Positions 1-64,000 of a stretch of DNA of 64,000 bases are shown here, one piece after another (position 1 is the first letter of the stretch; each line of letters begins with the position of its first letter). The notes beneath the pieces are model-generated. The model saw only the letters and a program-made list of their open reading frames with translations. It was not told the origin of the DNA and made no database searches. The translations under genes were made by a program, and so were the position numbers. The DNA comes from Negativicutes bacterium (GTDB lineage Bacteria; Bacillota; Negativicutes; UBA1444). Where the stretch lies: contig CAXXIN010000014.1 in assembly GCA_963665275.2 (NCBI GenBank), positions 1-64,000 of the forward strand, in the 5' to 3' direction.

Positions 1-15078: not shown

Positions 15079-16949
15079 ATGATGTGTTCGGAAAGCTATG
15101 ATATTATCGTTATCGGAGCGGGACATGCGGGTTGTGAGGCCGCATTGGCTGCTGCGCGGATGGGCTGTACCACGTTGATGGTCACTCTAAATCTCGACAA
15201 TATCGCAATGATGCCTTGTAATCCATCAGTTGGGGGCCCGGCAAAAGGACATCTGGTGAGGGAAATTGATGCGTTGGGTGGAGAGATGGGCCGGGCTGCG
15301 GATCAGGCCAGCCTTCAGATGCGCATGTTGAATACGGCAAAAGGTCCGGCTGTTCATGCATTGCGGGCGCAGGCGGATAAAATTGAATATCAAAAGGCAA
15401 TCAGGCGGGCGCTGGGGCAGGAATCTTTGCTGGATGTCAGGCAGTTGCTGGTGGAAGAGCTTATCATGGAAGGGAATTCTGTAAAGGGAATTCTGTCGGA
15501 GAATGGCGAACATATAGCCTGCAACGCACTTATTCTGGCAACAGGAACTTATCTGCGGGGCCGGGTCATTATTGGCGATACGGCATTTGCCGGTGGACCT
15601 ATCGGCCAGCGGGCCGCTGTTAATTTATCCGCATCCCTGGACAAGATTGGAATACGTCTGCGCCGTTTTAAGACCGGTACCCCGGCTCGCATTGACAGAC
15701 GATCCGTTGACTTTACCCGAATGAAGATTCAGCCGGGTGATGAACAGACCCATAACTTTTCTTTTCTCAGCGAGATTGTCAAGCGGGAGCAAACTCCGTG
15801 CTGGCTAACCTATAGCAACGGCTGAAACCCACCGCACCATTCGTGAGAACCTGCATCGCGCACCGTTATATAGCGGCCAGATTGAAGGAACAGGTCCGCG
15901 GTATTGTCCCTCGATCGAAGTGAAAATCGTTAATTTCCCTGATAAAGATTCCCATCAGGTATTCATCGAGCCCGAAGGGGCCTCTACTCAGGAAATGTAT
16001 GTTCAGGGGGATGTCGACCAGCCTGCCGGCTGACGTACAGGTTGCGATGCTGCATTCGATTCCTGGACTGGAAAATGCGCGGGTTATGCGCTATGGTTAC
16101 GCAATAGAATATGATTGCATTGACCCGACGCAACTCGATGTGCATTTGGCATTTAAGGATTATGTCGGTTTATTTGCGGCGGGGCAGGTAAATGGGTCCT
16201 CCGGCTACGAAGAGGCAGCAGCGCAAGGGCTGATTGCAGGCTTGAACGCGGCCCGTTTTGTCAAGGGGGAGACCCCGGTCAGTATTCTTCGGTCAGAGGG
16301 TTACATCGGCGTTTTGATTGACGACCTAGTAACGAAGGGTACGAATGAGCCTTACCGCATTATGACTTCGCGCGCCGAATACCGGTTGTTGTTGCGGCAC
16401 GACAATGCGGATCTTCGCCTGACCCGTAAGGGCTATGACGCTGGTTTGGCAACGCAGGACCGGTGGGAACGAACTGATGCCAAGATCCGCTTGATCGATG
16501 TTACACTGGAACAACTGAAAAGCGTTATTGTCGCCCCCTCCGAAGAGATTCAAAAAATGCTCCGTGATAGCGGGTCTTCTGAGATGCGAACCGGTATTAG
16601 CGCCTATGACTTGTTGAAACGTCCTAATTTAGGGTATAGAAGCATTCAACCCTTGTTATCTTTGCCTGACCTTAGTCCCGAGATCGTATTTCAGATAGAA
16701 GTTATGATAAAATATGAGGGTTATATCAAGAAACAGATCGAACAGGTCAAGCGGGCTGCTTCACTGGAAGGCAAGGTTTTACCTGTAACCCTTGATTATT
16801 CGGAAGTAAAAGGCTTGTCCACAGAGGCGAAACAAAAATTGTCGGCAATACGCCCGGCGTCTATTGGCCAGGCGGCGCGGATTTCTGGCGTTTCACCGGC
16901 GGACATATCGTTATTGCTGATTTATTGCGAACAACAGCGACGGGGGTAG
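15079..16949 (+). CDS. mnmG: tRNA uridine-5-carboxymethylaminomethyl enzyme MnmG/GidA (frameshifted near 15820 and 16000)
   Basis: [35 protein letters not shown] in the intervening frame, [10 protein letters not shown]. Confidence 0.95.
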
Positions 16950-16950
16950 T

Positions 16951-17686
16951 ATGCAGAATAATACCATTGAAATGCTCGGGTATCTGCGACGTGTGGTTGT
17001 GGATATGGGGGTTGATGTTTCGGATGATCAATACCGCCTTCTTGCAGCTTTTTATGAGTTTTTGATGGAGTATAATCAGAAGATAAATCTAACACGAATT
17101 GTCGAACCGTTAGATGTGGCCGCCAAGCACTTTGGCGACTCGTTGGCGCTGTTGGCTCAACCCCTGCTTCCCTCCGGGAAGCTTGATTGCTGATGTGGGC
17201 ACTGGGGCTGGATTTCCAGGAATTCCGATGGCAATCATGCGTTCGGATATTCAGGTTGTGTTGATTGATTCTCTCCGCAAACGTACGATCTTCCTCGCTG
17301 AAGCGGTTGAGCTATTGGGACTAAGGAATGTTCAGGTTGTTTGGGCCAGAGCTGAGGAGATGGGCCGAAACCAATTGTACCGCCAAAAGTTCGATGTTGT
17401 ATTGGCACGTGCCGTTGCTCCACTGAATGTGTTGGTAGAGTTGTGTTTGCCATTGCTGAAAATCGGCGGACATTTTCTGGCGATGAAAGGCCCAAAAGCT
17501 GATGAAGAACTTATTCAGGCGCAAGTTGCTATTGCAAAACTTGGTGGAGCAGTCATTTCCTCGACTGTGAAACCATTACCTGTGGTGGAGGAGAATCGCA
17601 CGTTAATTTCAATTAAAAAGATCAAGCCAACAATTGCCCTATACCCTAGAAAGGCAGGCACGCCTGAGCGGCAGCCATTAGTATGA
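16951..17686 (+). CDS. rsmG: 16S rRNA m7G527 methyltransferase (frameshift near 17175)
   Basis: NLT.I...KHFGDSL, DVGTGAGFPGIP, ARAVA, YPRKAGTP. Confidence 0.93.
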
Positions 17687-17710
17687 ATTTTTGAAGTTGG
17701 GTGCGTGTGT

Positions 17711-18574
17711 ATGAAGACAATTGGCAGCTTTTTTTTCAATAGGTCGCAGCCTGAAACGGTTATTGAGACGACTGAGCCTGTTAAAGACATGTTGGAAGTC
17801 GTCGAAATTTCAATTGATAAGATTGTGGCAAACCCGTTTCAGCCAAGGAAGACCTTTTCGGATGAAGGACTTGCAGAACTTAGTTCGTCCATTCGTGAAT
17901 TTGGCGTTATTCAACCGCTTATTGTCCGCAACACGGAAGCGGGAATCGAGCTGATTGCAGGAGAGCGAAGGTTGCGCGCGTCGTTGCTGGCGGGGCGTGA
18001 AACTGTTCCTTGCATCGTTCGCCAGGTAGATGACAAAGATATGGCCGAAATTGCGCTGATTGAGAATTTGCAACGCGAGGATTTGCATTATTTTGAAGAG
18101 GCCGCCGGATATGAGAAATTATTGACGCAGTTTAATCTTACGCAAGATGTTTTAGCTGCAAGAGTTGGTAAGGACCAGTCAACAATCGCGAACAAGTTAA
18201 GATTGTTGAAATTGCCTTCAGAAGTCCGAGAATTTGCTTTTCGCGAGAAGTTGACGGAGCGCCACTCCAGGGCACTTCTGAAAGTCGAAGGGACGGATTC
18301 GCAGCTGGCTGTTTTGCGTGAAGTGGTTGAGAAGAAGTTGAATGTGCGAGAAACGGAGGCCTATATTGTTGAGCATCTTCAGACTCCGCCTTCCAGTACA
18401 GCTCCTCCGCGACGCTCTGGCATGTTGAAAATCGTCAAAGACGTACGGATCTTCATAAATACAGTTGGGGAGCTTGTTAATCAAATGAAAAAAGCTGGGC
18501 TCGACGTACGGCTATCTCAGGAACAGGACGAGGATTCGATTACACTCACAATGATTGTTCCAAAACGCCGCTAA
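17711..18574 (+). CDS. noc: Nucleoid occlusion protein Noc (ParB family)
   Basis: NPFQPR, AGERRLRA, QSTIANKLRLL, KDVRIFINT; position between rsmG and parA. Confidence 0.8.
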   Translation: MKTIGSFFFNRSQPETVIETTEPVKDMLEVVEISIDKIVANPFQPRKTFSDEGLAELSSSIREFGVIQPLIVRNTEAGIELIAGERRLRASLLAGRETVPCIVRQVDDKDMAEIALIENLQREDLHYFEEAAGYEKLLTQFNLTQDVLAARVGKDQSTIANKLRLLKLPSEVREFAFREKLTERHSRALLKVEGTDSQLAVLREVVEKKLNVRETEAYIVEHLQTPPSSTAPPRRSGMLKIVKDVRIFINTVGELVNQMKKAGLDVRLSQEQDEDSITLTMIVPKRR

Positions 18575-18901
18575 GAGTACAGGTAATGTAGAATATATTT
18601 GTTTGATTTTTATTAACGGCGATTTTTGGCTTATTCTGCGTGAGTACTTATCCAGACACTTCACGTTTCATAGCCTGAACCTGTCGTTCGCTAATTTACT
18701 AGTCAATTCTTCATATTCGATTGGATCGCGGCTGTTCAGAGAATTGTCGTCGTTTCGAAGATCTGCCTCTTTCATGCTTTCTTGGGCGCACGATCCTTCT
18801 GGAAACTTCTTCCCCCCGACACCTGCACAGGTAGCCATTTATCTTGCGTCTGCCTAAATTCCTCTTGCAAATATACAGGACTGTCACCATCTAATGTTCT
18901 T

Positions 18902-18940
18902 CAGGGGTTCTCTGTGCAAAGACAGGGAACCCCTGTTGTT
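18902..18940. terminator. GC-rich hairpin, possible terminator
   Basis: CAGGGGTTCTCTGT-GCAAAG-ACAGGGAACCCCTG followed by TTGTT. Confidence 0.4.
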
Positions 18941-18982
18941 GTTGGTTGAGTTACAAAAATATATTGACCCTTCGTGTATCTT

Positions 18983-19040
18983 TTCATGTCAGCTATTATA
19001 ATTTGTTTCACATGAAACAAATTATAATAGCTGACATGAA
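18983..19040. repeat. 58-bp palindrome (perfect 28-bp arms) centred on a parS-like site
   Basis: TTCATGTCAGCTATTATAATTTGTTTCA-CA-TGAAACAAATTATAATAGCTGACATGAA; core TGTTTCACATGAAACA at 19004-19019. Confidence 0.9.
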
Positions 19041-19208
19041 TTATCGAGTTTTGGTTGAATGTCGGATCAGTTGTTGTTACTATAGTAATATTGAAACTGA
19101 AGATTTTCGTGATTTTCAATAATGACCAATGACGAACGAGTAATTCGCAGAGCGGGAGTAATCTGCGGGTGCTTTGTGGAAACTAAGGGATATGGATGGG
19201 GTGAAGCT

Positions 19209-19970
19209 TTGGTAAGAGTGATGGCAGTGACTAACCAAAAAGGTGGGGTCGGAAAAACAACTACTGCGGTTAATTTAAGTGCATGTTTGGCAACCTTGGG
19301 TCAAAAGGTTTTGCTTGTTGATGTTGACCCACAAGGAAACACCACGAGTGGACTGGGAATAGATAAGTCAAGCGTTAAGCGATGTATTTACGACTGTTTG
19401 GTTAATGATGTTCCGATGGATGAAGTGATTATTTCCACAAAAGTTGAGAATTTATCTCTGTTGCCTGCGACGATTCAGTTGGCTGGAGCCGAAGTCGAGC
19501 TGGTTTCGGTACTTGCGCGTGAGAATATGTTGAAACGGTCATTAGAAAAAGTTAAGTACCGTTATGATTTTGTTATAATGGATTGTCCTCCTTCTTTGGG
19601 GCTGCTGACAGTTAATGCATTGACTGCCGCTTCTTCGGTGTTGGTTCCGATTCAATGCGAATTTTATGCTTTGGAAGGGTTATCGCAGTTGATGAAAACT
19701 GTTGGATTGGTGCAAAAAAATCTTAATCCATCTCTGCAGTTAGAGGGCGTCGTTTTGACAATGTTTGATGCAAGAACGAACCTTTCGATCCAGGTTGTTG
19801 ATGAAGTTAAAAAACATTTTCGAAATAAAGTCTACCACTCCATAGTTCCTCGAAATGTTCGACTGAGTGAGGCCCCGAGTCATGGTCAGCCTATTGTTCA
19901 GTATGATCCTAAGTCGCGAGGTTCGGAAGTATACATGTCTCTGGCGAAGGAGGTGTTGGGTGATGAATAA
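19209..19970 (+). CDS. parA: ParA/Soj ATPase
   Basis: NQKGGVGKTTT, DVDPQGN, DCPPSLG, PRNVRLSEAPSHG; TTG start after GGGGTG. Confidence 0.97.
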   Translation: MVRVMAVTNQKGGVGKTTTAVNLSACLATLGQKVLLVDVDPQGNTTSGLGIDKSSVKRCIYDCLVNDVPMDEVIISTKVENLSLLPATIQLAGAEVELVSVLARENMLKRSLEKVKYRYDFVIMDCPPSLGLLTVNALTAASSVLVPIQCEFYALEGLSQLMKTVGLVQKNLNPSLQLEGVVLTMFDARTNLSIQVVDEVKKHFRNKVYHSIVPRNVRLSEAPSHGQPIVQYDPKSRGSEVYMSLAKEVLGDE

Positions 19971-20874
19971 ACGAGGGCTGGGAAGAGGCCTGGACGCACT
20001 GCTTTCTGGCATTTCCGAGGCGGATTCGGGCGAGAATGTTACAGAGGTTGCTGTGGCCGACATAGTCCCTAATCGATTTCAGCCTCGGCGGGAGTTTGAT
20101 CCTGATCGATTGGCGGAGCTTGCTTCTTCCATTAAATTGTATGGTGTCCTTCAGCCAATTGTTGTGCGTCGACAAGATCGGGGTTTCGAGTTGGTGGCAG
20201 GTGAACGCCGATTTCGCGCCTCGCAAATCGTCGGGTTGAAAAAGATCCCCGCATTGATACGTGACTATACTGATTCTGAAATGACTGCTGTTGCCTTGGT
20301 GGAAAACTTGCAAAGAGAGAACCTTAACCCGATTGAAGAGGCGTATGCATATCGAAGGCTCATTGAGGAGTTTGGATTTACGCAGGAGGATGTTTCGCAG
20401 AAGGTTGGTAAGAGTCGGCCGTTCATCGCGAACACTGTTCGACTGCTTAATTTGCCTGTGACCGTACAAGAATATGTTTCACGTGGAACAATGACGCCGG
20501 GGCAGGCACGCCCGTTATTGGTTTTGCCGACAGCCAAACTTCAGGAAGAAGCCGCGACAGAGATAATGACACACGCCTTTACGGCCAGGGAGGCGGAAGA
20601 GCTTGCGCGCCAGTGGGGGAAAAAAGGGCCGAATAAACTAGGCGCAAAAAAGAAGGTGATCATAGAGCTCGAAGCAAAGGGAGTCGAAGAGCGTCTCAGC
20701 GAGTTGTTGGGAACGCGCGTTAGGATTGCAGAGCGGGAAGCGGGTAAAGGAACGATTTCTATTGAGTACTACTCAACGGAAGAACTCGAACGAATAGTTG
20801 AGCAAATTGAAGGCGATGGGCTAATTGACCCGAGCGATCGTAAAAGAAGGAAAGGACAGGCCTTTTCAGTATGA
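19963..20874 (+). CDS. parB: ParB/Spo0J
   Basis: KRGLGRGLDALL, AGERRFRA, ENLQRENLNPIEEA. Confidence 0.97.
   Translation: MNKRGLGRGLDALLSGISEADSGENVTEVAVADIVPNRFQPRREFDPDRLAELASSIKLYGVLQPIVVRRQDRGFELVAGERRFRASQIVGLKKIPALIRDYTDSEMTAVALVENLQRENLNPIEEAYAYRRLIEEFGFTQEDVSQKVGKSRPFIANTVRLLNLPVTVQEYVSRGTMTPGQARPLLVLPTAKLQEEAATEIMTHAFTAREAEELARQWGKKGPNKLGAKKKVIIELEAKGVEERLSELLGTRVRIAEREAGKGTISIEYYSTEELERIVEQIEGDGLIDPSDRKRRKGQAFSV
20475..20490. promoter_or_regulatory. parS site inside parB
   Basis: TGTTTCACGTGGAACA matches the parS consensus; intragenic, as in B. subtilis spo0J. Confidence 0.9.
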
Positions 20875-20884
20875 AAACGCCTGA

Positions 20885-22213
20885 ATGTTTTTGATGCGCC
20901 AGGAAAGAGATGCGCTGGGAGACGTAATGGTGCCGAGTGAGGCATATTTTGGTACAAGTACTGCTCGACTTACTGGAGTTGCAGCAGTTTCCGGGCTTGG
21001 TTTTTCGCCGAAAATTCCGCTAAATATTGCTAGAGTTAGACAGGCGCAAGCTGTCGCCTTTGGGAGGAATAAATCGTGGAATAGTGAAATTGCTTCGTCA
21101 ATTGAAAAAGCCGCGAAAAGGCTAACAACTGATGAAATAATCATGGATGAACATTTGAAAGTCCAGCCCCACCACGGCGGCGGAGTTCGCAGCATCGTCC
21201 TGAATGTCGATGAAGTGTTAGCGAATATTGCGCTAGAGGGTATGGGGTTTTCAAAGGGAGAGTTCCACATAATGGCTCCGCTATTTCAGATGGATAGGGG
21301 CCGAAATCATTTGGAAACGTATATGACAGCTGTGCATATAACATTAATTGCAGAGCTTTCAGATACGTTCGCAGCGCTAGAATCGTTGCTGCTGAGGCTG
21401 AAAGAAAAAGCGACTTCTTTTCAGACGATGGAAACTGTTGCTAAAATTCAGTTTCAAGAGATCGAATTGTCGAATATCGGTGCAGAGTTCAGTCGCTTTC
21501 ATGAATCCCTTGCCCGATCAAGGCAACAATTGGATTGGTTTAGAGCTAGGCTGCTTCCTTGCTGGCAGGGTTCATCGGACACACTGCTGGCGCTCAGGGA
21601 GGTAGTAGGAATCGATATTGCGATAAGCACCGTCCCGGACGATTTCCCCTGGAATGTTGATTTGTATTTGGGGTTATCGGCATTGTTGCGAACGACGACC
21701 CTAACGCTATTGGGATTTTGCGACCGCATGCGGCTGCTGGTCACCGCCTCTCGGGAACTCGATACGCAGCGGATTCGCGTTAATCCTCCCTTTAATCCGG
21801 ACGGACGCGAATTGATAATTATTGACACTGTGAGTCAGTTGTCGTTTTCTATTATTGGCGCAGACGCTGCAATTGTTGCATCTACGAGTGGCGGAGTCGA
21901 CTGCGCTGTTGCCTATGCTCCGTTTTTCTCCTCACAATTGGTTTGGAGTGGAAAATGGTTGACCAATGCAATAGAGCTGCTTGACAAGAACTTCGTCGCG
22001 GGCTTGGTTGGCGATGAAGAAAACGGGATAAAACAGTTGCAAGAAACGCCACTGCAGGCCGAACGTCTAATTCCAACCCTGGGCTATGATCGCGCTGTCC
22101 AAGTCGCTCGGATTGCTGCGCTGACCGAAAAACCGGTGCGTATGGTAGTGCAAAAAATGAAGCTTATGACGCAGGAAGAGAGTGAAAACTTCTTCAAATC
22201 GGGATTCAGATGA
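20885..22213 (+). CDS. Aspartase/fumarase class II-like protein with degenerate active-site motifs
   Basis: N-terminus RQERDALGDVMVPSEAYFG and C-terminus LIPTLGYDRAVQVARIA fit the family; no SSxMPxKxNP signature. Confidence 0.75.
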   Translation: MFLMRQERDALGDVMVPSEAYFGTSTARLTGVAAVSGLGFSPKIPLNIARVRQAQAVAFGRNKSWNSEIASSIEKAAKRLTTDEIIMDEHLKVQPHHGGGVRSIVLNVDEVLANIALEGMGFSKGEFHIMAPLFQMDRGRNHLETYMTAVHITLIAELSDTFAALESLLLRLKEKATSFQTMETVAKIQFQEIELSNIGAEFSRFHESLARSRQQLDWFRARLLPCWQGSSDTLLALREVVGIDIAISTVPDDFPWNVDLYLGLSALLRTTTLTLLGFCDRMRLLVTASRELDTQRIRVNPPFNPDGRELIIIDTVSQLSFSIIGADAAIVASTSGGVDCAVAYAPFFSSQLVWSGKWLTNAIELLDKNFVAGLVGDEENGIKQLQETPLQAERLIPTLGYDRAVQVARIAALTEKPVRMVVQKMKLMTQEESENFFKSGFR

Positions 22214-22355
22214 TAAAGGGACTCAAAAGAAATCGTAAAAAAATCCTCTGGCCCACTAAATATGATGAAAACCAGCAATTTGGGCAATATTGTAAGGCGA
22301 AAAATGCGGTAAAATAATAACCGCTTTCAGTCGTCTCAAACAGAAAGGTGGTACC

Positions 22356-22862
22356 ATGGATTCTGCAGCAGTGATAAATCCGTTATCGGGTGTTGAACTT
22401 ACTCATTTGACTTATGCGCTGGTCATCGTTTCGTCTTTTTTTGGTTTGTCATCATTGTATTTGGTAGTGAAGTTGCATCGCCTCAGTTATCTGTATAAGA
22501 AAATGATGAGGGGCGCGACCGGTGAATCGATCGAAAAAATGATGCTGGAGCGAATTAATGACATTGATGCTCTTAAACAAACTGCGACGGAGCTTCGGAA
22601 TGAATGTGACAGACTTGAAAGGGAGAGCAGAACGCATATTCAGCAAGTAGGATTGGTTCGGTTCAATGCCTTCGATAATACCGGGAGTGACCTGAGTTTT
22701 GCGGTTGCAATGACGGATGCATCCCAAACGGGTTTTGTGCTGTCGGGAATATATGGACGTGAAGAGTCCAGAGTATATGCCAAGCCAATCATCAAAGGGG
22801 AATCTACGTACACACTGACACAGGAAGAAAAACAAGCGCTGGATGAGGCCAAGAAAAAATAA
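22356..22862 (+). CDS. DUF4446 family membrane-anchored protein
   Basis: N-terminal TM segment; VRFNAF...GSDLSFA...G.VL.GIYGREESRVYAKPI. Confidence 0.8.
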   Translation: MDSAAVINPLSGVELTHLTYALVIVSSFFGLSSLYLVVKLHRLSYLYKKMMRGATGESIEKMMLERINDIDALKQTATELRNECDRLERESRTHIQQVGLVRFNAFDNTGSDLSFAVAMTDASQTGFVLSGIYGREESRVYAKPIIKGESTYTLTQEEKQALDEAKKK

Positions 22863-22951
22863 GGTTTTAGCGGAGCAGGATTTTGGTATCAAGTAAAGAA
22901 TACTAATGAGTGTTCGCTTATTTCTCCACAGGAGAGAAGGGTGGTTTTAGA

Positions 22952-23863
22952 TTGCAAAATAAGATTGCGCAACCGGATAAACGCTGTTACACATTAATGA
23001 TAGTGCCGCATCGTGGGAAAAAAATCTATCAGTTTAAAATGCCGATCCGCGTCGTCAAAGCATGTTTGGCAACTGTTGGCGCAATTGCGATATTTGCAGC
23101 TGCTGGTGTTGTTCATTATCAGTATACGCTTCACCGTGCGCAGACTGATATGGATGAACTACAGACATTGCGTACCGTTAATGTAGCTCAGGCTTCCCAG
23201 CTAAATCAACTTGCGAAAAATACAGCAATTCTTCAGGAAGAGATGTCAAAACTGAATCAGTTGGATTCTGAAGTTCGTCGTTTGTTGAATAAAGAAGAGT
23301 TGCCGGGGGTATCTCGTTCTGGTATTGTTCGCCCTGCGTCCGGAGTAGGCGGAGTTGGGGGGCCGGTTGTGAAACCGCAAGCGGCCGAACTCGACAACTT
23401 GGTTAAAGAGTTGCAAGTGAGTGCAAAGGCCAGAGGGGAAAGCTTGGCGGAACTTCGGGAAAACTTGATTGATCGGAATGCGCGTATCTCGGCTACGCCA
23501 TCAATCTGGCCTGCCGATGGGGTTGTTACATCGCGGTTTGGTTGGCGGTGGGGTGGTAGCGACTGGCATCCGGGAATCGACGTTGCGGCTGATACAGGAA
23601 CGCCGATTGTAGCAACTGCTGCAGGGGTAGTTATAGCAAGTGGCTGGAACGGTGGCTACGGGCGTCAGGTAACGGTTGATCATGGCTATGGAATTACAAC
23701 GTCTTATGCGCACGCCTCCGAACTTGTGGTGACCGTAGGACAAAACGTGAAAAAAGGGCAATTGGTTGCATATGTGGGGAATTCAGGGTTCAGTACAGGG
23801 CCTCATGTTCACTATGAAGTCAGGGTGAATGGTACCGCCGTTAATCCTGCCAGCTTCCTTTGA
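22952..23863 (+). CDS. M23 family peptidase with TM and coiled coil
   Basis: HPGID, YAH, STGPHVHYEV motifs. Confidence 0.92.
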   Translation: MQNKIAQPDKRCYTLMIVPHRGKKIYQFKMPIRVVKACLATVGAIAIFAAAGVVHYQYTLHRAQTDMDELQTLRTVNVAQASQLNQLAKNTAILQEEMSKLNQLDSEVRRLLNKEELPGVSRSGIVRPASGVGGVGGPVVKPQAAELDNLVKELQVSAKARGESLAELRENLIDRNARISATPSIWPADGVVTSRFGWRWGGSDWHPGIDVAADTGTPIVATAAGVVIASGWNGGYGRQVTVDHGYGITTSYAHASELVVTVGQNVKKGQLVAYVGNSGFSTGPHVHYEVRVNGTAVNPASFL

Positions 23864-23892
23864 TTTTTGATAAAGCAGACAGGAGATGGAAT

Positions 23893-24252
23893 ATGTTTGG
23901 AAACAAAAAAAATCTGGCGATGTCGGATCAAATGGAAACCCTGATCGGGTCGAGCACCTCTATCAAAGGGAGCCTCACTTCGAGTGGTGCTCTGCGTATC
24001 GATGGACAGTTTGAGGGCGAACTCACAACAACGGCTGATATTATTGTCGGCGAATCAGGGCGGGTTACGGCGACCGTAGGAGCAAAAAATGCAATCGTGG
24101 CTGGCTCAGTGACTGGAAACATGGATATCGGCGATAAGCTGGAGCTGATGCCGACTGCGAAAATAGTCGGAGATATCAAGGTAGGGTCGTTAATTATTGG
24201 AGAAGGTGCTATCTTTAAAGGTAATTGCGAAATGCGTCAACCGATCGAATGA
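23893..24252 (+). CDS. Bactofilin (polymer-forming cytoskeletal protein)
   Basis: TLIG...I.G.L...G.LRIDG.FEG repeats; typical M23-bactofilin pairing. Confidence 0.9.
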   Translation: MFGNKKNLAMSDQMETLIGSSTSIKGSLTSSGALRIDGQFEGELTTTADIIVGESGRVTATVGAKNAIVAGSVTGNMDIGDKLELMPTAKIVGDIKVGSLIIGEGAIFKGNCEMRQPIE

Positions 24253-24418
24253 TTTCACGAAATTGATTCAGCGAGGACACCCGTTTTCTCTAGAAAGCGT
24301 GGTGTCTATTTTTTTTATGCAAAAAGGAGGAAAATGCGAGCTTTTGACTAACCTTTTTAAACAGAGAGATACGAAGTGCTTTGGTAATGTAAAGAGTAAG
24401 GAAGAAAGCGAGAATCAT

Positions 24419-25837
24419 ATGAGTGATAATCAAATATTTCGACAGATACCAGCCATTGAACAGATGCTTTCTGTAATCAAAAAGGACTTCCGGTTTTCTG
24501 AACTCAATCATGAAGCGGCCGTTGCTTTACTGCGGCATGCTACTGACAAAATCCGTCTGGAGTTAGCGAATGGCTTGATAAAGGGCGAAGGTAAGGCTGT
24601 TGCTGGCAGGCTGAGTCACCGAATACTCGAACTCGCAGCCCAGGAGAGCGAGTTGCTGCTTGAACCACGCCTGCGCAAGGTGATCAATGGAACCGGAGTA
24701 GTTCTTCATACGAATCTAGGGAGAGCTCCGCTTAGCGAACGCGCTTGTTCTGAAGTTCTCTCCGTCATGAAGGGATATAGTTCATTGGAATACGATTTGG
24801 AAGCGGGCGGCAGAGGTGAACGGTACAGTCATGTATCGATGAGGTTGCAAGAACTGACCGGCGCTGAAGAGGCCATCGTTGTCAACAACAATGCAGCAGC
24901 AGTATTGCTGGTACTGTCGGGAGTCGCTCGAGGGCGCGAAGTCTTGGTGAGTCGCGGTGAGCTAGTTGAAATTGGTGGGTCTTTTCGGATTCCGGATGTA
25001 ATTCGCCAGAGCGGAGCGATTCTCGTGGAGGTCGGAACCACCAACAAGACGCACCTAGAAGATTTTTCAGCGGCGATTACCCCAAACACCGCTGCGATTC
25101 TTAAAGTGCACACTAGTAATTTTGAAATCATTGGATTTACCAGTCAGCCGGCCTTTGGGGACCTTTGCAGACTTGCCCGTGAAAAAGGCTTGATTTCAAT
25201 TAATGACGTTGGCAGCGGAACATTGTTGCCGCTCATGCTGGCGGAGCATCGCGAACCGACAGTTCCCGAATGTATATCTGCGGGCTTTGATCTGGTGACT
25301 TTCAGTGGAGATAAATTGTTGGGAGCTGGTCAAGCAGGGATAATTGTCGGCAAAAAGCAGTATATCGATAAGTTAAAACAAGAGCCGCTACTCCGGGCGA
25401 TTCGGATTGATAAATTGTCCCTGGCAGCACTGGAAGGGACGCTCATCGACTATTTGACAGGACAGCCTGAACTATTGATTCCCAGTTGGATAATGTTGAA
25501 CATGACCGAAGTCGATCTTGAAAAGAAAGCTGTAACATTGGCTCGGCAGCTCGCGCCAATAGAAGCTGCAGGATGGGGCGTTAAAGTAGTTCCAACGCGT
25601 TCCCTGTCGGGCGGAGGCTCGTTGCCCGGAGTCGAATTGAATGGATTCGGGGTAGAGATTCTGCCAGGTGACATGTCAGCCGCCAAACTGGAAAGGCTCC
25701 TGCGTGATAATAAGATTCCTATTGTTGGTTTGATTAGGGGAAACGCGTTAATTATAGACGCGCGTTGCCTGCTGCCGGGAGATGATCAGATTCTCTGCGC
25801 GGCGCTTGCCGGAATCGTCGAGGAAACATTCGCATGA
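24419..25837 (+). CDS. selA: L-seryl-tRNA(Sec) selenium transferase
   Basis: INGTGVVLHTNLGRA, VNNNAAA, SRGELVEIGGSFRIPD, FSGDKLLG. Confidence 0.97.
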   Translation: MSDNQIFRQIPAIEQMLSVIKKDFRFSELNHEAAVALLRHATDKIRLELANGLIKGEGKAVAGRLSHRILELAAQESELLLEPRLRKVINGTGVVLHTNLGRAPLSERACSEVLSVMKGYSSLEYDLEAGGRGERYSHVSMRLQELTGAEEAIVVNNNAAAVLLVLSGVARGREVLVSRGELVEIGGSFRIPDVIRQSGAILVEVGTTNKTHLEDFSAAITPNTAAILKVHTSNFEIIGFTSQPAFGDLCRLAREKGLISINDVGSGTLLPLMLAEHREPTVPECISAGFDLVTFSGDKLLGAGQAGIIVGKKQYIDKLKQEPLLRAIRIDKLSLAALEGTLIDYLTGQPELLIPSWIMLNMTEVDLEKKAVTLARQLAPIEAAGWGVKVVPTRSLSGGGSLPGVELNGFGVEILPGDMSAAKLERLLRDNKIPIVGLIRGNALIIDARCLLPGDDQILCAALAGIVEETFA

Positions 25838-27741
25838 AACACCTGATAGTCGGGACTGCTGGACATGTCGACCATGGTAAAACAGCCATTATCCGTTATC
25901 TTACCGGTACGGATACTGATCGCCTACAGGAAGAGAAAAAGCGCGGAATCTCAATTGATATTGGCTTTGCTGCGATGCATTTTGAAGAAAGCTTGACGCT
26001 GGGCATCGTGGATGTGCCGGGGCACGAAAGATTTTTGAAAAACATGTTGGCGGGGACTGGCGGAATTGATATGGTCATGTTGGTAATTGCGGCAGACGAA
26101 GGCATCATGCCGCAAACACGGGAACACTTTGAAATGCTGCAATGTCTCGGGATAAATCGAGGTATTGTTGTCTTGAATAAAACTGATAAAGTCGATGCCG
26201 AGTGGCTGTTGATGGTAGAAGAAGACGTGAGACTTTATCTGGAGGGGACTTTCCTTGCGGGTGCTCCCATTTGCCGGGTTTCGGCATTGACGGGTGCAGG
26301 AATGAACGAATTGCGTTCGACGCTGCAAAGCCAGGCAGAGGCTGCGATAGAACGAGATAGCGAAGCGCCGTTTCGCCTGTGGATTGACAGAGCTTTTAAT
26401 TTGAAAGGACAGGGCTTGATTGTCACGGGATCAGTGTTGACTGGAACTCTTAAGGCGGGAGAGCCTGTGATGGTTTTTCCGGGTGGTCTTGAAGCAAAAG
26501 TGAGGGAAATTGAGACACATAACCAACAAACCAATGTTGTAGGTGCTGGGCAAAGGGCATCTGTCAAACTGGCGGGACTATCATTAACCGAAGTTGGCCG
26601 AGGCATGTTCCTGAGCGCGGGAAATCATGGACAAACCAGTAAAATATGGGACGCGGCGATACTGTGGAAAAAACCATTTCCCTCCGGTACTCGAGTTCGC
26701 TTCCACATTGGGACCGGAGAATTTATTGGCAGGATGTCTTTTGCGAAAAAAGATGTTGAATCGGCCATTATCAGATTGCATCTGGAAGTTCCGGTTTCGG
26801 CTGGTTTTGGTGATCAGGGAATCTTACGTCGATATTCCCCGCAAGACTTAATTGGTGGAATAACCCTGTTGGGACCAGCGGCGCGCAACCATAAACGCGA
26901 CGATCAGCTGGCTAACTTGAAGGAGGCATTCTTGCGCCAAGATGGTGATGCAATTATGCTGGAATTGCTGCGAATGACTAAAGAACCGCCTATTCTGGAA
27001 GAATGGGTGCGCTTGGCTGGATATGCCAATGGGAAAATCATACGGAAGGTGGTTGCGCGGCTCGTTGGGGTGGGAAAAGTGAAACATGTAGGCAATTATT
27101 ATGTGCTTGCGGAAAAATTATCGGAATGGCAAAATCAAATGAATAAGGTGTTGACGGACTTTCATAGGCAAAACCCCGAACAACCCGGGATTTCCAGAGA
27201 AACGCTACGTCAAAAAATTAATTTGCCGGCAAATATTGCAGAGTGGTTTTTGCAAGAGGCCGTCGGTAGTGGACGGATTAAAACACGGGACGAATTTGTG
27301 GCGGCGCCGTCACATGCCCAGTTGCATGGTCAAAATGTTGGACAAATGAAAGACTTGTTGGATAAAATAATTGAACATCGAGAGGTGGTAGATATAACTC
27401 CCCAATGGTTGGCTGAAAAAATGCAGCGGACGCCACAAGAAATTAAGCCATTTTTTGATGCGTTGATTCGGGATGGAAGCTTGATTCGCCTATCGGGAGT
27501 ACACGTATACAGAAAAACAATGCAGTACATTGGGGCGGTTATTCAAGAGCATTTTTCCGCGCATACGACTTTGTCCGTCGGCGAACTTCGGGACTTGTTG
27601 AAGACTTCTCGCCGACTCGTCATCCCGGTAATGGAATATTTTGATTCGCATAATTATACAAAACGCCAAGAGGATCTACGCATACCTGGCGTGCGCTTTG
27701 AGAATTTATCAGAATTAACTGGCTTTAAATATACATGTTGA
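25834..27741 (+). CDS. selB: Selenocysteine-specific elongation factor
   Basis: [20 protein letters not shown]-terminal winged helix (TSRR...P..EYFD); follows selA. Confidence 0.97.
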
Positions 27742-27766
27742 CAGCATAAGGTTGCGTCCCTATAAT
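27738..27766 (+). promoter_or_regulatory. sigmaA promoter of the glutamate synthase operon
   Basis: Perfect TTGACA-17-TATAAT. Confidence 0.85.
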
Positions 27767-27811
27767 TAATCTTGACATATTTCGTGTGCATGGAAAACAC
27801 AAACGTGTCAA

Positions 27812-27910
27812 GGGAGTGTGCCTAGGGTTCCGCGCGATGAAGCGGTCAGGACCGAGCGGCACAGCGCGCAAGCGTACACCGTGAGTATAAAAAACTCTGC
27901 GGAAGGTCCC
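27812..27910 (+). ncRNA. ykkC-family riboswitch aptamer, probably the ppGpp-sensing subtype 2a
   Basis: GTGTGCCTAGGGTTCCG...GGACCGAGCGGCACA...TACACCGTGAGTATAAAA..CTCTGCGG, with a P0 helix GGGA/TCCC; upstream of glutamate synthase genes. Confidence 0.85.
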
Positions 27911-27943
27911 GGGAATACCGGCCCTTGGCAGAGTTTTTTATTT
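27889..27943 (+). terminator. Riboswitch expression-platform terminator
   Basis: AAAAAACTCTGC...GCAGAGTTTTTT-ATTT overlaps the 3' part of the aptamer. Confidence 0.8.
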
Positions 27944-28006
27944 GCCGCTGTGCCAGTGAGAGAAATGCTCTTCATTAGAGAAAGAAAAGGAAGGTGTGAT
28001 TCTAAC

Positions 28007-29113
28007 ATGTGCAGAATCGGTGCCATTAAAAGCGCAAATCCGGTACACGCATCCATGGCCCTGTCGTTGATGTTGCCACAGCAGGAAGGACATGACAACT
28101 CAGGATTTGCAATGGTAATGCAGGATCTTGAAGGTGTTTTCGGTCCATATAAGGATAAGCCGTTGCTTTCGTTGGCTTGTACGCAAAAAGGCGCTAAGAT
28201 CGTACAGGATTACATGGAGAAAAGCGGCTTCCGCAATCTTTTCGAATGGATCCCCCAGGTAAACAACAAACCGGGGTTGGATATCAAGGCTATGCCCTAT
28301 TACATCTTTACTTCTTACGACTATCCTGACTATTTGGTCGACGCCAGCCGAGAAAACAAGGAAGACCTTTTGCTGAACACTAGGCTGGCACTCAGAGCCT
28401 TATTGGAAAAAGATGATCATGGATATGTTTTTTCGTTTTGGCCGGATGTACTTACATTGAAAGAGATCGGTGATCCCAGAGATATCGCCACATATTTTGG
28501 ACTGTGGGATGACAAAGGTGACCTGATGGCCCGGAACGTCGTCGTTCAATGCCGGCAAAACACAAATTACGAGATCGTCCGTTATGCGGCGCACCCGTTT
28601 TTCCTGCAGGGATATACACTGTGTGCAAATGGCGAGAATACCTTTTATACCAAGAATAAGGAATATCAAAAGTCGTTGCATCGAGGCTACATTGGTTTTG
28701 AGTCCGACTCCCAAAACTTCCTGTATACCTTGCACTATGTGCTGCATGAGCTGAAGTGGCCGATCAAGTACTACAAACATGTGATCACGCCGCTGCCGTT
28801 CGACGAAGTGGAACATCGCGCCGATCATAATGAACTGCGGGCCATCCGCCAGACATTGGGACATTTGGAGATCAATGGGCCGAACACGGTTATTGCCATG
28901 TTGCCAGATGGCAGCATCATGACCTGTTGCGATTCCAAAAAACTGCGACCGGTTGTCGTGGGCGGTACCAAAGATATGATGGCAATTTCTTCGGAAGTGT
29001 GCGGGCTCAATGTAATATTGCCGGAACGGGATGAAACCAAAGATATCTACCCGAATGAACGTGAAATCGTTATGATTACGCCCGGCATGGAGGTGCAGCG
29101 ATGGAAACAGTAA
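28007..29113 (+). CDS. Class II glutamine amidotransferase subunit of a split glutamate synthase
   Basis: Starts MCRIG (N-terminal nucleophile Cys); RQNTN, AHPF, NGEN, KLRPVVVG. Confidence 0.9.
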   Translation: MCRIGAIKSANPVHASMALSLMLPQQEGHDNSGFAMVMQDLEGVFGPYKDKPLLSLACTQKGAKIVQDYMEKSGFRNLFEWIPQVNNKPGLDIKAMPYYIFTSYDYPDYLVDASRENKEDLLLNTRLALRALLEKDDHGYVFSFWPDVLTLKEIGDPRDIATYFGLWDDKGDLMARNVVVQCRQNTNYEIVRYAAHPFFLQGYTLCANGENTFYTKNKEYQKSLHRGYIGFESDSQNFLYTLHYVLHELKWPIKYYKHVITPLPFDEVEHRADHNELRAIRQTLGHLEINGPNTVIAMLPDGSIMTCCDSKKLRPVVVGGTKDMMAISSEVCGLNVILPERDETKDIYPNEREIVMITPGMEVQRWKQ

Positions 29114-30735
29114 AAACTCAGGATATAACTTCTAATGATCTGCCGTGGAAAATCAGCTATACGCCGGAAAGGTGCACGATGTGCGGCAGTTGCGTGGCGG
29201 CCTGTACATTCAGCGCCATTGAAGCCCGTATCGAACGTCGTTCCATGACAATCTCCACAGGTCATCAGCCTGAACCGACCCAGCGACATGCTGCCGTTCC
29301 AGTGATCCGGCAAAAGAATACACTCGCCAATGCCTGTGTTGGCTGTGGAATGTGTGAGAAAGTCTGTCCCAATAATGCCATCCGGCCAGTACGCAATGAA
29401 GATTCCCGGATGAATGTTGTAGCTAGGGCCGGCGGCAGCCCGATCAAACGTGGTGGGCGGACTAACCTCAACGCAGACAGGGTTTTAGATAAAATCGTCG
29501 TTGGCCGTATTTCGCAAATGACAGACCCTTCACTGGATTCGGAGCGCCACACTTTTGATGTTCTGGCGCCTTTCGGACGGGTTCTGATGCCGAACGAACT
29601 GCCCTTTTCAGTCGAAAATGGCGAAATCCGCATGCAGGGATGGGTACCACCGGTACGTTGGATATACCCGCTGATTTTCAGCGACATGTCCATCGGCGCA
29701 CTATCGACTCGGGCATGGGAAGCTCTTTCCCTGGCAACCGCTTATCTAAATGAGAAACATAATATGCCTGTACGCATGTCTTCCGGCGAAGGTGGCATGC
29801 CGGTGAAACTGATGGAATCGGAATATCTTAAATATTCCCTTATACAGATTGCATCAGGTCATTTTGGCTGGAACCGGATTATCAAAGCATTGCCGAAAAT
29901 GAAAGTCGACCCGGCCGGCATTATAATCAAGATTGGACAAGGCGCGAAACCAGGCGACGGCGGACTATTGCCTGCGGCCAAGGTTGCCGAACATATACAA
30001 GCCATCCGCGGCGTTCCCAAGGCGGACTTGCTTTCGCCTCCCAATCATCAAGGGCTATACTCGATTGAAGAGTCCGTGCAGAAAATGTTCATGTCAATGA
30101 ATGCTGCTTTCAAGTTTAGAGTGCCGGTTGCGATAAAATGCGCAGCATCGGCTACTTCGGTTTCCGTGTACAACAATTTGTTGCGTGATCCATATAAAAT
30201 TTGCGGTGGCTTCTTTATCGACGGCATACAAGGCGGCACGGGAGCTGCCAACGAAGTTTCTCTCGACCATACCGGACATCCGGTAGTATCCAAGATCAGG
30301 GACTGTTACCAGTCAGCTGTGAAACAAGGCAGCCAGGGTCGCATTCCTCTCTGGGGCGGCAGCGGTGTCGGCATGACCGGCAACGCTGCCGCGGATGCAT
30401 TCAAACTAATCTGCCTGGGGGCCAACGGTGTTTTCATGGGCAAACTGCTGATCCAGCTGATGGGTTGCGTCGGCAATGAAAAAGGACGCTGCAATGCTTG
30501 CAACACGGGGTTCTGCCCGACCGGCATCTGTACCCAGGACCCCCGGCTGGTCAAGAGACTCGATATCGACAAAGCAGCGCAGAATGTTGTGGAATATATG
30601 CTGGCGTTTGATGCGGAATTTAAAAAACTGATGGCTCCGGTCGGCAATAGTTCTCTGCCGGTGGGGCGTTCGGATGCCTTGGTGACTAATGACCGTGCGG
30701 TGGCCGACAAACTGTCGATCACGTATGCGTGTTAA
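29101..30735 (+). CDS. Glutamate synthase FMN-binding subunit with ferredoxin domain
   Basis: Two CxxCxxCxxxC motifs, MSIGALS, SGEGG, IKIGQGAKPGDGG, C-terminal CNAC...CPTGICTQD. Confidence 0.93.
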   Translation: METVKTQDITSNDLPWKISYTPERCTMCGSCVAACTFSAIEARIERRSMTISTGHQPEPTQRHAAVPVIRQKNTLANACVGCGMCEKVCPNNAIRPVRNEDSRMNVVARAGGSPIKRGGRTNLNADRVLDKIVVGRISQMTDPSLDSERHTFDVLAPFGRVLMPNELPFSVENGEIRMQGWVPPVRWIYPLIFSDMSIGALSTRAWEALSLATAYLNEKHNMPVRMSSGEGGMPVKLMESEYLKYSLIQIASGHFGWNRIIKALPKMKVDPAGIIIKIGQGAKPGDGGLLPAAKVAEHIQAIRGVPKADLLSPPNHQGLYSIEESVQKMFMSMNAAFKFRVPVAIKCAASATSVSVYNNLLRDPYKICGGFFIDGIQGGTGAANEVSLDHTGHPVVSKIRDCYQSAVKQGSQGRIPLWGGSGVGMTGNAAADAFKLICLGANGVFMGKLLIQLMGCVGNEKGRCNACNTGFCPTGICTQDPRLVKRLDIDKAAQNVVEYMLAFDAEFKKLMAPVGNSSLPVGRSDALVTNDRAVADKLSITYAC

Positions 30736-30749
30736 GGGGGGGCGCGGGT

Positions 30750-33074
30750 ATGAAAACAATCAATACCTTAATAGATAATGAGCGAATGTCTACCCAAGAT
30801 TTGCTGCAGGCTATCAATGCGGCTGTTGCTGAAGGTGAGACGGAATTTGCGATCGAAGCCTCCGGGCAGCACGATATCGGCGGCCCGTTGTGGCACCCGG
30901 AAGGAAAATTGCTGCGCTTTCACGTGACCAACCCCGGCCAGCGTGTGGGGTGCATGTGCCTTGATAACACCGAAATCATTGTGGAAGGAACGGCATCCGC
31001 TGACGCCGGCTGGTTGAATGCCGGTGGGAAAATCGTTGTCAAGGGCGATGCTGGCGATACCGCCGCGCACTGTGCTGCATCAGGGCAAGTCTTTGTTGGC
31101 GGCCGAGTCGGCACACGTTCCGGATCTATGATGAAGCATGATCCGCTTTATTCGGCGCCGGAGTTTTGGGTGCTGAAGAATTGTGGCAGCTTTTCGTTTG
31201 AATTCATGTCCGGTGGTACTGCAGTTGTTTGCGGTTACGATAGCGAAGCATTCGACTCGGTGGTTGGTGATCGTTCCTGCGTGGGAATGGTTGGTGGAAC
31301 GCTCTACTTCCGCGGCACGGCGCACGGGCTTTCCAAGAAAGATGTCAAAATAGGAGCCTTGGCGGCAGCAGATATTGCCTATCTTAGCAAGGGAATGCCA
31401 TCGTTTCTGAAAGATATTGGCCGGTCCGAGCTTTTTGAAGCTCTGACGAAATGGGATGAATGGCAAAAAGTTACGCCGCTGACCTACGACGAGCGGCCGA
31501 AAAAAACATCGCCAGATATCCTGTCGTTCCGGAAAAACGCCTGGGTACCAGGCGGGATCTTCGGGGACGTCTGTGAAGATGACTGGCAGGTATATGGATT
31601 GGTGGCTACAGGAACTTATCGCCAACGCGTGCCTTTCTGGGAAAACCAGAAGTATATGGCCCCCTGTGAATTCAACTGCACTGCTTCGATTCCTTCACAA
31701 CATCGTTTCAACCTTCTGCGGGAAGGAAAAGTCGACGAAGCCTATCGTCTGGTTCTGGAGTATACGCCCTTTCCAGGTTCTGTCTGCGGAGCAGTGTGCA
31801 TGAACCTGTGCATGGATGAATGTACACGGAGTCAAGTGGATATATCCGCACAGATTGGACAATTGGGCAACTACTCCGCTGATGTTGCAGTCCCTGCGCC
31901 GGCAGCAAAATCCGGGAAGAAAGTCGCTGTTATCGGCGGCGGACCGGCGGGACTGTCGGCGGCTTGGCAGTTGGCGCGCGACGGACATGAAGTAGCGGTT
32001 TATGAAGCACATGAAGCGATGGGCGGTAAAATGGAGCAAGTCATTCCCCGTTCCCGTCTGCCGCATGAAACGCTCGAGAAAGAACTGGCGCGGATTGAGT
32101 CGATAGGCGTAAAATTCGTCACCAATTTCTCGGTAGATAAAGACAAGTTTAAAGTTCTTCAAAAAGAAAACGACGCCGTAGTATTAGCGAGCGGCGGACA
32201 TGTGACCCGAATCATCCCGTGGCCTGGAAATGAAAGAATTGTGAAAGGCCTCGACTTCCTCAAGGCTGTCAATCGGGGCGAACAAGTGCCGGTTGGCAAA
32301 AGAGTCATCGTAATCGGCTGCGGCAACTCCGGAATGGACGCGGCTGTGGGCGCATACCAGATGGGAGCTGAGCAGGTGGTCTGCATCGACGTGCAGCGTC
32401 CGGCCGCCTATCAAAAGGAAATCGATCACGTCCAAGAACTGGGCGGTGAACTGCAATGGCCTGTATTTACAAAAGAAGTCACCTCCGACGGAATTATCAC
32501 ACAGACCGGCGCGTTGATTAAAGGGGATATGGTGATCATCACCATCGGTGAAAGCCCGGATCTGAGCTACTTGCCGGAGGAGATTGCTTTGGAGCGTGGT
32601 TACTTGAAACCTGCCGCTGACCTGAGTGTTGCCGAGGGGATCTTCACGGCTGGCGACACAACCAAACCAGGGCGGCTGGTTGACGCGATTGGCGCCGGTC
32701 GTCAGGCAGCTCTGGCAGTTAATGCGTATCTCTTGAGCGAAAAATTCGTTGCGGAACAGAAGAGCCGCGTGCCGGCTGCGCGGATAAAAACAGCATATTT
32801 TAAAAAATGCCATTCCTGCGAATTGCCAGCGGTAAAGGATGAATATACTCGCTGCATAAGCTGCGGAACGTGCAGGGACTGCCATATGTGCGTCAAATCC
32901 TGTCCGGAAAATGCAATATCGCGCATTCAGAATCTGGAAAATAGCGGTGGATATGAGTATGTGGTCGATGCAAATAAATGTATCGGCTGCGGAATCTGCG
33001 CCGGGATATGCCCATCGGGCATATGGGCGATGTATAACAATGCCGAGCCAATTCCCATGTATAAAGTCATTTAA
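30750..33074 (+). CDS. GXGXG (GltB C-terminal) domain fused to a GltD-like FAD/NAD(P) oxidoreductase and ferredoxin
   Basis: GXGXG beta-helix repeats, VIGGGPAG, VIGCGNSGMD, C-terminal 4Fe-4S motifs. Confidence 0.9.
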   Translation: MKTINTLIDNERMSTQDLLQAINAAVAEGETEFAIEASGQHDIGGPLWHPEGKLLRFHVTNPGQRVGCMCLDNTEIIVEGTASADAGWLNAGGKIVVKGDAGDTAAHCAASGQVFVGGRVGTRSGSMMKHDPLYSAPEFWVLKNCGSFSFEFMSGGTAVVCGYDSEAFDSVVGDRSCVGMVGGTLYFRGTAHGLSKKDVKIGALAAADIAYLSKGMPSFLKDIGRSELFEALTKWDEWQKVTPLTYDERPKKTSPDILSFRKNAWVPGGIFGDVCEDDWQVYGLVATGTYRQRVPFWENQKYMAPCEFNCTASIPSQHRFNLLREGKVDEAYRLVLEYTPFPGSVCGAVCMNLCMDECTRSQVDISAQIGQLGNYSADVAVPAPAAKSGKKVAVIGGGPAGLSAAWQLARDGHEVAVYEAHEAMGGKMEQVIPRSRLPHETLEKELARIESIGVKFVTNFSVDKDKFKVLQKENDAVVLASGGHVTRIIPWPGNERIVKGLDFLKAVNRGEQVPVGKRVIVIGCGNSGMDAAVGAYQMGAEQVVCIDVQRPAAYQKEIDHVQELGGELQWPVFTKEVTSDGIITQTGALIKGDMVIITIGESPDLSYLPEEIALERGYLKPAADLSVAEGIFTAGDTTKPGRLVDAIGAGRQAALAVNAYLLSEKFVAEQKSRVPAARIKTAYFKKCHSCELPAVKDEYTRCISCGTCRDCHMCVKSCPENAISRIQNLENSGGYEYVVDANKCIGCGICAGICPSGIWAMYNNAEPIPMYKVI

Positions 33075-33077
33075 TAT

Positions 33078-33106
33078 TTGACAAGCAATCGACGCCGATC
33101 TATAAT
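33078..33106 (+). promoter_or_regulatory. sigmaA promoter of a short transcript
   Basis: Perfect TTGACA-17-TATAAT. Confidence 0.8.
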
Positions 33107-33111
33107 TATTC

Positions 33112-33187
33112 AAGTAAGTGCGTGATCAACGCACGATTGCGAAATTCCCAATGAAGGGATAAGACGGAGGTCTTATCCCTTTTTTTT
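33112..33187 (+). ncRNA. Candidate ~75-nt small RNA
   Basis: Consensus promoter, 5' hairpin GTGCGT/ACGCAC and a strong terminator; no ORF. Confidence 0.55.
33154..33187 (+). terminator. Intrinsic terminator
   Basis: AAGGGATAAGAC-GGAG-GTCTTATCCCTT followed by a T run. Confidence 0.9.
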
Positions 33188-33279
33188 GTAAAAAAAGGCA
33201 CATTTTCGTAACTTAGGGGGAATTGGACCGCTTAAAATGACAACCGATGCTCCGTACGACATAAAGTGTCCGATCGTTA

Positions 33280-33308
33280 TTGACACTTGTCCTACGTGTA
33301 CATATAAT
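33280..33308 (+). promoter_or_regulatory. sigmaA promoter of the liv operon
   Basis: Perfect TTGACA-17-TATAAT. Confidence 0.85.
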
Positions 33309-33314
33309 ATCAAC

Positions 33315-33416
33315 AGGTATAAAAACAAGGAACCGTTGGAGGATCCAGCGGGCGGAAACATCCCTACGCACAACAGCGAGACTGGAACCGAGGTGGATTC
33401 GGTTCAGTCTTTTTCT
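33315..33416 (+). promoter_or_regulatory. Attenuator-like leader of livH
   Basis: Hairpin at 33333-33351 and terminator at 33379-33414, both between the promoter and the RBS. Confidence 0.55.
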
Positions 33417-33469
33417 GTTCTGCAACGTAATGGAAACGAGTTCGGATTTGGCAACAAGGAGGCAAAGGC

Positions 33470-34366
33470 ATGGAATCTTCATCGTTAATGCAACAGTTCT
33501 TTCAACAGTTGATCAATGGCGTTTCCCTCGGCAGTATTTATGCGCTGATTGCCTTAGGCTACACGATGGTCTACGGTATTATTCGCCTGATCAATTTTGC
33601 CCATGGAGACATTTACATGTTGGGAGCATATGCCGGATATTTTGCGACAACTTATTTTAAGATGTCGTTCATTCCAGCGTTACTGTTTTCAATGGTAATC
33701 GCGGCGATCGTAGGGATGTTGATCGAGCGGCTGGCATATCGTCCGCTGCGTGGTGCACCCAAGATCGCCATTTTGATTACGGCGATCGGCGTGTCGCTTC
33801 TGTTAGAATATGGCGGGATTATTTTGGTAACACCGCAACCCCGGACTTTTCCCGAGCTGTTTCCGACAGCAACCTACAATTTCTGGGGCATGGTTGTCAA
33901 TAGTCAGCAGATAGTGATTTTGGCGATTTCGCTGGCGCTGATGTTTATTCTGACTTATGTAGTCAACAAGACGAAAGTTGGCAAGGCGATGCGCGCGGTT
34001 TCATTTGATACCGATGCAGCTCGTCTCATGGGTATCAACGTGGACCGGATCATCTCATTCACCTTTGCCATTGGGTCGAGTCTTGCGGCTGCGGCAGGGA
34101 TACTGGTCGGCATCTATTACAACTCGATTGATCCGCTGATGGGAATCATGCCAGGTCTTAAAGCTTTCGTAGCGGCGGTGCTCGGCGGGATCGGTGTGAT
34201 CCCGGGCGCCATGGTCGGCGGCATTTTGCTCGGCGTTATCGAAGCACTGGTCAGCGGTTTCTTATCTTCGACTTTCCGTGACGCCGCGGCGTTTATAATT
34301 CTGATCGTCATTCTGTTGTTCAAACCGTCAGGTTTGTTCGGCAAGAATATTCGCGAGAAAGTGTAG
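33470..34366 (+). CDS. livH: Branched-chain amino acid ABC permease
   Basis: GSIYALIALGYTMVYG..RLINFAHG. Confidence 0.95.
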   Translation: MESSSLMQQFFQQLINGVSLGSIYALIALGYTMVYGIIRLINFAHGDIYMLGAYAGYFATTYFKMSFIPALLFSMVIAAIVGMLIERLAYRPLRGAPKIAILITAIGVSLLLEYGGIILVTPQPRTFPELFPTATYNFWGMVVNSQQIVILAISLALMFILTYVVNKTKVGKAMRAVSFDTDAARLMGINVDRIISFTFAIGSSLAAAAGILVGIYYNSIDPLMGIMPGLKAFVAAVLGGIGVIPGAMVGGILLGVIEALVSGFLSSTFRDAAAFIILIVILLFKPSGLFGKNIREKV

Positions 34367-35338
34367 GTGGCTGCGATGAGAAGTAAAATGAAACTCGATT
34401 TGTCAGCATTGGCTACCTGCTTTGCTATCTATGCCATAATTATGGCGCTGATGGAGACAGAAGTGATCGGCGCCTTTTGGCAGCTGAATATTGTGCTGAT
34501 CTGCATCAATATTATTCTGGCCGTCAGCCTTAACCTGATTACTGGTTTTACTGGCCAATTTTCTATCGGGCATGCTGGATTCATGGCAGTTGGCGCCTAT
34601 GTGTCGGCAGTGTTCACCGTCAAACTGGGCATGTCTTTTGCCCTCGCGATCTTAGCTGGCGCCGGCGCTGCTGCGATATTGGGCTTTGCCATCGGTTTGC
34701 CAACGCTGCGATTGCAAGGCGATTATCTGGCAATTGCCACATTGGGCCTGGGCGAAATCATCCGCATCACGATCCTCAATATTCCATATGTCGGTGGTGC
34801 ATCCGGGCTGATGGGAATTCCTCGTTATACGAACTTTACCTGGGCGTTCTTTGCGATGGTGATCACCATCTTCTTCATTAAGAATTTTATCAATTCCAGT
34901 CATGGTCGTGCCTGTATCTCCATCCGCGAAAACGAAATTGCGGCGGAAGCGATGGGAGTGGACACAACCAAGTACAAGGTCCTCGCTTTCACTATCGGTG
35001 CTGCTTTTGCCGGTGTGGCTGGCGGGCTGTTCGCCCACTATTTTTACATTGCGCACCCCGCTTCGTTTACCTTCATGAAATCTTTCGATATTCTGACGAT
35101 GGTGGTGCTAGGTGGATTGGGCAGTATTTCCGGCTCGATAACGTCTGCCATCCTTCTGACCTTTATATCAGCAGGGTTGGCCAGTTATCCTGAATGGCGT
35201 ATGGTCATTTATGCGCTGTTGCTAATCGTTTTGATGATCTATCGACCGCAGGGATTGTTCGGTAACAAGGAGATCAGCCTGAAGATCTTCAGCCGCATTT
35301 TGGGAGGTGGTAAGCATGGCACTGCTCAAAATAAATAA
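34367..35338 (+). CDS. livM: Branched-chain amino acid ABC permease
   Basis: GQFSIGHAGF, LRLQGDYLAIATLG. Confidence 0.95.
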   Translation: MAAMRSKMKLDLSALATCFAIYAIIMALMETEVIGAFWQLNIVLICINIILAVSLNLITGFTGQFSIGHAGFMAVGAYVSAVFTVKLGMSFALAILAGAGAAAILGFAIGLPTLRLQGDYLAIATLGLGEIIRITILNIPYVGGASGLMGIPRYTNFTWAFFAMVITIFFIKNFINSSHGRACISIRENEIAAEAMGVDTTKYKVLAFTIGAAFAGVAGGLFAHYFYIAHPASFTFMKSFDILTMVVLGGLGSISGSITSAILLTFISAGLASYPEWRMVIYALLLIVLMIYRPQGLFGNKEISLKIFSRILGGGKHGTAQNK

Positions 35339-36083
35339 ACTGACCAAAGAATTCGGCGGATTGAAAGCCGTTTCCAACTTTAACATGGAGATCAACAAAG
35401 GCGAACTGGTTGGATTGATTGGCCCGAATGGAGCAGGAAAGACAACAGCATTCAATCTAATGACGGGGGTTTATGAACCCACCTCCGGACAGATTGATTT
35501 CGACGGAAAAAGTTTGCTGGGGCTAAAACCTTATCAGGTTACACAACATGGAATTGCCAGGACGTTCCAAAACATCCGCCTGTTCTCCGATTTAACGGTG
35601 ATCGACAACGTCAAGATTGCTTATCATTTTCACGTGAAGTATGGGATTGCAGAAGCGGTCATGCGGGTCGGGCGTTATTACCCAGAGGAGGACGTCATCG
35701 AGCAGAAAGCGCTGGAGTGCCTGAAGATGTTCAAACTAGATGACCGGCGAGATGAAATCGCCCGTAATTTGCCGTACGGCGAACAACGTCGCCTAGAAAT
35801 CGCCAGGGCGTTGGCAGCCGAGCCGCAACTGCTGCTGTTGGACGAACCGGCAGCCGGTATGAATCCTCAAGAAACGCATGAATTGATGGAGATGATTCGT
35901 TGGATCCGTGACGAACTGAAACTGACGATTCTGCTGATCGAACATGATATGAGTCTCGTCATGGGCGTCTGCGAAAGAATATATGTGTTGGATTACGGGA
36001 GCATCATCGCGGCGGGAACTCCGCTGGAAATCCGAAGCAATCCACGCGTAATCGAGGCTTACCTCGGTGAGGAGGTGCATTGA
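35316..36083 (+). CDS. livG: Branched-chain amino acid ABC ATPase
   Basis: GPNGAGKTT, LPYGEQRRLEIARAL, LLDEPAAG. Confidence 0.95.
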   Translation: MALLKINKLTKEFGGLKAVSNFNMEINKGELVGLIGPNGAGKTTAFNLMTGVYEPTSGQIDFDGKSLLGLKPYQVTQHGIARTFQNIRLFSDLTVIDNVKIAYHFHVKYGIAEAVMRVGRYYPEEDVIEQKALECLKMFKLDDRRDEIARNLPYGEQRRLEIARALAAEPQLLLLDEPAAGMNPQETHELMEMIRWIRDELKLTILLIEHDMSLVMGVCERIYVLDYGSIIAAGTPLEIRSNPRVIEAYLGEEVH

Positions 36084-36787
36084 TGCTAAAGGTCGAAAAT
36101 ATTAATGTATATTATGGAGCCATTCATGCACTCAAGGGAATTACCGTCGAAGTGAAGGAAGGCGAGATCGTCACGCTGATTGGCGCCAACGGTGCAGGGA
36201 AAAGTACGATTTTGCGAACGATATCCGGCCTTTTGAGAGCCAAGACCGGCGATATCAAATTCGAAGGAAAATCCATTGCTTCCACCGCAGCTGAAGATAT
36301 TGTCTGTCGGGGGATCAGCCAGGTTCCCGAGGGACGCCGGATTTTTGCCAACATGACGGTGGAAGAAAATCTTGAGCTAGGCGCTTATATTCGAAATGAC
36401 AAGAAGGGAATCCGCAAGGACATTGACAAGGTTTTTGAACGATTTTCCCGTTTGGGTGAACGCCGTTCGCAAATCGCTGGAACATTGTCCGGCGGTGAAC
36501 AGCAAATGCTGGCCATCGGACGAGGATTGATGAGCCAACCGCGCCTGATGCTATTGGATGAGCCATCCATGGGCCTTGCGCCTCTTCTGGTGAAGGAAAT
36601 TTTCTCAATCATCAAGGAGATTAATGCTAGTGGGACAACGATCCTGCTCGTGGAACAGAATGCACACATGGCGCTATCAATTGCCCACAAGGCCTATGTG
36701 CTCGAAACCGGACGGATTATTCTTTCCGGCTCAGCGAAGGAACTTTCCGAGAGCGAAGAGGTTCGCAAGGCTTATCTCGGCGGTTAA
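36083..36787 (+). CDS. livF: Branched-chain amino acid ABC ATPase
   Basis: GANGAGKST, LSGGEQQMLA, DEPSMGLAP. Confidence 0.95.
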   Translation: MLKVENINVYYGAIHALKGITVEVKEGEIVTLIGANGAGKSTILRTISGLLRAKTGDIKFEGKSIASTAAEDIVCRGISQVPEGRRIFANMTVEENLELGAYIRNDKKGIRKDIDKVFERFSRLGERRSQIAGTLSGGEQQMLAIGRGLMSQPRLMLLDEPSMGLAPLLVKEIFSIIKEINASGTTILLVEQNAHMALSIAHKAYVLETGRIILSGSAKELSESEEVRKAYLGG

Positions 36788-36825
36788 CTACCAGATCATA
36801 AAATTGCGAAAGGGGCGACAAAGAG

Positions 36826-37470
36826 ATGTTTGTAGTAAAACGAATGACTCCCAACCCCAAGACGATTGAATCTACAGCAACAATCGCCGACGCATCGGAA
36901 CTGATGCGGAATTATAAGATCAGACGGTTGCCGGTAGTGGATAACGGGACGCTGGTGGGCATCGTCACCGACCGTGACCTGCGGTCGGTATCCCCTTCAC
37001 CCGCCACGACGCTATCAATATTTGAACTGAATTATCTCCTGGCAAAAATGCAAGTCAAAGATATCATGCATAAAGATGTCGTAACGATCAATGTGAGCGC
37101 AACAATCGAAGAAGCGGCATTGTCGATGTCCAACCATCATATCGCTGGACTTGTCGTTGTGGATGCAATTGGCGGCGTAGTTGGTATCATCACCGAGACC
37201 GATATTTTCAACAGTTTCGTCGAGATCATGGGCCTTAAGGAAGGAAAAACTCGATTTACCTTCAGCGTATCGGATCAGGTTGGCGTATTGCATGAAATCA
37301 CAGGGATCTTTAAAGAATTGAACATCAACATCAGTAGCTTGGCCACATATACCACAGATAGCGGCGGCGGCGAACTGATCATCCGCTTCAATGCGCAAGA
37401 TACCACGGAACTTACGAAACGTCTGACAGCGATTGGCTATGCACCCCAGCACATCGTTCAAATTGGATGA
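36826..37470 (+). CDS. CBS-CBS-ACT protein (AcuB-like)
   Basis: Tandem CBS (RRLPVVD..LVGIVTDRDL) plus ACT (DQVGVLHEIT). Confidence 0.88.
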   Translation: MFVVKRMTPNPKTIESTATIADASELMRNYKIRRLPVVDNGTLVGIVTDRDLRSVSPSPATTLSIFELNYLLAKMQVKDIMHKDVVTINVSATIEEAALSMSNHHIAGLVVVDAIGGVVGIITETDIFNSFVEIMGLKEGKTRFTFSVSDQVGVLHEITGIFKELNINISSLATYTTDSGGGELIIRFNAQDTTELTKRLTAIGYAPQHIVQIG

Positions 37471-37487
37471 ACCCTAAAATAGTCATA

Positions 37488-37527
37488 AAACACTGTGGAC
37501 CGCACGCGGGACGCAGTGTTTTTCTTT
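37488..37527 (+). terminator. Terminator of the liv-acuB operon
   Basis: AAACACTGTG...CGCAGTGTTT followed by TTCTTT. Confidence 0.6.
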
Positions 37528-37612
37528 GCCGTAACAGTAAAGAATGTTGTACAATAAGAGACGGAATTCAAGTATGGTCATGGTACATAGCGAGGAAAGG
37601 AGGCGGGACGGC

Positions 37613-38638
37613 ATGAAATTGACTAATTTCACGAAAAGGGGCGGTTGAGCTGCTAAAATAGGGCCGGGTGCCCTATCCGACGTTCTCGCCAAACTGCCGC
37701 CGATTCACGACCCTAGAGTACTTGTCGGGATCGACACTTCCGATGATGCCGGCGTATATCTTCTAAACGATGAAACGGCGTTGATCCAGACCCTCGATTT
37801 CTTCACGCCGATTGTTGATGACCCGTATCTGTTCGGTCAAATCGCGGCAGCCAACAGTCTCAGCGATGTCTACGCCATGGGTGGCAAACCATTGACAGCC
37901 ATGAATATTGTCACTTTTCCTGTGTGCCGTCTGGATGCAGAGGTTTTACTTGCCATACTCAGCGGTGGTCAGCAGAAGATTGCGGAGGCCGGCGCGGTGA
38001 TGGTCGGCGGACACACCATTGACGACGACGAGCCCAAGTACGGGCTCAGTGTGACAGGCACGGTTCATCCGTCCAGAATCCTGACCAATGCTGGCGCACA
38101 GGTTGGCGATGCCTTGATTCTGACCAAAGCCATCGGCACCGGCGTGCTATACACCGCTCTACGGGCGGAGCTTTTCGCGGACGGCGTGACCGCCGCAGCC
38201 CAAAGCATGGCGCAACTGAACCGATATGCGGCGGAAGTCATGGAAAAATACACGGTGCACTCTTGCACCGATATCACTGGGTTTGGTCTACTCGGCCATG
38301 CCTATGAAATGTCCTCTGCCAGCGGCGTGGAGCTGCAAATCGACAGCGGGGCGATTCCGTTGTTGCCGGATGCTGCTGCTGCCGCCACGATGGGCCTTGT
38401 TCCGGCAGGGGCATATGCCAATCGGGAATATCTGAAGCTGATCTTTTTTGATTCGGGTGTGCCGGTGAATATTCAGGACCTGTTGTTCGATCCGCAAACC
38501 TCGGGAGGGTTGCTGATTAGTTTGCCATCTGAGCAGGCGGAATCAATCGTACAGGAAATGAAATCAGCCGGAGTTGCTGCGGCAACCTGCATCGGAAGAG
38601 TCGTCAAGAAAGGGAAAGGACAAATCAATGTCAAATGA
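37613..38638 (+). CDS. selD: Selenide, water dikinase (selenoprotein, Sec at codon 12)
   Basis: MKLTNFTKRGG-UGA-AAKIGP in frame with the 37781 ORF (DFFTPIVDDP, DITGFGLLGH, DPQTSGGLL); GGAGG RBS. Confidence 0.95.
37658..37676 (+). promoter_or_regulatory. Bacterial SECIS hairpin of selD
   Basis: ATAGGGC-CGGGT-GCCCTAT begins 9 nt after the in-frame TGA at 37646-37648. Confidence 0.75.
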
Positions 38639-39251
38639 AAAGGAACAAAATAATACGACACTGGATTGCCGGGGACTTGCCTGCCCCCAGCCGGTAATTT
38701 TGACGAAAAAAGCGCTTGATCAGCGGCCCGAAGCGCTGACCGTAATCGTGGACAATGCTGCCGCGAAAGAGAACGTTGCCAAATTTGCTTCAGCCGGCGG
38801 ATATGGCGTAAGCATCGAAGCGGCGGGCGGGCTATATCATGTCAGGATGCTCGCGGGAACGAACATTGCTCAGCCAACAGCTCCTGCGCCCGCGACAGAA
38901 TTGTCAGCGACAGACGAACGACCGGTTTTTTTGATTTCCAAGGACACGCTGGGCCATGGGAGTGACACGCTCGGCGCAATATTGATCAAATCCTTCTTTG
39001 TTTCCCTGCTGGAAACGAATCCTTTGCCAAAAACGATCATGCTGATTAATTCCGGTGTGTATCTTGCAGCGCAGGAATCACCCGTTTTACCGGCGATGCA
39101 GGAACTCTCCGGTAGAGGGGTAAACATTCTGGTTTGCGGCACTTGCCTCGACTATTTCGAACTCAAGGAAAAATTGGCGGTAGGATCGGTGACTAATATG
39201 TACTCCATTCTGAACGAACTTACAGGATCAAGTTGCGCCATTACGTTATGA
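38628..39251 (+). CDS. yedF: Selenium metabolism protein YedF (TusA + DsrE-like)
   Basis: LDCRGLACPQPVI; LINSGV, CGTCLDY, GSVTNMY. Confidence 0.9.
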   Translation: MSNEKEQNNTTLDCRGLACPQPVILTKKALDQRPEALTVIVDNAAAKENVAKFASAGGYGVSIEAAGGLYHVRMLAGTNIAQPTAPAPATELSATDERPVFLISKDTLGHGSDTLGAILIKSFFVSLLETNPLPKTIMLINSGVYLAAQESPVLPAMQELSGRGVNILVCGTCLDYFELKEKLAVGSVTNMYSILNELTGSSCAITL

Positions 39252-39499
39252 ACCGACTGATCGTCTTTGATTCCGTGCATCATGCGATCCGGGTCGAACG
39301 CTTGCTGCAGCAGGTGGGAATCGCGGTGGAGATGATCCCGACTCCGCGGGAAATAACAGCCAGCTGCGGACAAAGCGTTGCTTTCAACGATACTGACGCT
39401 GAAGTCGTCCAGCGGGTTCTGGGACAGGAAAAAATACAATTTCGTGGCGTTTATTCATCGTCGGCTGAGAGTAGAAGATATGAACTGCTCTGGCGATAA
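39248..39499 (+). CDS. DUF3343 (putative Se/S carrier-like) protein
   Basis: F.SVHHA...E..L......IPTPREITASCG. Confidence 0.85.
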   Translation: MNRLIVFDSVHHAIRVERLLQQVGIAVEMIPTPREITASCGQSVAFNDTDAEVVQRVLGQEKIQFRGVYSSSAESRRYELLWR

Positions 39500-39542
39500 G
39501 CAAGCAGCGTTAATAGCGAACTAGAGGGAGAACGGGTGAAAT

Positions 39543-39740
39543 ATGCCGATCAAATTGGAGCTGGGCGATATCGCCAAAATGAAGAAAGCTCATCCCTGCG
39601 GCTCCGACCGCTGGGAAATCGTTCGTACCGGCATGGACATCGGTATCAAGTGCCTGGGGTGTGGACGCCGCGTCCTCGTTCCCCGGCCAAAATTTGAGAA
39701 GGCGCTGAAAACGCTGGAAACGAAGAAGGAGAATCCATAA
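39543..39740 (+). CDS. DUF951 family protein (YyzM-like)
   Basis: MKKAHPCGS..WEI.R.GMDI.IKC.GCG. Confidence 0.9.
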   Translation: MPIKLELGDIAKMKKAHPCGSDRWEIVRTGMDIGIKCLGCGRRVLVPRPKFEKALKTLETKKENP

Positions 39741-40847
39741 ATGAGCACTTCACTTGAAGTTGGTATCGTCGGTTTACCCAATGTAGGCAAAAGCACCCTG
39801 TTCAATGCTATTACCAAAGCCGGGGCGGAGGCTGCCAACTATCCCTTCTGCACGATTGAGCCCAACGTCGGCATTGTGGAAGTGCCTGACGAGCGGTTGT
39901 GGAAGTTGGCCGAAATGTTCAATCCCAAAAAAACGACACCTACAGCGATGAAGTTCGTGGATATCGCGGGCCTGGTAAAAGGCGCCTCCACCGGCGAGGG
40001 TCTTGGCAACAAGTTTCTCGCCCATATCCGCGAAGTGGATGCCGTGTTGCAAGTCGTGCGCTGCTTCGCCGACGACAACGTCACCCATGTGGAAGGCGGC
40101 ATCGATCCGTTGCGGGATATTGAAATCATCAATACGGAGTTGTGCCTGGCCGACATCGAAACAGTGGAGAAACGAATCCCCAAATCCCAGCGCCTGTTGA
40201 AAAGCGGCGACAAGAAGATTTTGGGCGAAATGGAACTGTTGAAGCGAATTCTGGGTGAGCTCTCCGAAGGCAAACCGGCGCGGCGGCAAGGACTGACGGC
40301 GGAAGAGCTTGAGAGTGTGCGCGACATGAATCTGCTGACACTGAAACCGATCATGTACGTGGCGAACGTCGGAGAAGACGAAGTCGGTGCAGGCGTGGCG
40401 AATGCCGGGGTGGAAATAATCCGCAAATACAGCAGAGAAGAAAACTCTGAAGTCGTCGTTATCTCAGCCCGTATTGAATCGGAAATCGCCGAATTGTCGG
40501 AAGAGGAATCGAAGGCGTTTTTGGAGGAGCTTGGTTTACCGGAAAGCGGCCTGGCTCAACTAATCAAAGCCTCGTATAAACTGCTGGGGCTGATGCACTT
40601 CTTCACGGCTGGTGAACCAGAAGTTCGTGCCTGGACCATTCGCAGGGGAACCAAGGCGCCACAGGCGGCCGGCAAGATCCACACTGACATTGAACGAGGT
40701 TTCATCCGGGCGGAAATCGTCAACTTTGACGACCTGGTGGCTTGCGGCAGTCAGAATGCAGCCCGTGAAAAAGGACTGGTACGTCTGGAAGGCAAGGAAT
40801 ATGAGATGAAAGATGGCGATGTCGTTTATTTCCGCTTTAATGTGTAA
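39741..40847 (+). CDS. ychF: Redox-regulated ATPase YchF
   Basis: GLPNVGKSTLFNA, NYPFCTIEPN, DIAGLV, TGS domain. Confidence 0.98.
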   Translation: MSTSLEVGIVGLPNVGKSTLFNAITKAGAEAANYPFCTIEPNVGIVEVPDERLWKLAEMFNPKKTTPTAMKFVDIAGLVKGASTGEGLGNKFLAHIREVDAVLQVVRCFADDNVTHVEGGIDPLRDIEIINTELCLADIETVEKRIPKSQRLLKSGDKKILGEMELLKRILGELSEGKPARRQGLTAEELESVRDMNLLTLKPIMYVANVGEDEVGAGVANAGVEIIRKYSREENSEVVVISARIESEIAELSEEESKAFLEELGLPESGLAQLIKASYKLLGLMHFFTAGEPEVRAWTIRRGTKAPQAAGKIHTDIERGFIRAEIVNFDDLVACGSQNAAREKGLVRLEGKEYEMKDGDVVYFRFNV

Positions 40848-40896
40848 ATTTAACTTCGGGGTTGCTTTCCCGCAGCCGTTGTTATAAAATAAATAA

Positions 40897-40960
40897 GCCT
40901 GAACACTCGGGCATTTACTCCCCTGCCCCAAAGAGGGGCCGATAGTCCAAAGGAGGAGGT
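40897..40960 (+). promoter_or_regulatory. S6:S18 ribosomal-protein leader
   Basis: CTCCCCTGCCCC...GGGGCCG...AAAGGAGG hairpin sequestering the RBS; promoter TTGCTT-17-TAAAAT at 40862-40890. Confidence 0.65.
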
Positions 40961-40967
40961 GAACCTG

Positions 40968-41252
40968 TTGAGAAAGTATGAACTCGTATTCATCATCAAA
41001 CCGATGGAAGAAGAAGCAACACAAGCGGTGGTCGCCAAGTTTGAAACCTTGGTAACGAACAATGGTGGCACGATCGAGAAGATCGACCGCTGGGGCAAAC
41101 GCCGTCTGGCCTATCTGGTGAAAGATTTCACCGATGGCTACTACTGCATCTTCCACTTCACCGGCAAGCCCGAAACAGTAGCTGAACTGAATCGCGTGAT
41201 GAAGATTACCGACGACATCTTGCGGCACTTGATCGTAAAAGAAGATGAATAG
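40968..41252 (+). CDS. rpsF: 30S ribosomal protein S6
   Basis: RKYELVFI, WGKRRLAY, ILRHLIV. Confidence 0.97.
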   Translation: MRKYELVFIIKPMEEEATQAVVAKFETLVTNNGGTIEKIDRWGKRRLAYLVKDFTDGYYCIFHFTGKPETVAELNRVMKITDDILRHLIVKEDE

Positions 41253-41268
41253 TCGGGAGGTCTGATCC

Positions 41269-41670
41269 ATGAACAAGGTGTTTTTACTGGGAAGATTAGT
41301 GCGGGATCCGGAAATCCGGACTACGCAGAGCGGAAAAATGGTCACGACGTTCACTCTGGCCGTGGACCGATTTGGTGGCGGCAAAGACAACGCCGACTTT
41401 ATCACCATCGTAACATGGGATAAATTGGCCGAGAACTGTGGCAACAGCTTGACCAAAGGGCAACGTGCCTTGGTTGAAGGCCGCCTGCAAATCCGCAGCT
41501 TCGAAGGAAAAGATGGCCAAAAACGTTGGGTCACCGAGATCGTTGCCCAGTCAGTGGAGTTCCTGGAACGCCGTAGTAGCGTACCGGCCACTGAAAGCAG
41601 CAACGTACCCCATGACGCGGCAACCCAGTTCGGGCAAGACGTGGCGCCGGATGATGAGATTCCATTCTGA
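41269..41670 (+). CDS. ssb: Single-stranded DNA-binding protein
   Basis: [15 protein letters not shown] ... DDEIPF. Confidence 0.97.
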
Positions 41671-41690
41671 TGCAAGGAGGGTTCAGTAAA

Positions 41691-41921
41691 GTGAGACGGG
41701 AAAAAGGAAGACGACCCCGCAAAAAAGTCTGCAGTTTTTGCGTGGATAAAATTGACTCCATCAACTATAAAGAAATTGGCCGATTGCAGCGGTATGTCAG
41801 CGAACGGGGGAAGATTCTTCCTCGGCGGATTTCTGGCAACTGTGCTAAACATCAGCGTCAAGTGACACTTGCCGTTAAACGGGCTCGCAGTATTGCACTG
41901 CTGCCTTTCACGACGGAGTAA
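41691..41921 (+). CDS. rpsR: 30S ribosomal protein S18
   Basis: [26 protein letters not shown]. Confidence 0.97.
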
Positions 41922-42095
41922 GTTGAAACGCCGGACAGGCAATGAAATGAGAGGCCGTTTTTTCGGTCGCTCATTTTTTTTCTTTCCAGAATAGAATGGC
42001 GAATATCCCGGTAAACTAACACATAGGAGTATCTCTCGGCAGGAAACTGACAGTATTGGGCGAATTCCTTTCCGTATTGATAAATGAGGTGAACT

Positions 42096-43079
42096 ATGAG
42101 TACTTCCCGCGTGAAACCGATGGTTGAGGGTGGAATTCTATCTGCCGTTGCCATTCTGTTTGCATTGATCAGCGTATACATTCCTTTTATCGGCGCCTTT
42201 GTCAATCTGATCTGGCCGGTTCCCATCATTCTTTTGGGTGTACGGCATGGTTACAAGTGGAGCCTAATGGCAACGGTTGTCGCCGGGATACTGATCGCCA
42301 TTCTGCTTCATCCGCTGCATGCAATCGGGGTGGCCGTTGGCTTCGGGTTAACCGGAATTGTTCTTGGTCATTGCTTTCGCAAGGGTTTTTCTCCAGTTAC
42401 CTCTGTTCTGTTGGGGGCGGTGGCCTCTCTGGTTTCAAAAATCATTGTTTTGTCCATTAGCGCGGTCGTTCTGAATATCAACCCATTGGCGGATCAATCC
42501 GAAGCGATGGCTAAGGCGGTAGATCAGGCGATCAACATATATCGAAATTTTGGCTTAAAAGAGGCGGAGCTTTCCCAAGTCTCAGAAAGTATGCACGGGA
42601 TGCTTTCGATGATGAAACTGATTCTTCCAGCTGGGTTTGCGATGGCCTCCGTGGTGGACACGTTTCTCAATTTTGTGGTTGCCAGAGCCGTGCTGCGGAA
42701 ACTAGGCCACAATATCGCTGCGTTTCCGGCATTTTCCGTTTGGACGCTGTCGCCGGCAATTCTGTATGCGTTCATTGTTTCGATGTTGTTAATCTACTGG
42801 GGTAAAAGCCGTGAGCTGGAAATGCTTGCAAACGCCGGACTTAACCTGCAAGTCGCCACTAGCATGCTGCTCATGCTTCAGGGGCTTTCGGTCGTCTTCT
42901 TTTATGCCGCAAAACATGGGTTGCCCAAGTTCCTCCGCTGGTTGTTTGTGACCCTCGTTTTCACCAATGGGTTTATTATGCAAGCCGTTGTGTTTCTCGG
43001 GGCATTTGAGATTGCGCTCGACATTCGTAAATTGCGTCGTCCCTTGCCGCCTCCAGAAAAAACTGATGCGGGAGAATAG
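42096..43079 (+). CDS. yybS: YybS/DUF2232 membrane protein
   Basis: Multi-TM protein; conserved rpsR-yybS-gdpP-rplI order. Confidence 0.85.
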   Translation: MSTSRVKPMVEGGILSAVAILFALISVYIPFIGAFVNLIWPVPIILLGVRHGYKWSLMATVVAGILIAILLHPLHAIGVAVGFGLTGIVLGHCFRKGFSPVTSVLLGAVASLVSKIIVLSISAVVLNINPLADQSEAMAKAVDQAINIYRNFGLKEAELSQVSESMHGMLSMMKLILPAGFAMASVVDTFLNFVVARAVLRKLGHNIAAFPAFSVWTLSPAILYAFIVSMLLIYWGKSRELEMLANAGLNLQVATSMLLMLQGLSVVFFYAAKHGLPKFLRWLFVTLVFTNGFIMQAVVFLGAFEIALDIRKLRRPLPPPEKTDAGE

Positions 43080-43082
43080 CTG

Positions 43083-44687
43083 ATGAACGAAAAAAGAAGT
43101 TATCGCCAGTCGCCGCCTTCATCCCAATTATTGCCGTCGCAAGCGCCGCTCGTTCAAGGTGAGGTCGCTCAACCCCGTTTCGGACCCGACGATTTGCCTG
43201 AACCCGGACCGGTTTGTTCCTCAGGGGACAAGGGCAGTGCCCTAAATGAGGCGGTTTTTGCCTTCATCCAGATTGACAACCTGGAGGATGTGCTTCAGGG
43301 GATGGATGAGAACCAACGAAATGCGCTGCAAACGGAAACTCACCAGCATTTGCTGACATGGTGCGGTCACCTGAATGGATTCCTCCGCAAGTATTCCGAA
43401 GATATGTACATGGCGATATTTTCTCGCCATGATTTGGACCAGATGATCAGCGAAAAATTCGACATTTTGGACGAAGTACGGGCTCTGAGGGTCGGCAATA
43501 AGTTGCCGGTTACTCTCAGCATGGGAGTCGCCGCCAGCGGGATGACTATGAGCGAACGGGGGCAAAAAGCGCAGACCGGCCTTGATTTGGCCCTTGGTCG
43601 CGGCGGCGATCAGGCGGCGGTGTATGTCAACGACGAGGTCCAGTTCTACGGAGGCAAAGCCAAAGTAATGGAAAAAAATACTCGAGTGAAAGCTCGAGTT
43701 GTCGCTCATGCGATTCGGGAACTCATGCAGGAAGCCACAGACGTAATGATCATGGGACATGAGGGAGAAGATTTCGACTGCCTCGGCTCGGCGATGGGAG
43801 TAGCCCGTATGGCTGCTCACTTAGGGAAAACAGTGAATATCGTTGTGGGCGTGGTGGCCATGTCCTTCGAGAAATTGCAGGAATTACTGCCGGACTATGC
43901 TGAATACGGCGGGTTGTTTTTGACAGCAGAGCAGGCACTGCAACGGGTTACGCCAAAGACATTGCTGTTTGTAGTGGATACGCACCGCGTTTTTTTGACA
44001 GCAGCGCCAAGGCTGCTTGACATCGTTGACCGCAGGGTGGTCATTGATCACCACCGCCGATCAGAAGATTTTATCCCGTCTCCAATGATTGTTTATCTGG
44101 AGCCGTCTGCGTCTTCGACCAGTGAGCTGGTGACGGAGTTGCTGACGTATTTCGATGAAAAGATTGAACTTACCCGGTTGGAGGCGTCGGCGCTGTTTGC
44201 CGGCATTGTAGTGGATACGAAAAACTTCGCCGTTCAGACCGGGGTGAGGACCTTTGAGGCGGCAGCCTATCTTCGTCGCTCTGGTGCAGATCCGGCAATC
44301 GTGCGACATCTGTTCATGGTCGACATGGAAACTTTGAAGCTTCGTGCTGCTATCTTGGCAGAGTCGCAGAGCCTTTCAGGCGGAGCGGTCATCGCAGTCT
44401 GCCCTTCCGAAGTAAAGAATGGCCAGATTATTTCCGCTCAGGCAGCTGATACGATGTTGACGATAGAAGGCATCAGAGCCAGCTTTGTTCTGTGTCCCTC
44501 CGAGGGCGGTGTTGGAATCAGCGCGCGCTCCAATGGAGATGTCAATGTTCAGGTGATCATGGAAGCTTTTGGTGGCGGCGGACATCAAACAGTGGCCGGC
44601 GCATATATTGACGGCGTAGATCTTGCTGAAGCCCGTAAGCGATTGGAAGCGGTTATTGCTGACTATATTGGAGAGGAGAATGAATAA
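43083..44687 (+). CDS. gdpP: GdpP-like c-di-AMP phosphodiesterase (degenerate GGDEF-DHH-DHHA1)
   Basis: LALGRGGDQA, MGH..EDFDCLG, IDHHRR, GGGGH. Confidence 0.88.
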   Translation: MNEKRSYRQSPPSSQLLPSQAPLVQGEVAQPRFGPDDLPEPGPVCSSGDKGSALNEAVFAFIQIDNLEDVLQGMDENQRNALQTETHQHLLTWCGHLNGFLRKYSEDMYMAIFSRHDLDQMISEKFDILDEVRALRVGNKLPVTLSMGVAASGMTMSERGQKAQTGLDLALGRGGDQAAVYVNDEVQFYGGKAKVMEKNTRVKARVVAHAIRELMQEATDVMIMGHEGEDFDCLGSAMGVARMAAHLGKTVNIVVGVVAMSFEKLQELLPDYAEYGGLFLTAEQALQRVTPKTLLFVVDTHRVFLTAAPRLLDIVDRRVVIDHHRRSEDFIPSPMIVYLEPSASSTSELVTELLTYFDEKIELTRLEASALFAGIVVDTKNFAVQTGVRTFEAAAYLRRSGADPAIVRHLFMVDMETLKLRAAILAESQSLSGGAVIAVCPSEVKNGQIISAQAADTMLTIEGIRASFVLCPSEGGVGISARSNGDVNVQVIMEAFGGGGHQTVAGAYIDGVDLAEARKRLEAVIADYIGEENE

Positions 44688-44689
44688 CG

Positions 44690-45136
44690 ATGAAAGTGAT
44701 TTTACTGCAGGAAGTTAAGAAACTCGGCAAAAAGGGAGACGTATTGGAGGTTGCCGAAGGATATGCGCGCAATTTCTTGCTACCTCGCAAGCTGGCAGCC
44801 CAAGCGACCCCGGATACAATGAATCAAATGCAGCAACAAAAAAATGCAACTGCAGACCGCCAGAAACGCCAGCTGGAAGAGGCTCGGCTCATGGCCGCTC
44901 AACTCGGCCAAATTGAAGTAAAAGTGAAGGCAAAAGCAGGCGAAGGTGGAAAATTGTTTGGTGCTGTAACCACAAAAGATATTGCAGATGCAGCGAAACT
45001 CCAGCATGGGCTCGAACTTGACCGGCGGAAGATGGAAATTACTGAGCCGATAAAAAATTTGGGACCGTCTTCTGTTGTCATGAAAATACATCCAGAAGTG
45101 ACAGCGGAAATCAAAGTCCAAGTGATTGGAGAATAA
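44690..45136 (+). CDS. rplI: 50S ribosomal protein L9
   Basis: MKVILL..VKKLGKKGD..EVAEGYARNFLLP. Confidence 0.98.
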   Translation: MKVILLQEVKKLGKKGDVLEVAEGYARNFLLPRKLAAQATPDTMNQMQQQKNATADRQKRQLEEARLMAAQLGQIEVKVKAKAGEGGKLFGAVTTKDIADAAKLQHGLELDRRKMEITEPIKNLGPSSVVMKIHPEVTAEIKVQVIGE

Positions 45137-45137
45137 C

Positions 45138-47153
45138 GTGGTTCGAAAAAAAGACGTTTCCGATACGGAAACCAAACCGGAACCAAAACTGGAACCTAAA
45201 ACTCGCAGAGCGCGAAAAACAAGAAAAATCGTGTATGGCGCATCGATGTCTGAAGAAGAAATGCGCAAATTTACGGAAGAGGTTCTAGAAGCACACGCAG
45301 TTTTCAATATGTGCGCAAGTGTATGGGGGCCGGAAAAAGTTGTCCTGCGGGCCAGTAAGTTTGGCGCGCTTGAACTCATGCAATCTCCTGAACTTGCAGA
45401 CCGGGTTTTGGCTTTGCAACGTATGGTAATGGAAGATCTTACTCTTGAGGATCGGCCGACACTGGAAGAAATACCGCATGTGTTGGAAGATGTCATGAAT
45501 GAGATGGCTGATCAGATCGCCAGGCGCTCGGTGGAAGAAAATATTGAAAAGAAGATCTCGCAGAAGATGGAAGACCGCCATCAAGAGTTCGTTCAAGAGA
45601 TCCGAATGCAGATTCTCAAGGAAGAATCTGGTGTGGAAACCCCGCAGAGCCAGAAAAAACTTGAGAAGCTTAATTTGCTGGAAGAAAAGAGCTTGACCAA
45701 ATCCATGAATGAGATTCTCCGCCCGGCGACGCTGGACGAGATTGTCGGCCAGGAGAGAGCTGTAGAGGTTCTGCGCTCCAAGCTGGCCTCGCCCTATCCG
45801 CAGCATCTTATTCTCTACGGACCGCCCGGGGTGGGCAAAACCACAGCAGCCCGACTGGTGCTGGAGGAAGCTAAGAAGCTTCCCTATACTCCATTCGCTC
45901 AGGATGCGGCTTTTATCGAAGTGGACGGTAGTACGCTTCGTTGGGATCCCCGTGATATAACCAACCCATTACTGGGATCGGTTCATGACCCCATTTATCA
46001 AGGCGCACGGCGCGACTTGGCGGAGACGGCAGTGCCAGAGCCGAAACCTGGATTGGTGACCGATGCGCATGGGGGAATTCTATTCATTGATGAGATTGGT
46101 GAGATGGACCCAATGCTGCTCAACAAACTGTTGAAGGTATTGGAAGACAAACGTGTGTTTTTCGAGTCCGCCTACTATGACGAAACCGACCCGAACGTGC
46201 CGGAATATATCAAGAAGCTTTTCAAAGGCGGTGCGCCTGCCGACTTTGTGCTTATCGGCGCTACCACGCGGGATGCCGGCGAACTGAATCCGGCGCTACG
46301 ATCCCGTTGCGCCGAAGTGTATTTCGAACCGTTGACGCCCAAACAGATAGAGGTGATCGTGACCAATGCCGCCACGAAACTGAAAGTAAGCATGGATGAA
46401 ACTGTGCCGATGCTGATCAGTGAATATACTGTGGAAGGCCGTAAGGCAGTTAGTTTGTTAGCGGACTCCTACAGTTTGGCGTTGTATCGTCGCGGCAAAG
46501 GGCGTAGAAATATCCAAAAAATCAAACGGGATGACGTATTCCGCGTTCTGCAGGTGAGTCGGATGACTCCATACGTCAACCGTAAGGCATCAACGGAGTG
46601 GGAAACCGGCAAGATCTTCGGACTGGGTGTTTCTGGCTATCTCGGCTCAGTGATTGAGATCGAAGCTGTTTGCTTCCCGGCTGCGCAAAAAGGTAAGGGC
46701 GTTATCCGCTTTAACGATACGGCGGGCAGTATGGCGAAAGACTCGGTGTTCAATGCAGCGGCGCTGGTGCGTCAGATTACGGGTCGTGATCTAGCGAAAT
46801 ATGATATTCATGTCAACGTCATCGGCGGCGGTCAAATTGATGGGCCTTCAGCAGGTCTTGCGATTCTCAGCGTTTTGATCTCGGTCATCACCGGACAACC
46901 GCTGCGCCAGGACGTTGCCGTGACAGGCGAAATCTCGATCCGAGGCAAATTGAAAGCGGTGGGAGGGGTCTTTGAAAAGGCATACGGTGCTAAACAGGCA
47001 GGCGTGAGTCTCATGATTATCCCTAAGGAAAATGAAAAAGACATCCCTGCAGATCATCTGGGCTTGAAAGTTCAACCGTTGGAAAGTGTGGAAGACGCAC
47101 TGAAAATGTTATTTGGGAAAGAGGTCAAAGGAGAGGGCTGTAATGCTGGATAG
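45138..47153 (+). CDS. lonC: Lon-family ATP-dependent protease LonC
   Basis: YGPPGVGKTT, FIDEIGE, DGPSAG, VGGVFEK. Confidence 0.9.
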   Translation: MVRKKDVSDTETKPEPKLEPKTRRARKTRKIVYGASMSEEEMRKFTEEVLEAHAVFNMCASVWGPEKVVLRASKFGALELMQSPELADRVLALQRMVMEDLTLEDRPTLEEIPHVLEDVMNEMADQIARRSVEENIEKKISQKMEDRHQEFVQEIRMQILKEESGVETPQSQKKLEKLNLLEEKSLTKSMNEILRPATLDEIVGQERAVEVLRSKLASPYPQHLILYGPPGVGKTTAARLVLEEAKKLPYTPFAQDAAFIEVDGSTLRWDPRDITNPLLGSVHDPIYQGARRDLAETAVPEPKPGLVTDAHGGILFIDEIGEMDPMLLNKLLKVLEDKRVFFESAYYDETDPNVPEYIKKLFKGGAPADFVLIGATTRDAGELNPALRSRCAEVYFEPLTPKQIEVIVTNAATKLKVSMDETVPMLISEYTVEGRKAVSLLADSYSLALYRRGKGRRNIQKIKRDDVFRVLQVSRMTPYVNRKASTEWETGKIFGLGVSGYLGSVIEIEAVCFPAAQKGKGVIRFNDTAGSMAKDSVFNAAALVRQITGRDLAKYDIHVNVIGGGQIDGPSAGLAILSVLISVITGQPLRQDVAVTGEISIRGKLKAVGGVFEKAYGAKQAGVSLMIIPKENEKDIPADHLGLKVQPLESVEDALKMLFGKEVKGEGCNAG

Positions 47154-48474
47154 GGTGCCGCCGCAGAACATCGAGGCCGAACAATCCGTTCTTGGCGCAT
47201 TGCTGATCGAGCAGAGCTCAATCGCCAAAATATCGGATGTGTTGCAGCCCGAGGACTTTTACAGGGAAGCCCACCGGCTGATTTATCGCGCAGCAATGTT
47301 GTTGTTCGAACGTGGTGAGGCGATTGACTTCATTACGGTAACAGACATTCTTCGCAAAGAAGGTACGCTGGAACAGGCTGGCGGTATTTCGTACATTACC
47401 TCTCTGGCCAACGGAGTTCCAACTGCGGCCAACATTACCTATCATGCCAAGATTGTGCAGGAAAAAAGCCTGTTGAGGCGTCTCATCAACGCGGCTACGG
47501 ACATCGCTTCTCTGGGTTACGCCGAATCGGAGGAAGTCGAACGGATTTTGGACCAGTCCGAGCAAAAAATCCTCGAAGTGGCCACTCGCAAGAGCGGTCA
47601 GGAGTATCAACCCATCAAAGAAATTATTTTCAGCACCCTGGATAAAATTGACGAGATGCACAAGGCCAAGGGCGGCATAACAGGGATACCTACCGGATTT
47701 GCTAACCTTGACAAGCTTACGGGCGGTTTTCAACGTTCCGATCTGATCCTCATCGCTGCCCGCCCGAGTATGGGGAAAACGGCGTTTGTGCTTAACGTGG
47801 CCCAATACATGGCGACCCGCGACAAAAAGTCCGTGGCGATCTTCAGCCTGGAAATGCCGAAAGAGCAGCTTGCTATGCGTATGATGTGCGCCGAAGGCCT
47901 GATCGACAGCCAGCGATTTCGTACGGGCGCCATGAGCAACGAAGAATGGGCGAAACTCGTGGATGCAGCCGATCGCTTGTCGGGTTCTCCCATGTTTATC
48001 GATGACACAGCAAACGTTACTGCCATAGAACTCCGCAATAAGGCTCGCCGAATCAGCAAAGAGCACGGGCTAGATTGTATCATCATCGACTATCTGCAAC
48101 TGATGGACGGCGGCGCGCATAGTCGCATCGACAACCGTCAACAGCAAATTTCGGACATATCCCGTTCGCTGAAAGCTCTGGCTCGTGAATTGCGTGTTCC
48201 GGTCATCGCGCTATCGCAACTTAGCCGCGGACCGGAAAGTCGAACTTCGCGACGACCCATGCTAAGCGATCTCCGTGAATCGGGATCGCTAGAGCAAGAT
48301 GCCGACCTGGTCGCCTTTTTGTATCGCGATGATTACTATAACCCTGAATCAGAAAAGAAAAACATTACTGAGCTTATCATTTCCAAGAACCGTAACGGCC
48401 CAACAGAGACTGTTGAGCTATATTTCCACAAGAGTTTTACCCGGTTTACAGACTATACGCCACGCCAAGAATAG
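47143..48474 (+). CDS. dnaB: Replicative DNA helicase
   Basis: PPQNIEAEQSVLG, AARPSMGKT, IDYLQLM, DLRESGSLEQDAD. Confidence 0.98.
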   Translation: MLDRVPPQNIEAEQSVLGALLIEQSSIAKISDVLQPEDFYREAHRLIYRAAMLLFERGEAIDFITVTDILRKEGTLEQAGGISYITSLANGVPTAANITYHAKIVQEKSLLRRLINAATDIASLGYAESEEVERILDQSEQKILEVATRKSGQEYQPIKEIIFSTLDKIDEMHKAKGGITGIPTGFANLDKLTGGFQRSDLILIAARPSMGKTAFVLNVAQYMATRDKKSVAIFSLEMPKEQLAMRMMCAEGLIDSQRFRTGAMSNEEWAKLVDAADRLSGSPMFIDDTANVTAIELRNKARRISKEHGLDCIIIDYLQLMDGGAHSRIDNRQQQISDISRSLKALARELRVPVIALSQLSRGPESRTSRRPMLSDLRESGSLEQDADLVAFLYRDDYYNPESEKKNITELIISKNRNGPTETVELYFHKSFTRFTDYTPRQE

Positions 48475-48627
48475 CCGAACGATTTAATGAAAATCTTCGA
48501 TATTATTCGGATATTTATTGACAGGCAACGATACAACGGGTAATATTAAGAGGGACAAAACGCAGATTTTGTCTTTCTTTTTGTGAAAAACAACTGGACC
48601 TGCGAAGAATATCGGGAGTGGATACGT

Positions 48628-50031
48628 GTGAAAGAGTTTGACGTTATTATCATCGGCACCGGCCCCGCCGGCATCTTTGCTGCTTTGGAAATGGCGGACT
48701 CGGGCCTGAAGGTGCTTATGCTTGAAAAAGGCAGGGATATTTCAGCTCGGGCATGTCCAATTCACACAAAGGGGACAAAATGCGTCCATTGCAAGCCCTG
48801 TGGCATTCTGTGCGGTTGGGGTGGGGCGGGAGCCTACAGTGACGGAAAGTTGACTCTCACGACCGAATTCGGCGGCATGCTGGATCTTTATATGGACAAG
48901 CCCGCCCTGATGGATCTGATAGATTATGTGGACGGCATTTATCTCAAATTCGGCGCGACACAAACCGTATATGGCGACGATAACAAAGAAGCCGTTCGCA
49001 AAATTCAGAAGGATGCGGCATCGGCCGATCTTTCATTGATCCCTGCCCGCATACGTCATTTGGGAACTGATAAATGTCTGGAGATCCTCACGCTGATGCG
49101 AGACCATCTGGAGGATAAGTGCACAATCCGAACGAGTGACGGCGTTTCAAGGATCCTCGTAGAGAATGGATGTTACGTTGGCGTTGAGACTACCCGAGGT
49201 GAAAGTTTCTACAGCAAATATCTGATTGCGGCTCCTGGCCGTGAAGGTGCGGAATGGTTCACTGGTCAGGTCGGACAGATGGGGCTGGAGCTGATCACCA
49301 ACCCGGTCGATATTGGAGTAAGGGTAGAAGTGCCGGCGGTTGTGATGGAGCAGATCACCGACGTTGTGTATGAATCAAAACTGGTATATTATACGAAATC
49401 TTTCGACGACCGGGTGCGAACATTCTGCATGAACCCTTATGGTGTGGTGGTCGCGGAGAACAATGCAGGTCTCATTACCGTCAACGGACATAGTAACGCA
49501 GAAAAATCCTCCGAAAACACCAATTTTGCGATCTTGGTTTCCAAGAGTTTTACGGAGCCGTTTAAGGAACCAATCACTTATGGAAAATCCATTGCGAAGC
49601 TGGCCAACTTGCTTAGCGGCGGAGTCATCGTCCAACGCCTCGGCGACCTGAAGGCCGGACGCAGGTCCACGGAAGAACGCATTGGACGTGGCATGGTGAC
49701 GCCAACAATGAAAGAAGCGACGCCCGGCGACCTAAGCCTGGTGCTGCCGTACCGGCATCTGATCGCCATTATTGAGATGCTCGAAGCTCTTGACAAGGTT
49801 GCTCCGGGTGTCGGTTCGCGGCATACCCTGCTATATGGAGTTGAGGTTAAATTTTACTCTTCTCGACTGCACCTGAGCAATGTGTTGGAAACAAAGATAC
49901 TCAATTTTTTCGCAGTCGGCGATGGGGCCGGAGTGACAAGGGGGTTGGCGCAAGCCTCGGTTTCCGGCGTGATTGTTGCCCGGGAAATAAAAAAACGTGA
50001 ACACTGCAATGGCGGGCTGACCCATGATTGA
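48628..50031 (+). CDS. NAD(P)/FAD-dependent oxidoreductase
   Basis: IIGTGPAG, GWGGAGAYSDGK, RTFCMNP, GDGAGVTRG; promoter TTGACA-17-TAATAT at 48518-48546. Confidence 0.85.
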   Translation: MKEFDVIIIGTGPAGIFAALEMADSGLKVLMLEKGRDISARACPIHTKGTKCVHCKPCGILCGWGGAGAYSDGKLTLTTEFGGMLDLYMDKPALMDLIDYVDGIYLKFGATQTVYGDDNKEAVRKIQKDAASADLSLIPARIRHLGTDKCLEILTLMRDHLEDKCTIRTSDGVSRILVENGCYVGVETTRGESFYSKYLIAAPGREGAEWFTGQVGQMGLELITNPVDIGVRVEVPAVVMEQITDVVYESKLVYYTKSFDDRVRTFCMNPYGVVVAENNAGLITVNGHSNAEKSSENTNFAILVSKSFTEPFKEPITYGKSIAKLANLLSGGVIVQRLGDLKAGRRSTEERIGRGMVTPTMKEATPGDLSLVLPYRHLIAIIEMLEALDKVAPGVGSRHTLLYGVEVKFYSSRLHLSNVLETKILNFFAVGDGAGVTRGLAQASVSGVIVAREIKKREHCNGGLTHD

Positions 50032-50196
50032 CAGTCACCAAGATGCACAAGTGCAATTCGACGACCCGACGCGCTGACGTCAAAACCAATGCAAAAAAAG
50101 ATGCGGACATCGGCTTCTGCTTTGAAGCCGAATATCCGCTAAGGCATATTGATAAGATCATGGCCAGATTCGGCCTATAAGAAAGTAGGTGTAGCA

Positions 50197-51480
50197 ATGT
50201 CATCAGTTGTCGTAATGGGAACTCAGTGGGGTGACGAAGGCAAAGGGAAAATCGTCGACCATTTGGCGGAACAGGCGCAAGTCGTCGTTCGTTACCAGGG
50301 AGGAAATAACGCCGGACACACCGTCGTAGTCAAAGGAGTGGAATCCAAACTCAACCTGTTGCCCTCCGGTGTTCTGTATCCGGGAAAAACCTGCATCATC
50401 GGCAACGGAGTTGTCGTTGATCCGGCCCACCTTCTGAAAGAAATCAACGCGATGAAAGCCAGAGGCATCAACCTGGCTGGACTTCAGATTTCCAACCGGG
50501 CTCAAGTCATTTTGCCTTACCATCGAATGATGGATGAAGCAGACGAAGAGTCGCGGGGTGACGCAAAGATCGGTACTACGAAACGGGGCATCGGGCCTTG
50601 CTATGTTGATAAGAACAGCCGCGTCGGCATTCGCATCGTTGACTTGATGGATTCAGAAGAATTCGCACTGCGTCTGAAGCATAATTTGATTCTCAAGAAC
50701 CGAATTCTATCTGAAATCTACGGCAAACAGCCGCTGGACTATGAGTCGGTTTTAGCGGAATATCTGGGCTATGCTGATCAGCTTCGCCCCTATGTCGCTG
50801 ATACAATCTTCACGTTGCACGAAGCGCTGAAGCGTGGCGAAAAAATCCTTTACGAAGGCGCTCAGGCCACGATGCTCGACCTAGACTACGGAACTTATCC
50901 ATACGTTACCTCGTCACACCCAATCGCAGGTGGCGTATGCATCGGTGCGGGCGTAGGCCCCAGCACCCTTGACAAAGTGATTGGCGTTGTGAAGGCATAT
51001 ACTACGCGAGTAGGCGAAGGCCCGTTCGTTACGGAGCTGCATGAGGAAACCGGCAACCTGATCCGCGAACGCGGGCATGAGTATGGCACGACGACGGGTC
51101 GCCCTCGTCGTACCGGCTGGCTTGATACCGTGGTCGTTAAATATGCCTGTCAGCTTAGTTCGATCGATTGCCTGGCCATCACTCGTCTGGATATCTTAGA
51201 TACACTGCCCAAACTGAAAATTTGCACGGGTTATCTGTACAAAGGCAAGCCCTTGAATGAATACCCGGCCAGCCTCAAGGTGCTCGGTGAAGTGGAACCG
51301 GTCTATGAGGACCTTCCCGGCTGGCAGGCCGATATTACCGGTATTCGTCGCTATGAAGACCTGCCTCTTAATGCCCGTCGCTACGTCGAACGTCTGAGCG
51401 AACTTTCGGGGGCACGGCTGGGGATCGTGTCTGTTGGACCTGACCGCGAGCAGACTATCGTGCTCGAATCCATGTTTTAA
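50197..51480 (+). CDS. purA: Adenylosuccinate synthetase
   Basis: QWGDEGKGK, GGNNAGHT, YGTTTGRPRRTGWLD. Confidence 0.99.
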   Translation: MSSVVVMGTQWGDEGKGKIVDHLAEQAQVVVRYQGGNNAGHTVVVKGVESKLNLLPSGVLYPGKTCIIGNGVVVDPAHLLKEINAMKARGINLAGLQISNRAQVILPYHRMMDEADEESRGDAKIGTTKRGIGPCYVDKNSRVGIRIVDLMDSEEFALRLKHNLILKNRILSEIYGKQPLDYESVLAEYLGYADQLRPYVADTIFTLHEALKRGEKILYEGAQATMLDLDYGTYPYVTSSHPIAGGVCIGAGVGPSTLDKVIGVVKAYTTRVGEGPFVTELHEETGNLIRERGHEYGTTTGRPRRTGWLDTVVVKYACQLSSIDCLAITRLDILDTLPKLKICTGYLYKGKPLNEYPASLKVLGEVEPVYEDLPGWQADITGIRRYEDLPLNARRYVERLSELSGARLGIVSVGPDREQTIVLESMF

Positions 51481-51492
51481 TCAGGCATTGGC

Positions 51493-51521
51493 TTGACATC
51501 TACCCCGACTAGGGCTATAAT
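51493..51521 (+). promoter_or_regulatory. tRNA promoter
   Basis: Perfect TTGACA-17-TATAAT. Confidence 0.85.
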
Positions 51522-51538
51522 TCAAAATTGTGATATGA

Positions 51539-51614
51539 GACTCACTAGCTCAATTGGTAGAGCATCTGACTCTTAATCAGAGGGTTCCGGGTTCGAGTCC
51601 CGGGTGGGTCACCA
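51539..51614 (+). tRNA. tRNA-Lys (anticodon CTT)
   Basis: 76-nt cloverleaf: GACTCAC/GTGGGTC acceptor stem, TCTGA-CTCTTAA-TCAGA anticodon arm, GTTCGAG T loop, encoded CCA. Confidence 0.97.
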
Positions 51615-51624
51615 AAACAAAATC

Positions 51625-51658
51625 AATGGCTCCGGCGATTTTTGCCGGAGCCATTTTT
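51625..51658 (+). terminator. Terminator between the tRNA and the convergent integrase
   Basis: AATGGCTCCGGC...GCCGGAGCCATT followed by TTT. Confidence 0.85.
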
Positions 51659-51767
51659 ATGCCCATTTCTAAAAGTCTTCTAAAAATCGTAGTTGTGTTT
51701 TGCAAGAATGTTGTTTTTTCGGGGTGTTTGACGGGGTTGAGTTGTGAAGATGCTTTCATTATGGGGC

Positions 51768-53105
51768 TTAGGCGATGATGTGGTTTTCGTGCTCGGAGAT
51801 GATTTGTGATGTATGTTGATGAGTATCCTCAGGCGAATCTGATTGGGGCAGCTTGATTTTAGATCTTTTGGCGGCCAGCATTTTATTGCGATTTTTCTTT
51901 GCTTTACTGATTTTTGTGCGGAGAAATTTTGCGATCGGTGTCGGTTCAGCTACTACCGATTCGTCCGTTTTTTTCATGGGCGGCGTCAACAGGATCCGAT
52001 CCATCGCATTGGCGGCTTCCAATTGCATTTCCGGCAAGACATGGCTGTATAAATCTTGCGTGATCAAGGTCGAGGAATGCCCCAGCCGCTCGGAAATCGT
52101 CTTTACCGGGACATGCTCGAGCAGCAGCATCGTGGCGTGAGTGTGGCGAAGATCGTGAAAGCGGATGAGCGGCAGTTTCTCGCTGCGCAGAAGTTTCAGG
52201 AAGGCGTGGCTGAGAAACGCCGGATCATGTGGCGTTCCATTGTCATACGCCCAGACATAATCGAGCTTTTGATATAACGGGCCGGCCTCCAGCTTTTCGG
52301 CGGTCTGAATCGGTTTTAACGCGGTTAACAGGGTGATGAGCGCCTCAGGGAGTCGGATCGAACGCTCAGAGCGCTGGGTTTTTACGGGTTGGGATTTCAA
52401 TTGGCCGGCCACGCGGTTGAGTGAGTTGCGGACGAACATCAAGCCCCGATCCAGGGCGACATCTTGCCAGCGCAGCCCGCAGCATTCACCGCGGCGGAGA
52501 CCGCAGGTAGCCGCCAGCATAATCGGCAGGTGCAAGGGGGTGTTTTGGGCGGCCAGGATCAGACTGCTCAACAATTCGGGCGTGTAGGAGGAGGAACGGA
52601 ACTTTTCCGTTTTCGGCGCATCGACTGCCAAGATCGGGTTGTTCAGGATCAGGCACCATTTTACGGCGCGGTTCAAAGCGCCGCGTAACACCGCGTAGAC
52701 ATAATGGAGCATTGTTTTGGAGAGGGCGGGTTTTCGTTTGCGCAAGCGGCCAAGCAGATCTTGAAGATGGAGCGGACTGAGGGCTTTGAGTTCGATGCTG
52801 CCGATGTAGGGCGTGACGAAGGTCTCGACCGTCCATTTGTAGCTTTCATAGGTCGACTCGCGAACGGAAGGCTCCACATGATTGGCCAGCCAGCGAGTTA
52901 AAAACTCTTTGACTGTGATCTTCTCCGGATCCAGGAACTTGTCCCGTTCCTGTTCGACCAGCAAATGGGCCAAGGCTTCTTCGGCAAGGGCTTTGTCGGT
53001 GCCTGAACGAATCCAGCGGGTCTTCCATTTTCTCGTTTCGGGGTTTTGGCCAATACTCAAAACAAGATAATAAATATCCCCTTTCTTCTGAATGCTTCCC
53101 TTCAT
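51768..53105 (-). CDS. Tyrosine integrase (phage/ICEBs1-like)
   Basis: MKGSIQKKG arm domain; GLRRGE, K, HDLRHTHAT, RLGHS, DLYSH catalytic set; AGGAGG RBS. Confidence 0.95.
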   Translation of the reverse strand: MKGSIQKKGDIYYLVLSIGQNPETRKWKTRWIRSGTDKALAEEALAHLLVEQERDKFLDPEKITVKEFLTRWLANHVEPSVRESTYESYKWTVETFVTPYIGSIELKALSPLHLQDLLGRLRKRKPALSKTMLHYVYAVLRGALNRAVKWCLILNNPILAVDAPKTEKFRSSSYTPELLSSLILAAQNTPLHLPIMLAATCGLRRGECCGLRWQDVALDRGLMFVRNSLNRVAGQLKSQPVKTQRSERSIRLPEALITLLTALKPIQTAEKLEAGPLYQKLDYVWAYDNGTPHDPAFLSHAFLKLLRSEKLPLIRFHDLRHTHATMLLLEHVPVKTISERLGHSSTLITQDLYSHVLPEMQLEAANAMDRILLTPPMKKTDESVVAEPTPIAKFLRTKISKAKKNRNKMLAAKRSKIKLPQSDSPEDTHQHTSQIISEHENHIIA

Positions 53106-53136
53106 GTTGTGCCTCCTCTGCCGATATTTCATGACA

Positions 53137-53167
53137 AAAGGCCCGTCCGTCTTCACGGCGGGCCTTT
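53137..53167 (-). terminator. Terminator between repressor and integrase
   Basis: Minus strand AAAGGCCCGCCGT-GAAG-ACGGACGGGCCTTTT. Confidence 0.6.
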
Positions 53168-53251
53168 CGGCACAGAACATATTTTGCTAATAGAATCGGT
53201 TTGTTGGGCGCGCCCATGCAGTTGCAGGTTAAATAGCGCTCTAGAGCGGAT

Positions 53252-53938
53252 CTAATCTGTCCCCATGCCGCGCGGCAGGATATGGAATAGTCCCACGCAC
53301 GGTCCAACAATACAAACCCGTTGACGATCACCGGCGGTATAGACTTCCGGTGGTTGCGAGGAGTCTGCAGCCTGCAAGACGAGGGTGTCGGGTTGCACTT
53401 GGACGCAATACCTGAGGCAAAGACGATTGCCGTCGATAATTACCATGCAAAAATCGCCGGGTCGTACCTTGGCGTTGACGTGAGTCAAGACCAAGCACCC
53501 CTCCCCAATTCCTGCCATCGCCATAGATGAATCGGGAGCCGGGAGCAGGACGGCCTGGACGCCGCGGGAAACCGTAGCGACCTCGGCCGGGACGGGATAG
53601 GTGCCGTGAAAACTCAAAAAGGCTAACCTCCCTTCAATAACGGCCACAGATTTATAGATCGGCACGTAGACAACGTCTCCGATCCGAACTGAATCTGCCG
53701 TCGCTGAATACCCCAGGAGGTTATCAACTGTGGTATTGAAAATTTGTGCGATTCGCGGCAGCATCTGAGATTCCGGCGTTCGTTTGCCGATCTCCCATCC
53801 GGATACTGTCACTGGTGAAACGCCCAATTTTTCCGCTACCTGTTTCTGGGTCATCTTCTGTTTGTGCCGTAAATTTTGCAACGTGGTTTGCAGCGGAAAA
53901 ACATGGGCAGATTTCGAATGAGTCATGAAAATAACCAC
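53252..53938 (-). CDS. Xre HTH + S24-like repressor
   Basis: LRHKQKMTQKQVAEKLGVS..TVSGWEIGKRTP; C-terminal DSSM..AGI.EG LexA-like domain. Confidence 0.85.
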   Translation of the reverse strand: MVIFMTHSKSAHVFPLQTTLQNLRHKQKMTQKQVAEKLGVSPVTVSGWEIGKRTPESQMLPRIAQIFNTTVDNLLGYSATADSVRIGDVVYVPIYKSVAVIEGRLAFLSFHGTYPVPAEVATVSRGVQAVLLPAPDSSMAMAGIGEGCLVLTHVNAKVRPGDFCMVIIDGNRLCLRYCVQVQPDTLVLQAADSSQPPEVYTAGDRQRVCIVGPCVGLFHILPRGMGTD

Positions 53939-54017
53939 CCTTCGAAGATAGTATATGCCTCTCGTTTATAAAAATCAATACATATCCTCACACATATTCA
54001 CATGAAATTCAAAGGTA

Positions 54018-54087
54018 TTGACAGTTTTTAAACAACAGGAATAGAATAACAGCGAGCTAAAAAAATACTATCCTTAATGGATAGTAT
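54018..54087 (+). promoter_or_regulatory. Rightward promoter and candidate operator
   Basis: TTGACA-18-TAGAAT at 54018-54047; inverted repeat ATACTATCC-N5-GGATAGTAT at 54065-54087. Confidence 0.55.
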
Positions 54088-54118
54088 GGAATGATGGGGA
54101 AACAAGGGAGGAATTGAA

Positions 54119-54592
54119 ATGAAAGCGAAAGCAAGCACAAAAGCAGTGAAAGGGAGTGGCGGCGCGGCCCTCAGGTTGGCCAAACCCGGGGAAGCGCCGG
54201 AGCCCTGCCGTATCCCTTTGAAACCAGGAACAACAAAGCCTAGTGCGGCAGAAATGGCGTTTACGGAAGCCGCTGTCGCAAAATCAATGCTGCATACCGA
54301 ACAGATCGCGCCTGGCAACAAGCTGGCCTACAATGTCAGGGAAGCAGCGGAAGCGCTGGGGGTATCCCCCTGGTATGTGCGCGATGAGATGAATCTCGGG
54401 CGGTTGGGCTTTTCCTCCGCGCGTGGCCGCAAAATCATCCCACGCTGGGAACTGGTGCGATATCTGGAAGAATACATGCAGGGACACTCTGAAGCGGCAG
54501 GAGACGAAGAGAATACGCCACTCGTGCCAAACGACTCCGGGACCCCGTCTCTAAAGAAGGCGCTCGCAGGAAGTAAAAAAAGAATGATCTGA
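54119..54592 (+). CDS. Excisionase-like HTH protein
   Basis: LAYNVREAAEALGVS...V......G.L......GRKIIPR.EL..YL; divergent from the repressor. Confidence 0.75.
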   Translation: MKAKASTKAVKGSGGAALRLAKPGEAPEPCRIPLKPGTTKPSAAEMAFTEAAVAKSMLHTEQIAPGNKLAYNVREAAEALGVSPWYVRDEMNLGRLGFSSARGRKIIPRWELVRYLEEYMQGHSEAAGDEENTPLVPNDSGTPSLKKALAGSKKRMI

Positions 54593-54660
54593 CAGGTCAG
54601 CGGGTATGAAACAAGCTGGATCGGTCGGATTTTTTTATGGGCAACTGCGCTGGCGGCGCT

Positions 54661-54780
54661 TGTGGATAAGCCTGTGGATAACGCTGCGTGAAGTACAAAG
54701 ATTGCCGATCAGATGGACGCAGAGTGCCAGAGAGAGTGACAATGAGCGGCTATCAGAGTGACACACATTGTCACTCTCTC
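54661..54780. repeat. Two perfect DnaA boxes plus AGAGTGACA direct and inverted repeats
   Basis: TGTGGATAA at 54661 and 54673; GAGAGAGTGACAATG (54730) inverted with CATTGTCACTCTCTC (54766); a third AGAGTGACA at ~54755. Confidence 0.8.
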
Positions 54781-54952
54781 ATAGCCCGGGCCCAGTCAGC
54801 TGTAGGATGAGCGGCTCCCTAACATACAGAGAATACCTTACAGAAGAAATTACAACGGAACCTAAAGGGGACCAGCTCCAATAAGGATCAGAAAAAGGTC
54901 TGATAGAGACCCTCAGATAAAATCAAACCGATGAAAATGATGGAGAAGGAGT

Positions 54953-55624
54953 ATGGAAAATATTGCAGCGATTGTTCAAAGTCTGCTGCCGGCGAAGGGC
55001 GCCGACGGATCCTGGCAAAGAGCGAATCTGCCAGTAGCGGAACCGTCCAACAGAGCACAGCTACATCCGGATAAAGTCCCGTTCATTACTTTTCCGGTAT
55101 CTATCGGCTTGTTGGAAGGAAAGCACGTCGAGGCCATGGGAATCGCCGTCTGGTGCTTTTTATGGTGCATCAATAGGGTAACCTCGGATCGCACCGATCC
55201 GGACGGAGAGCGTTGGGGTCAGGTTCTCGGCGGCTGCCGGTTCAACCATCAACGGATTGCCGATGAACTCGGGATCAGCCTGCGGGCGGTCCGTTACCAG
55301 ATGGATCGTCTGAGATCAGGAGGTTACCTGCGCATTACCCGTTGCCAGGACGGGCAGCAGGTGGAAGTCCGGCACAGCATCAAATGGCTGCGCAGAAAAA
55401 CTCAGGGCGCGCCAAACAGCCGGCCTGAACTGCCACCACCCGTCACAAAACTACCGGACATAGATCCTCCTGTCAGCGTCCCGGAAGTGCTGGTGAACCC
55501 GGTGGTTTCGGTGGCAGAGGAGTCTATCTCGCCAGAGCCCGATGCTGAAACCGCCAAGGTGTTTTCTCTGGCGGAAGCCTTGCGCAGGAAACAATGGGAG
55601 CGGGAGCAAGGCTTGCGGGAATAA
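54953..55624 (+). CDS. Winged-HTH protein, replication-initiator-like
   Basis: HQRIADELGISLRAVRYQMDRLRSGGYLRI followed by a Pro-rich linker; GGAG RBS. Confidence 0.6.
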   Translation: MENIAAIVQSLLPAKGADGSWQRANLPVAEPSNRAQLHPDKVPFITFPVSIGLLEGKHVEAMGIAVWCFLWCINRVTSDRTDPDGERWGQVLGGCRFNHQRIADELGISLRAVRYQMDRLRSGGYLRITRCQDGQQVEVRHSIKWLRRKTQGAPNSRPELPPPVTKLPDIDPPVSVPEVLVNPVVSVAEESISPEPDAETAKVFSLAEALRRKQWEREQGLRE

Positions 55625-55628
55625 AACT

Positions 55629-55662
55629 CCCCTCCCGCCGAAAAAGCGGGAGGGGCTGGGGG
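55629..55662. repeat. GC-rich REP-like hairpin
   Basis: CCCCTCCCGC-CGAAAAA-GCGGGAGGGG followed by CTGGGGG; no U tract. Confidence 0.6.
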
Positions 55663-55736
55663 TAGGTCCGAGACCCTAGCCGACCGAGGCGATTCCGACA
55701 GGGAAAACTTCCAGTGAGCTGCCGCCACCTGCCGAC

Positions 55737-55843
55737 ACGTCGGATAATAGCCCCACGTTATGTCAACCCGAAGGGCGCGCAGCGAAAGCGAGCGGTAGAC
55801 GCGTAGCGGACTACTTTTGACATAACGTTCTATTATCGGATGG
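55737..55843. other. Inverted pair of dif-like (Xer-type) sites forming a long imperfect hairpin
   Basis: ACGTCGGATAA-10 nt-TTATGTCAACC on plus and CCATCCGATAA-7 nt-TTATGTCAAAA on minus, about 50 nt apart. Confidence 0.6.
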
Positions 55844-56066
55844 GCCGGCATGACTGGGCTGAATGATGGCACCCGTTCCCCCGTCCTCCGGCAGCTACCG
55901 TGGCCGATGGATCGGGCGCGGTGGCTGCTACCCAGGCAGCAACAGACGCTAGGCAGTAACGAGGCGTGATCCGGACCGGGGCAGTATGCGCCGGGGAGGA
56001 TGACGCCGACGGGATAGGGCAGGAATCTGCGGGAGGCGATGCGGTTCCCGGCGGTCTGATGCCAAG

Positions 56067-56101
56067 GCGGCCCGACGAACGGCAAACGGAAGCCCGCCAC
56101 G
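56067..56101. repeat. 35-bp direct repeat, copy 1
   Basis: GCGGCCCGACGAACGGCAAACGGAAGCCCGCCACG, identical to 57943-57977. Confidence 0.95.
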
Positions 56102-56157
56102 TCGGTGGCGGGCTGGAGGCCGGGCTAGGGACGCAAAGCGAGATGGGGACGTTTAAA

Positions 56158-57819
56158 TTATTTGGCTCCATATTGCTTCAGATATTCTATCGTTTTCTTA
56201 AACTCAGGAATATTATATTTTTTGTCACATTCCAGCGCATAGTCGAGAGCACTACGGCGACCCTGGTCAAGGACATGCGGATTAGCGCCCATTTCCAGCA
56301 TTCGTAGGATGATTTCGGGTGGGCCGCCCCAGGCCGCGTACATCAGAGGAGTTTTCCCATATTGATCTTGCACATTAATCGCTGCGCCTCTATCCAGCAG
56401 CAAGTTCATTTTTAACCTTCTGCCACCACCGTGCTTTGCGGCCAAAATTAGGGGAGTTCCGCCCTGATTATCCCGCGCGTTAATATCTGCGCCTGCGTCA
56501 AGCAATATCAGCATTTTCGTGTTGTTATCCATAGTCGTTGATACCATCCACATCAAAGGGGTTCTTCCTTCATCATCCCGCGCATTGACTGCAGCACCCA
56601 TTTCAACAAGTAATTTTGCGATATCCGGCTTATAGGCAGCGCTAGCCTGCATTAATACCGTCGTTCCTTTGTTGTTTTTCGCATGAATATCAGCACCGTG
56701 ATCAATCAACATTTTTGACAAATCGGAAGTCCCGTTTTTCGCGGTAGCATGCAGCAACGGCGTGGATCCTGTTTCGTCCCTGGCGTTGATATCTGCGCCT
56801 GCCTCCATCAGATATTGAATTTTGTTCATGCTTTCTATTTGGCTGGGCCTATGACTACTTTGATACCAACGTACTGCTTCAATAAATGCATTGTTTTTGT
56901 CCGCCGGCGAAAAACGAATCCCTTTGGACAACAAATCTTTGACTGTTTCCAAACTCCCCCGCCCGGCCGCGTAGATCAGAGCCGTTTTCCCGCTGGCATC
57001 TTCAGCCTGGATATCGGCGCCTTGGGCAAGCAATAAATCCACGGCATCCACTTTTCCCGTTTCGGCAGCACTCATAAGTGCGATTTGACCTTGGCTGGTT
57101 TTTGAATTGACATTTGCACCGTTTTCCAACAACAGTTTCATAGCTTCGAGATTTCCTCTGTTACTGGCTACCATCAGCAGCGTATTTTCTGGAAGGGAGA
57201 TGGTTTCCACGCCAGCGAAAGGCTTCTGTCTATATATCTTTACCGTCTTTCCACCACCATCAAGGTTTTTCGCATTCACATCCGCGCCTTTGGCGATCAA
57301 GAGTCTGGCCAGATCCAGGTTGCCTTGCTCCAGCGCAATTCCGAGGGGGGCTTCCCACTGGTTGTTTCTTTCGTTGATGCCGATTCCGCCATAGATCAAG
57401 GGCTTGGCCAGGAATGGATATTCTTTGACGGCCAGTGCCGTTGGCGTTCGGACTCCTTGGGCACCCAGCAAGCAACTGAGGATAGCGCAAGCAAGAGTGA
57501 ATCCTACGAAAATTTTCGCTCGACGTTTGGCTTTCGCATCTTCGGTTAAGGACCGGTAACGGGAGAGCATGTGGCCGCTGACAGGGCAGAGGACTATAAC
57601 AATAAAAACTAAACATAACACGAACCACTCTTCCAAATTCCAAGGCTCATGTTGAGCGATAAAAGCCCAGACAAAATAAGCGATAGGTAAAAGCACAAAG
57701 AATCGAACAACGGTATACCCATCGAAAATCCGTAGATTTTTCAGCGTAGCAATCATAAAGACCAACCAGCAAACAAATACAACACTGAGAAGAGGTGCGA
57801 TCTTCACTAGCAGCAGCAT
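56158..57819 (-). CDS. Membrane-anchored ankyrin-repeat protein
   Basis: About 4 N-terminal TM segments, then about 10 G.TPLM.AA...LL..GADINA repeats; AAGGAG RBS. Confidence 0.92.
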   Translation of the reverse strand: MLLLVKIAPLLSVVFVCWLVFMIATLKNLRIFDGYTVVRFFVLLPIAYFVWAFIAQHEPWNLEEWFVLCLVFIVIVLCPVSGHMLSRYRSLTEDAKAKRRAKIFVGFTLACAILSCLLGAQGVRTPTALAVKEYPFLAKPLIYGGIGINERNNQWEAPLGIALEQGNLDLARLLIAKGADVNAKNLDGGGKTVKIYRQKPFAGVETISLPENTLLMVASNRGNLEAMKLLLENGANVNSKTSQGQIALMSAAETGKVDAVDLLLAQGADIQAEDASGKTALIYAAGRGSLETVKDLLSKGIRFSPADKNNAFIEAVRWYQSSHRPSQIESMNKIQYLMEAGADINARDETGSTPLLHATAKNGTSDLSKMLIDHGADIHAKNNKGTTVLMQASAAYKPDIAKLLVEMGAAVNARDDEGRTPLMWMVSTTMDNNTKMLILLDAGADINARDNQGGTPLILAAKHGGGRRLKMNLLLDRGAAINVQDQYGKTPLMYAAWGGPPEIILRMLEMGANPHVLDQGRRSALDYALECDKKYNIPEFKKTIEYLKQYGAK

Positions 57820-57942
57820 AGCAGCTCCTTTCCAATTGTTGCTATTTTCCGCAGGGTATTTCTGGGTTCCTGCGGACAAAAAGCTTAATTATATAGGACG
57901 ATTGTCCTGTTGTGGACATTGAGTTATTAGTGCGAGGTCAGA

Positions 57943-57977
57943 GCGGCCCGACGAACGGCAAACGGAAGCCCGCCACG
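57943..57977. repeat. 35-bp direct repeat, copy 2
   Basis: Identical to 56067-56101. Confidence 0.95.
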
Positions 57978-58022
57978 GATGTGACGGGCATTACGGATCG
58001 ACGCCGGCAGCATACAGCTCGC

Positions 58023-58217
58023 TCATTGGCGGGCGATACGCAGGCGAACCTGTTGGTCGATTTCGCGGCGGGCTTCCGATAGCGAAAGATGGCCGGACTC
58101 CACGCGGGCGAATATGTGGCGGCTCCATTCCGGAACTGCGGCATTCTCCAGTCGCAAATCGGCGCGGGCCTGGCGCATGGCTTCCGCCACCGGCAGGGTT
58201 GTAATGATCTTTTTCAT
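58023..58217 (-). CDS. VbhA-like antitoxin-family small protein
   Basis: AMRQARADLRLEN....EW......RVESGHLSLSEA resembles the VbhA pattern. Confidence 0.55.
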   Translation of the reverse strand: MKKIITTLPVAEAMRQARADLRLENAAVPEWSRHIFARVESGHLSLSEARREIDQQVRLRIARQ

Positions 58218-58248
58218 CGGCAACACGCCCTTTCTGGCAATAATGTGA

Positions 58249-58292
58249 TATCAAAGTAGTATCAAAGTAGTATCAAAATAGTATCAAAGTGC
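58249..58292. repeat. Four tandem 11-bp repeats
   Basis: TATCAAAGTAG TATCAAAGTAG TATCAAAATAG TATCAAAGTGC. Confidence 0.95.
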
Positions 58293-58370
58293 TACTACTT
58301 TTATAGTATATCATGCCGCAGAGCTGCCATGGAGGAGGGCAGTCAGACGGCGAAAAAAGGAGGCTTTCCC

Positions 58371-59219
58371 ATGCAAAAAAATCAATCACTCGAACGCGTA
58401 TTCCACTTTCAAAACAAGCCGGTGCGAACGCTGGACTTCTTTGGCTCGCTCTGGTTCGTGGCGAAAGATGTCTGCGAAGTTCTCCGAATTCGAACGAATT
58501 CCATCCGGTGCGTCCTGGATGAAGATGAGGTGCGAGCGTTCAATCCCAATGACAATAGTATTGACATTGGGCAAGAGGAAGTCGGGCATGGCGGACGCAA
58601 CATGCTGGTGGTAAGCGAACCCGGACTCTATTCTCTCGTATTGAAATCGCGCAGGCCTGAAGCGCGGCAGTTCAGGCGCTGGATTACCCACGAAGTTATT
58701 CCGGTGCTGCGGGCGGCCGGCAGCTACCAAATGCCAGCTCCTGCCGGGTCGGGTCAACTGTTGCAGTTTTCCCGGCGGGATCTGCTCAATCTGGCGGTGG
58801 AGGCGGAAACCGAATGCGAGGAGCTGCGCGGTGTCGTGGTCGACATGTTGCCCAAGGTTGAATTTTACGACCGGGTGGCGGACACGAGCGCGTCGTTTTC
58901 GCTCGGAGAAACGGCCAAGATGATGGAGATCCCCGGTTTCGGACGCAACAACTTGATCCGGTTCCTGCGGGATGGGGCCGGAGTCCTGATGGCCGACAAC
59001 GTGGCCAAGCAGAAATATATCAACCGAGGCTATTTTCATATCGTACAGAGGGACTACTGCGCGCCGGACGGTACGCCGCGCGTGAAAGCGGTGACGCGGG
59101 TCTATGAAAAAGGCGTCGATTATATCCGACACCTTCTGGATGACGGTGAATACTTGGTTGCTGCAAGCGGTAGCGCAGACAGCAGCCATAGTAGATCCGC
59201 ATCCGAAGGATGGAGGTAA
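58371..59219 (+). CDS. Bro-N / KilA-C (ANT) phage antirepressor
   Basis: WFVAKDVCEVL, VSEPGLYSLVLKSRRPEARQFRRWITHEVIP, PKVEFYD, GRNNL..FLR. Confidence 0.92.
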   Translation: MQKNQSLERVFHFQNKPVRTLDFFGSLWFVAKDVCEVLRIRTNSIRCVLDEDEVRAFNPNDNSIDIGQEEVGHGGRNMLVVSEPGLYSLVLKSRRPEARQFRRWITHEVIPVLRAAGSYQMPAPAGSGQLLQFSRRDLLNLAVEAETECEELRGVVVDMLPKVEFYDRVADTSASFSLGETAKMMEIPGFGRNNLIRFLRDGAGVLMADNVAKQKYINRGYFHIVQRDYCAPDGTPRVKAVTRVYEKGVDYIRHLLDDGEYLVAASGSADSSHSRSASEGWR

Positions 59220-59268
59220 GTGGTGGCAAGCGCCAGCGCAGACAGTGGTCATAGTAGATCCGCATCCG
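59163..59268 (+). repeat. Imperfect 43-bp duplication, 63-bp period
   Basis: GCAAGCG..AGCGCAGACAG..G.CATAGTAGATCCGCATCCG at 59163 and 59226. Confidence 0.85.
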
Positions 59269-59527
59269 GAATGAAGTGAAGGACGAATGAGATCTGGACC
59301 GCGCGAACGCGGGCCGGTAGGGTGGAAACGTAAAACAGCCGCCGCAGGAGAATGCGGCGACTGTTTTGAAGAAGAGGATGATACTCAGGGGCAAGCAAAG
59401 CGACCAGACAGCGCTCGCCAGTATCTACGGGTGCATATCCGTTGATACTTCATTATCTTACACCTGATGCAAGAGGAAGGACAACTTGGATTTTCCTTGG
59501 TATCGGGCAAAAAGGGAGGCATATTTT

Positions 59528-60136
59528 ATGAAAATCTGTATTGATCCGGGGCATAGCGGACCGGTAGAGCCGGGAGCTTGCGCTGGCGGCGCGACAGAGG
59601 CGGCGATTAATCTGCAGGTGGCAAAGATTCTGGGCAAGATGCTCGAGAATGCCGGGCACAAAGTAGTGTTGACGCGGGTTGATGACATCGAGGACATTAC
59701 CTTGACGTGGCGCTGCGAGGTGGCGTGGAAGTTCCGGGCGGATCTTTTTATCTGTATCCACTGCAATGCTCATGAAGATAAGGAGGCGCACGGAACGGAG
59801 ACCTGGTATTACGAGACCAGCGAGCGGGGGCACAATCTGGCGCGCTGCATCCAAGCGGCTATCGTCGCCAACTGCGGCACGACCGATCGGGGTGTGAAGT
59901 CTAAAGATGACTGGACCGTGCTGCAGGGTACCACCTGTCCGGCGGTATTGGTGGAGTTGGCATTCATCACGAATGACGAGGAGCGCGCCCGGTTGACCGA
60001 TCCATTTCTGCAGCGGCAGTTCGCGGTGGGAATCAGCAACGGGATCGAACAGTTCGCCAAGGGCGGCTCGCTGTTCGGCGGCGTGGCGGAGAGGCGACAA
60101 AGCTACGATATACGGGCCTTCGCGCGGAGGCGTTGA
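59528..60136 (+). CDS. N-acetylmuramoyl-L-alanine amidase (Amidase_3, no signal peptide)
   Basis: IDPGH, E...NL, CIHCNA, AVLVELAFITN. Confidence 0.93.
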   Translation: MKICIDPGHSGPVEPGACAGGATEAAINLQVAKILGKMLENAGHKVVLTRVDDIEDITLTWRCEVAWKFRADLFICIHCNAHEDKEAHGTETWYYETSERGHNLARCIQAAIVANCGTTDRGVKSKDDWTVLQGTTCPAVLVELAFITNDEERARLTDPFLQRQFAVGISNGIEQFAKGGSLFGGVAERRQSYDIRAFARRR

Positions 60137-60167
60137 CAGTTTTTCGGCGGTGGATCTATACTTAGTT

Positions 60168-60302
60168 CAGACAAACGAATAGCGCACAGGGGATGGAGCG
60201 CACGCACATGGGTATCCCCGCAGGACTTGCAATCCTTGCGGCTACCATACAGTACCTCCATCCCCATTTATCGGGACACGTCGCCATGGCGTGTCCCTTT
60301 CT
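60168..60302 (+). ncRNA. Candidate structured small RNA
   Basis: Promoter TTGACA-18-TATACT (60133-60162), long hairpin 60189-60265, terminator-like hairpin 60273-60302. Confidence 0.45.
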
Positions 60303-60543
60303 CATGCCCGGCGGCCCATCAAGGCCCATCTACTACGTTACGGCTGTGTTTTTCCTGCTTGCGTACGATCTGTACGCCGCGCAGTAAAAGCCTCGCCGTG
60401 CCTTGTAGCTGAACCTTGCTGAACCGTCGGGCGGAAAAAAGAAGCGGGATGCAGGCACAACCGGAAAACCGGGGCCTCGCGTCCCGTTTTTCATAAATAC
60501 GCAGGGAACGCGCGAAAGCGCTGCCCCGAAAGGAGGGATCCTC

Positions 60544-60768
60544 ATGGCTGTTACTAAAGCGCCCCAGGAATCCCGCATCGGCATCAAAGTCATCAACGGC
60601 GTCAACGCCACCGGGGGCAACGTGTTCAAGACGCTGGGCTTTTCCAATGTGAAGCCCGCCGCGCTGGACCAGGACGTCTACGATGTCGCCGCCAGCCTCG
60701 CAGGACTGCAGGCGAAATCGCTGGTCTCGATCGTGCGAACCGACACCGCCAACCTGATCGGCGAGTAA
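60544..60768 (+). CDS. DUF1659 family protein
   Basis: MAV....S...I....G....G..V.KT..FSNVK..A.DQDVY.VA..LA.LQ pattern; GGAGG RBS. Confidence 0.8.
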   Translation: MAVTKAPQESRIGIKVINGVNATGGNVFKTLGFSNVKPAALDQDVYDVAASLAGLQAKSLVSIVRTDTANLIGE

Positions 60769-60802
60769 CGCCGGCACTAAATTTTAAGGAAAGGAGGGGC
60801 AA

Positions 60803-61018
60803 ATGATGACTCGAACACTCAAACTCGGATTCAAAAATGCGGACGGCAAGGATGTGAACATCCTTGTCGCCGACCCGAAAGACGGCATTACCAAAGTGGA
60901 AGCCGTCGCCGCCCAGACGCTGATCATCGCCCGGAACCTGTTCGCATCGACCGGCGGCGATCTCATCTCGGCGCTCGATCCCGTTGTGTTGACTCAGGAC
61001 ACCACGCTGCTGGCCTAG
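60803..61018 (+). CDS. DUF2922 family protein
   Basis: TL.L.F.NADGK...I.V.DPK..IT..E.......II..N.F...GGDL pattern. Confidence 0.8.
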   Translation: MMTRTLKLGFKNADGKDVNILVADPKDGITKVEAVAAQTLIIARNLFASTGGDLISALDPVVLTQDTTLLA

Positions 61019-61022
61019 TCTC

Positions 61023-61217
61023 ATGGACTGGGCGCAGCTCATCTCCCAAGTGGGATTCCCGATTGCAGTTTCTGCATGGCTTTTGATCCGCCTAGATGAT
61101 CGACTCGGCGCGTTCGAAAAGACCGCCGTGGCGATCTGCCAGCGGCTCGAGGACCAAAGCAACCGCTGCAGTGAATGCAAAGAGTGGAGGCAGCGAAACG
61201 AAAAAATGAAGGCATAA
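61023..61217 (+). CDS. YvrJ family small membrane protein
   Basis: LISQVGFPIAVSAWLLIRLD..L followed by a coiled coil. Confidence 0.8.
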   Translation: MDWAQLISQVGFPIAVSAWLLIRLDDRLGAFEKTAVAICQRLEDQSNRCSECKEWRQRNEKMKA

Positions 61218-61257
61218 GCGCTGACCACGCCATCTTTGCTGAAACAAGCTAAAAATG

Positions 61258-61300
61258 AGGGACACGCTGCCGAAGGAAAGGCAGCTGTCCCGCATTTTTT
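61258..61300 (+). terminator. Terminator after the YvrJ-family gene
   Basis: GGGACA-C-GCTGCC...GGCAGC-TGTCCC followed by GCATTTTTT. Confidence 0.65.
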
Positions 61301-61340
61301 GTCATAAAACAACAATGAAAATAATTGAGGGAAAGAGGTT

Positions 61341-61772
61341 TTGAATATGTTGTTAACAGATGTGACCAAGATTTTGAAAGTACTGCTCGGAGCGTTCGGG
61401 GCTGTGGCCTCCCGCGATGATCTTACCCAGCGCCGGATCGGCCAGATCGGCGAAGTGATCGGCGCGGTGGATGATGTGGCGGCGTATGAGGAAGACAAGG
61501 ACGGTGGGGGTGGGACGATGGCCCAGAGGCGCGTCGAGGAAGCGCATGATATTATCCACCGGGTGGCAGCGATATTGGCGATGGAGGATGAGGGGGAGAA
61601 CGGTGGCGGAGACAATTCTGGCGATGCGGGGCAGGACAATACAGGATTGGAAGCAACTGCCGAGCAGGACGTCATCTCCAGGAAGAATGGTGACGAGCCG
61701 CTGGCTGAAGTTCCTTGGGACGGGACGATCGACGGGGAGACCATTGAGCTGAAGGAAGACGAAGAAGAATAA
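61341..61772 (+). CDS. Hypothetical protein with an acidic C-terminus
   Basis: 143-aa ORF with GAGG RBS; helical N-terminus, D/E-rich tail. Confidence 0.6.
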   Translation: MNMLLTDVTKILKVLLGAFGAVASRDDLTQRRIGQIGEVIGAVDDVAAYEEDKDGGGGTMAQRRVEEAHDIIHRVAAILAMEDEGENGGGDNSGDAGQDNTGLEATAEQDVISRKNGDEPLAEVPWDGTIDGETIELKEDEEE

Positions 61773-61929
61773 CCAAGAAGAAAATCATTGGCTAAATGAA
61801 AATGACTGGCTGGAACAACTTCAGCTGGTCGTTTCGTTTCAGAACACCTGAGCAATGTATTCAAAGATGGCCGATTAGCGTCAGGCGGCAGAGTGATCCG
61901 GAAATTCCGGATAACTGCGTCTGACGTCA

Positions 61930-62008
61930 ACGAGCCGCTGGCCGAGTTCCTGAGGACGGGACACTCGCGGGGGAGACCATCGAGCTAAAGGAAGCTGAAG
62001 AAGAATAG
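61930..62008 (+). repeat. Degenerate copy of the last ~80 bp (61693-61772) of the preceding gene
   Basis: ACGAGCCGCTGGC...GGGGAGACCAT.GAGCT.AAGGAAG..GAAGAAGAATA is shared. Confidence 0.85.
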
Positions 62009-62282
62009 CATAACTGTGCGGGCTACAAATAAGTAGCCTGCTTTTTTTGTCTAAGTAGTATTTGATGGCAGGATTACGAAAGGTTTTCGGGAATCGATTG
62101 AACGAGTACCCGAAATTGCAAGTTGAGTATTTTTCCCACATTGGCTGATGAGAGTGACAGACGATTCCGCTTATTCTACTAATGGGTACAAAAAGTAATA
62201 AAGAATTTTATTTTTAGTATTGTAAATACTAAAAATAAAATGTATGATGTCATCAGATGGTCGATCATGGAGGAAATGGAAA

Positions 62283-63893
62283 ATGAATGCGAAAGCATTA
62301 GAATCTTTTGTCCAATTGTTATACATACGAAACATGGTGGATCGGGAGCAGATCTTGTTGGAAGCTGTTCGAGTCGTTCGGACTTTTCAACAGCTGCACA
62401 ACCGACAAGAAACCATTTCCGACACACCGGAAGATAAAGAACTCTTGTTTGCTGAAATGCAAAGTGTTTCGGAGTCTTCCGAATTGGGACACTTTCCCGG
62501 TGATCGGGAATTTTTCTACAACCTCTTTGCGGTTGCATGTGAACTCGACCTGATAGAGTTGCTGGTCAAGTCCGGCCGAAACGACCGCACAGGAATGCTG
62601 GCGCCCGCGTATCTGGTCGAATATTTGGCCGGTGGGATTACAAAAGACACCGCCCGGGTTTTCGTGGCAGAAGCTGAAAAATTTGCCGAAGGTCTGCAAA
62701 AATTAATAGCAGAGAATCCCAAAGTGGAATTTACATTAACGACGGAAAAGAAAATACATTATCTCCTCCTGGTAACGGCTTTTTCACAAAACCATAATGT
62801 CCGGATACTGAATCAATCGATTTATCGTGAACTGTTACATAAAGACAGCTATGATTTATTGCTCACCATTCCATCGTTTGGCAATCGTTATAACTCGGAG
62901 GAATCCAACAATAATTTTATCACTCGAGACTCGGAATGCATCGCCGTGGAAAACCTCCTCCGCCATCTTGGCGAGCGCGGAAAACTGGCCGCAGTGTTGC
63001 CTGCCAAAGTAACCTTCGCCAGCGGTCCGGTTCAGGAGTTTAGACAATGGATCATGGCCGACTATCACCTGGAAGCCATATACTCTCTGCCAGAAGGAAT
63101 CTTCCGGCCCTATGCTGGCATCAAGACGTATTTAATGGTTTTTGACGCAAAAACGACGATAGGGGTTACAGTCGGCAAAATAATCGATGAGGACTATAGA
63201 CTGCTAGTCAAACAAAAGCAATGGATTTCCGACGTAGAATTCAACGGGCACGAAGATTGGCGGACAGAAATATATCTCGCCGATGATAACGAAGCCATCC
63301 AGAAGTTTAAAACCTCCGGTCTCGAAAAAATCAAACTCAAGGATGTGGCAGAAATCTTCCGGGGCAAGTCCGTGCTCAAAGATGATCTGCAGCCAGGAAA
63401 AATAAGAGTCCTGAATATATCCAACATGGACGAAGGCGAACTCATCTTCGACGAAATGGACACCATCCACGAAGAAATTCGCAAGGTGAAACGGTATCAA
63501 CTGGAATCTGGCGATATCGTGCTAACCTGTCGGGGGACATCAAACAAAGTCGCCGTCTTCCCGGAAACAGAGCATGTGGTCATTGCCTCGGCAAACATCA
63601 TCGTGCTGCGTATCAAAGAAAAGATCGCGCCTCAATATCTGAAAATATTCCTGGATAGTCCGATCGGACAAATGATGATCAAGAGTTTTCAACGGGGAAC
63701 CACGATGATGAACATCAACCCCAACGACATCGGCGAAATGGAGATTCCGCTGCTGCCCATGGAAAGACAACAAAGTCTCGTTCGGCAGTTTCTGGCAGAA
63801 CAGGAACGATATCGGCGGGAAAAAGCGGAAATTGAACAGCGATGGGAAAAAGAACGCTCGGAACTATACAATAATTTTGTAAGGGGATGCTAA
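62283..63893 (+). CDS. Type I R-M-associated protein: degenerate N6-MTase domain fused to one HsdS-like TRD
   Basis: L...GKLAAVLP...F......[18 protein letters not shown]; C-terminal [35 protein letters not shown]. Confidence 0.75.
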
Positions 63894-63894
63894 G

Positions 63895-64000
63895 ATGGCG
63901 GAGAATGCGAATGGTGCAACACTTGGCTTTGAAGAAAAACTGTGGCAGGCTGCGGACAAAATGCGCAACAATATGGATGCGGCCGAATACAAACATGTTG
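63895..64000 (+). CDS. hsdM: Type I R-M methyltransferase subunit (5' part, truncated by the window)
   Basis: [35 protein letters not shown] matches the HsdM N-terminal pattern. Confidence 0.88.

Follow-up and report, generated by a model that had tools for sequence, protein, structure and literature searches.

Among described mobile elements, the PICI/SaPI elements, as outlined in PMC10085698, combine a terminal site-specific integrase, a repressor gene that diverges from one of AlpA/Xis type and their own replication module; they lack structural genes, carry accessory defence genes and occur in several diverged copies per genome. The StCI of Streptococcus thermophilus are bounded by attL and attR and encode integrase, regulation and replication genes without structural genes; the likenesses listed for them extend to carriage by most strains, rarity of full prophages and phage resistance, and the available account reports that phage induction and competence uptake were shown and that StCI can move unpackaged by a helper, via natural competence (PMC13376191). 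These are the traits to which we liken a locus in a window of 64,000 nucleotides (the whole stretch analysed) from a Negativicutes bacterium. We consider it probable that the stretch flagged there is the conserved backbone of a virion-less, 31.8-kb integrative island at tRNA-Lys, belonging to a phage-derived family of the Negativicutes and working as proposed below. Its features are as follows.

51539–51614, + strand: tRNA-Lys(CTT) (ARAGORN; Rfam, 70.9 bits), the last 45 bp of which (51570–51614) are the attL core
51625–51655: terminator-like hairpin, left end of the island
51666–51689: 24-bp arm-type repeat, left end; second copy at C14:83219–83242, 92 bp inside attR
51768–53180, − strand: tyrosine integrase (PF00589, 2.3e-21; PF14659; phrog_1, 6e-72)
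53252–53938, − strand: CI/LexA-like repressor, HTH_3 plus Peptidase_S24 (Pfam, PHROGs)
54018–54087, + strand: early promoter-like site, TTGACA-18-TAGAAT (11/12 matches), with palindromic operator candidate ATACTATCC-N5-GGATAGTAT
54119–54592, + strand: HTH_17 (Xis/AlpA-like) protein (PF12728, 5.5e-6; phrog_66 excisionase/regulator, 3.5e-6)
54661–54780: origin-like region, DnaA boxes and inverted repeat
54953–55624, + strand: DnaD-like/wHTH protein, replication initiator or helicase loader (phrog_7498, 1.4e-20; weak HTH_24)
55699–56022 (core 55715–55845), − strand: structured non-coding repeat "L", ~350 nt; second copy at C14:77445–77793 (+)
56067–56113: short GC hairpin repeat "S"; copies at 57943–57989 and C14:74757–74816 (reverse)
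56158–57879, − strand: membrane-anchored ankyrin-repeat protein, 573 aa, cargo (Ank_2, 4.5e-95; PADLOC PDC-M72A, 2.9e-60; ankyrin plus TM)
58242–58296: four 11-bp tandem repeats with TAGTATC core, just 5' of the Bro/ANT gene
58329–59219, + strand: Bro-N plus ANT/KilAC antirepressor-like protein (PF02498, 6.5e-19; PF03374, 4.6e-19; phrog_130, 1e-51)
59486–60136, + strand: Amidase_3, single-domain N-acetylmuramoyl-L-alanine amidase (PF01520, 2.3e-49; phrog_435 endolysin, 3e-51)
60133–60543, + strand: second promoter-like site, TTGACA-18-TATACT (11/12), and 380-nt leader with terminator-like hairpin (60470–60486)
60544–60768, + strand: DUF1659 protein (PF07872, 1.4e-21)
60803–61018, + strand: DUF2922 protein (PF11148, 3.2e-15)
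61023–61217, + strand: YvrJ-family small membrane protein (PF12841, 2.6e-9)
61341–61772, + strand: acidic 143-aa protein, last backbone gene and family marker
61930–62007, + strand: degenerate repeat of the acidic gene's 3' end (84% to 61693–61771), then terminator (62018–62041)
62244–63893, + strand: HsdS/MTase-like gene, start of the cargo (Pfam; PADLOC)
63895 onward, past the window end (64000), + strand: start of HsdM

The initial annotation had proposed a compact element of ~10 kb integrated at tRNA-Lys. The integration site held, with an exact 45-bp direct repeat of the tRNA 3' end at C14:83335–83379, but this second copy (attR) lies 19 kb beyond the window end, so the element measures 31.8 kb and position 62010 marks only the junction between backbone and cargo. 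An empty site is known from one same-genus genome (G001:C25), in which the tRNA leads directly to the right-flank terminator at 94% identity, and the 24-bp repeat near each end may be an arm site for the integrase. The backbone (10.4 kb) comprises integrase, CI-like repressor, Xis-like gene, DnaA-box origin, DnaD-like initiator (annotated initially as rep-like wHTH), Bro/ANT, amidase, DUF1659, DUF2922, YvrJ and the acidic protein; all of the genes originally named, cargo included, were present by Pfam and PHROGs. Cargo accounts for the other 21 kb, two thirds of the island.

The left arm is of temperate-phage type. The integrase likely starts at the methionine of MKGSIQKK, giving about 445 aa. 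In the repressor, read by eye against what we take to be the S24 motif, a DSSM motif was found and an arginine occupies the expected lysine position, as it also does in the homologue at locus L038. The HTH_17 protein has homologues at L038 and L042 (58–61% identity), and the DnaD-like protein in three of 60 relatives searched (44–50%). Origin-like repeats had been noted before and are borne out by two perfect DnaA boxes (54661–54669 and 54673–54681; five in the window versus 0.42 expected) alongside a 15-bp perfect inverted repeat (54730–54744/54766–54780). Both the operator candidate at the early promoter-like site and the tandem repeats before Bro/ANT contain an ATAGTAT motif; promoter and operator function at the former, and an operator role for the latter, are putative readings of the sequence. 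What had been taken for a folded Xer-like site proved to be repeat "L" together with the "S" hairpins, for which no Xer link was found. Repeat "L" has 11 copies, spread over five of the 151 genomes, with 91% of cells paired (29–44% when slid) and compensatory changes at 13 of 37 pairs, and both repeats occur again within the cargo.

In the right part of the backbone, the amidase likely starts at 59528 (MKICIDPGH). A 64-aa ORF with a TM segment in the leader (60193–60387) is of doubtful coding status, being frameshifted in the C13 copy and carrying 1-nt indels in related contigs. The predicted DUF1659 model (pLDDT 80, beta-beta-alpha-beta) gave no match in a fold comparison, nor did the acidic protein match anything in Pfam, PHROG, PADLOC or PDB. 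YvrJ is 81–91% identical across the family (dN/dS 0.04–0.14) and the acidic protein 68–82% in alignment A1 (dN/dS 0.06–0.24). The segment at 61930–62041 is a backbone/cargo junction scar, and a similar partial duplicate of the acidic gene occurs at L037. Beyond it the cargo continues to C14 position 83301 with a type I R-M system with PDC-S15, type I CBASS, Schlafen/AlbA_2, ankyrin proteins and others; one ATPase gene is interrupted by an in-frame stop. On the 3' side of the acidic gene, the cargo varies among copies: at L039 the acidic gene is just 58% identical, yet HsdSM, HsdM and HsdR are 84–94% identical, and at L047 the Schlafen gene is 82% identical. To judge from these comparisons, cargo is swapped between family copies.

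The central claim of the initial annotation, that terminase, portal, capsid, tail, relaxase and T4SS genes are missing, was upheld: Pfam and PHROGs profiles of these families gave no match in the flagged stretch, and Pfam, PHROGs and PADLOC revealed no gene for virion formation, packaging or conjugation in the island as a whole. Where standard head/tail or conjugation modules might have followed just past the window, there are defence genes and then attR. Nor are the homologous loci fragments of full prophages, with no virion, packaging or relaxase match in any of the 18 loci scanned with Pfam (the island and 17 related; ORFs of at least 80–90 aa chosen greedily, many without a name). The island's own genome (92.6% complete) had no match to PF05065, PF03354, PF03237 or PF04860 and thus no resident tailed prophage by those four families, and G007 (100% complete) had none to HK97 capsid, TerL_ATPase or Terminase_6N despite three family loci. 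In G010, capsid and TerL genes lie on contigs other than those of the family loci, and its true prophages lack Bro, DUF1659, DUF2922, YvrJ and acidic genes, sharing only an amidase of 39–41% identity. Backbone order is conserved across Negativicutes MAGs, and Bro/ANT-amidase-DUF1659-DUF2922-YvrJ-acidic (or the part on the contig) is kept in all eight same-genus loci with the acidic gene; a search of genome contigs for the acidic marker gave 19 loci, eight coinciding with that same-genus set. Natural variants about 96% identical to the island occur in a wastewater metagenome run (Logan contigs). Backbone dN/dS was 0.04–0.59 in all 51 pairs with unsaturated dS and, on these ratios, the backbone is under purifying selection. 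A real family of virion-less, phage-derived elements is therefore supported by the 18 virion-less loci, the G007 and G010 evidence and purifying selection; the earlier suggestion that it may be a satellite or virus gained no support, as the searches turned up neither a packaging signal nor a helper or particle protein.

The best-surviving alternative, which we nonetheless regard as unlikely, is a temperate phage that lost its morphogenesis block by deletion and persisted as an immobile remnant (the genes from integrase to antirepressor, and the endolysin), later gathering defence genes near attR. The phage-typical left arm, an amidase that scores as an endolysin, the in-frame stop in the cargo and the existence of integrase-less and truncated copies would all fit, and Firmicute prophages often bear extra genes between lysin and attR. 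Indeed, part of the family looks fixed in place, since three G007 loci (on C24, C1 and C16) have no tyrosine integrase on their contigs and the two other copies in the island's own genome (C7 and C13) are short and flanked by host genes, with a group II intron interrupting YvrJ. However, independent decay is disfavoured by the recurrence of one virion-less architecture in 18 loci (41–91% protein identity), all backbone genes having a dN/dS under 1, and a remnant would sit poorly with perfect att repeats, a known empty site, same-genus prophages lacking the DUF1659, DUF2922, YvrJ, acidic and Bro genes, a marker not found in IMG/VR and DUF1659 not found in 50,697 phage records.

Also improbable, to our mind, is that amidase/DUF1659/DUF2922/YvrJ/acidic forms a SigO/SigS-type envelope or stress operon carried as a passenger on a plain genomic island, spread by chance through generalised transduction, or transformation, plus the integrase. 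DUF1659-DUF2922-YvrJ, initially read as "lysis-like", is in fact near-universal in the class (261 of 301 genomes) as a mostly single-copy chromosomal operon, which in other families follows a sigma factor (sigma in six of nine loci, YvrJ in four), and its presence may reflect host physiology rather than transfer. G005 and G008 carry single-copy loci in the order DUF1659-DUF2922-YvrJ-amidase, and the module is intact in integrase-less copies. As described elsewhere, the S. aureus DUF1659/DUF2922 pair SroA/SroB is SigS-induced and affects sigS mRNA stability (bioRxiv 10.1101/2022.10.19.512975), and DUF1659 groups with sporulation domains (PMC2955703). Against a passenger role, the module in this genus always accompanies a phage-type Rep and Bro/ANT in 3–5 diverged copies per genome, its own promoter resembles the element's early promoter, and tblastn of the island's genome found no sigma factor of that type. 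An integrative mobilisable element, moved with the help of a conjugative element that acts at an oriT not recognised here, seems very unlikely: integrase, Xis and replication module without transfer genes would suit it, and many hitchhiking elements of that kind are known according to PMC11389934, but relaxase, coupling-protein and T4SS families had no match in the island and the regulators are phage-type (CI, Bro/ANT). That DUF1659, DUF2922, YvrJ and the acidic protein build a novel kind of particle is the least credible reading, for although they are small, abundant-type proteins, the best-conserved part of the backbone and without a matching known fold, most genomes of the class have the three named families on the chromosome, mostly in single copy and linked to a sigma factor, the island encodes neither a morphogenesis ATPase nor a packaging enzyme, and viral collections gave no match.

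Returning to the virion-less island, we posit that the CI-like repressor would act at ATAGTAT-type operators to repress the Bro/ANT gene and a pair of similar promoters (54018 and 60133). Upon derepression, for which an antirepressor trigger would be likelier than RecA-driven self-cleavage given the arginine at the S24 lysine position, the integrase and HTH_17 protein would excise the island at att, the DnaA-box origin and DnaD-like initiator would replicate it, and the amidase/DUF1659/DUF2922/YvrJ/acidic operon would be turned on simultaneously. Transfer would then depend on outside means, the candidates being capsids supplied by a helper phage during infection and lytic release with subsequent uptake of the DNA; helper dependence is conjecture, since the island yielded neither a packaging signal nor a gene for a small terminase or for capsid remodelling. 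The cargo would guard the host and thereby pay for carriage.

Compared with PICI/SaPI as outlined in PMC10085698, the island lacks a primase-replicase, small terminase and capsid-morphogenesis gene, carries an endolysin-type amidase where lysis genes are atypical or "forbidden" in PICI, is larger (31.8 kb versus roughly 10–15 kb) and resides in the Negativicutes. Likened to StCI by description rather than sequence, it again exceeds their 7–20 kb and has an amidase/DUF1659/DUF2922/YvrJ module that is unreported in the StCI abstract (PMC13376191). With temperate siphovirus-type Firmicute prophages it shares the integrase-CI-Xis-Rep-antirepressor left arm and tRNA integration, and with those of G010 the Amidase_3 endolysin, but it lacks terminase, portal, capsid and tail genes and any recognisable holin, and its Bro/ANT gene leads straight into the amidase and an operon of small proteins absent from those prophages. 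P2/P4-like elements and tycheposons carry a variable defence block at a fixed place by a conserved gene and att site and exchange cargo among related backbones; in general layout the island is alike in both respects, whereas backbone genes, host and integrase lineage differ. Chromosomal sigma operons of the DUF1659-DUF2922-YvrJ kind have the three small-protein families ordered as in the island and reportedly include SigO-yvrJ of B. subtilis. SigS-SroAB of S. aureus belongs to the same group (bioRxiv 10.1101/2022.10.19.512975). Unlike such operons, the island has the amidase in place of a sigma factor and an added acidic protein, and its set lies in a mobile backbone and is multiplied within each genome.

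The insertion at tRNA-Lys is considerably larger than the ~10-kb element (51615–62010) proposed in the initial annotation. Its left border is a tRNA-Lys(CTT) gene (51539–51614, the sole tRNA found by ARAGORN), and no second att copy lies within the window, either when up to three mismatches are allowed or in a repeat search of the window. A search of the whole contig (C14, 210 kb, of which the window is the initial 64 kb, in an assembly of 3.97 Mb in 20 contigs) located the downstream att that had been anticipated: the terminal 45 bp of the tRNA (51570–51614) are repeated exactly at C14:83335–83379, where the copy directly precedes the native tRNA terminator and is followed by host genes (MscS, HU and an RND efflux system). 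A 24-bp repeat occurs 52 bp inside attL (51666–51689) and 92 bp inside attR (C14:83219–83242), and we infer that the two copies are integrase arm sites, placed as expected to flank the attP core. A left-flank search of relatives revealed a same-genus genome, G001, in which the tRNA is joined directly to the right-flank terminator (C14 83335–83421 versus its locus L086, 94% identity), an empty attB; right-flank synteny gave MscS orthologues at six loci of relatives, with no adjoining tRNA. The exact repeat and the empty site therefore define a discrete 31.8-kb insertion in which 62010 is an internal junction only, and these two features, a far-border direct repeat of a tRNA 3' end and a related genome with the site unoccupied, are those of a site-specific tRNA-integrated island. 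This tRNA-Lys is also occupied in further same-genus genomes (L078, L080, L082, L084): the initial ~70–100 bp after it are 81–82% like the island left end in two (G008 and G006), an integrase lies 1.7 kb downstream of it in a third (G010), and several assemblies end exactly there.

Every gene named in the initial annotation was recovered with Pfam and PHROGs in the backbone of the island (~51.6–62 kb).

Genes of the backbone stretch of the island
51768–53180, minus strand: tyrosine integrase (PF00589/PF14659, phrog_1)
53252–53938, minus strand: HTH_3 + Peptidase_S24 repressor (Pfam, PHROGs)
54119–54592: HTH_17 Xis/AlpA-like protein (Pfam, PHROGs)
54953–55624: DnaD-like/wHTH protein of 223 aa, Rep (phrog_7498, 1.4e-20)
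56158–57879, minus strand: membrane-anchored ankyrin protein, cargo (Pfam, PHROGs)
58329–59219: Bro-N + ANT protein (Pfam, PHROGs)
59486–60136: Amidase_3 (phrog_435 endolysin, 3e-51)
60544–61217: DUF1659, DUF2922 and YvrJ, the trio (Pfam)
61341–61772: acidic 143-aa protein, no family

Terminase, portal, capsid, tail, relaxase and T4SS families had no match in the window (Pfam, PHROGs), and no Pfam family of relaxase, coupling protein or T4SS occurs in the island. No small terminase or capsid-morphogenesis gene was matched by Pfam or PHROGs from 51.6 to 83.4 kb, where small ORFs without a match remain. Replication functions recognized by Pfam/PHROGs comprise only the 223-aa Rep, with no primase or helicase family. 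Alongside the endolysin-type Amidase_3 there is no convincing holin: YvrJ matches phrog_4898 at an E-value of 0.0046 only, and a 64-aa transmembrane ORF 3' of the amidase gene, frameshifted in one further copy in the same genome (on contig C13) and bearing 1-nt indels at the same place in relatives, is doubtful both as a coding sequence and as a holin. Structurally, DUF1659, DUF2922 and the acidic protein have no PDB sequence match; Foldseek, run on a DUF1659 model (pLDDT 80) against PDB and BFVD, gave nothing at E ≤ 0.001 (TM scores of 0.3–0.5 at best), and the acidic-protein model (pLDDT 52) was too poor for structure search.

A perfect palindrome, ATACTATCC-N5-GGATAGTAT, separates the repressor and Xis genes, and its TAGTAT core recurs in four 11-bp repeats immediately 5' of Bro/ANT. 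Promoter-like and terminator-like sequences are no more numerous in the region than in shuffles (9 versus 8.3 and 15 versus 12.6, respectively), and only the two best sigma-70-like sites, each scoring 11 of 12, were used: one (54018–54047) precedes the Xis-Rep operon, the other (60133–60162) lies directly 3' of the amidase gene, and both contain TTGACAGTTTTT. A terminator-like hairpin (60470–60486) between the latter site and DUF1659 suggests that this leader is regulated. The repressor keeps the DSSM serine motif, and the position at which the catalytic Lys is expected reads Arg, by eye, both in this repressor and in a homologue of 62% identity; if correct, induction would lean on the antirepressor rather than on self-cleavage. 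The interval between Xis and Rep holds a 15-bp perfect inverted repeat and a pair of perfect DnaA boxes spaced 12 bp apart; the window has five perfect boxes in all, against 0.42 expected. The three others fall within 1.6 kb (9725–9733, 9780–9788 and 11290–11298), which may be a chromosomal origin or dnaA region.

Searches of C14 from 62 to 83 kb with Pfam, PHROGs and PADLOC showed what fills the remainder of the island.

Defence cargo of the island
type I R-M: HsdS/MTase-like gene, HsdM, HsdS, FRG/PDC-S15 gene, HsdR
type I CBASS: SMODS cyclase (PADLOC, 3e-99) and S_4TM effector (4TM, 3e-57)
Schlafen/AlbA_2-HATPase_c_4 protein
C14:78924–80828 (L001 16924–18828): PtuA/GajA-like ABC ATPase fused to a methyltransferase domain
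second ankyrin protein
DUF6979 protein

With a type I methyltransferase, specificity subunit and restriction enzyme, PDC-S15, CBASS and a PtuA/GajA-like ATPase side by side (PADLOC), this is a defence island; beyond the window lie these genes, attR and host genes, and not the head/tail or conjugation modules whose presence there would have overturned the initial proposal. The ATPase-methyltransferase consists of two same-frame ORFs parted by a single stop (C14:79563–79565), and may be two separate genes, a pseudogene or the product of a sequencing error. Ahead of HsdM, an additional gene (62244–63893) encodes a partial N6_Mtase domain and a single Methylase_S target-recognition domain, and is 84% identical in locus L039, there with the same R-M system. 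In that locus the acidic gene is 58% identical, yet HsdSM, HsdM and HsdR are 84–94% identical, and in another (L047) the Schlafen gene is 82% identical; diverged backbones thus exchange cargo. The backbone/cargo junction bears a scar, in which the 3' end of the acidic gene is repeated in degenerate form (61930–62007, 84%) and followed by a terminator; L037 has a comparable partial duplicate.

Two kinds of structured repeat are interspersed with these genes. The first, repeat L, is a ~350-nt, GC-rich, non-coding sequence with a conserved fold, present in the island at 55699–56022 (minus strand) and C14:77445–77793 (plus strand), and elsewhere in L051 (17495–17844 and 2028–2383), L042 (15236–15492), L095–L097, L100, L102 and L103. 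With a 130-position covariance model, 11 copies were identified among 151 related genomes; the 5 genomes that hold them all belong to one family of the class. In an alignment of the 11 sequences that was itself fitted to the model, 91% of cells are paired versus 29–44% when slid, with compensatory changes at 13 of 37 pairs; none of 500 shuffles did as well. It has no Rfam match, and an Rfam E-value scan of 50000–64000 returned the tRNA only. We rejected a gene, as the two ORFs overlying it are in different frames, with 27 gaps in 333 nt and mismatches of 18/21/22 by codon position, and likewise a group II intron fragment, given the lack of an Rfam match and of likeness to the intact introns elsewhere in this genome. 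Repeat L follows a Schlafen/AlbA_2 gene on its 3' side in three loci and, in the window, the ankyrin gene; it may be an undescribed RNA partner of a cargo gene. The second, repeat S, is a 47–60-nt GC hairpin (56067–56113, 57943–57989 and C14:74757–74816) found on either side of the ankyrin gene and 5' of the Schlafen-like gene; the order hairpin, gene, hairpin, long repeat occurs twice in the island, and these hairpins may mark cassette borders or act as terminators.

Evolutionarily, the backbone belongs to a conserved family. Eight same-genus loci with the acidic gene share the order [Rep]-[SMC-like ATPase]-Bro/ANT-amidase-DUF1659-DUF2922-YvrJ-acidic, followed by cargo that differs between copies, among it type I R-M, Fic, Schlafen/AlbA_2, KAP NTPase, PLD-helicases, C5 methylase, PIN and a group II intron; one locus (L023) has a different group II intron, between amidase and DUF1659. 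In another family of the class, G055 carries integrase-Xis-ERF-Rep, a 1912-aa helicase block and amidase-DUF1659-DUF2922-YvrJ. The acidic-protein alignment A1 (68–82% identity), searched against a species-representative genome collection, matched 19 loci, 8 of them the same-genus loci already known; one is on a MAG contig labelled Anaerolineales, and the other 18 come from records titled as MAGs of Negativicutes, Sporomusaceae or Veillonellaceae. Every backbone gene compared has dN/dS below 1 (Nei-Gojobori, island versus nine homologous loci, three pairs saturated): YvrJ 0.04–0.14, acidic protein 0.06–0.24, amidase 0.10–0.31, Bro/ANT 0.19–0.42, DUF2922 0.23–0.43 and DUF1659 0.19–0.59. A variant ~96% identical to the window occurs in a wastewater metagenome run.

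Are these loci fragments of full prophages? None of the 18 loci scanned with Pfam (in scans that included sets of 101, 20 and 68 ORFs) has a virion, packaging or relaxase match, so that homologues are not always such fragments, the other finding that would have overturned the initial proposal. The island's own genome has no match to PF05065, PF03354, PF03237 or PF04860, and G007, 100% complete with three family loci, has none to PF05065, PF03354 or PF03237. In G010, none of the four contigs with family loci carries the HK97 capsid and TerL genes, which lie elsewhere in that genome, and the G010 prophages have only the amidase in common with the island (39–41% identical). DUF1659 found no match by tblastn in 50,697 phage records, neither it nor A1 has a relative in IMG/VR, and Rep has only two weak matches (29% identity) in viral collections. 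We found no account of the family in the literature searched, subscription journals being outside its scope.

Some findings speak against an active, selfish element. There is no tyrosine integrase on the contigs of the three G007 loci; at the G010 loci on C27 and C33 one does adjoin the repressor or Rep. The island's own genome has two additional amidase-DUF1659-DUF2922-YvrJ copies, one (C7) accompanied by an HTH_3 regulator, SSB and an acidic-protein homologue, the other (C13) by a Lin1244_N replisome organiser and a G39P-like loader; with host genes on both sides and YvrJ split by the same group II intron, they look like short fixed remnants. These introns (RVT_1 + GIIM maturase; C7:248445–250223 and C13:227080–228858, loci L013 and L014) sit at the same point inside YvrJ, in 3.9-kb blocks that are 98.5% identical. 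Logan contigs of runs X1 and X2 have no differences from the window and, being broken at repeats, are uninformative on excision; one read was placed from raw-read run X23, none of the runs listed as carrying the sequence is RNA, and loose contig ends at tRNA-Lys derive from other tRNA-Lys contigs.

The trio, labelled lysis-like in the initial annotation, has a wider distribution. Of 301 genomes of the class, 261 have DUF1659, most of them in single copy; in 6 of 9 loci from other families a ~190-aa sigma factor (Sigma70_r2/r4, weak HTH_16) lies directly 5' of it (single-copy DUF1659-DUF2922(-YvrJ) loci L028, L030–L033 and L036), and in 4 of 9 YvrJ is 3' of DUF2922. Two same-genus genomes with a single copy have the order DUF1659-DUF2922-YvrJ-amidase. 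The SigO-yvrJ link reported in Bacilli matches this sigma-DUF1659-DUF2922-YvrJ unit. S. aureus SigS-SroAB (bioRxiv 10.1101/2022.10.19.512975) offers a parallel, and PMC2955703 links DUF1659 phyletically to sporulation. As mostly single-copy, sigma-linked chromosomal genes across the class, the trio is probably not a phage lysis set; neither that label nor the "folded Xer-like site" is borne out.

We lean towards reading the island as a phage-derived, integrative element that would excise and replicate itself, carry exchangeable defence genes and be transferred by outside means. What stands of the earlier interpretation is a distinct, conserved, virion-less family; at 31.8 kb "compact" does not apply, and "satellite" and "virus" are not shown. 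A helper-independent, self-releasing defence island is quite unlikely: derepression would trigger excision and replication, the amidase/DUF1659/DUF2922/YvrJ/acidic operon would open the diderm envelope through lysis or vesicle release, and neighbours would take up the amplified circle and integrate it at tRNA-Lys. If true, such spread would stand somewhere between phage transfer and transformation and would rely on a conserved module dedicated to release. The family adds a conserved, virion-less, phage-derived example from Negativicutes, a class with scarcely any descriptions of satellites or hitcher elements, and has a fixed cargo slot that trades entire defence systems among diverged backbones. 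It also places the trio, unexplained and sigma-linked in other Firmicutes, in a new mobile setting beside a cell-wall amidase, which gives a handle on its function, and if spread needs no helper capsid, the set of known routes for defence-island movement would widen.

Compared with known kinds, the island is, by the features tested, neither a tailed temperate prophage, lacking terminase, portal, major capsid and tail genes, nor an ICE or IME, lacking relaxase, coupling protein and T4SS families (Pfam). PICI criteria (PMC10085698) comprise an integrase, a regulation module (alpA, merR or stl homologue), a primase-replicase, small terminase and/or capsid morphogenesis, and an absence of phage lysis genes, with holin and tail as forbidden components. 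The island shares the integrase (PF00589/PF14659, phrog_1) and the regulation module (HTH_17 AlpA/Xis-type with a divergent CI-like repressor, by Pfam/PHROGs), but has no primase-replicase, small terminase or capsid morphogenesis; it carries an endolysin-type gene, with no convincing holin. Its left half works like a PICI, and the island is not a member. StCI of S. thermophilus (PMC13376191) have attL/attR, integrase, regulation and replication genes and no structural genes in 7–20 kb, confer phage resistance, are phage-induced and spread by natural competence. The island matches them in att sites, integrase, regulatory and replication genes and absence of structural genes, but measures 31.8 kb overall (backbone 10.4 kb); with no known sequence relation, StCI are its nearest working analogue.

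Follow-up and report, generated by a model that had tools for sequence, protein, structure and literature searches.

What are two copies of a host recombination site doing head to head in the non-coding DNA of a tRNA-integrated island, a few dozen nucleotides apart and directly behind a replication gene? A sequence-only reading of the locus had proposed that this inverted pair of dif-like sites folds into a single-stranded attP hairpin of the CTX phage type. We followed up the proposal in the window (the whole stretch of 64,000 nucleotides that was analysed, to which coordinates refer unless a contig is named), in the host genome and its relatives, and in a metagenome. The hairpin is a conserved folded DNA unit that encloses the variable cargo of tRNA-integrated islands, not the marker of a CTX-like element, and it carries mimics of the host dif twice, head to head.

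The long bulged hairpin occupies 55730-55850 (+ strand) and is built from two inverted dif-like sites. The left site (A; 55737-55768, + strand) has an 11-10-11 layout, with a XerC-like arm (55737-55747), a 10-nt centre (55748-55757) and a XerD-like arm (55758-55768), and the right site (B; 55815-55843, - strand; 29 bp) an 11-7-11 layout with XerC-like and XerD-like arms of 11 nt each. Coordinates and letters of both sites had been given correctly in the sequence-only reading, and the pairing reaches beyond the extent given there (inverted repeats I1 and I8). The 46 nt between the sites form the hairpin tip (55769-55814, + strand), and the three mini-hairpins claimed for this loop of ~50 nt (CC-GAA-GG, GC-GAAA-GC and GC-GTA-GC) are all present in the minimum-energy fold of the single-stranded DNA (ssDNA). 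As ssDNA the + strand folded at -31.1 kcal/mol (z -4.2; equally stable shuffles 0/200) and the - strand at -25.3 kcal/mol (z -3.1), and the covariance model R1 gave the full hairpin, outer stem extension included, scores of 122.9 bits (+ strand) and 34.2 bits (- strand). The pattern ATAA-N5-10-TTATGTNAA was matched twice in the window against an expectation of 0.01, and five times over the whole genome.

The hairpin belongs to a larger conserved non-coding unit, here called the P unit (55672-56024, + strand), which consists of a 5' segment, the dif-pair hairpin, a linker and two further conserved hairpins. The second hairpin, H2 (55890-55929, + strand), was delimited by RNAalifold pairs in columns 277-321 of alignment A1 and shows compensatory changes at four pairs; the third, H3 (55962-56009, + strand), was delimited by RNAalifold pairs in columns 358-407 of the same alignment. 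The strand bias extends to the entire unit, which as ssDNA folded at -85.8 kcal/mol on the + strand (z -4.13) and with a z of -1.68 on the - strand. Using BLAST, positions 55699-56022 were found to match an inverted second copy 22 kb away on the same island (C14:77759-77445, 74% identity), and relatives matched too. This ~350-nt unit, its inverted copy and the bracketing of the cargo had escaped the sequence-only reading. Xer binding does not account for the structured flanking segments of 85 nt and 170 nt.

In searches with the covariance model, five of the family's 13 genomes yielded a total of 11 hairpins, and an exact-pattern scan of one metagenome added 8 units. The 41 loci returned by the metagenome scan comprised these 8 true units, 4 other hairpins of like design and 29 loci which were rejected as lacking outer-arm pairing or lying within coding sequence, while the scan of the genome collection returned 13 loci, 4 of them true units already known from the genome homology search and 9 without outer pairing, hence not counted as units. 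Exact-pattern scans of viral contigs with the hairpin pattern and with the downstream pattern gave one match each, both by chance in unrelated sequence. For the open reading frames beside three other hairpin families the PHROGs and Pfam models were uninformative, save for one radical-SAM protein. The unit carriers are chromosomal tRNA-integrated islands of Sporomusaceae-like Negativicutes. Judged by titles and abstracts, literature searches on dif-like sites, Xer, hairpins and defence, and on XerC/dif in Negativicutes, brought up no description of such units.

Conservation of the fold was assessed in an alignment of 15 hairpins, which are not independent sequences, as they derive from a single small family of 13 genomes and a single metagenome. 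Of the cells, 86% were paired; shuffles gave 82% (0/500) and slid partners 29-52%. The covariation score was 0.141 against 0.087 in shuffles (0/500), with 7 pairs changed on both sides, and the two measures that count pairs or pair types exceeded the shuffles only weakly (59/500 and 52/500). Left and right centres co-vary at their edges (TAG..ACG, CAT..CG, CGC..AT, CCTT..G and TC..ACG), and in one unit GACAA/TTGTC replaces GATAA/TTATC. Stem and bulged centre are conserved in the homologues, with compensatory changes. The alignment holds 40 G.T cells against 18 A.C cells, and on inspection of alignment A3 most of the latter were traced to mis-aligned rows. As had been claimed, the loops belong to the DNA-type C-GNA-G class, and 17 tips contain 37 such triloop hairpins (N = C 14, T 12, A 7, G 4).

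The two centres vary differently. On the right the centre has 7 nt in 11/15 units, 6 nt in 1 and 8 nt in 3; on the left it has 6 nt in 9/15 and 5, 9 or 10 nt in the others, and 7/15 units share the 6-nt left centre CATTCG although their tips and flanks differ. Left centres of 9-10 nt (10 nt in the window) exceed the 6-8 bp range of known duplex Xer sites.

The arms were compared with the dif of the host itself, which was located in an intergenic position at C9:18607-18625, where the cumulative GC skew of the contig peaks (15-20 kb); its core occurs in one copy each in three relatives. The XerC arm of the left site agrees with host dif at 10/11 positions and that of the right site at 9/11; the XerD arms of the window unit agree at 8/11 and those of relatives at up to 11/11. 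The right-hand XerD arm of other units matches 10-11/11 dif positions plus three flanking bases, and in the unit at 83.6 kb of G010:C33 arm and flank together match dif at 14/14. Among 22 loose matches in the 3.97-Mb genome, five combined the 9-nt dif XerC arm (at most one mismatch) with an exact TTATGT, namely dif on the chromosome and, in the island, all four sites of its two units. The arms are copies of the host's own dif rather than of a generic consensus, and the dif-like character ascribed to them held when checked against the host site. The first two centre bases beside the XerC arm (TA) in the window unit are those of the dif centre, and many unit centres mismatch dif at this position. 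The host has XerD (381 bits, over the curated cut-off) and a second Xer paralogue (325 bits); its Xer genes lie at C9:110709-111584 and C4:80204-81073.

The island is attached at a tRNA-Lys(CTT) gene (51539-51614, + strand), whose last 45 nt are repeated beyond the window at C14:83335-83379. From there follow a tyrosine integrase (51768-53180, - strand; Pfam Phage_integrase, E 2.3e-21), a CI-like repressor (53252-53938, - strand; HTH_3 and Peptidase_S24), an excisionase-like HTH_17 regulator (54119-54592, + strand; phrog_66) and a gene for a DnaD-like replication protein (54953-55624, + strand; phrog_7498, E 1.4e-20; weak Pfam wHTH matches). The last lies directly upstream of the unit, as the earlier placement of the structure downstream of a rep-like gene had it, and between gene and unit stands a hairpin that resembles an intrinsic terminator and has the T-run on the - strand (55629-55655). 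Beyond the unit begins the cargo arc (56158-64000 within the window), with an ankyrin protein, an antirepressor, an amidase and a methylase/specificity gene; past the window come type I restriction-modification (R-M), SMODS and S_4TM genes (CBASS-like) and a Schlafen/AlbA_2 gene, and the arc extends as far as the inverted unit (C14:77445-77759).

The order integrase, ..., rep, unit (->), cargo, unit (<-) recurs in 3/3 islands for which a single contig covers both ends (G000:C14, G010:C33 and G010:C27), in each of which the pair of units, 13-22 kb apart across islands, encloses the cargo. Rep genes immediately precede the first unit in the window, L082, L046, L074, G010:C33 and G010:C27, and far-end units lie among defence genes with no rep close by. 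Defence genes (Gabija-like, GmrSD/Vsr/NgoMIV, R-M, SMODS) are frequent among the variable neighbours of the units. Some neighbours recur, namely antirepressor and amidase genes by the first unit and AlbA_2 by the second, so that what is called cargo may in part belong to the backbone, and the units could be no more than fixed cis elements. The far ends of the two G010 islands showed no tRNA-end repeat near the far-end units. Interpretation of the units as terminal inverted repeats of a transposon was rejected, as the rep gene, although outside the bracketed segment, is consistently found next to the first unit.

The units are independent of the islands' own integrase and Rep proteins: the carrier-island integrases are 31% and 55% identical, the islands target tRNA-Lys, -Leu and -Ala, and two of the Rep proteins are unrelated (E 0.33). 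The replication protein found is DnaD-like/Lin1244_N. Either host XerC/D or the element's own recombinase had been suggested as the partner of the hairpin. The host option accords with the XerD and the second paralogue described above, and the element's integrase is an unlikely partner because the unit is common to islands with 31-55% identical integrases and three different tRNA targets.

The units are mosaic. Against L082 the window unit is 100% identical in the outer left part, 67% in the tip and 100% in the outer right part, and against the D-type unit L070 it is 55%, 93% (tip with XerD arms) and 79% identical; the converse pattern occurs in G010:C33A. Tips and outer arms reassort, with breakpoints inside CG/TTATGT and ACATAA/CG at the XerD-arm borders (slash). 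The mosaic could also stem from gene conversion or homologous exchange via the 8-nt conserved stretches, as any crossover would map to conserved sequence. No complete cargo module common to different unit pairs was found, and neither a recombination event nor an inversion or deletion product of the units was seen. Three sequencing runs containing the window showed no recombination joint at the unit, having yielded assembled contigs only, all identical to the window; from a single raw-read run one read was placed. Depth in run X1 was 34 for contig 51585-56096 and 47-49 for its neighbours, a whole-contig mean which carries no evidential weight.

In view of the dif mimicry, the conserved and covarying fold, the strand bias, the paired inverted layout and the mosaic tips, the unit is best read as a Xer-recognised recombination junction of folded DNA, a reading to which we assign a probability of roughly 0.45. 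Since the unit displays two inverted copies of host dif, the housekeeping XerC/XerD should recognise it. With one unit just after the replication module and the other at the far side of the cargo, the inverted pair splits the self-replicating island into two arcs, backbone and cargo. The unit strand leading 5' to 3' from the former to the latter would fold into a bulged hairpin mimicking one dif duplex, and for forks from the island's own origin this strand would be the lagging-strand template. Xer strand exchange between units with matching centres would then swap the sequence beyond, that is, hairpin tips and probably cargo. We infer that XerC/XerD would bind and cut the unit, that the substrate would be folded ssDNA rather than duplex DNA, and that cargo would be exchanged via the units.

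Two alternatives retain Xer as the enzyme and give the unit another task. Integration of the CTX type, as had been proposed, would have XerC recombine the folded hairpin of the element's ssDNA form with chromosomal dif and insert the element there. As described in PMC4246890, the attP(+) of CTX in Vibrio cholerae comprises two inverted dif-like sites that lie 90 bp apart, have centres of 12 bp and 5-7 bp and work only in the folded state; the anatomical part of the proposal stands, as the sites here are likewise close and inverted with abnormal centres, pair within one strand into a bulged dif mimic and have arms that copy the dif of a host with XerC/XerD. The TA of the window unit's centre matches the dif centre as well, and the fold is kept in relatives. 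The context does not fit. The element lies off dif, in tRNA-Lys, with its own integrase, and no unit-derived sequence was found beside dif in the four genomes with a located dif (G000, G005, G010 and G012). No rolling-circle Rep, Zot, coat, other filamentous-phage or inovirus genes or further ssDNA replicon genes were found in the island; the 6-nt left centres open with C, unlike the dif centre; and the hairpin sits within a larger ~350-nt structured unit, in a Negativicute and not a Vibrio. Two inverted copies per island are not a feature of CTX. Moreover, the hairpin is intact in the integrated island, whereas by the same account (PMC4246890) the folded attP of CTX is lost once integrated as a duplex prophage. 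Integration of this kind we consider quite improbable. Multimer resolution as at cer and psi, in which host XerCD would resolve dimers of the excised island circle at the 29-bp site on the right, aided by the adjoining conserved 170 nt on the XerC-arm side as accessory sequence, with the left copy and the fold as secondary features, appears improbable too, if somewhat less so. Integrase, excisionase-like and replication genes are at hand for such a circle, the right centre stays at 6-8 nt in 15/15 units while the left ranges from 5 to 10, and the better dif copy is the XerD arm of the right site. The accessory sequences of cer and psi lie on the XerC side, as does the conserved segment here, and in both cases a replicating element carries a Xer core site whose centre measures 6-8 bp (here the right site). 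However, the sites here are paired and inverted, four per element, and two inverted units would favour inversion over resolution; covariation links the left arm and centre to their right-hand counterparts, something for which a lone duplex site would have no need; and the supposed accessory segment shows stem covariation beyond sequence conservation. Accessory-protein sites of the cer/psi kind were not identified in the unit, and mosaic tips are left without an account.

Two further alternatives dispense with recombination, so that the dif-like arms become co-opted, incidental or purposeless. The unit could be an ssDNA replication signal, for lagging-strand priming, primosome assembly or as part of an origin. 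This would suit the position of the first unit directly after replication genes in the six cases named above, the folding strand of both paired units, which runs from backbone to cargo as the lagging-strand template, and the C-GNA-G mini-hairpins, which are typical of ssDNA origins. It has little probability in our view, as it leaves unexplained the near-perfect copying of both dif arms in both sites of all units and the far-end units without a nearby rep amid defence genes, and the unrelated adjacent Rep proteins imply that the unit is not a Rep-specific origin. More improbable still is a structured non-coding RNA from the + strand of the unit. Several conserved stems with G-U-compatible wobbles on one strand would fit it, and no + strand terminator was found between the rep gene and the unit, but nothing in Rfam overlaps the unit, neither at the gathering score nor at E up to 10, there is no promoter-like site within 55400-56300, and terminator-like hairpins on the unit's strand cut the second copy off from the nearest promoter-like site. 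Its loops are GNA triloops and not the tetraloops common in RNA, and copying both dif arms would serve no RNA purpose. An antitermination RNA was rejected, since most genes that follow the units are convergent with them, and a DnaA-box reading of the XerC-like arm was dropped at 6/9 by eye against the consensus.

The recombination-junction reading can be set beside two systems in which gene modules are exchanged. In the grammar of pdif modules, as given in PMC13141974, inversely oriented XerC/XerD sites bound the modules, XerC-inside and XerD-inside modules alternate, and the rep backbone is XerC-inside. Read as duplex, 3/3 islands show the succession known from that account of Acinetobacter Rep_3 plasmids (PMC13141974), namely backbone, tip (XerD inside), cargo (XerC inside), tip; centres are likewise identical across contexts and parts reassort at the sites. 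The differences are that pdif sites are single, of 28 bp with 6-bp spacers, and reside on Rep_3 plasmids, whereas the islands here are chromosomal, tRNA-integrated and of Negativicutes, with close inverted pairs whose centres of 5-10 nt and 6-8 nt are selected to pair and with "tip modules" that are gene-free structured loops of 46-60 nt.

Integron attC sites are imperfect inverted repeats that act as folded single strands, with an unpaired centre and a variable terminal structure; they occupy the joins between variable genes, and the lagging-strand template is where their folding is best. The P units share this anatomy and placement and would likewise act as folded strands; features of folded attC are given in the abstract of PMC4792948. 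Here, however, the arms are dif-like instead of attC boxes, the presumed enzyme is the housekeeping XerCD, and there is neither an integron integrase with attI nor a co-oriented array but two inverted units per island, whose only recombinase has phage-type N-terminal domains.

Most of the elements known to exploit Xer are phages and islands that lack an integrase and sit at proteobacterial dif, or else the pdif modules of Acinetobacter plasmids. In the integrase-bearing islands of these Negativicutes, sites that copy dif are built into a conserved folded unit which marks the border between backbone and cargo, and the bracketed cargo includes R-M, CBASS-like and Gabija-like defence genes. The wider proposal is a non-proteobacterial exchange of gene modules, integron-like or pdif-like, by housekeeping XerC/XerD on folded single-stranded dif mimics, with paired hairpins on the lagging-strand template letting unrelated tRNA-integrating islands swap anti-phage and other cargo; we regard it as tentative and on balance doubtful. 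If Xer does act on the units, a housekeeping recombinase would shuffle defence cargo among otherwise unrelated mobile elements, and the use of folded substrates known from CTX phage and integrons would reach a new lineage and a new role.

The hairpin described in the sequence-only reading was recovered letter for letter at 55737-55843, where a left dif-like site (55737-55768, + strand; 11-nt arm, 10-nt centre, 11-nt arm) is inverted relative to a right one (55815-55843, - strand; 11-nt arm, 7-nt centre, 11-nt arm), each centre lying between a XerC-like and a XerD-like arm, and complementarity extends outward to 55730-55850. Folded as single-stranded DNA, the + strand reached -31.1 kcal/mol (z -4.2; 0 of 200 shuffles were equally stable) and contained the three loop mini-hairpins that had been proposed, whereas the - strand folded more weakly (-25.3 kcal/mol, z -3.1). 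The dif-type pattern matched twice in the window against 0.01 matches expected, and the inverted dif-like hairpin is confirmed far beyond chance.

The hairpin is part of a unit extending over approximately 55672-56024, which comprises a 5' segment containing a mini-hairpin, then the dif-pair hairpin, a linker and two more hairpins (55890-55929 and 55962-56009), with compensatory changes in the unit stems predicted by RNAalifold. BLAST using the intergenic region as query identified a second, inverted unit in the same island (contig C14:77445-77759; 74% identity over 55699-56022). With the unit alone as query, matches were obtained in six of 13 family genomes including the host genome G000 (the order-level set consisted of the same 13 genomes), and a covariance model of the hairpin identified 11 hairpins in five of the 13 (G000, two; G010, four; G005 and G011, one each; G012, three). 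When one genome from each of 185,579 species was scanned for an exact pattern, 13 loci emerged, nine of them chance matches and four true units, the latter in Sporomusaceae, Negativicutes or Veillonellaceae MAGs. The JGI metagenomes yielded 41 loci with eight true units, all within one metagenome, and in viral contigs the pattern scans yielded chance matches only. The unit is modular: in G006 (C492, locus L019) both downstream hairpins are present, at 83% identity with those of the window, and the dif hairpin is absent, and in the metagenome locus L082 (1240-1400) the dif hairpin is present and a different sequence replaces the second hairpin. In a comparison of seven far-end units, four were preceded at a distance of 70-200 nt by a further segment that is conserved and structured (L001:13820-13870, - strand; L022:7415-7529; L021:9343-9461; and upstream of the L066 unit) and that includes a 25-nt stretch identical in G000 and G010:C27. 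Three other hairpin families from metagenomes (L052:1629-1693, L065:410-474, L053:264-336, L079:293-365) share the design of two inverted dif-like sites, with left centres of 6-7 nt and right centres of 7-9 nt, and have unrelated loops and flanks; the L052 and L065 hairpins adjoin a radical-SAM protein gene. The paired dif-like hairpin architecture may therefore extend beyond the present family.

The host genome (3.97 Mb in 20 contigs, the window being C14:1-64000) was searched for dif, and the sole genome-wide match to the strict pattern with a 6-nt centre was the intergenic site C9:18607-18625. This site coincides with the peak of cumulative GC skew on C9, at 15-20 kb, such a peak being a signature of the replication terminus, and the dif core was found once in each of three relatives. 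The XerC-like arms of the window agree with host dif at 10 of 11 (left) and 9 of 11 (right) positions and the XerD-like arms at 8 of 11; in other family members the right-hand XerD arm agrees with dif at 10-11 of 11 positions and three flanking bases. A looser dif-type pattern gave five matches genome-wide. Scanning for a 9-nt XerC arm (at most one mismatch), a 5-10-nt centre and TTATGT (at most one mismatch) gave 22, of which only five carried TTATGT exactly, namely dif and the four sites of the island's two units. XerD is encoded in the genome (381 bits, exceeding the curated cut-off), as is a second close paralogue (325 bits). The refuting condition set by the sequence-only reading, a host dif with dissimilar arms, was thus checked with an outcome favouring the Xer reading, and a Xer link of the hairpin is strongly supported at the level of sequence.

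Selection on the fold was analyzed in an alignment of 15 hairpins (A3), from which were excluded L046 (cut by a contig end, its hairpin identical to that of L076) and three later covariance-model matches (G010:C27 at 67.5 kb, G012:C434 and G012:C246); the structure used in the pairing tests was written from the single-sequence fold. Pairing was retained in 86.0% of 564 cells versus 82.1% in shuffles (reached by 0 of 500) and 29-52% when partners were slid, and the covariation score was 0.141 versus 0.087 (0 of 500). Seven pairs had changed on both sides, a count that is weak alone since 59 of 500 shuffles equalled it. The clearest signal of a selected fold is that the XerC-side and XerD-side edges of the centres are equal in the left and right sites within a unit and different between units (TAG..ACG, CAT..CG, CGC..AT, CCTT..G and TC..ACG). 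In the G010:C27 unit at 67.5 kb GACAA pairs with TTGTC in place of GATAA with TTATC, and this compensatory variant, together with pairing and covariation above shuffles, indicates that homologues keep the stem pairing, as had been anticipated. The fold showed a strand bias. The alignment contained 40 G.T cells versus 18 A.C cells, most of the latter tracing by inspection to four mis-aligned rows and to loop columns of one tip family. The fold of the whole unit reached z -4.13 for the + strand against -1.68 for the - strand; the covariance model scored the window hairpin at 122.9 bits on the + strand versus 34.2 on the - strand, although it was built from + strands and is not independent. In 17 parsed tips (XerD arm, loop and XerD arm; one hairpin was unparsed) 37 two-base-pair stems closed C-GNA-G triloops, which are unusually stable in DNA, with N being C in 14, T in 12, A in seven and G in four; the loops are DNA-like. 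The folded, single-strand character of the hairpin is reasonably supported.

The island is bordered on the left by tRNA-Lys(CTT) (51539-51614), the last 45 nt of which recur at C14:83335-83379, giving a length of approximately 31.8 kb. Its left end encodes a tyrosine integrase, a CI-like repressor, an excisionase-like HTH protein and a DnaD-like replication protein, whose gene is followed by the hairpin, in agreement with the reported position just downstream of a rep-like gene. Past the hairpin lie genes for an ankyrin protein, an antirepressor and an amidase and, beyond the window, a type I R-M system, SMODS with a 4TM effector, a Schlafen/AlbA_2 ATPase and more ATPases; no filamentous-phage or rolling-circle genes were found in the island. 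Convergent genes flank the hairpin, and a terminator-like hairpin (55629-55655) has its T-run on the - strand. In the cargo at C14:64003-74744 (L001:7933-10744 and L001:3-7884) two SMODS-domain genes precede an S_4TM effector (CBASS-like); this cargo also holds a full type I R-M system that includes an FRG-domain gene, as well as a Fic-domain fragment. A 24-nt exact repeat at 51666-51689 and C14:83219-83242, approximately 50 nt inside the left and 93 nt inside the right island end, possibly represents arm-type integrase binding sites. A GC-rich terminator-like hairpin of approximately 60 nt occurs in three island copies (56067-56130, 57943-57989 and C14:74757-74816) and in 10 of 41 related genomes, often in several copies, and behaves like a REP-type repeat. 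Public-run assemblies break within it (56072-56096 and 57948-57972), and in run X1 the contig 51585-56096, integrase through unit, had a mean word depth of 34 versus 43-49 in flanking and cargo contigs, a difference of whole-contig means that may mean nothing. Within 1-12000 the GC skew, at first negative, becomes positive near 9-10 kb, next to a low-GC stretch (0.35) and a 16S rRNA gene (211-1757, - strand), which may mark a replication origin region or a mere change of gene orientation.

Both units lie on one contig in three islands, and their order is the same in all three. In G000:C14 it runs tRNA-Lys, integrase, regulators, rep, unit (+, 55.7 kb), cargo, AlbA_2, unit (-, 77.6 kb); in G010:C33 tRNA-Leu, integrase, M78 peptidase, Lin1244_N rep, unit (99.0-99.3 kb), cargo, AlbA_2, inverted unit (83.5-83.9 kb), host-like genes; and in G010:C27 tRNA-Ala, integrase, Lin1244_N rep, unit (67.5 kb), cargo including an antirepressor and an amidase, AlbA_2, inverted unit (54.6 kb), host-like sensor gene. 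In all three, the strand on which each unit folds is oriented 5' to 3' from backbone to cargo and, judged by this geometry, would be the lagging-strand template for forks from a backbone origin. The island integrases share 31% and 55% identity, and two of the Rep proteins show no relationship (E 0.33); the unit is therefore tied neither to a single integrase nor to a single initiator. The genes that adjoin units on metagenome contigs are varied: a Gabija-like OLD/UvrD pair (L067), RelA_SpoT, GmrSD, Vsr and NgoMIV (L070), a TnsA-like protein and a PIF1-like helicase (L066), CoiA and a methylase (L075), rep, a G39P-like loader and DUF3795 (L046), and isochorismatase (L074). AlbA_2 follows the far-end type unit in three of seven cases with readable flanks.

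Splitting 15 units at motif borders (upstream, left arm and centre, tip, right centre and arm, downstream) revealed mosaics. The window unit is identical to L082 in left arm and centre (100%) and in right centre and arm (100%) and 67% identical in the tip, the corresponding values against L070 being 55%, 79% and 93%. The G010:C33 unit at 83.6 kb shares 100% (left), 75% (tip) and 71% (right) with the second G000 unit, and 75%, 90% and 57% with L076. In a three-way alignment the switches fall at CG/TTATGT on the left and ACATAA/CG on the right, the XerD-arm borders of both centres, although crossovers of whatever kind tend toward conserved stretches. The window sequence here was reproduced without differences in contigs of runs from two studies, so an assembly artefact of a single data set does not account for the window-unit mosaic. 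Seven of 15 units, with differing tips and flanks, share the identical 6-nt left centre CATTCG, which fits selection for recombination compatibility.

Two known systems were compared with the unit. CTX attP consists of two dif-like sites in inverted orientation, spaced 90 bp apart, whose centres measure 12 bp and 5-7 bp; it is functional only when folded and owes its specificity to the centre bases adjoining the XerC arm (PMC4246890). The hairpin anatomy is of the same kind, which favours a CTX-type integration site at dif; however, the island here is sited at a tRNA gene with its own integrase, no unit lies beside dif, ssDNA phage genes are lacking and each island has two unit copies, and we consider such integration improbable. 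The CTX-style life cycle suggested by the sequence-only reading is likewise not supported, given the tRNA-Lys location, the integrase, the lack of a unit beside dif and the gene content. That the unit is an ssDNA replication signal appears doubtful. That it is an RNA is very improbable; Rfam gave no match to the unit and no promoter-like site was found in 55400-56300. A role as a cer-like resolution site is unlikely.

The Acinetobacter dif modules have inversely oriented pdif sites as boundaries, alternating XerC-inside and XerD-inside types, and a rep-bearing backbone with XerC sites inside (PMC13141974). Read as duplex, the islands follow the same grammar: backbone (C), tip (D), cargo (C), tip (D). 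Unlike these modules, the unit has closely paired sites with unequal centres selected to pair, gene-less and structured tips, another host lineage and a chromosomal carrier. The unit is assigned to neither system and would work like both in part; among titles and abstracts, no descriptions of such units were found. The best-supported function, to which we give a probability of roughly 0.45, is that of a Xer-recognised recombination junction that would partition backbone and cargo of these islands.
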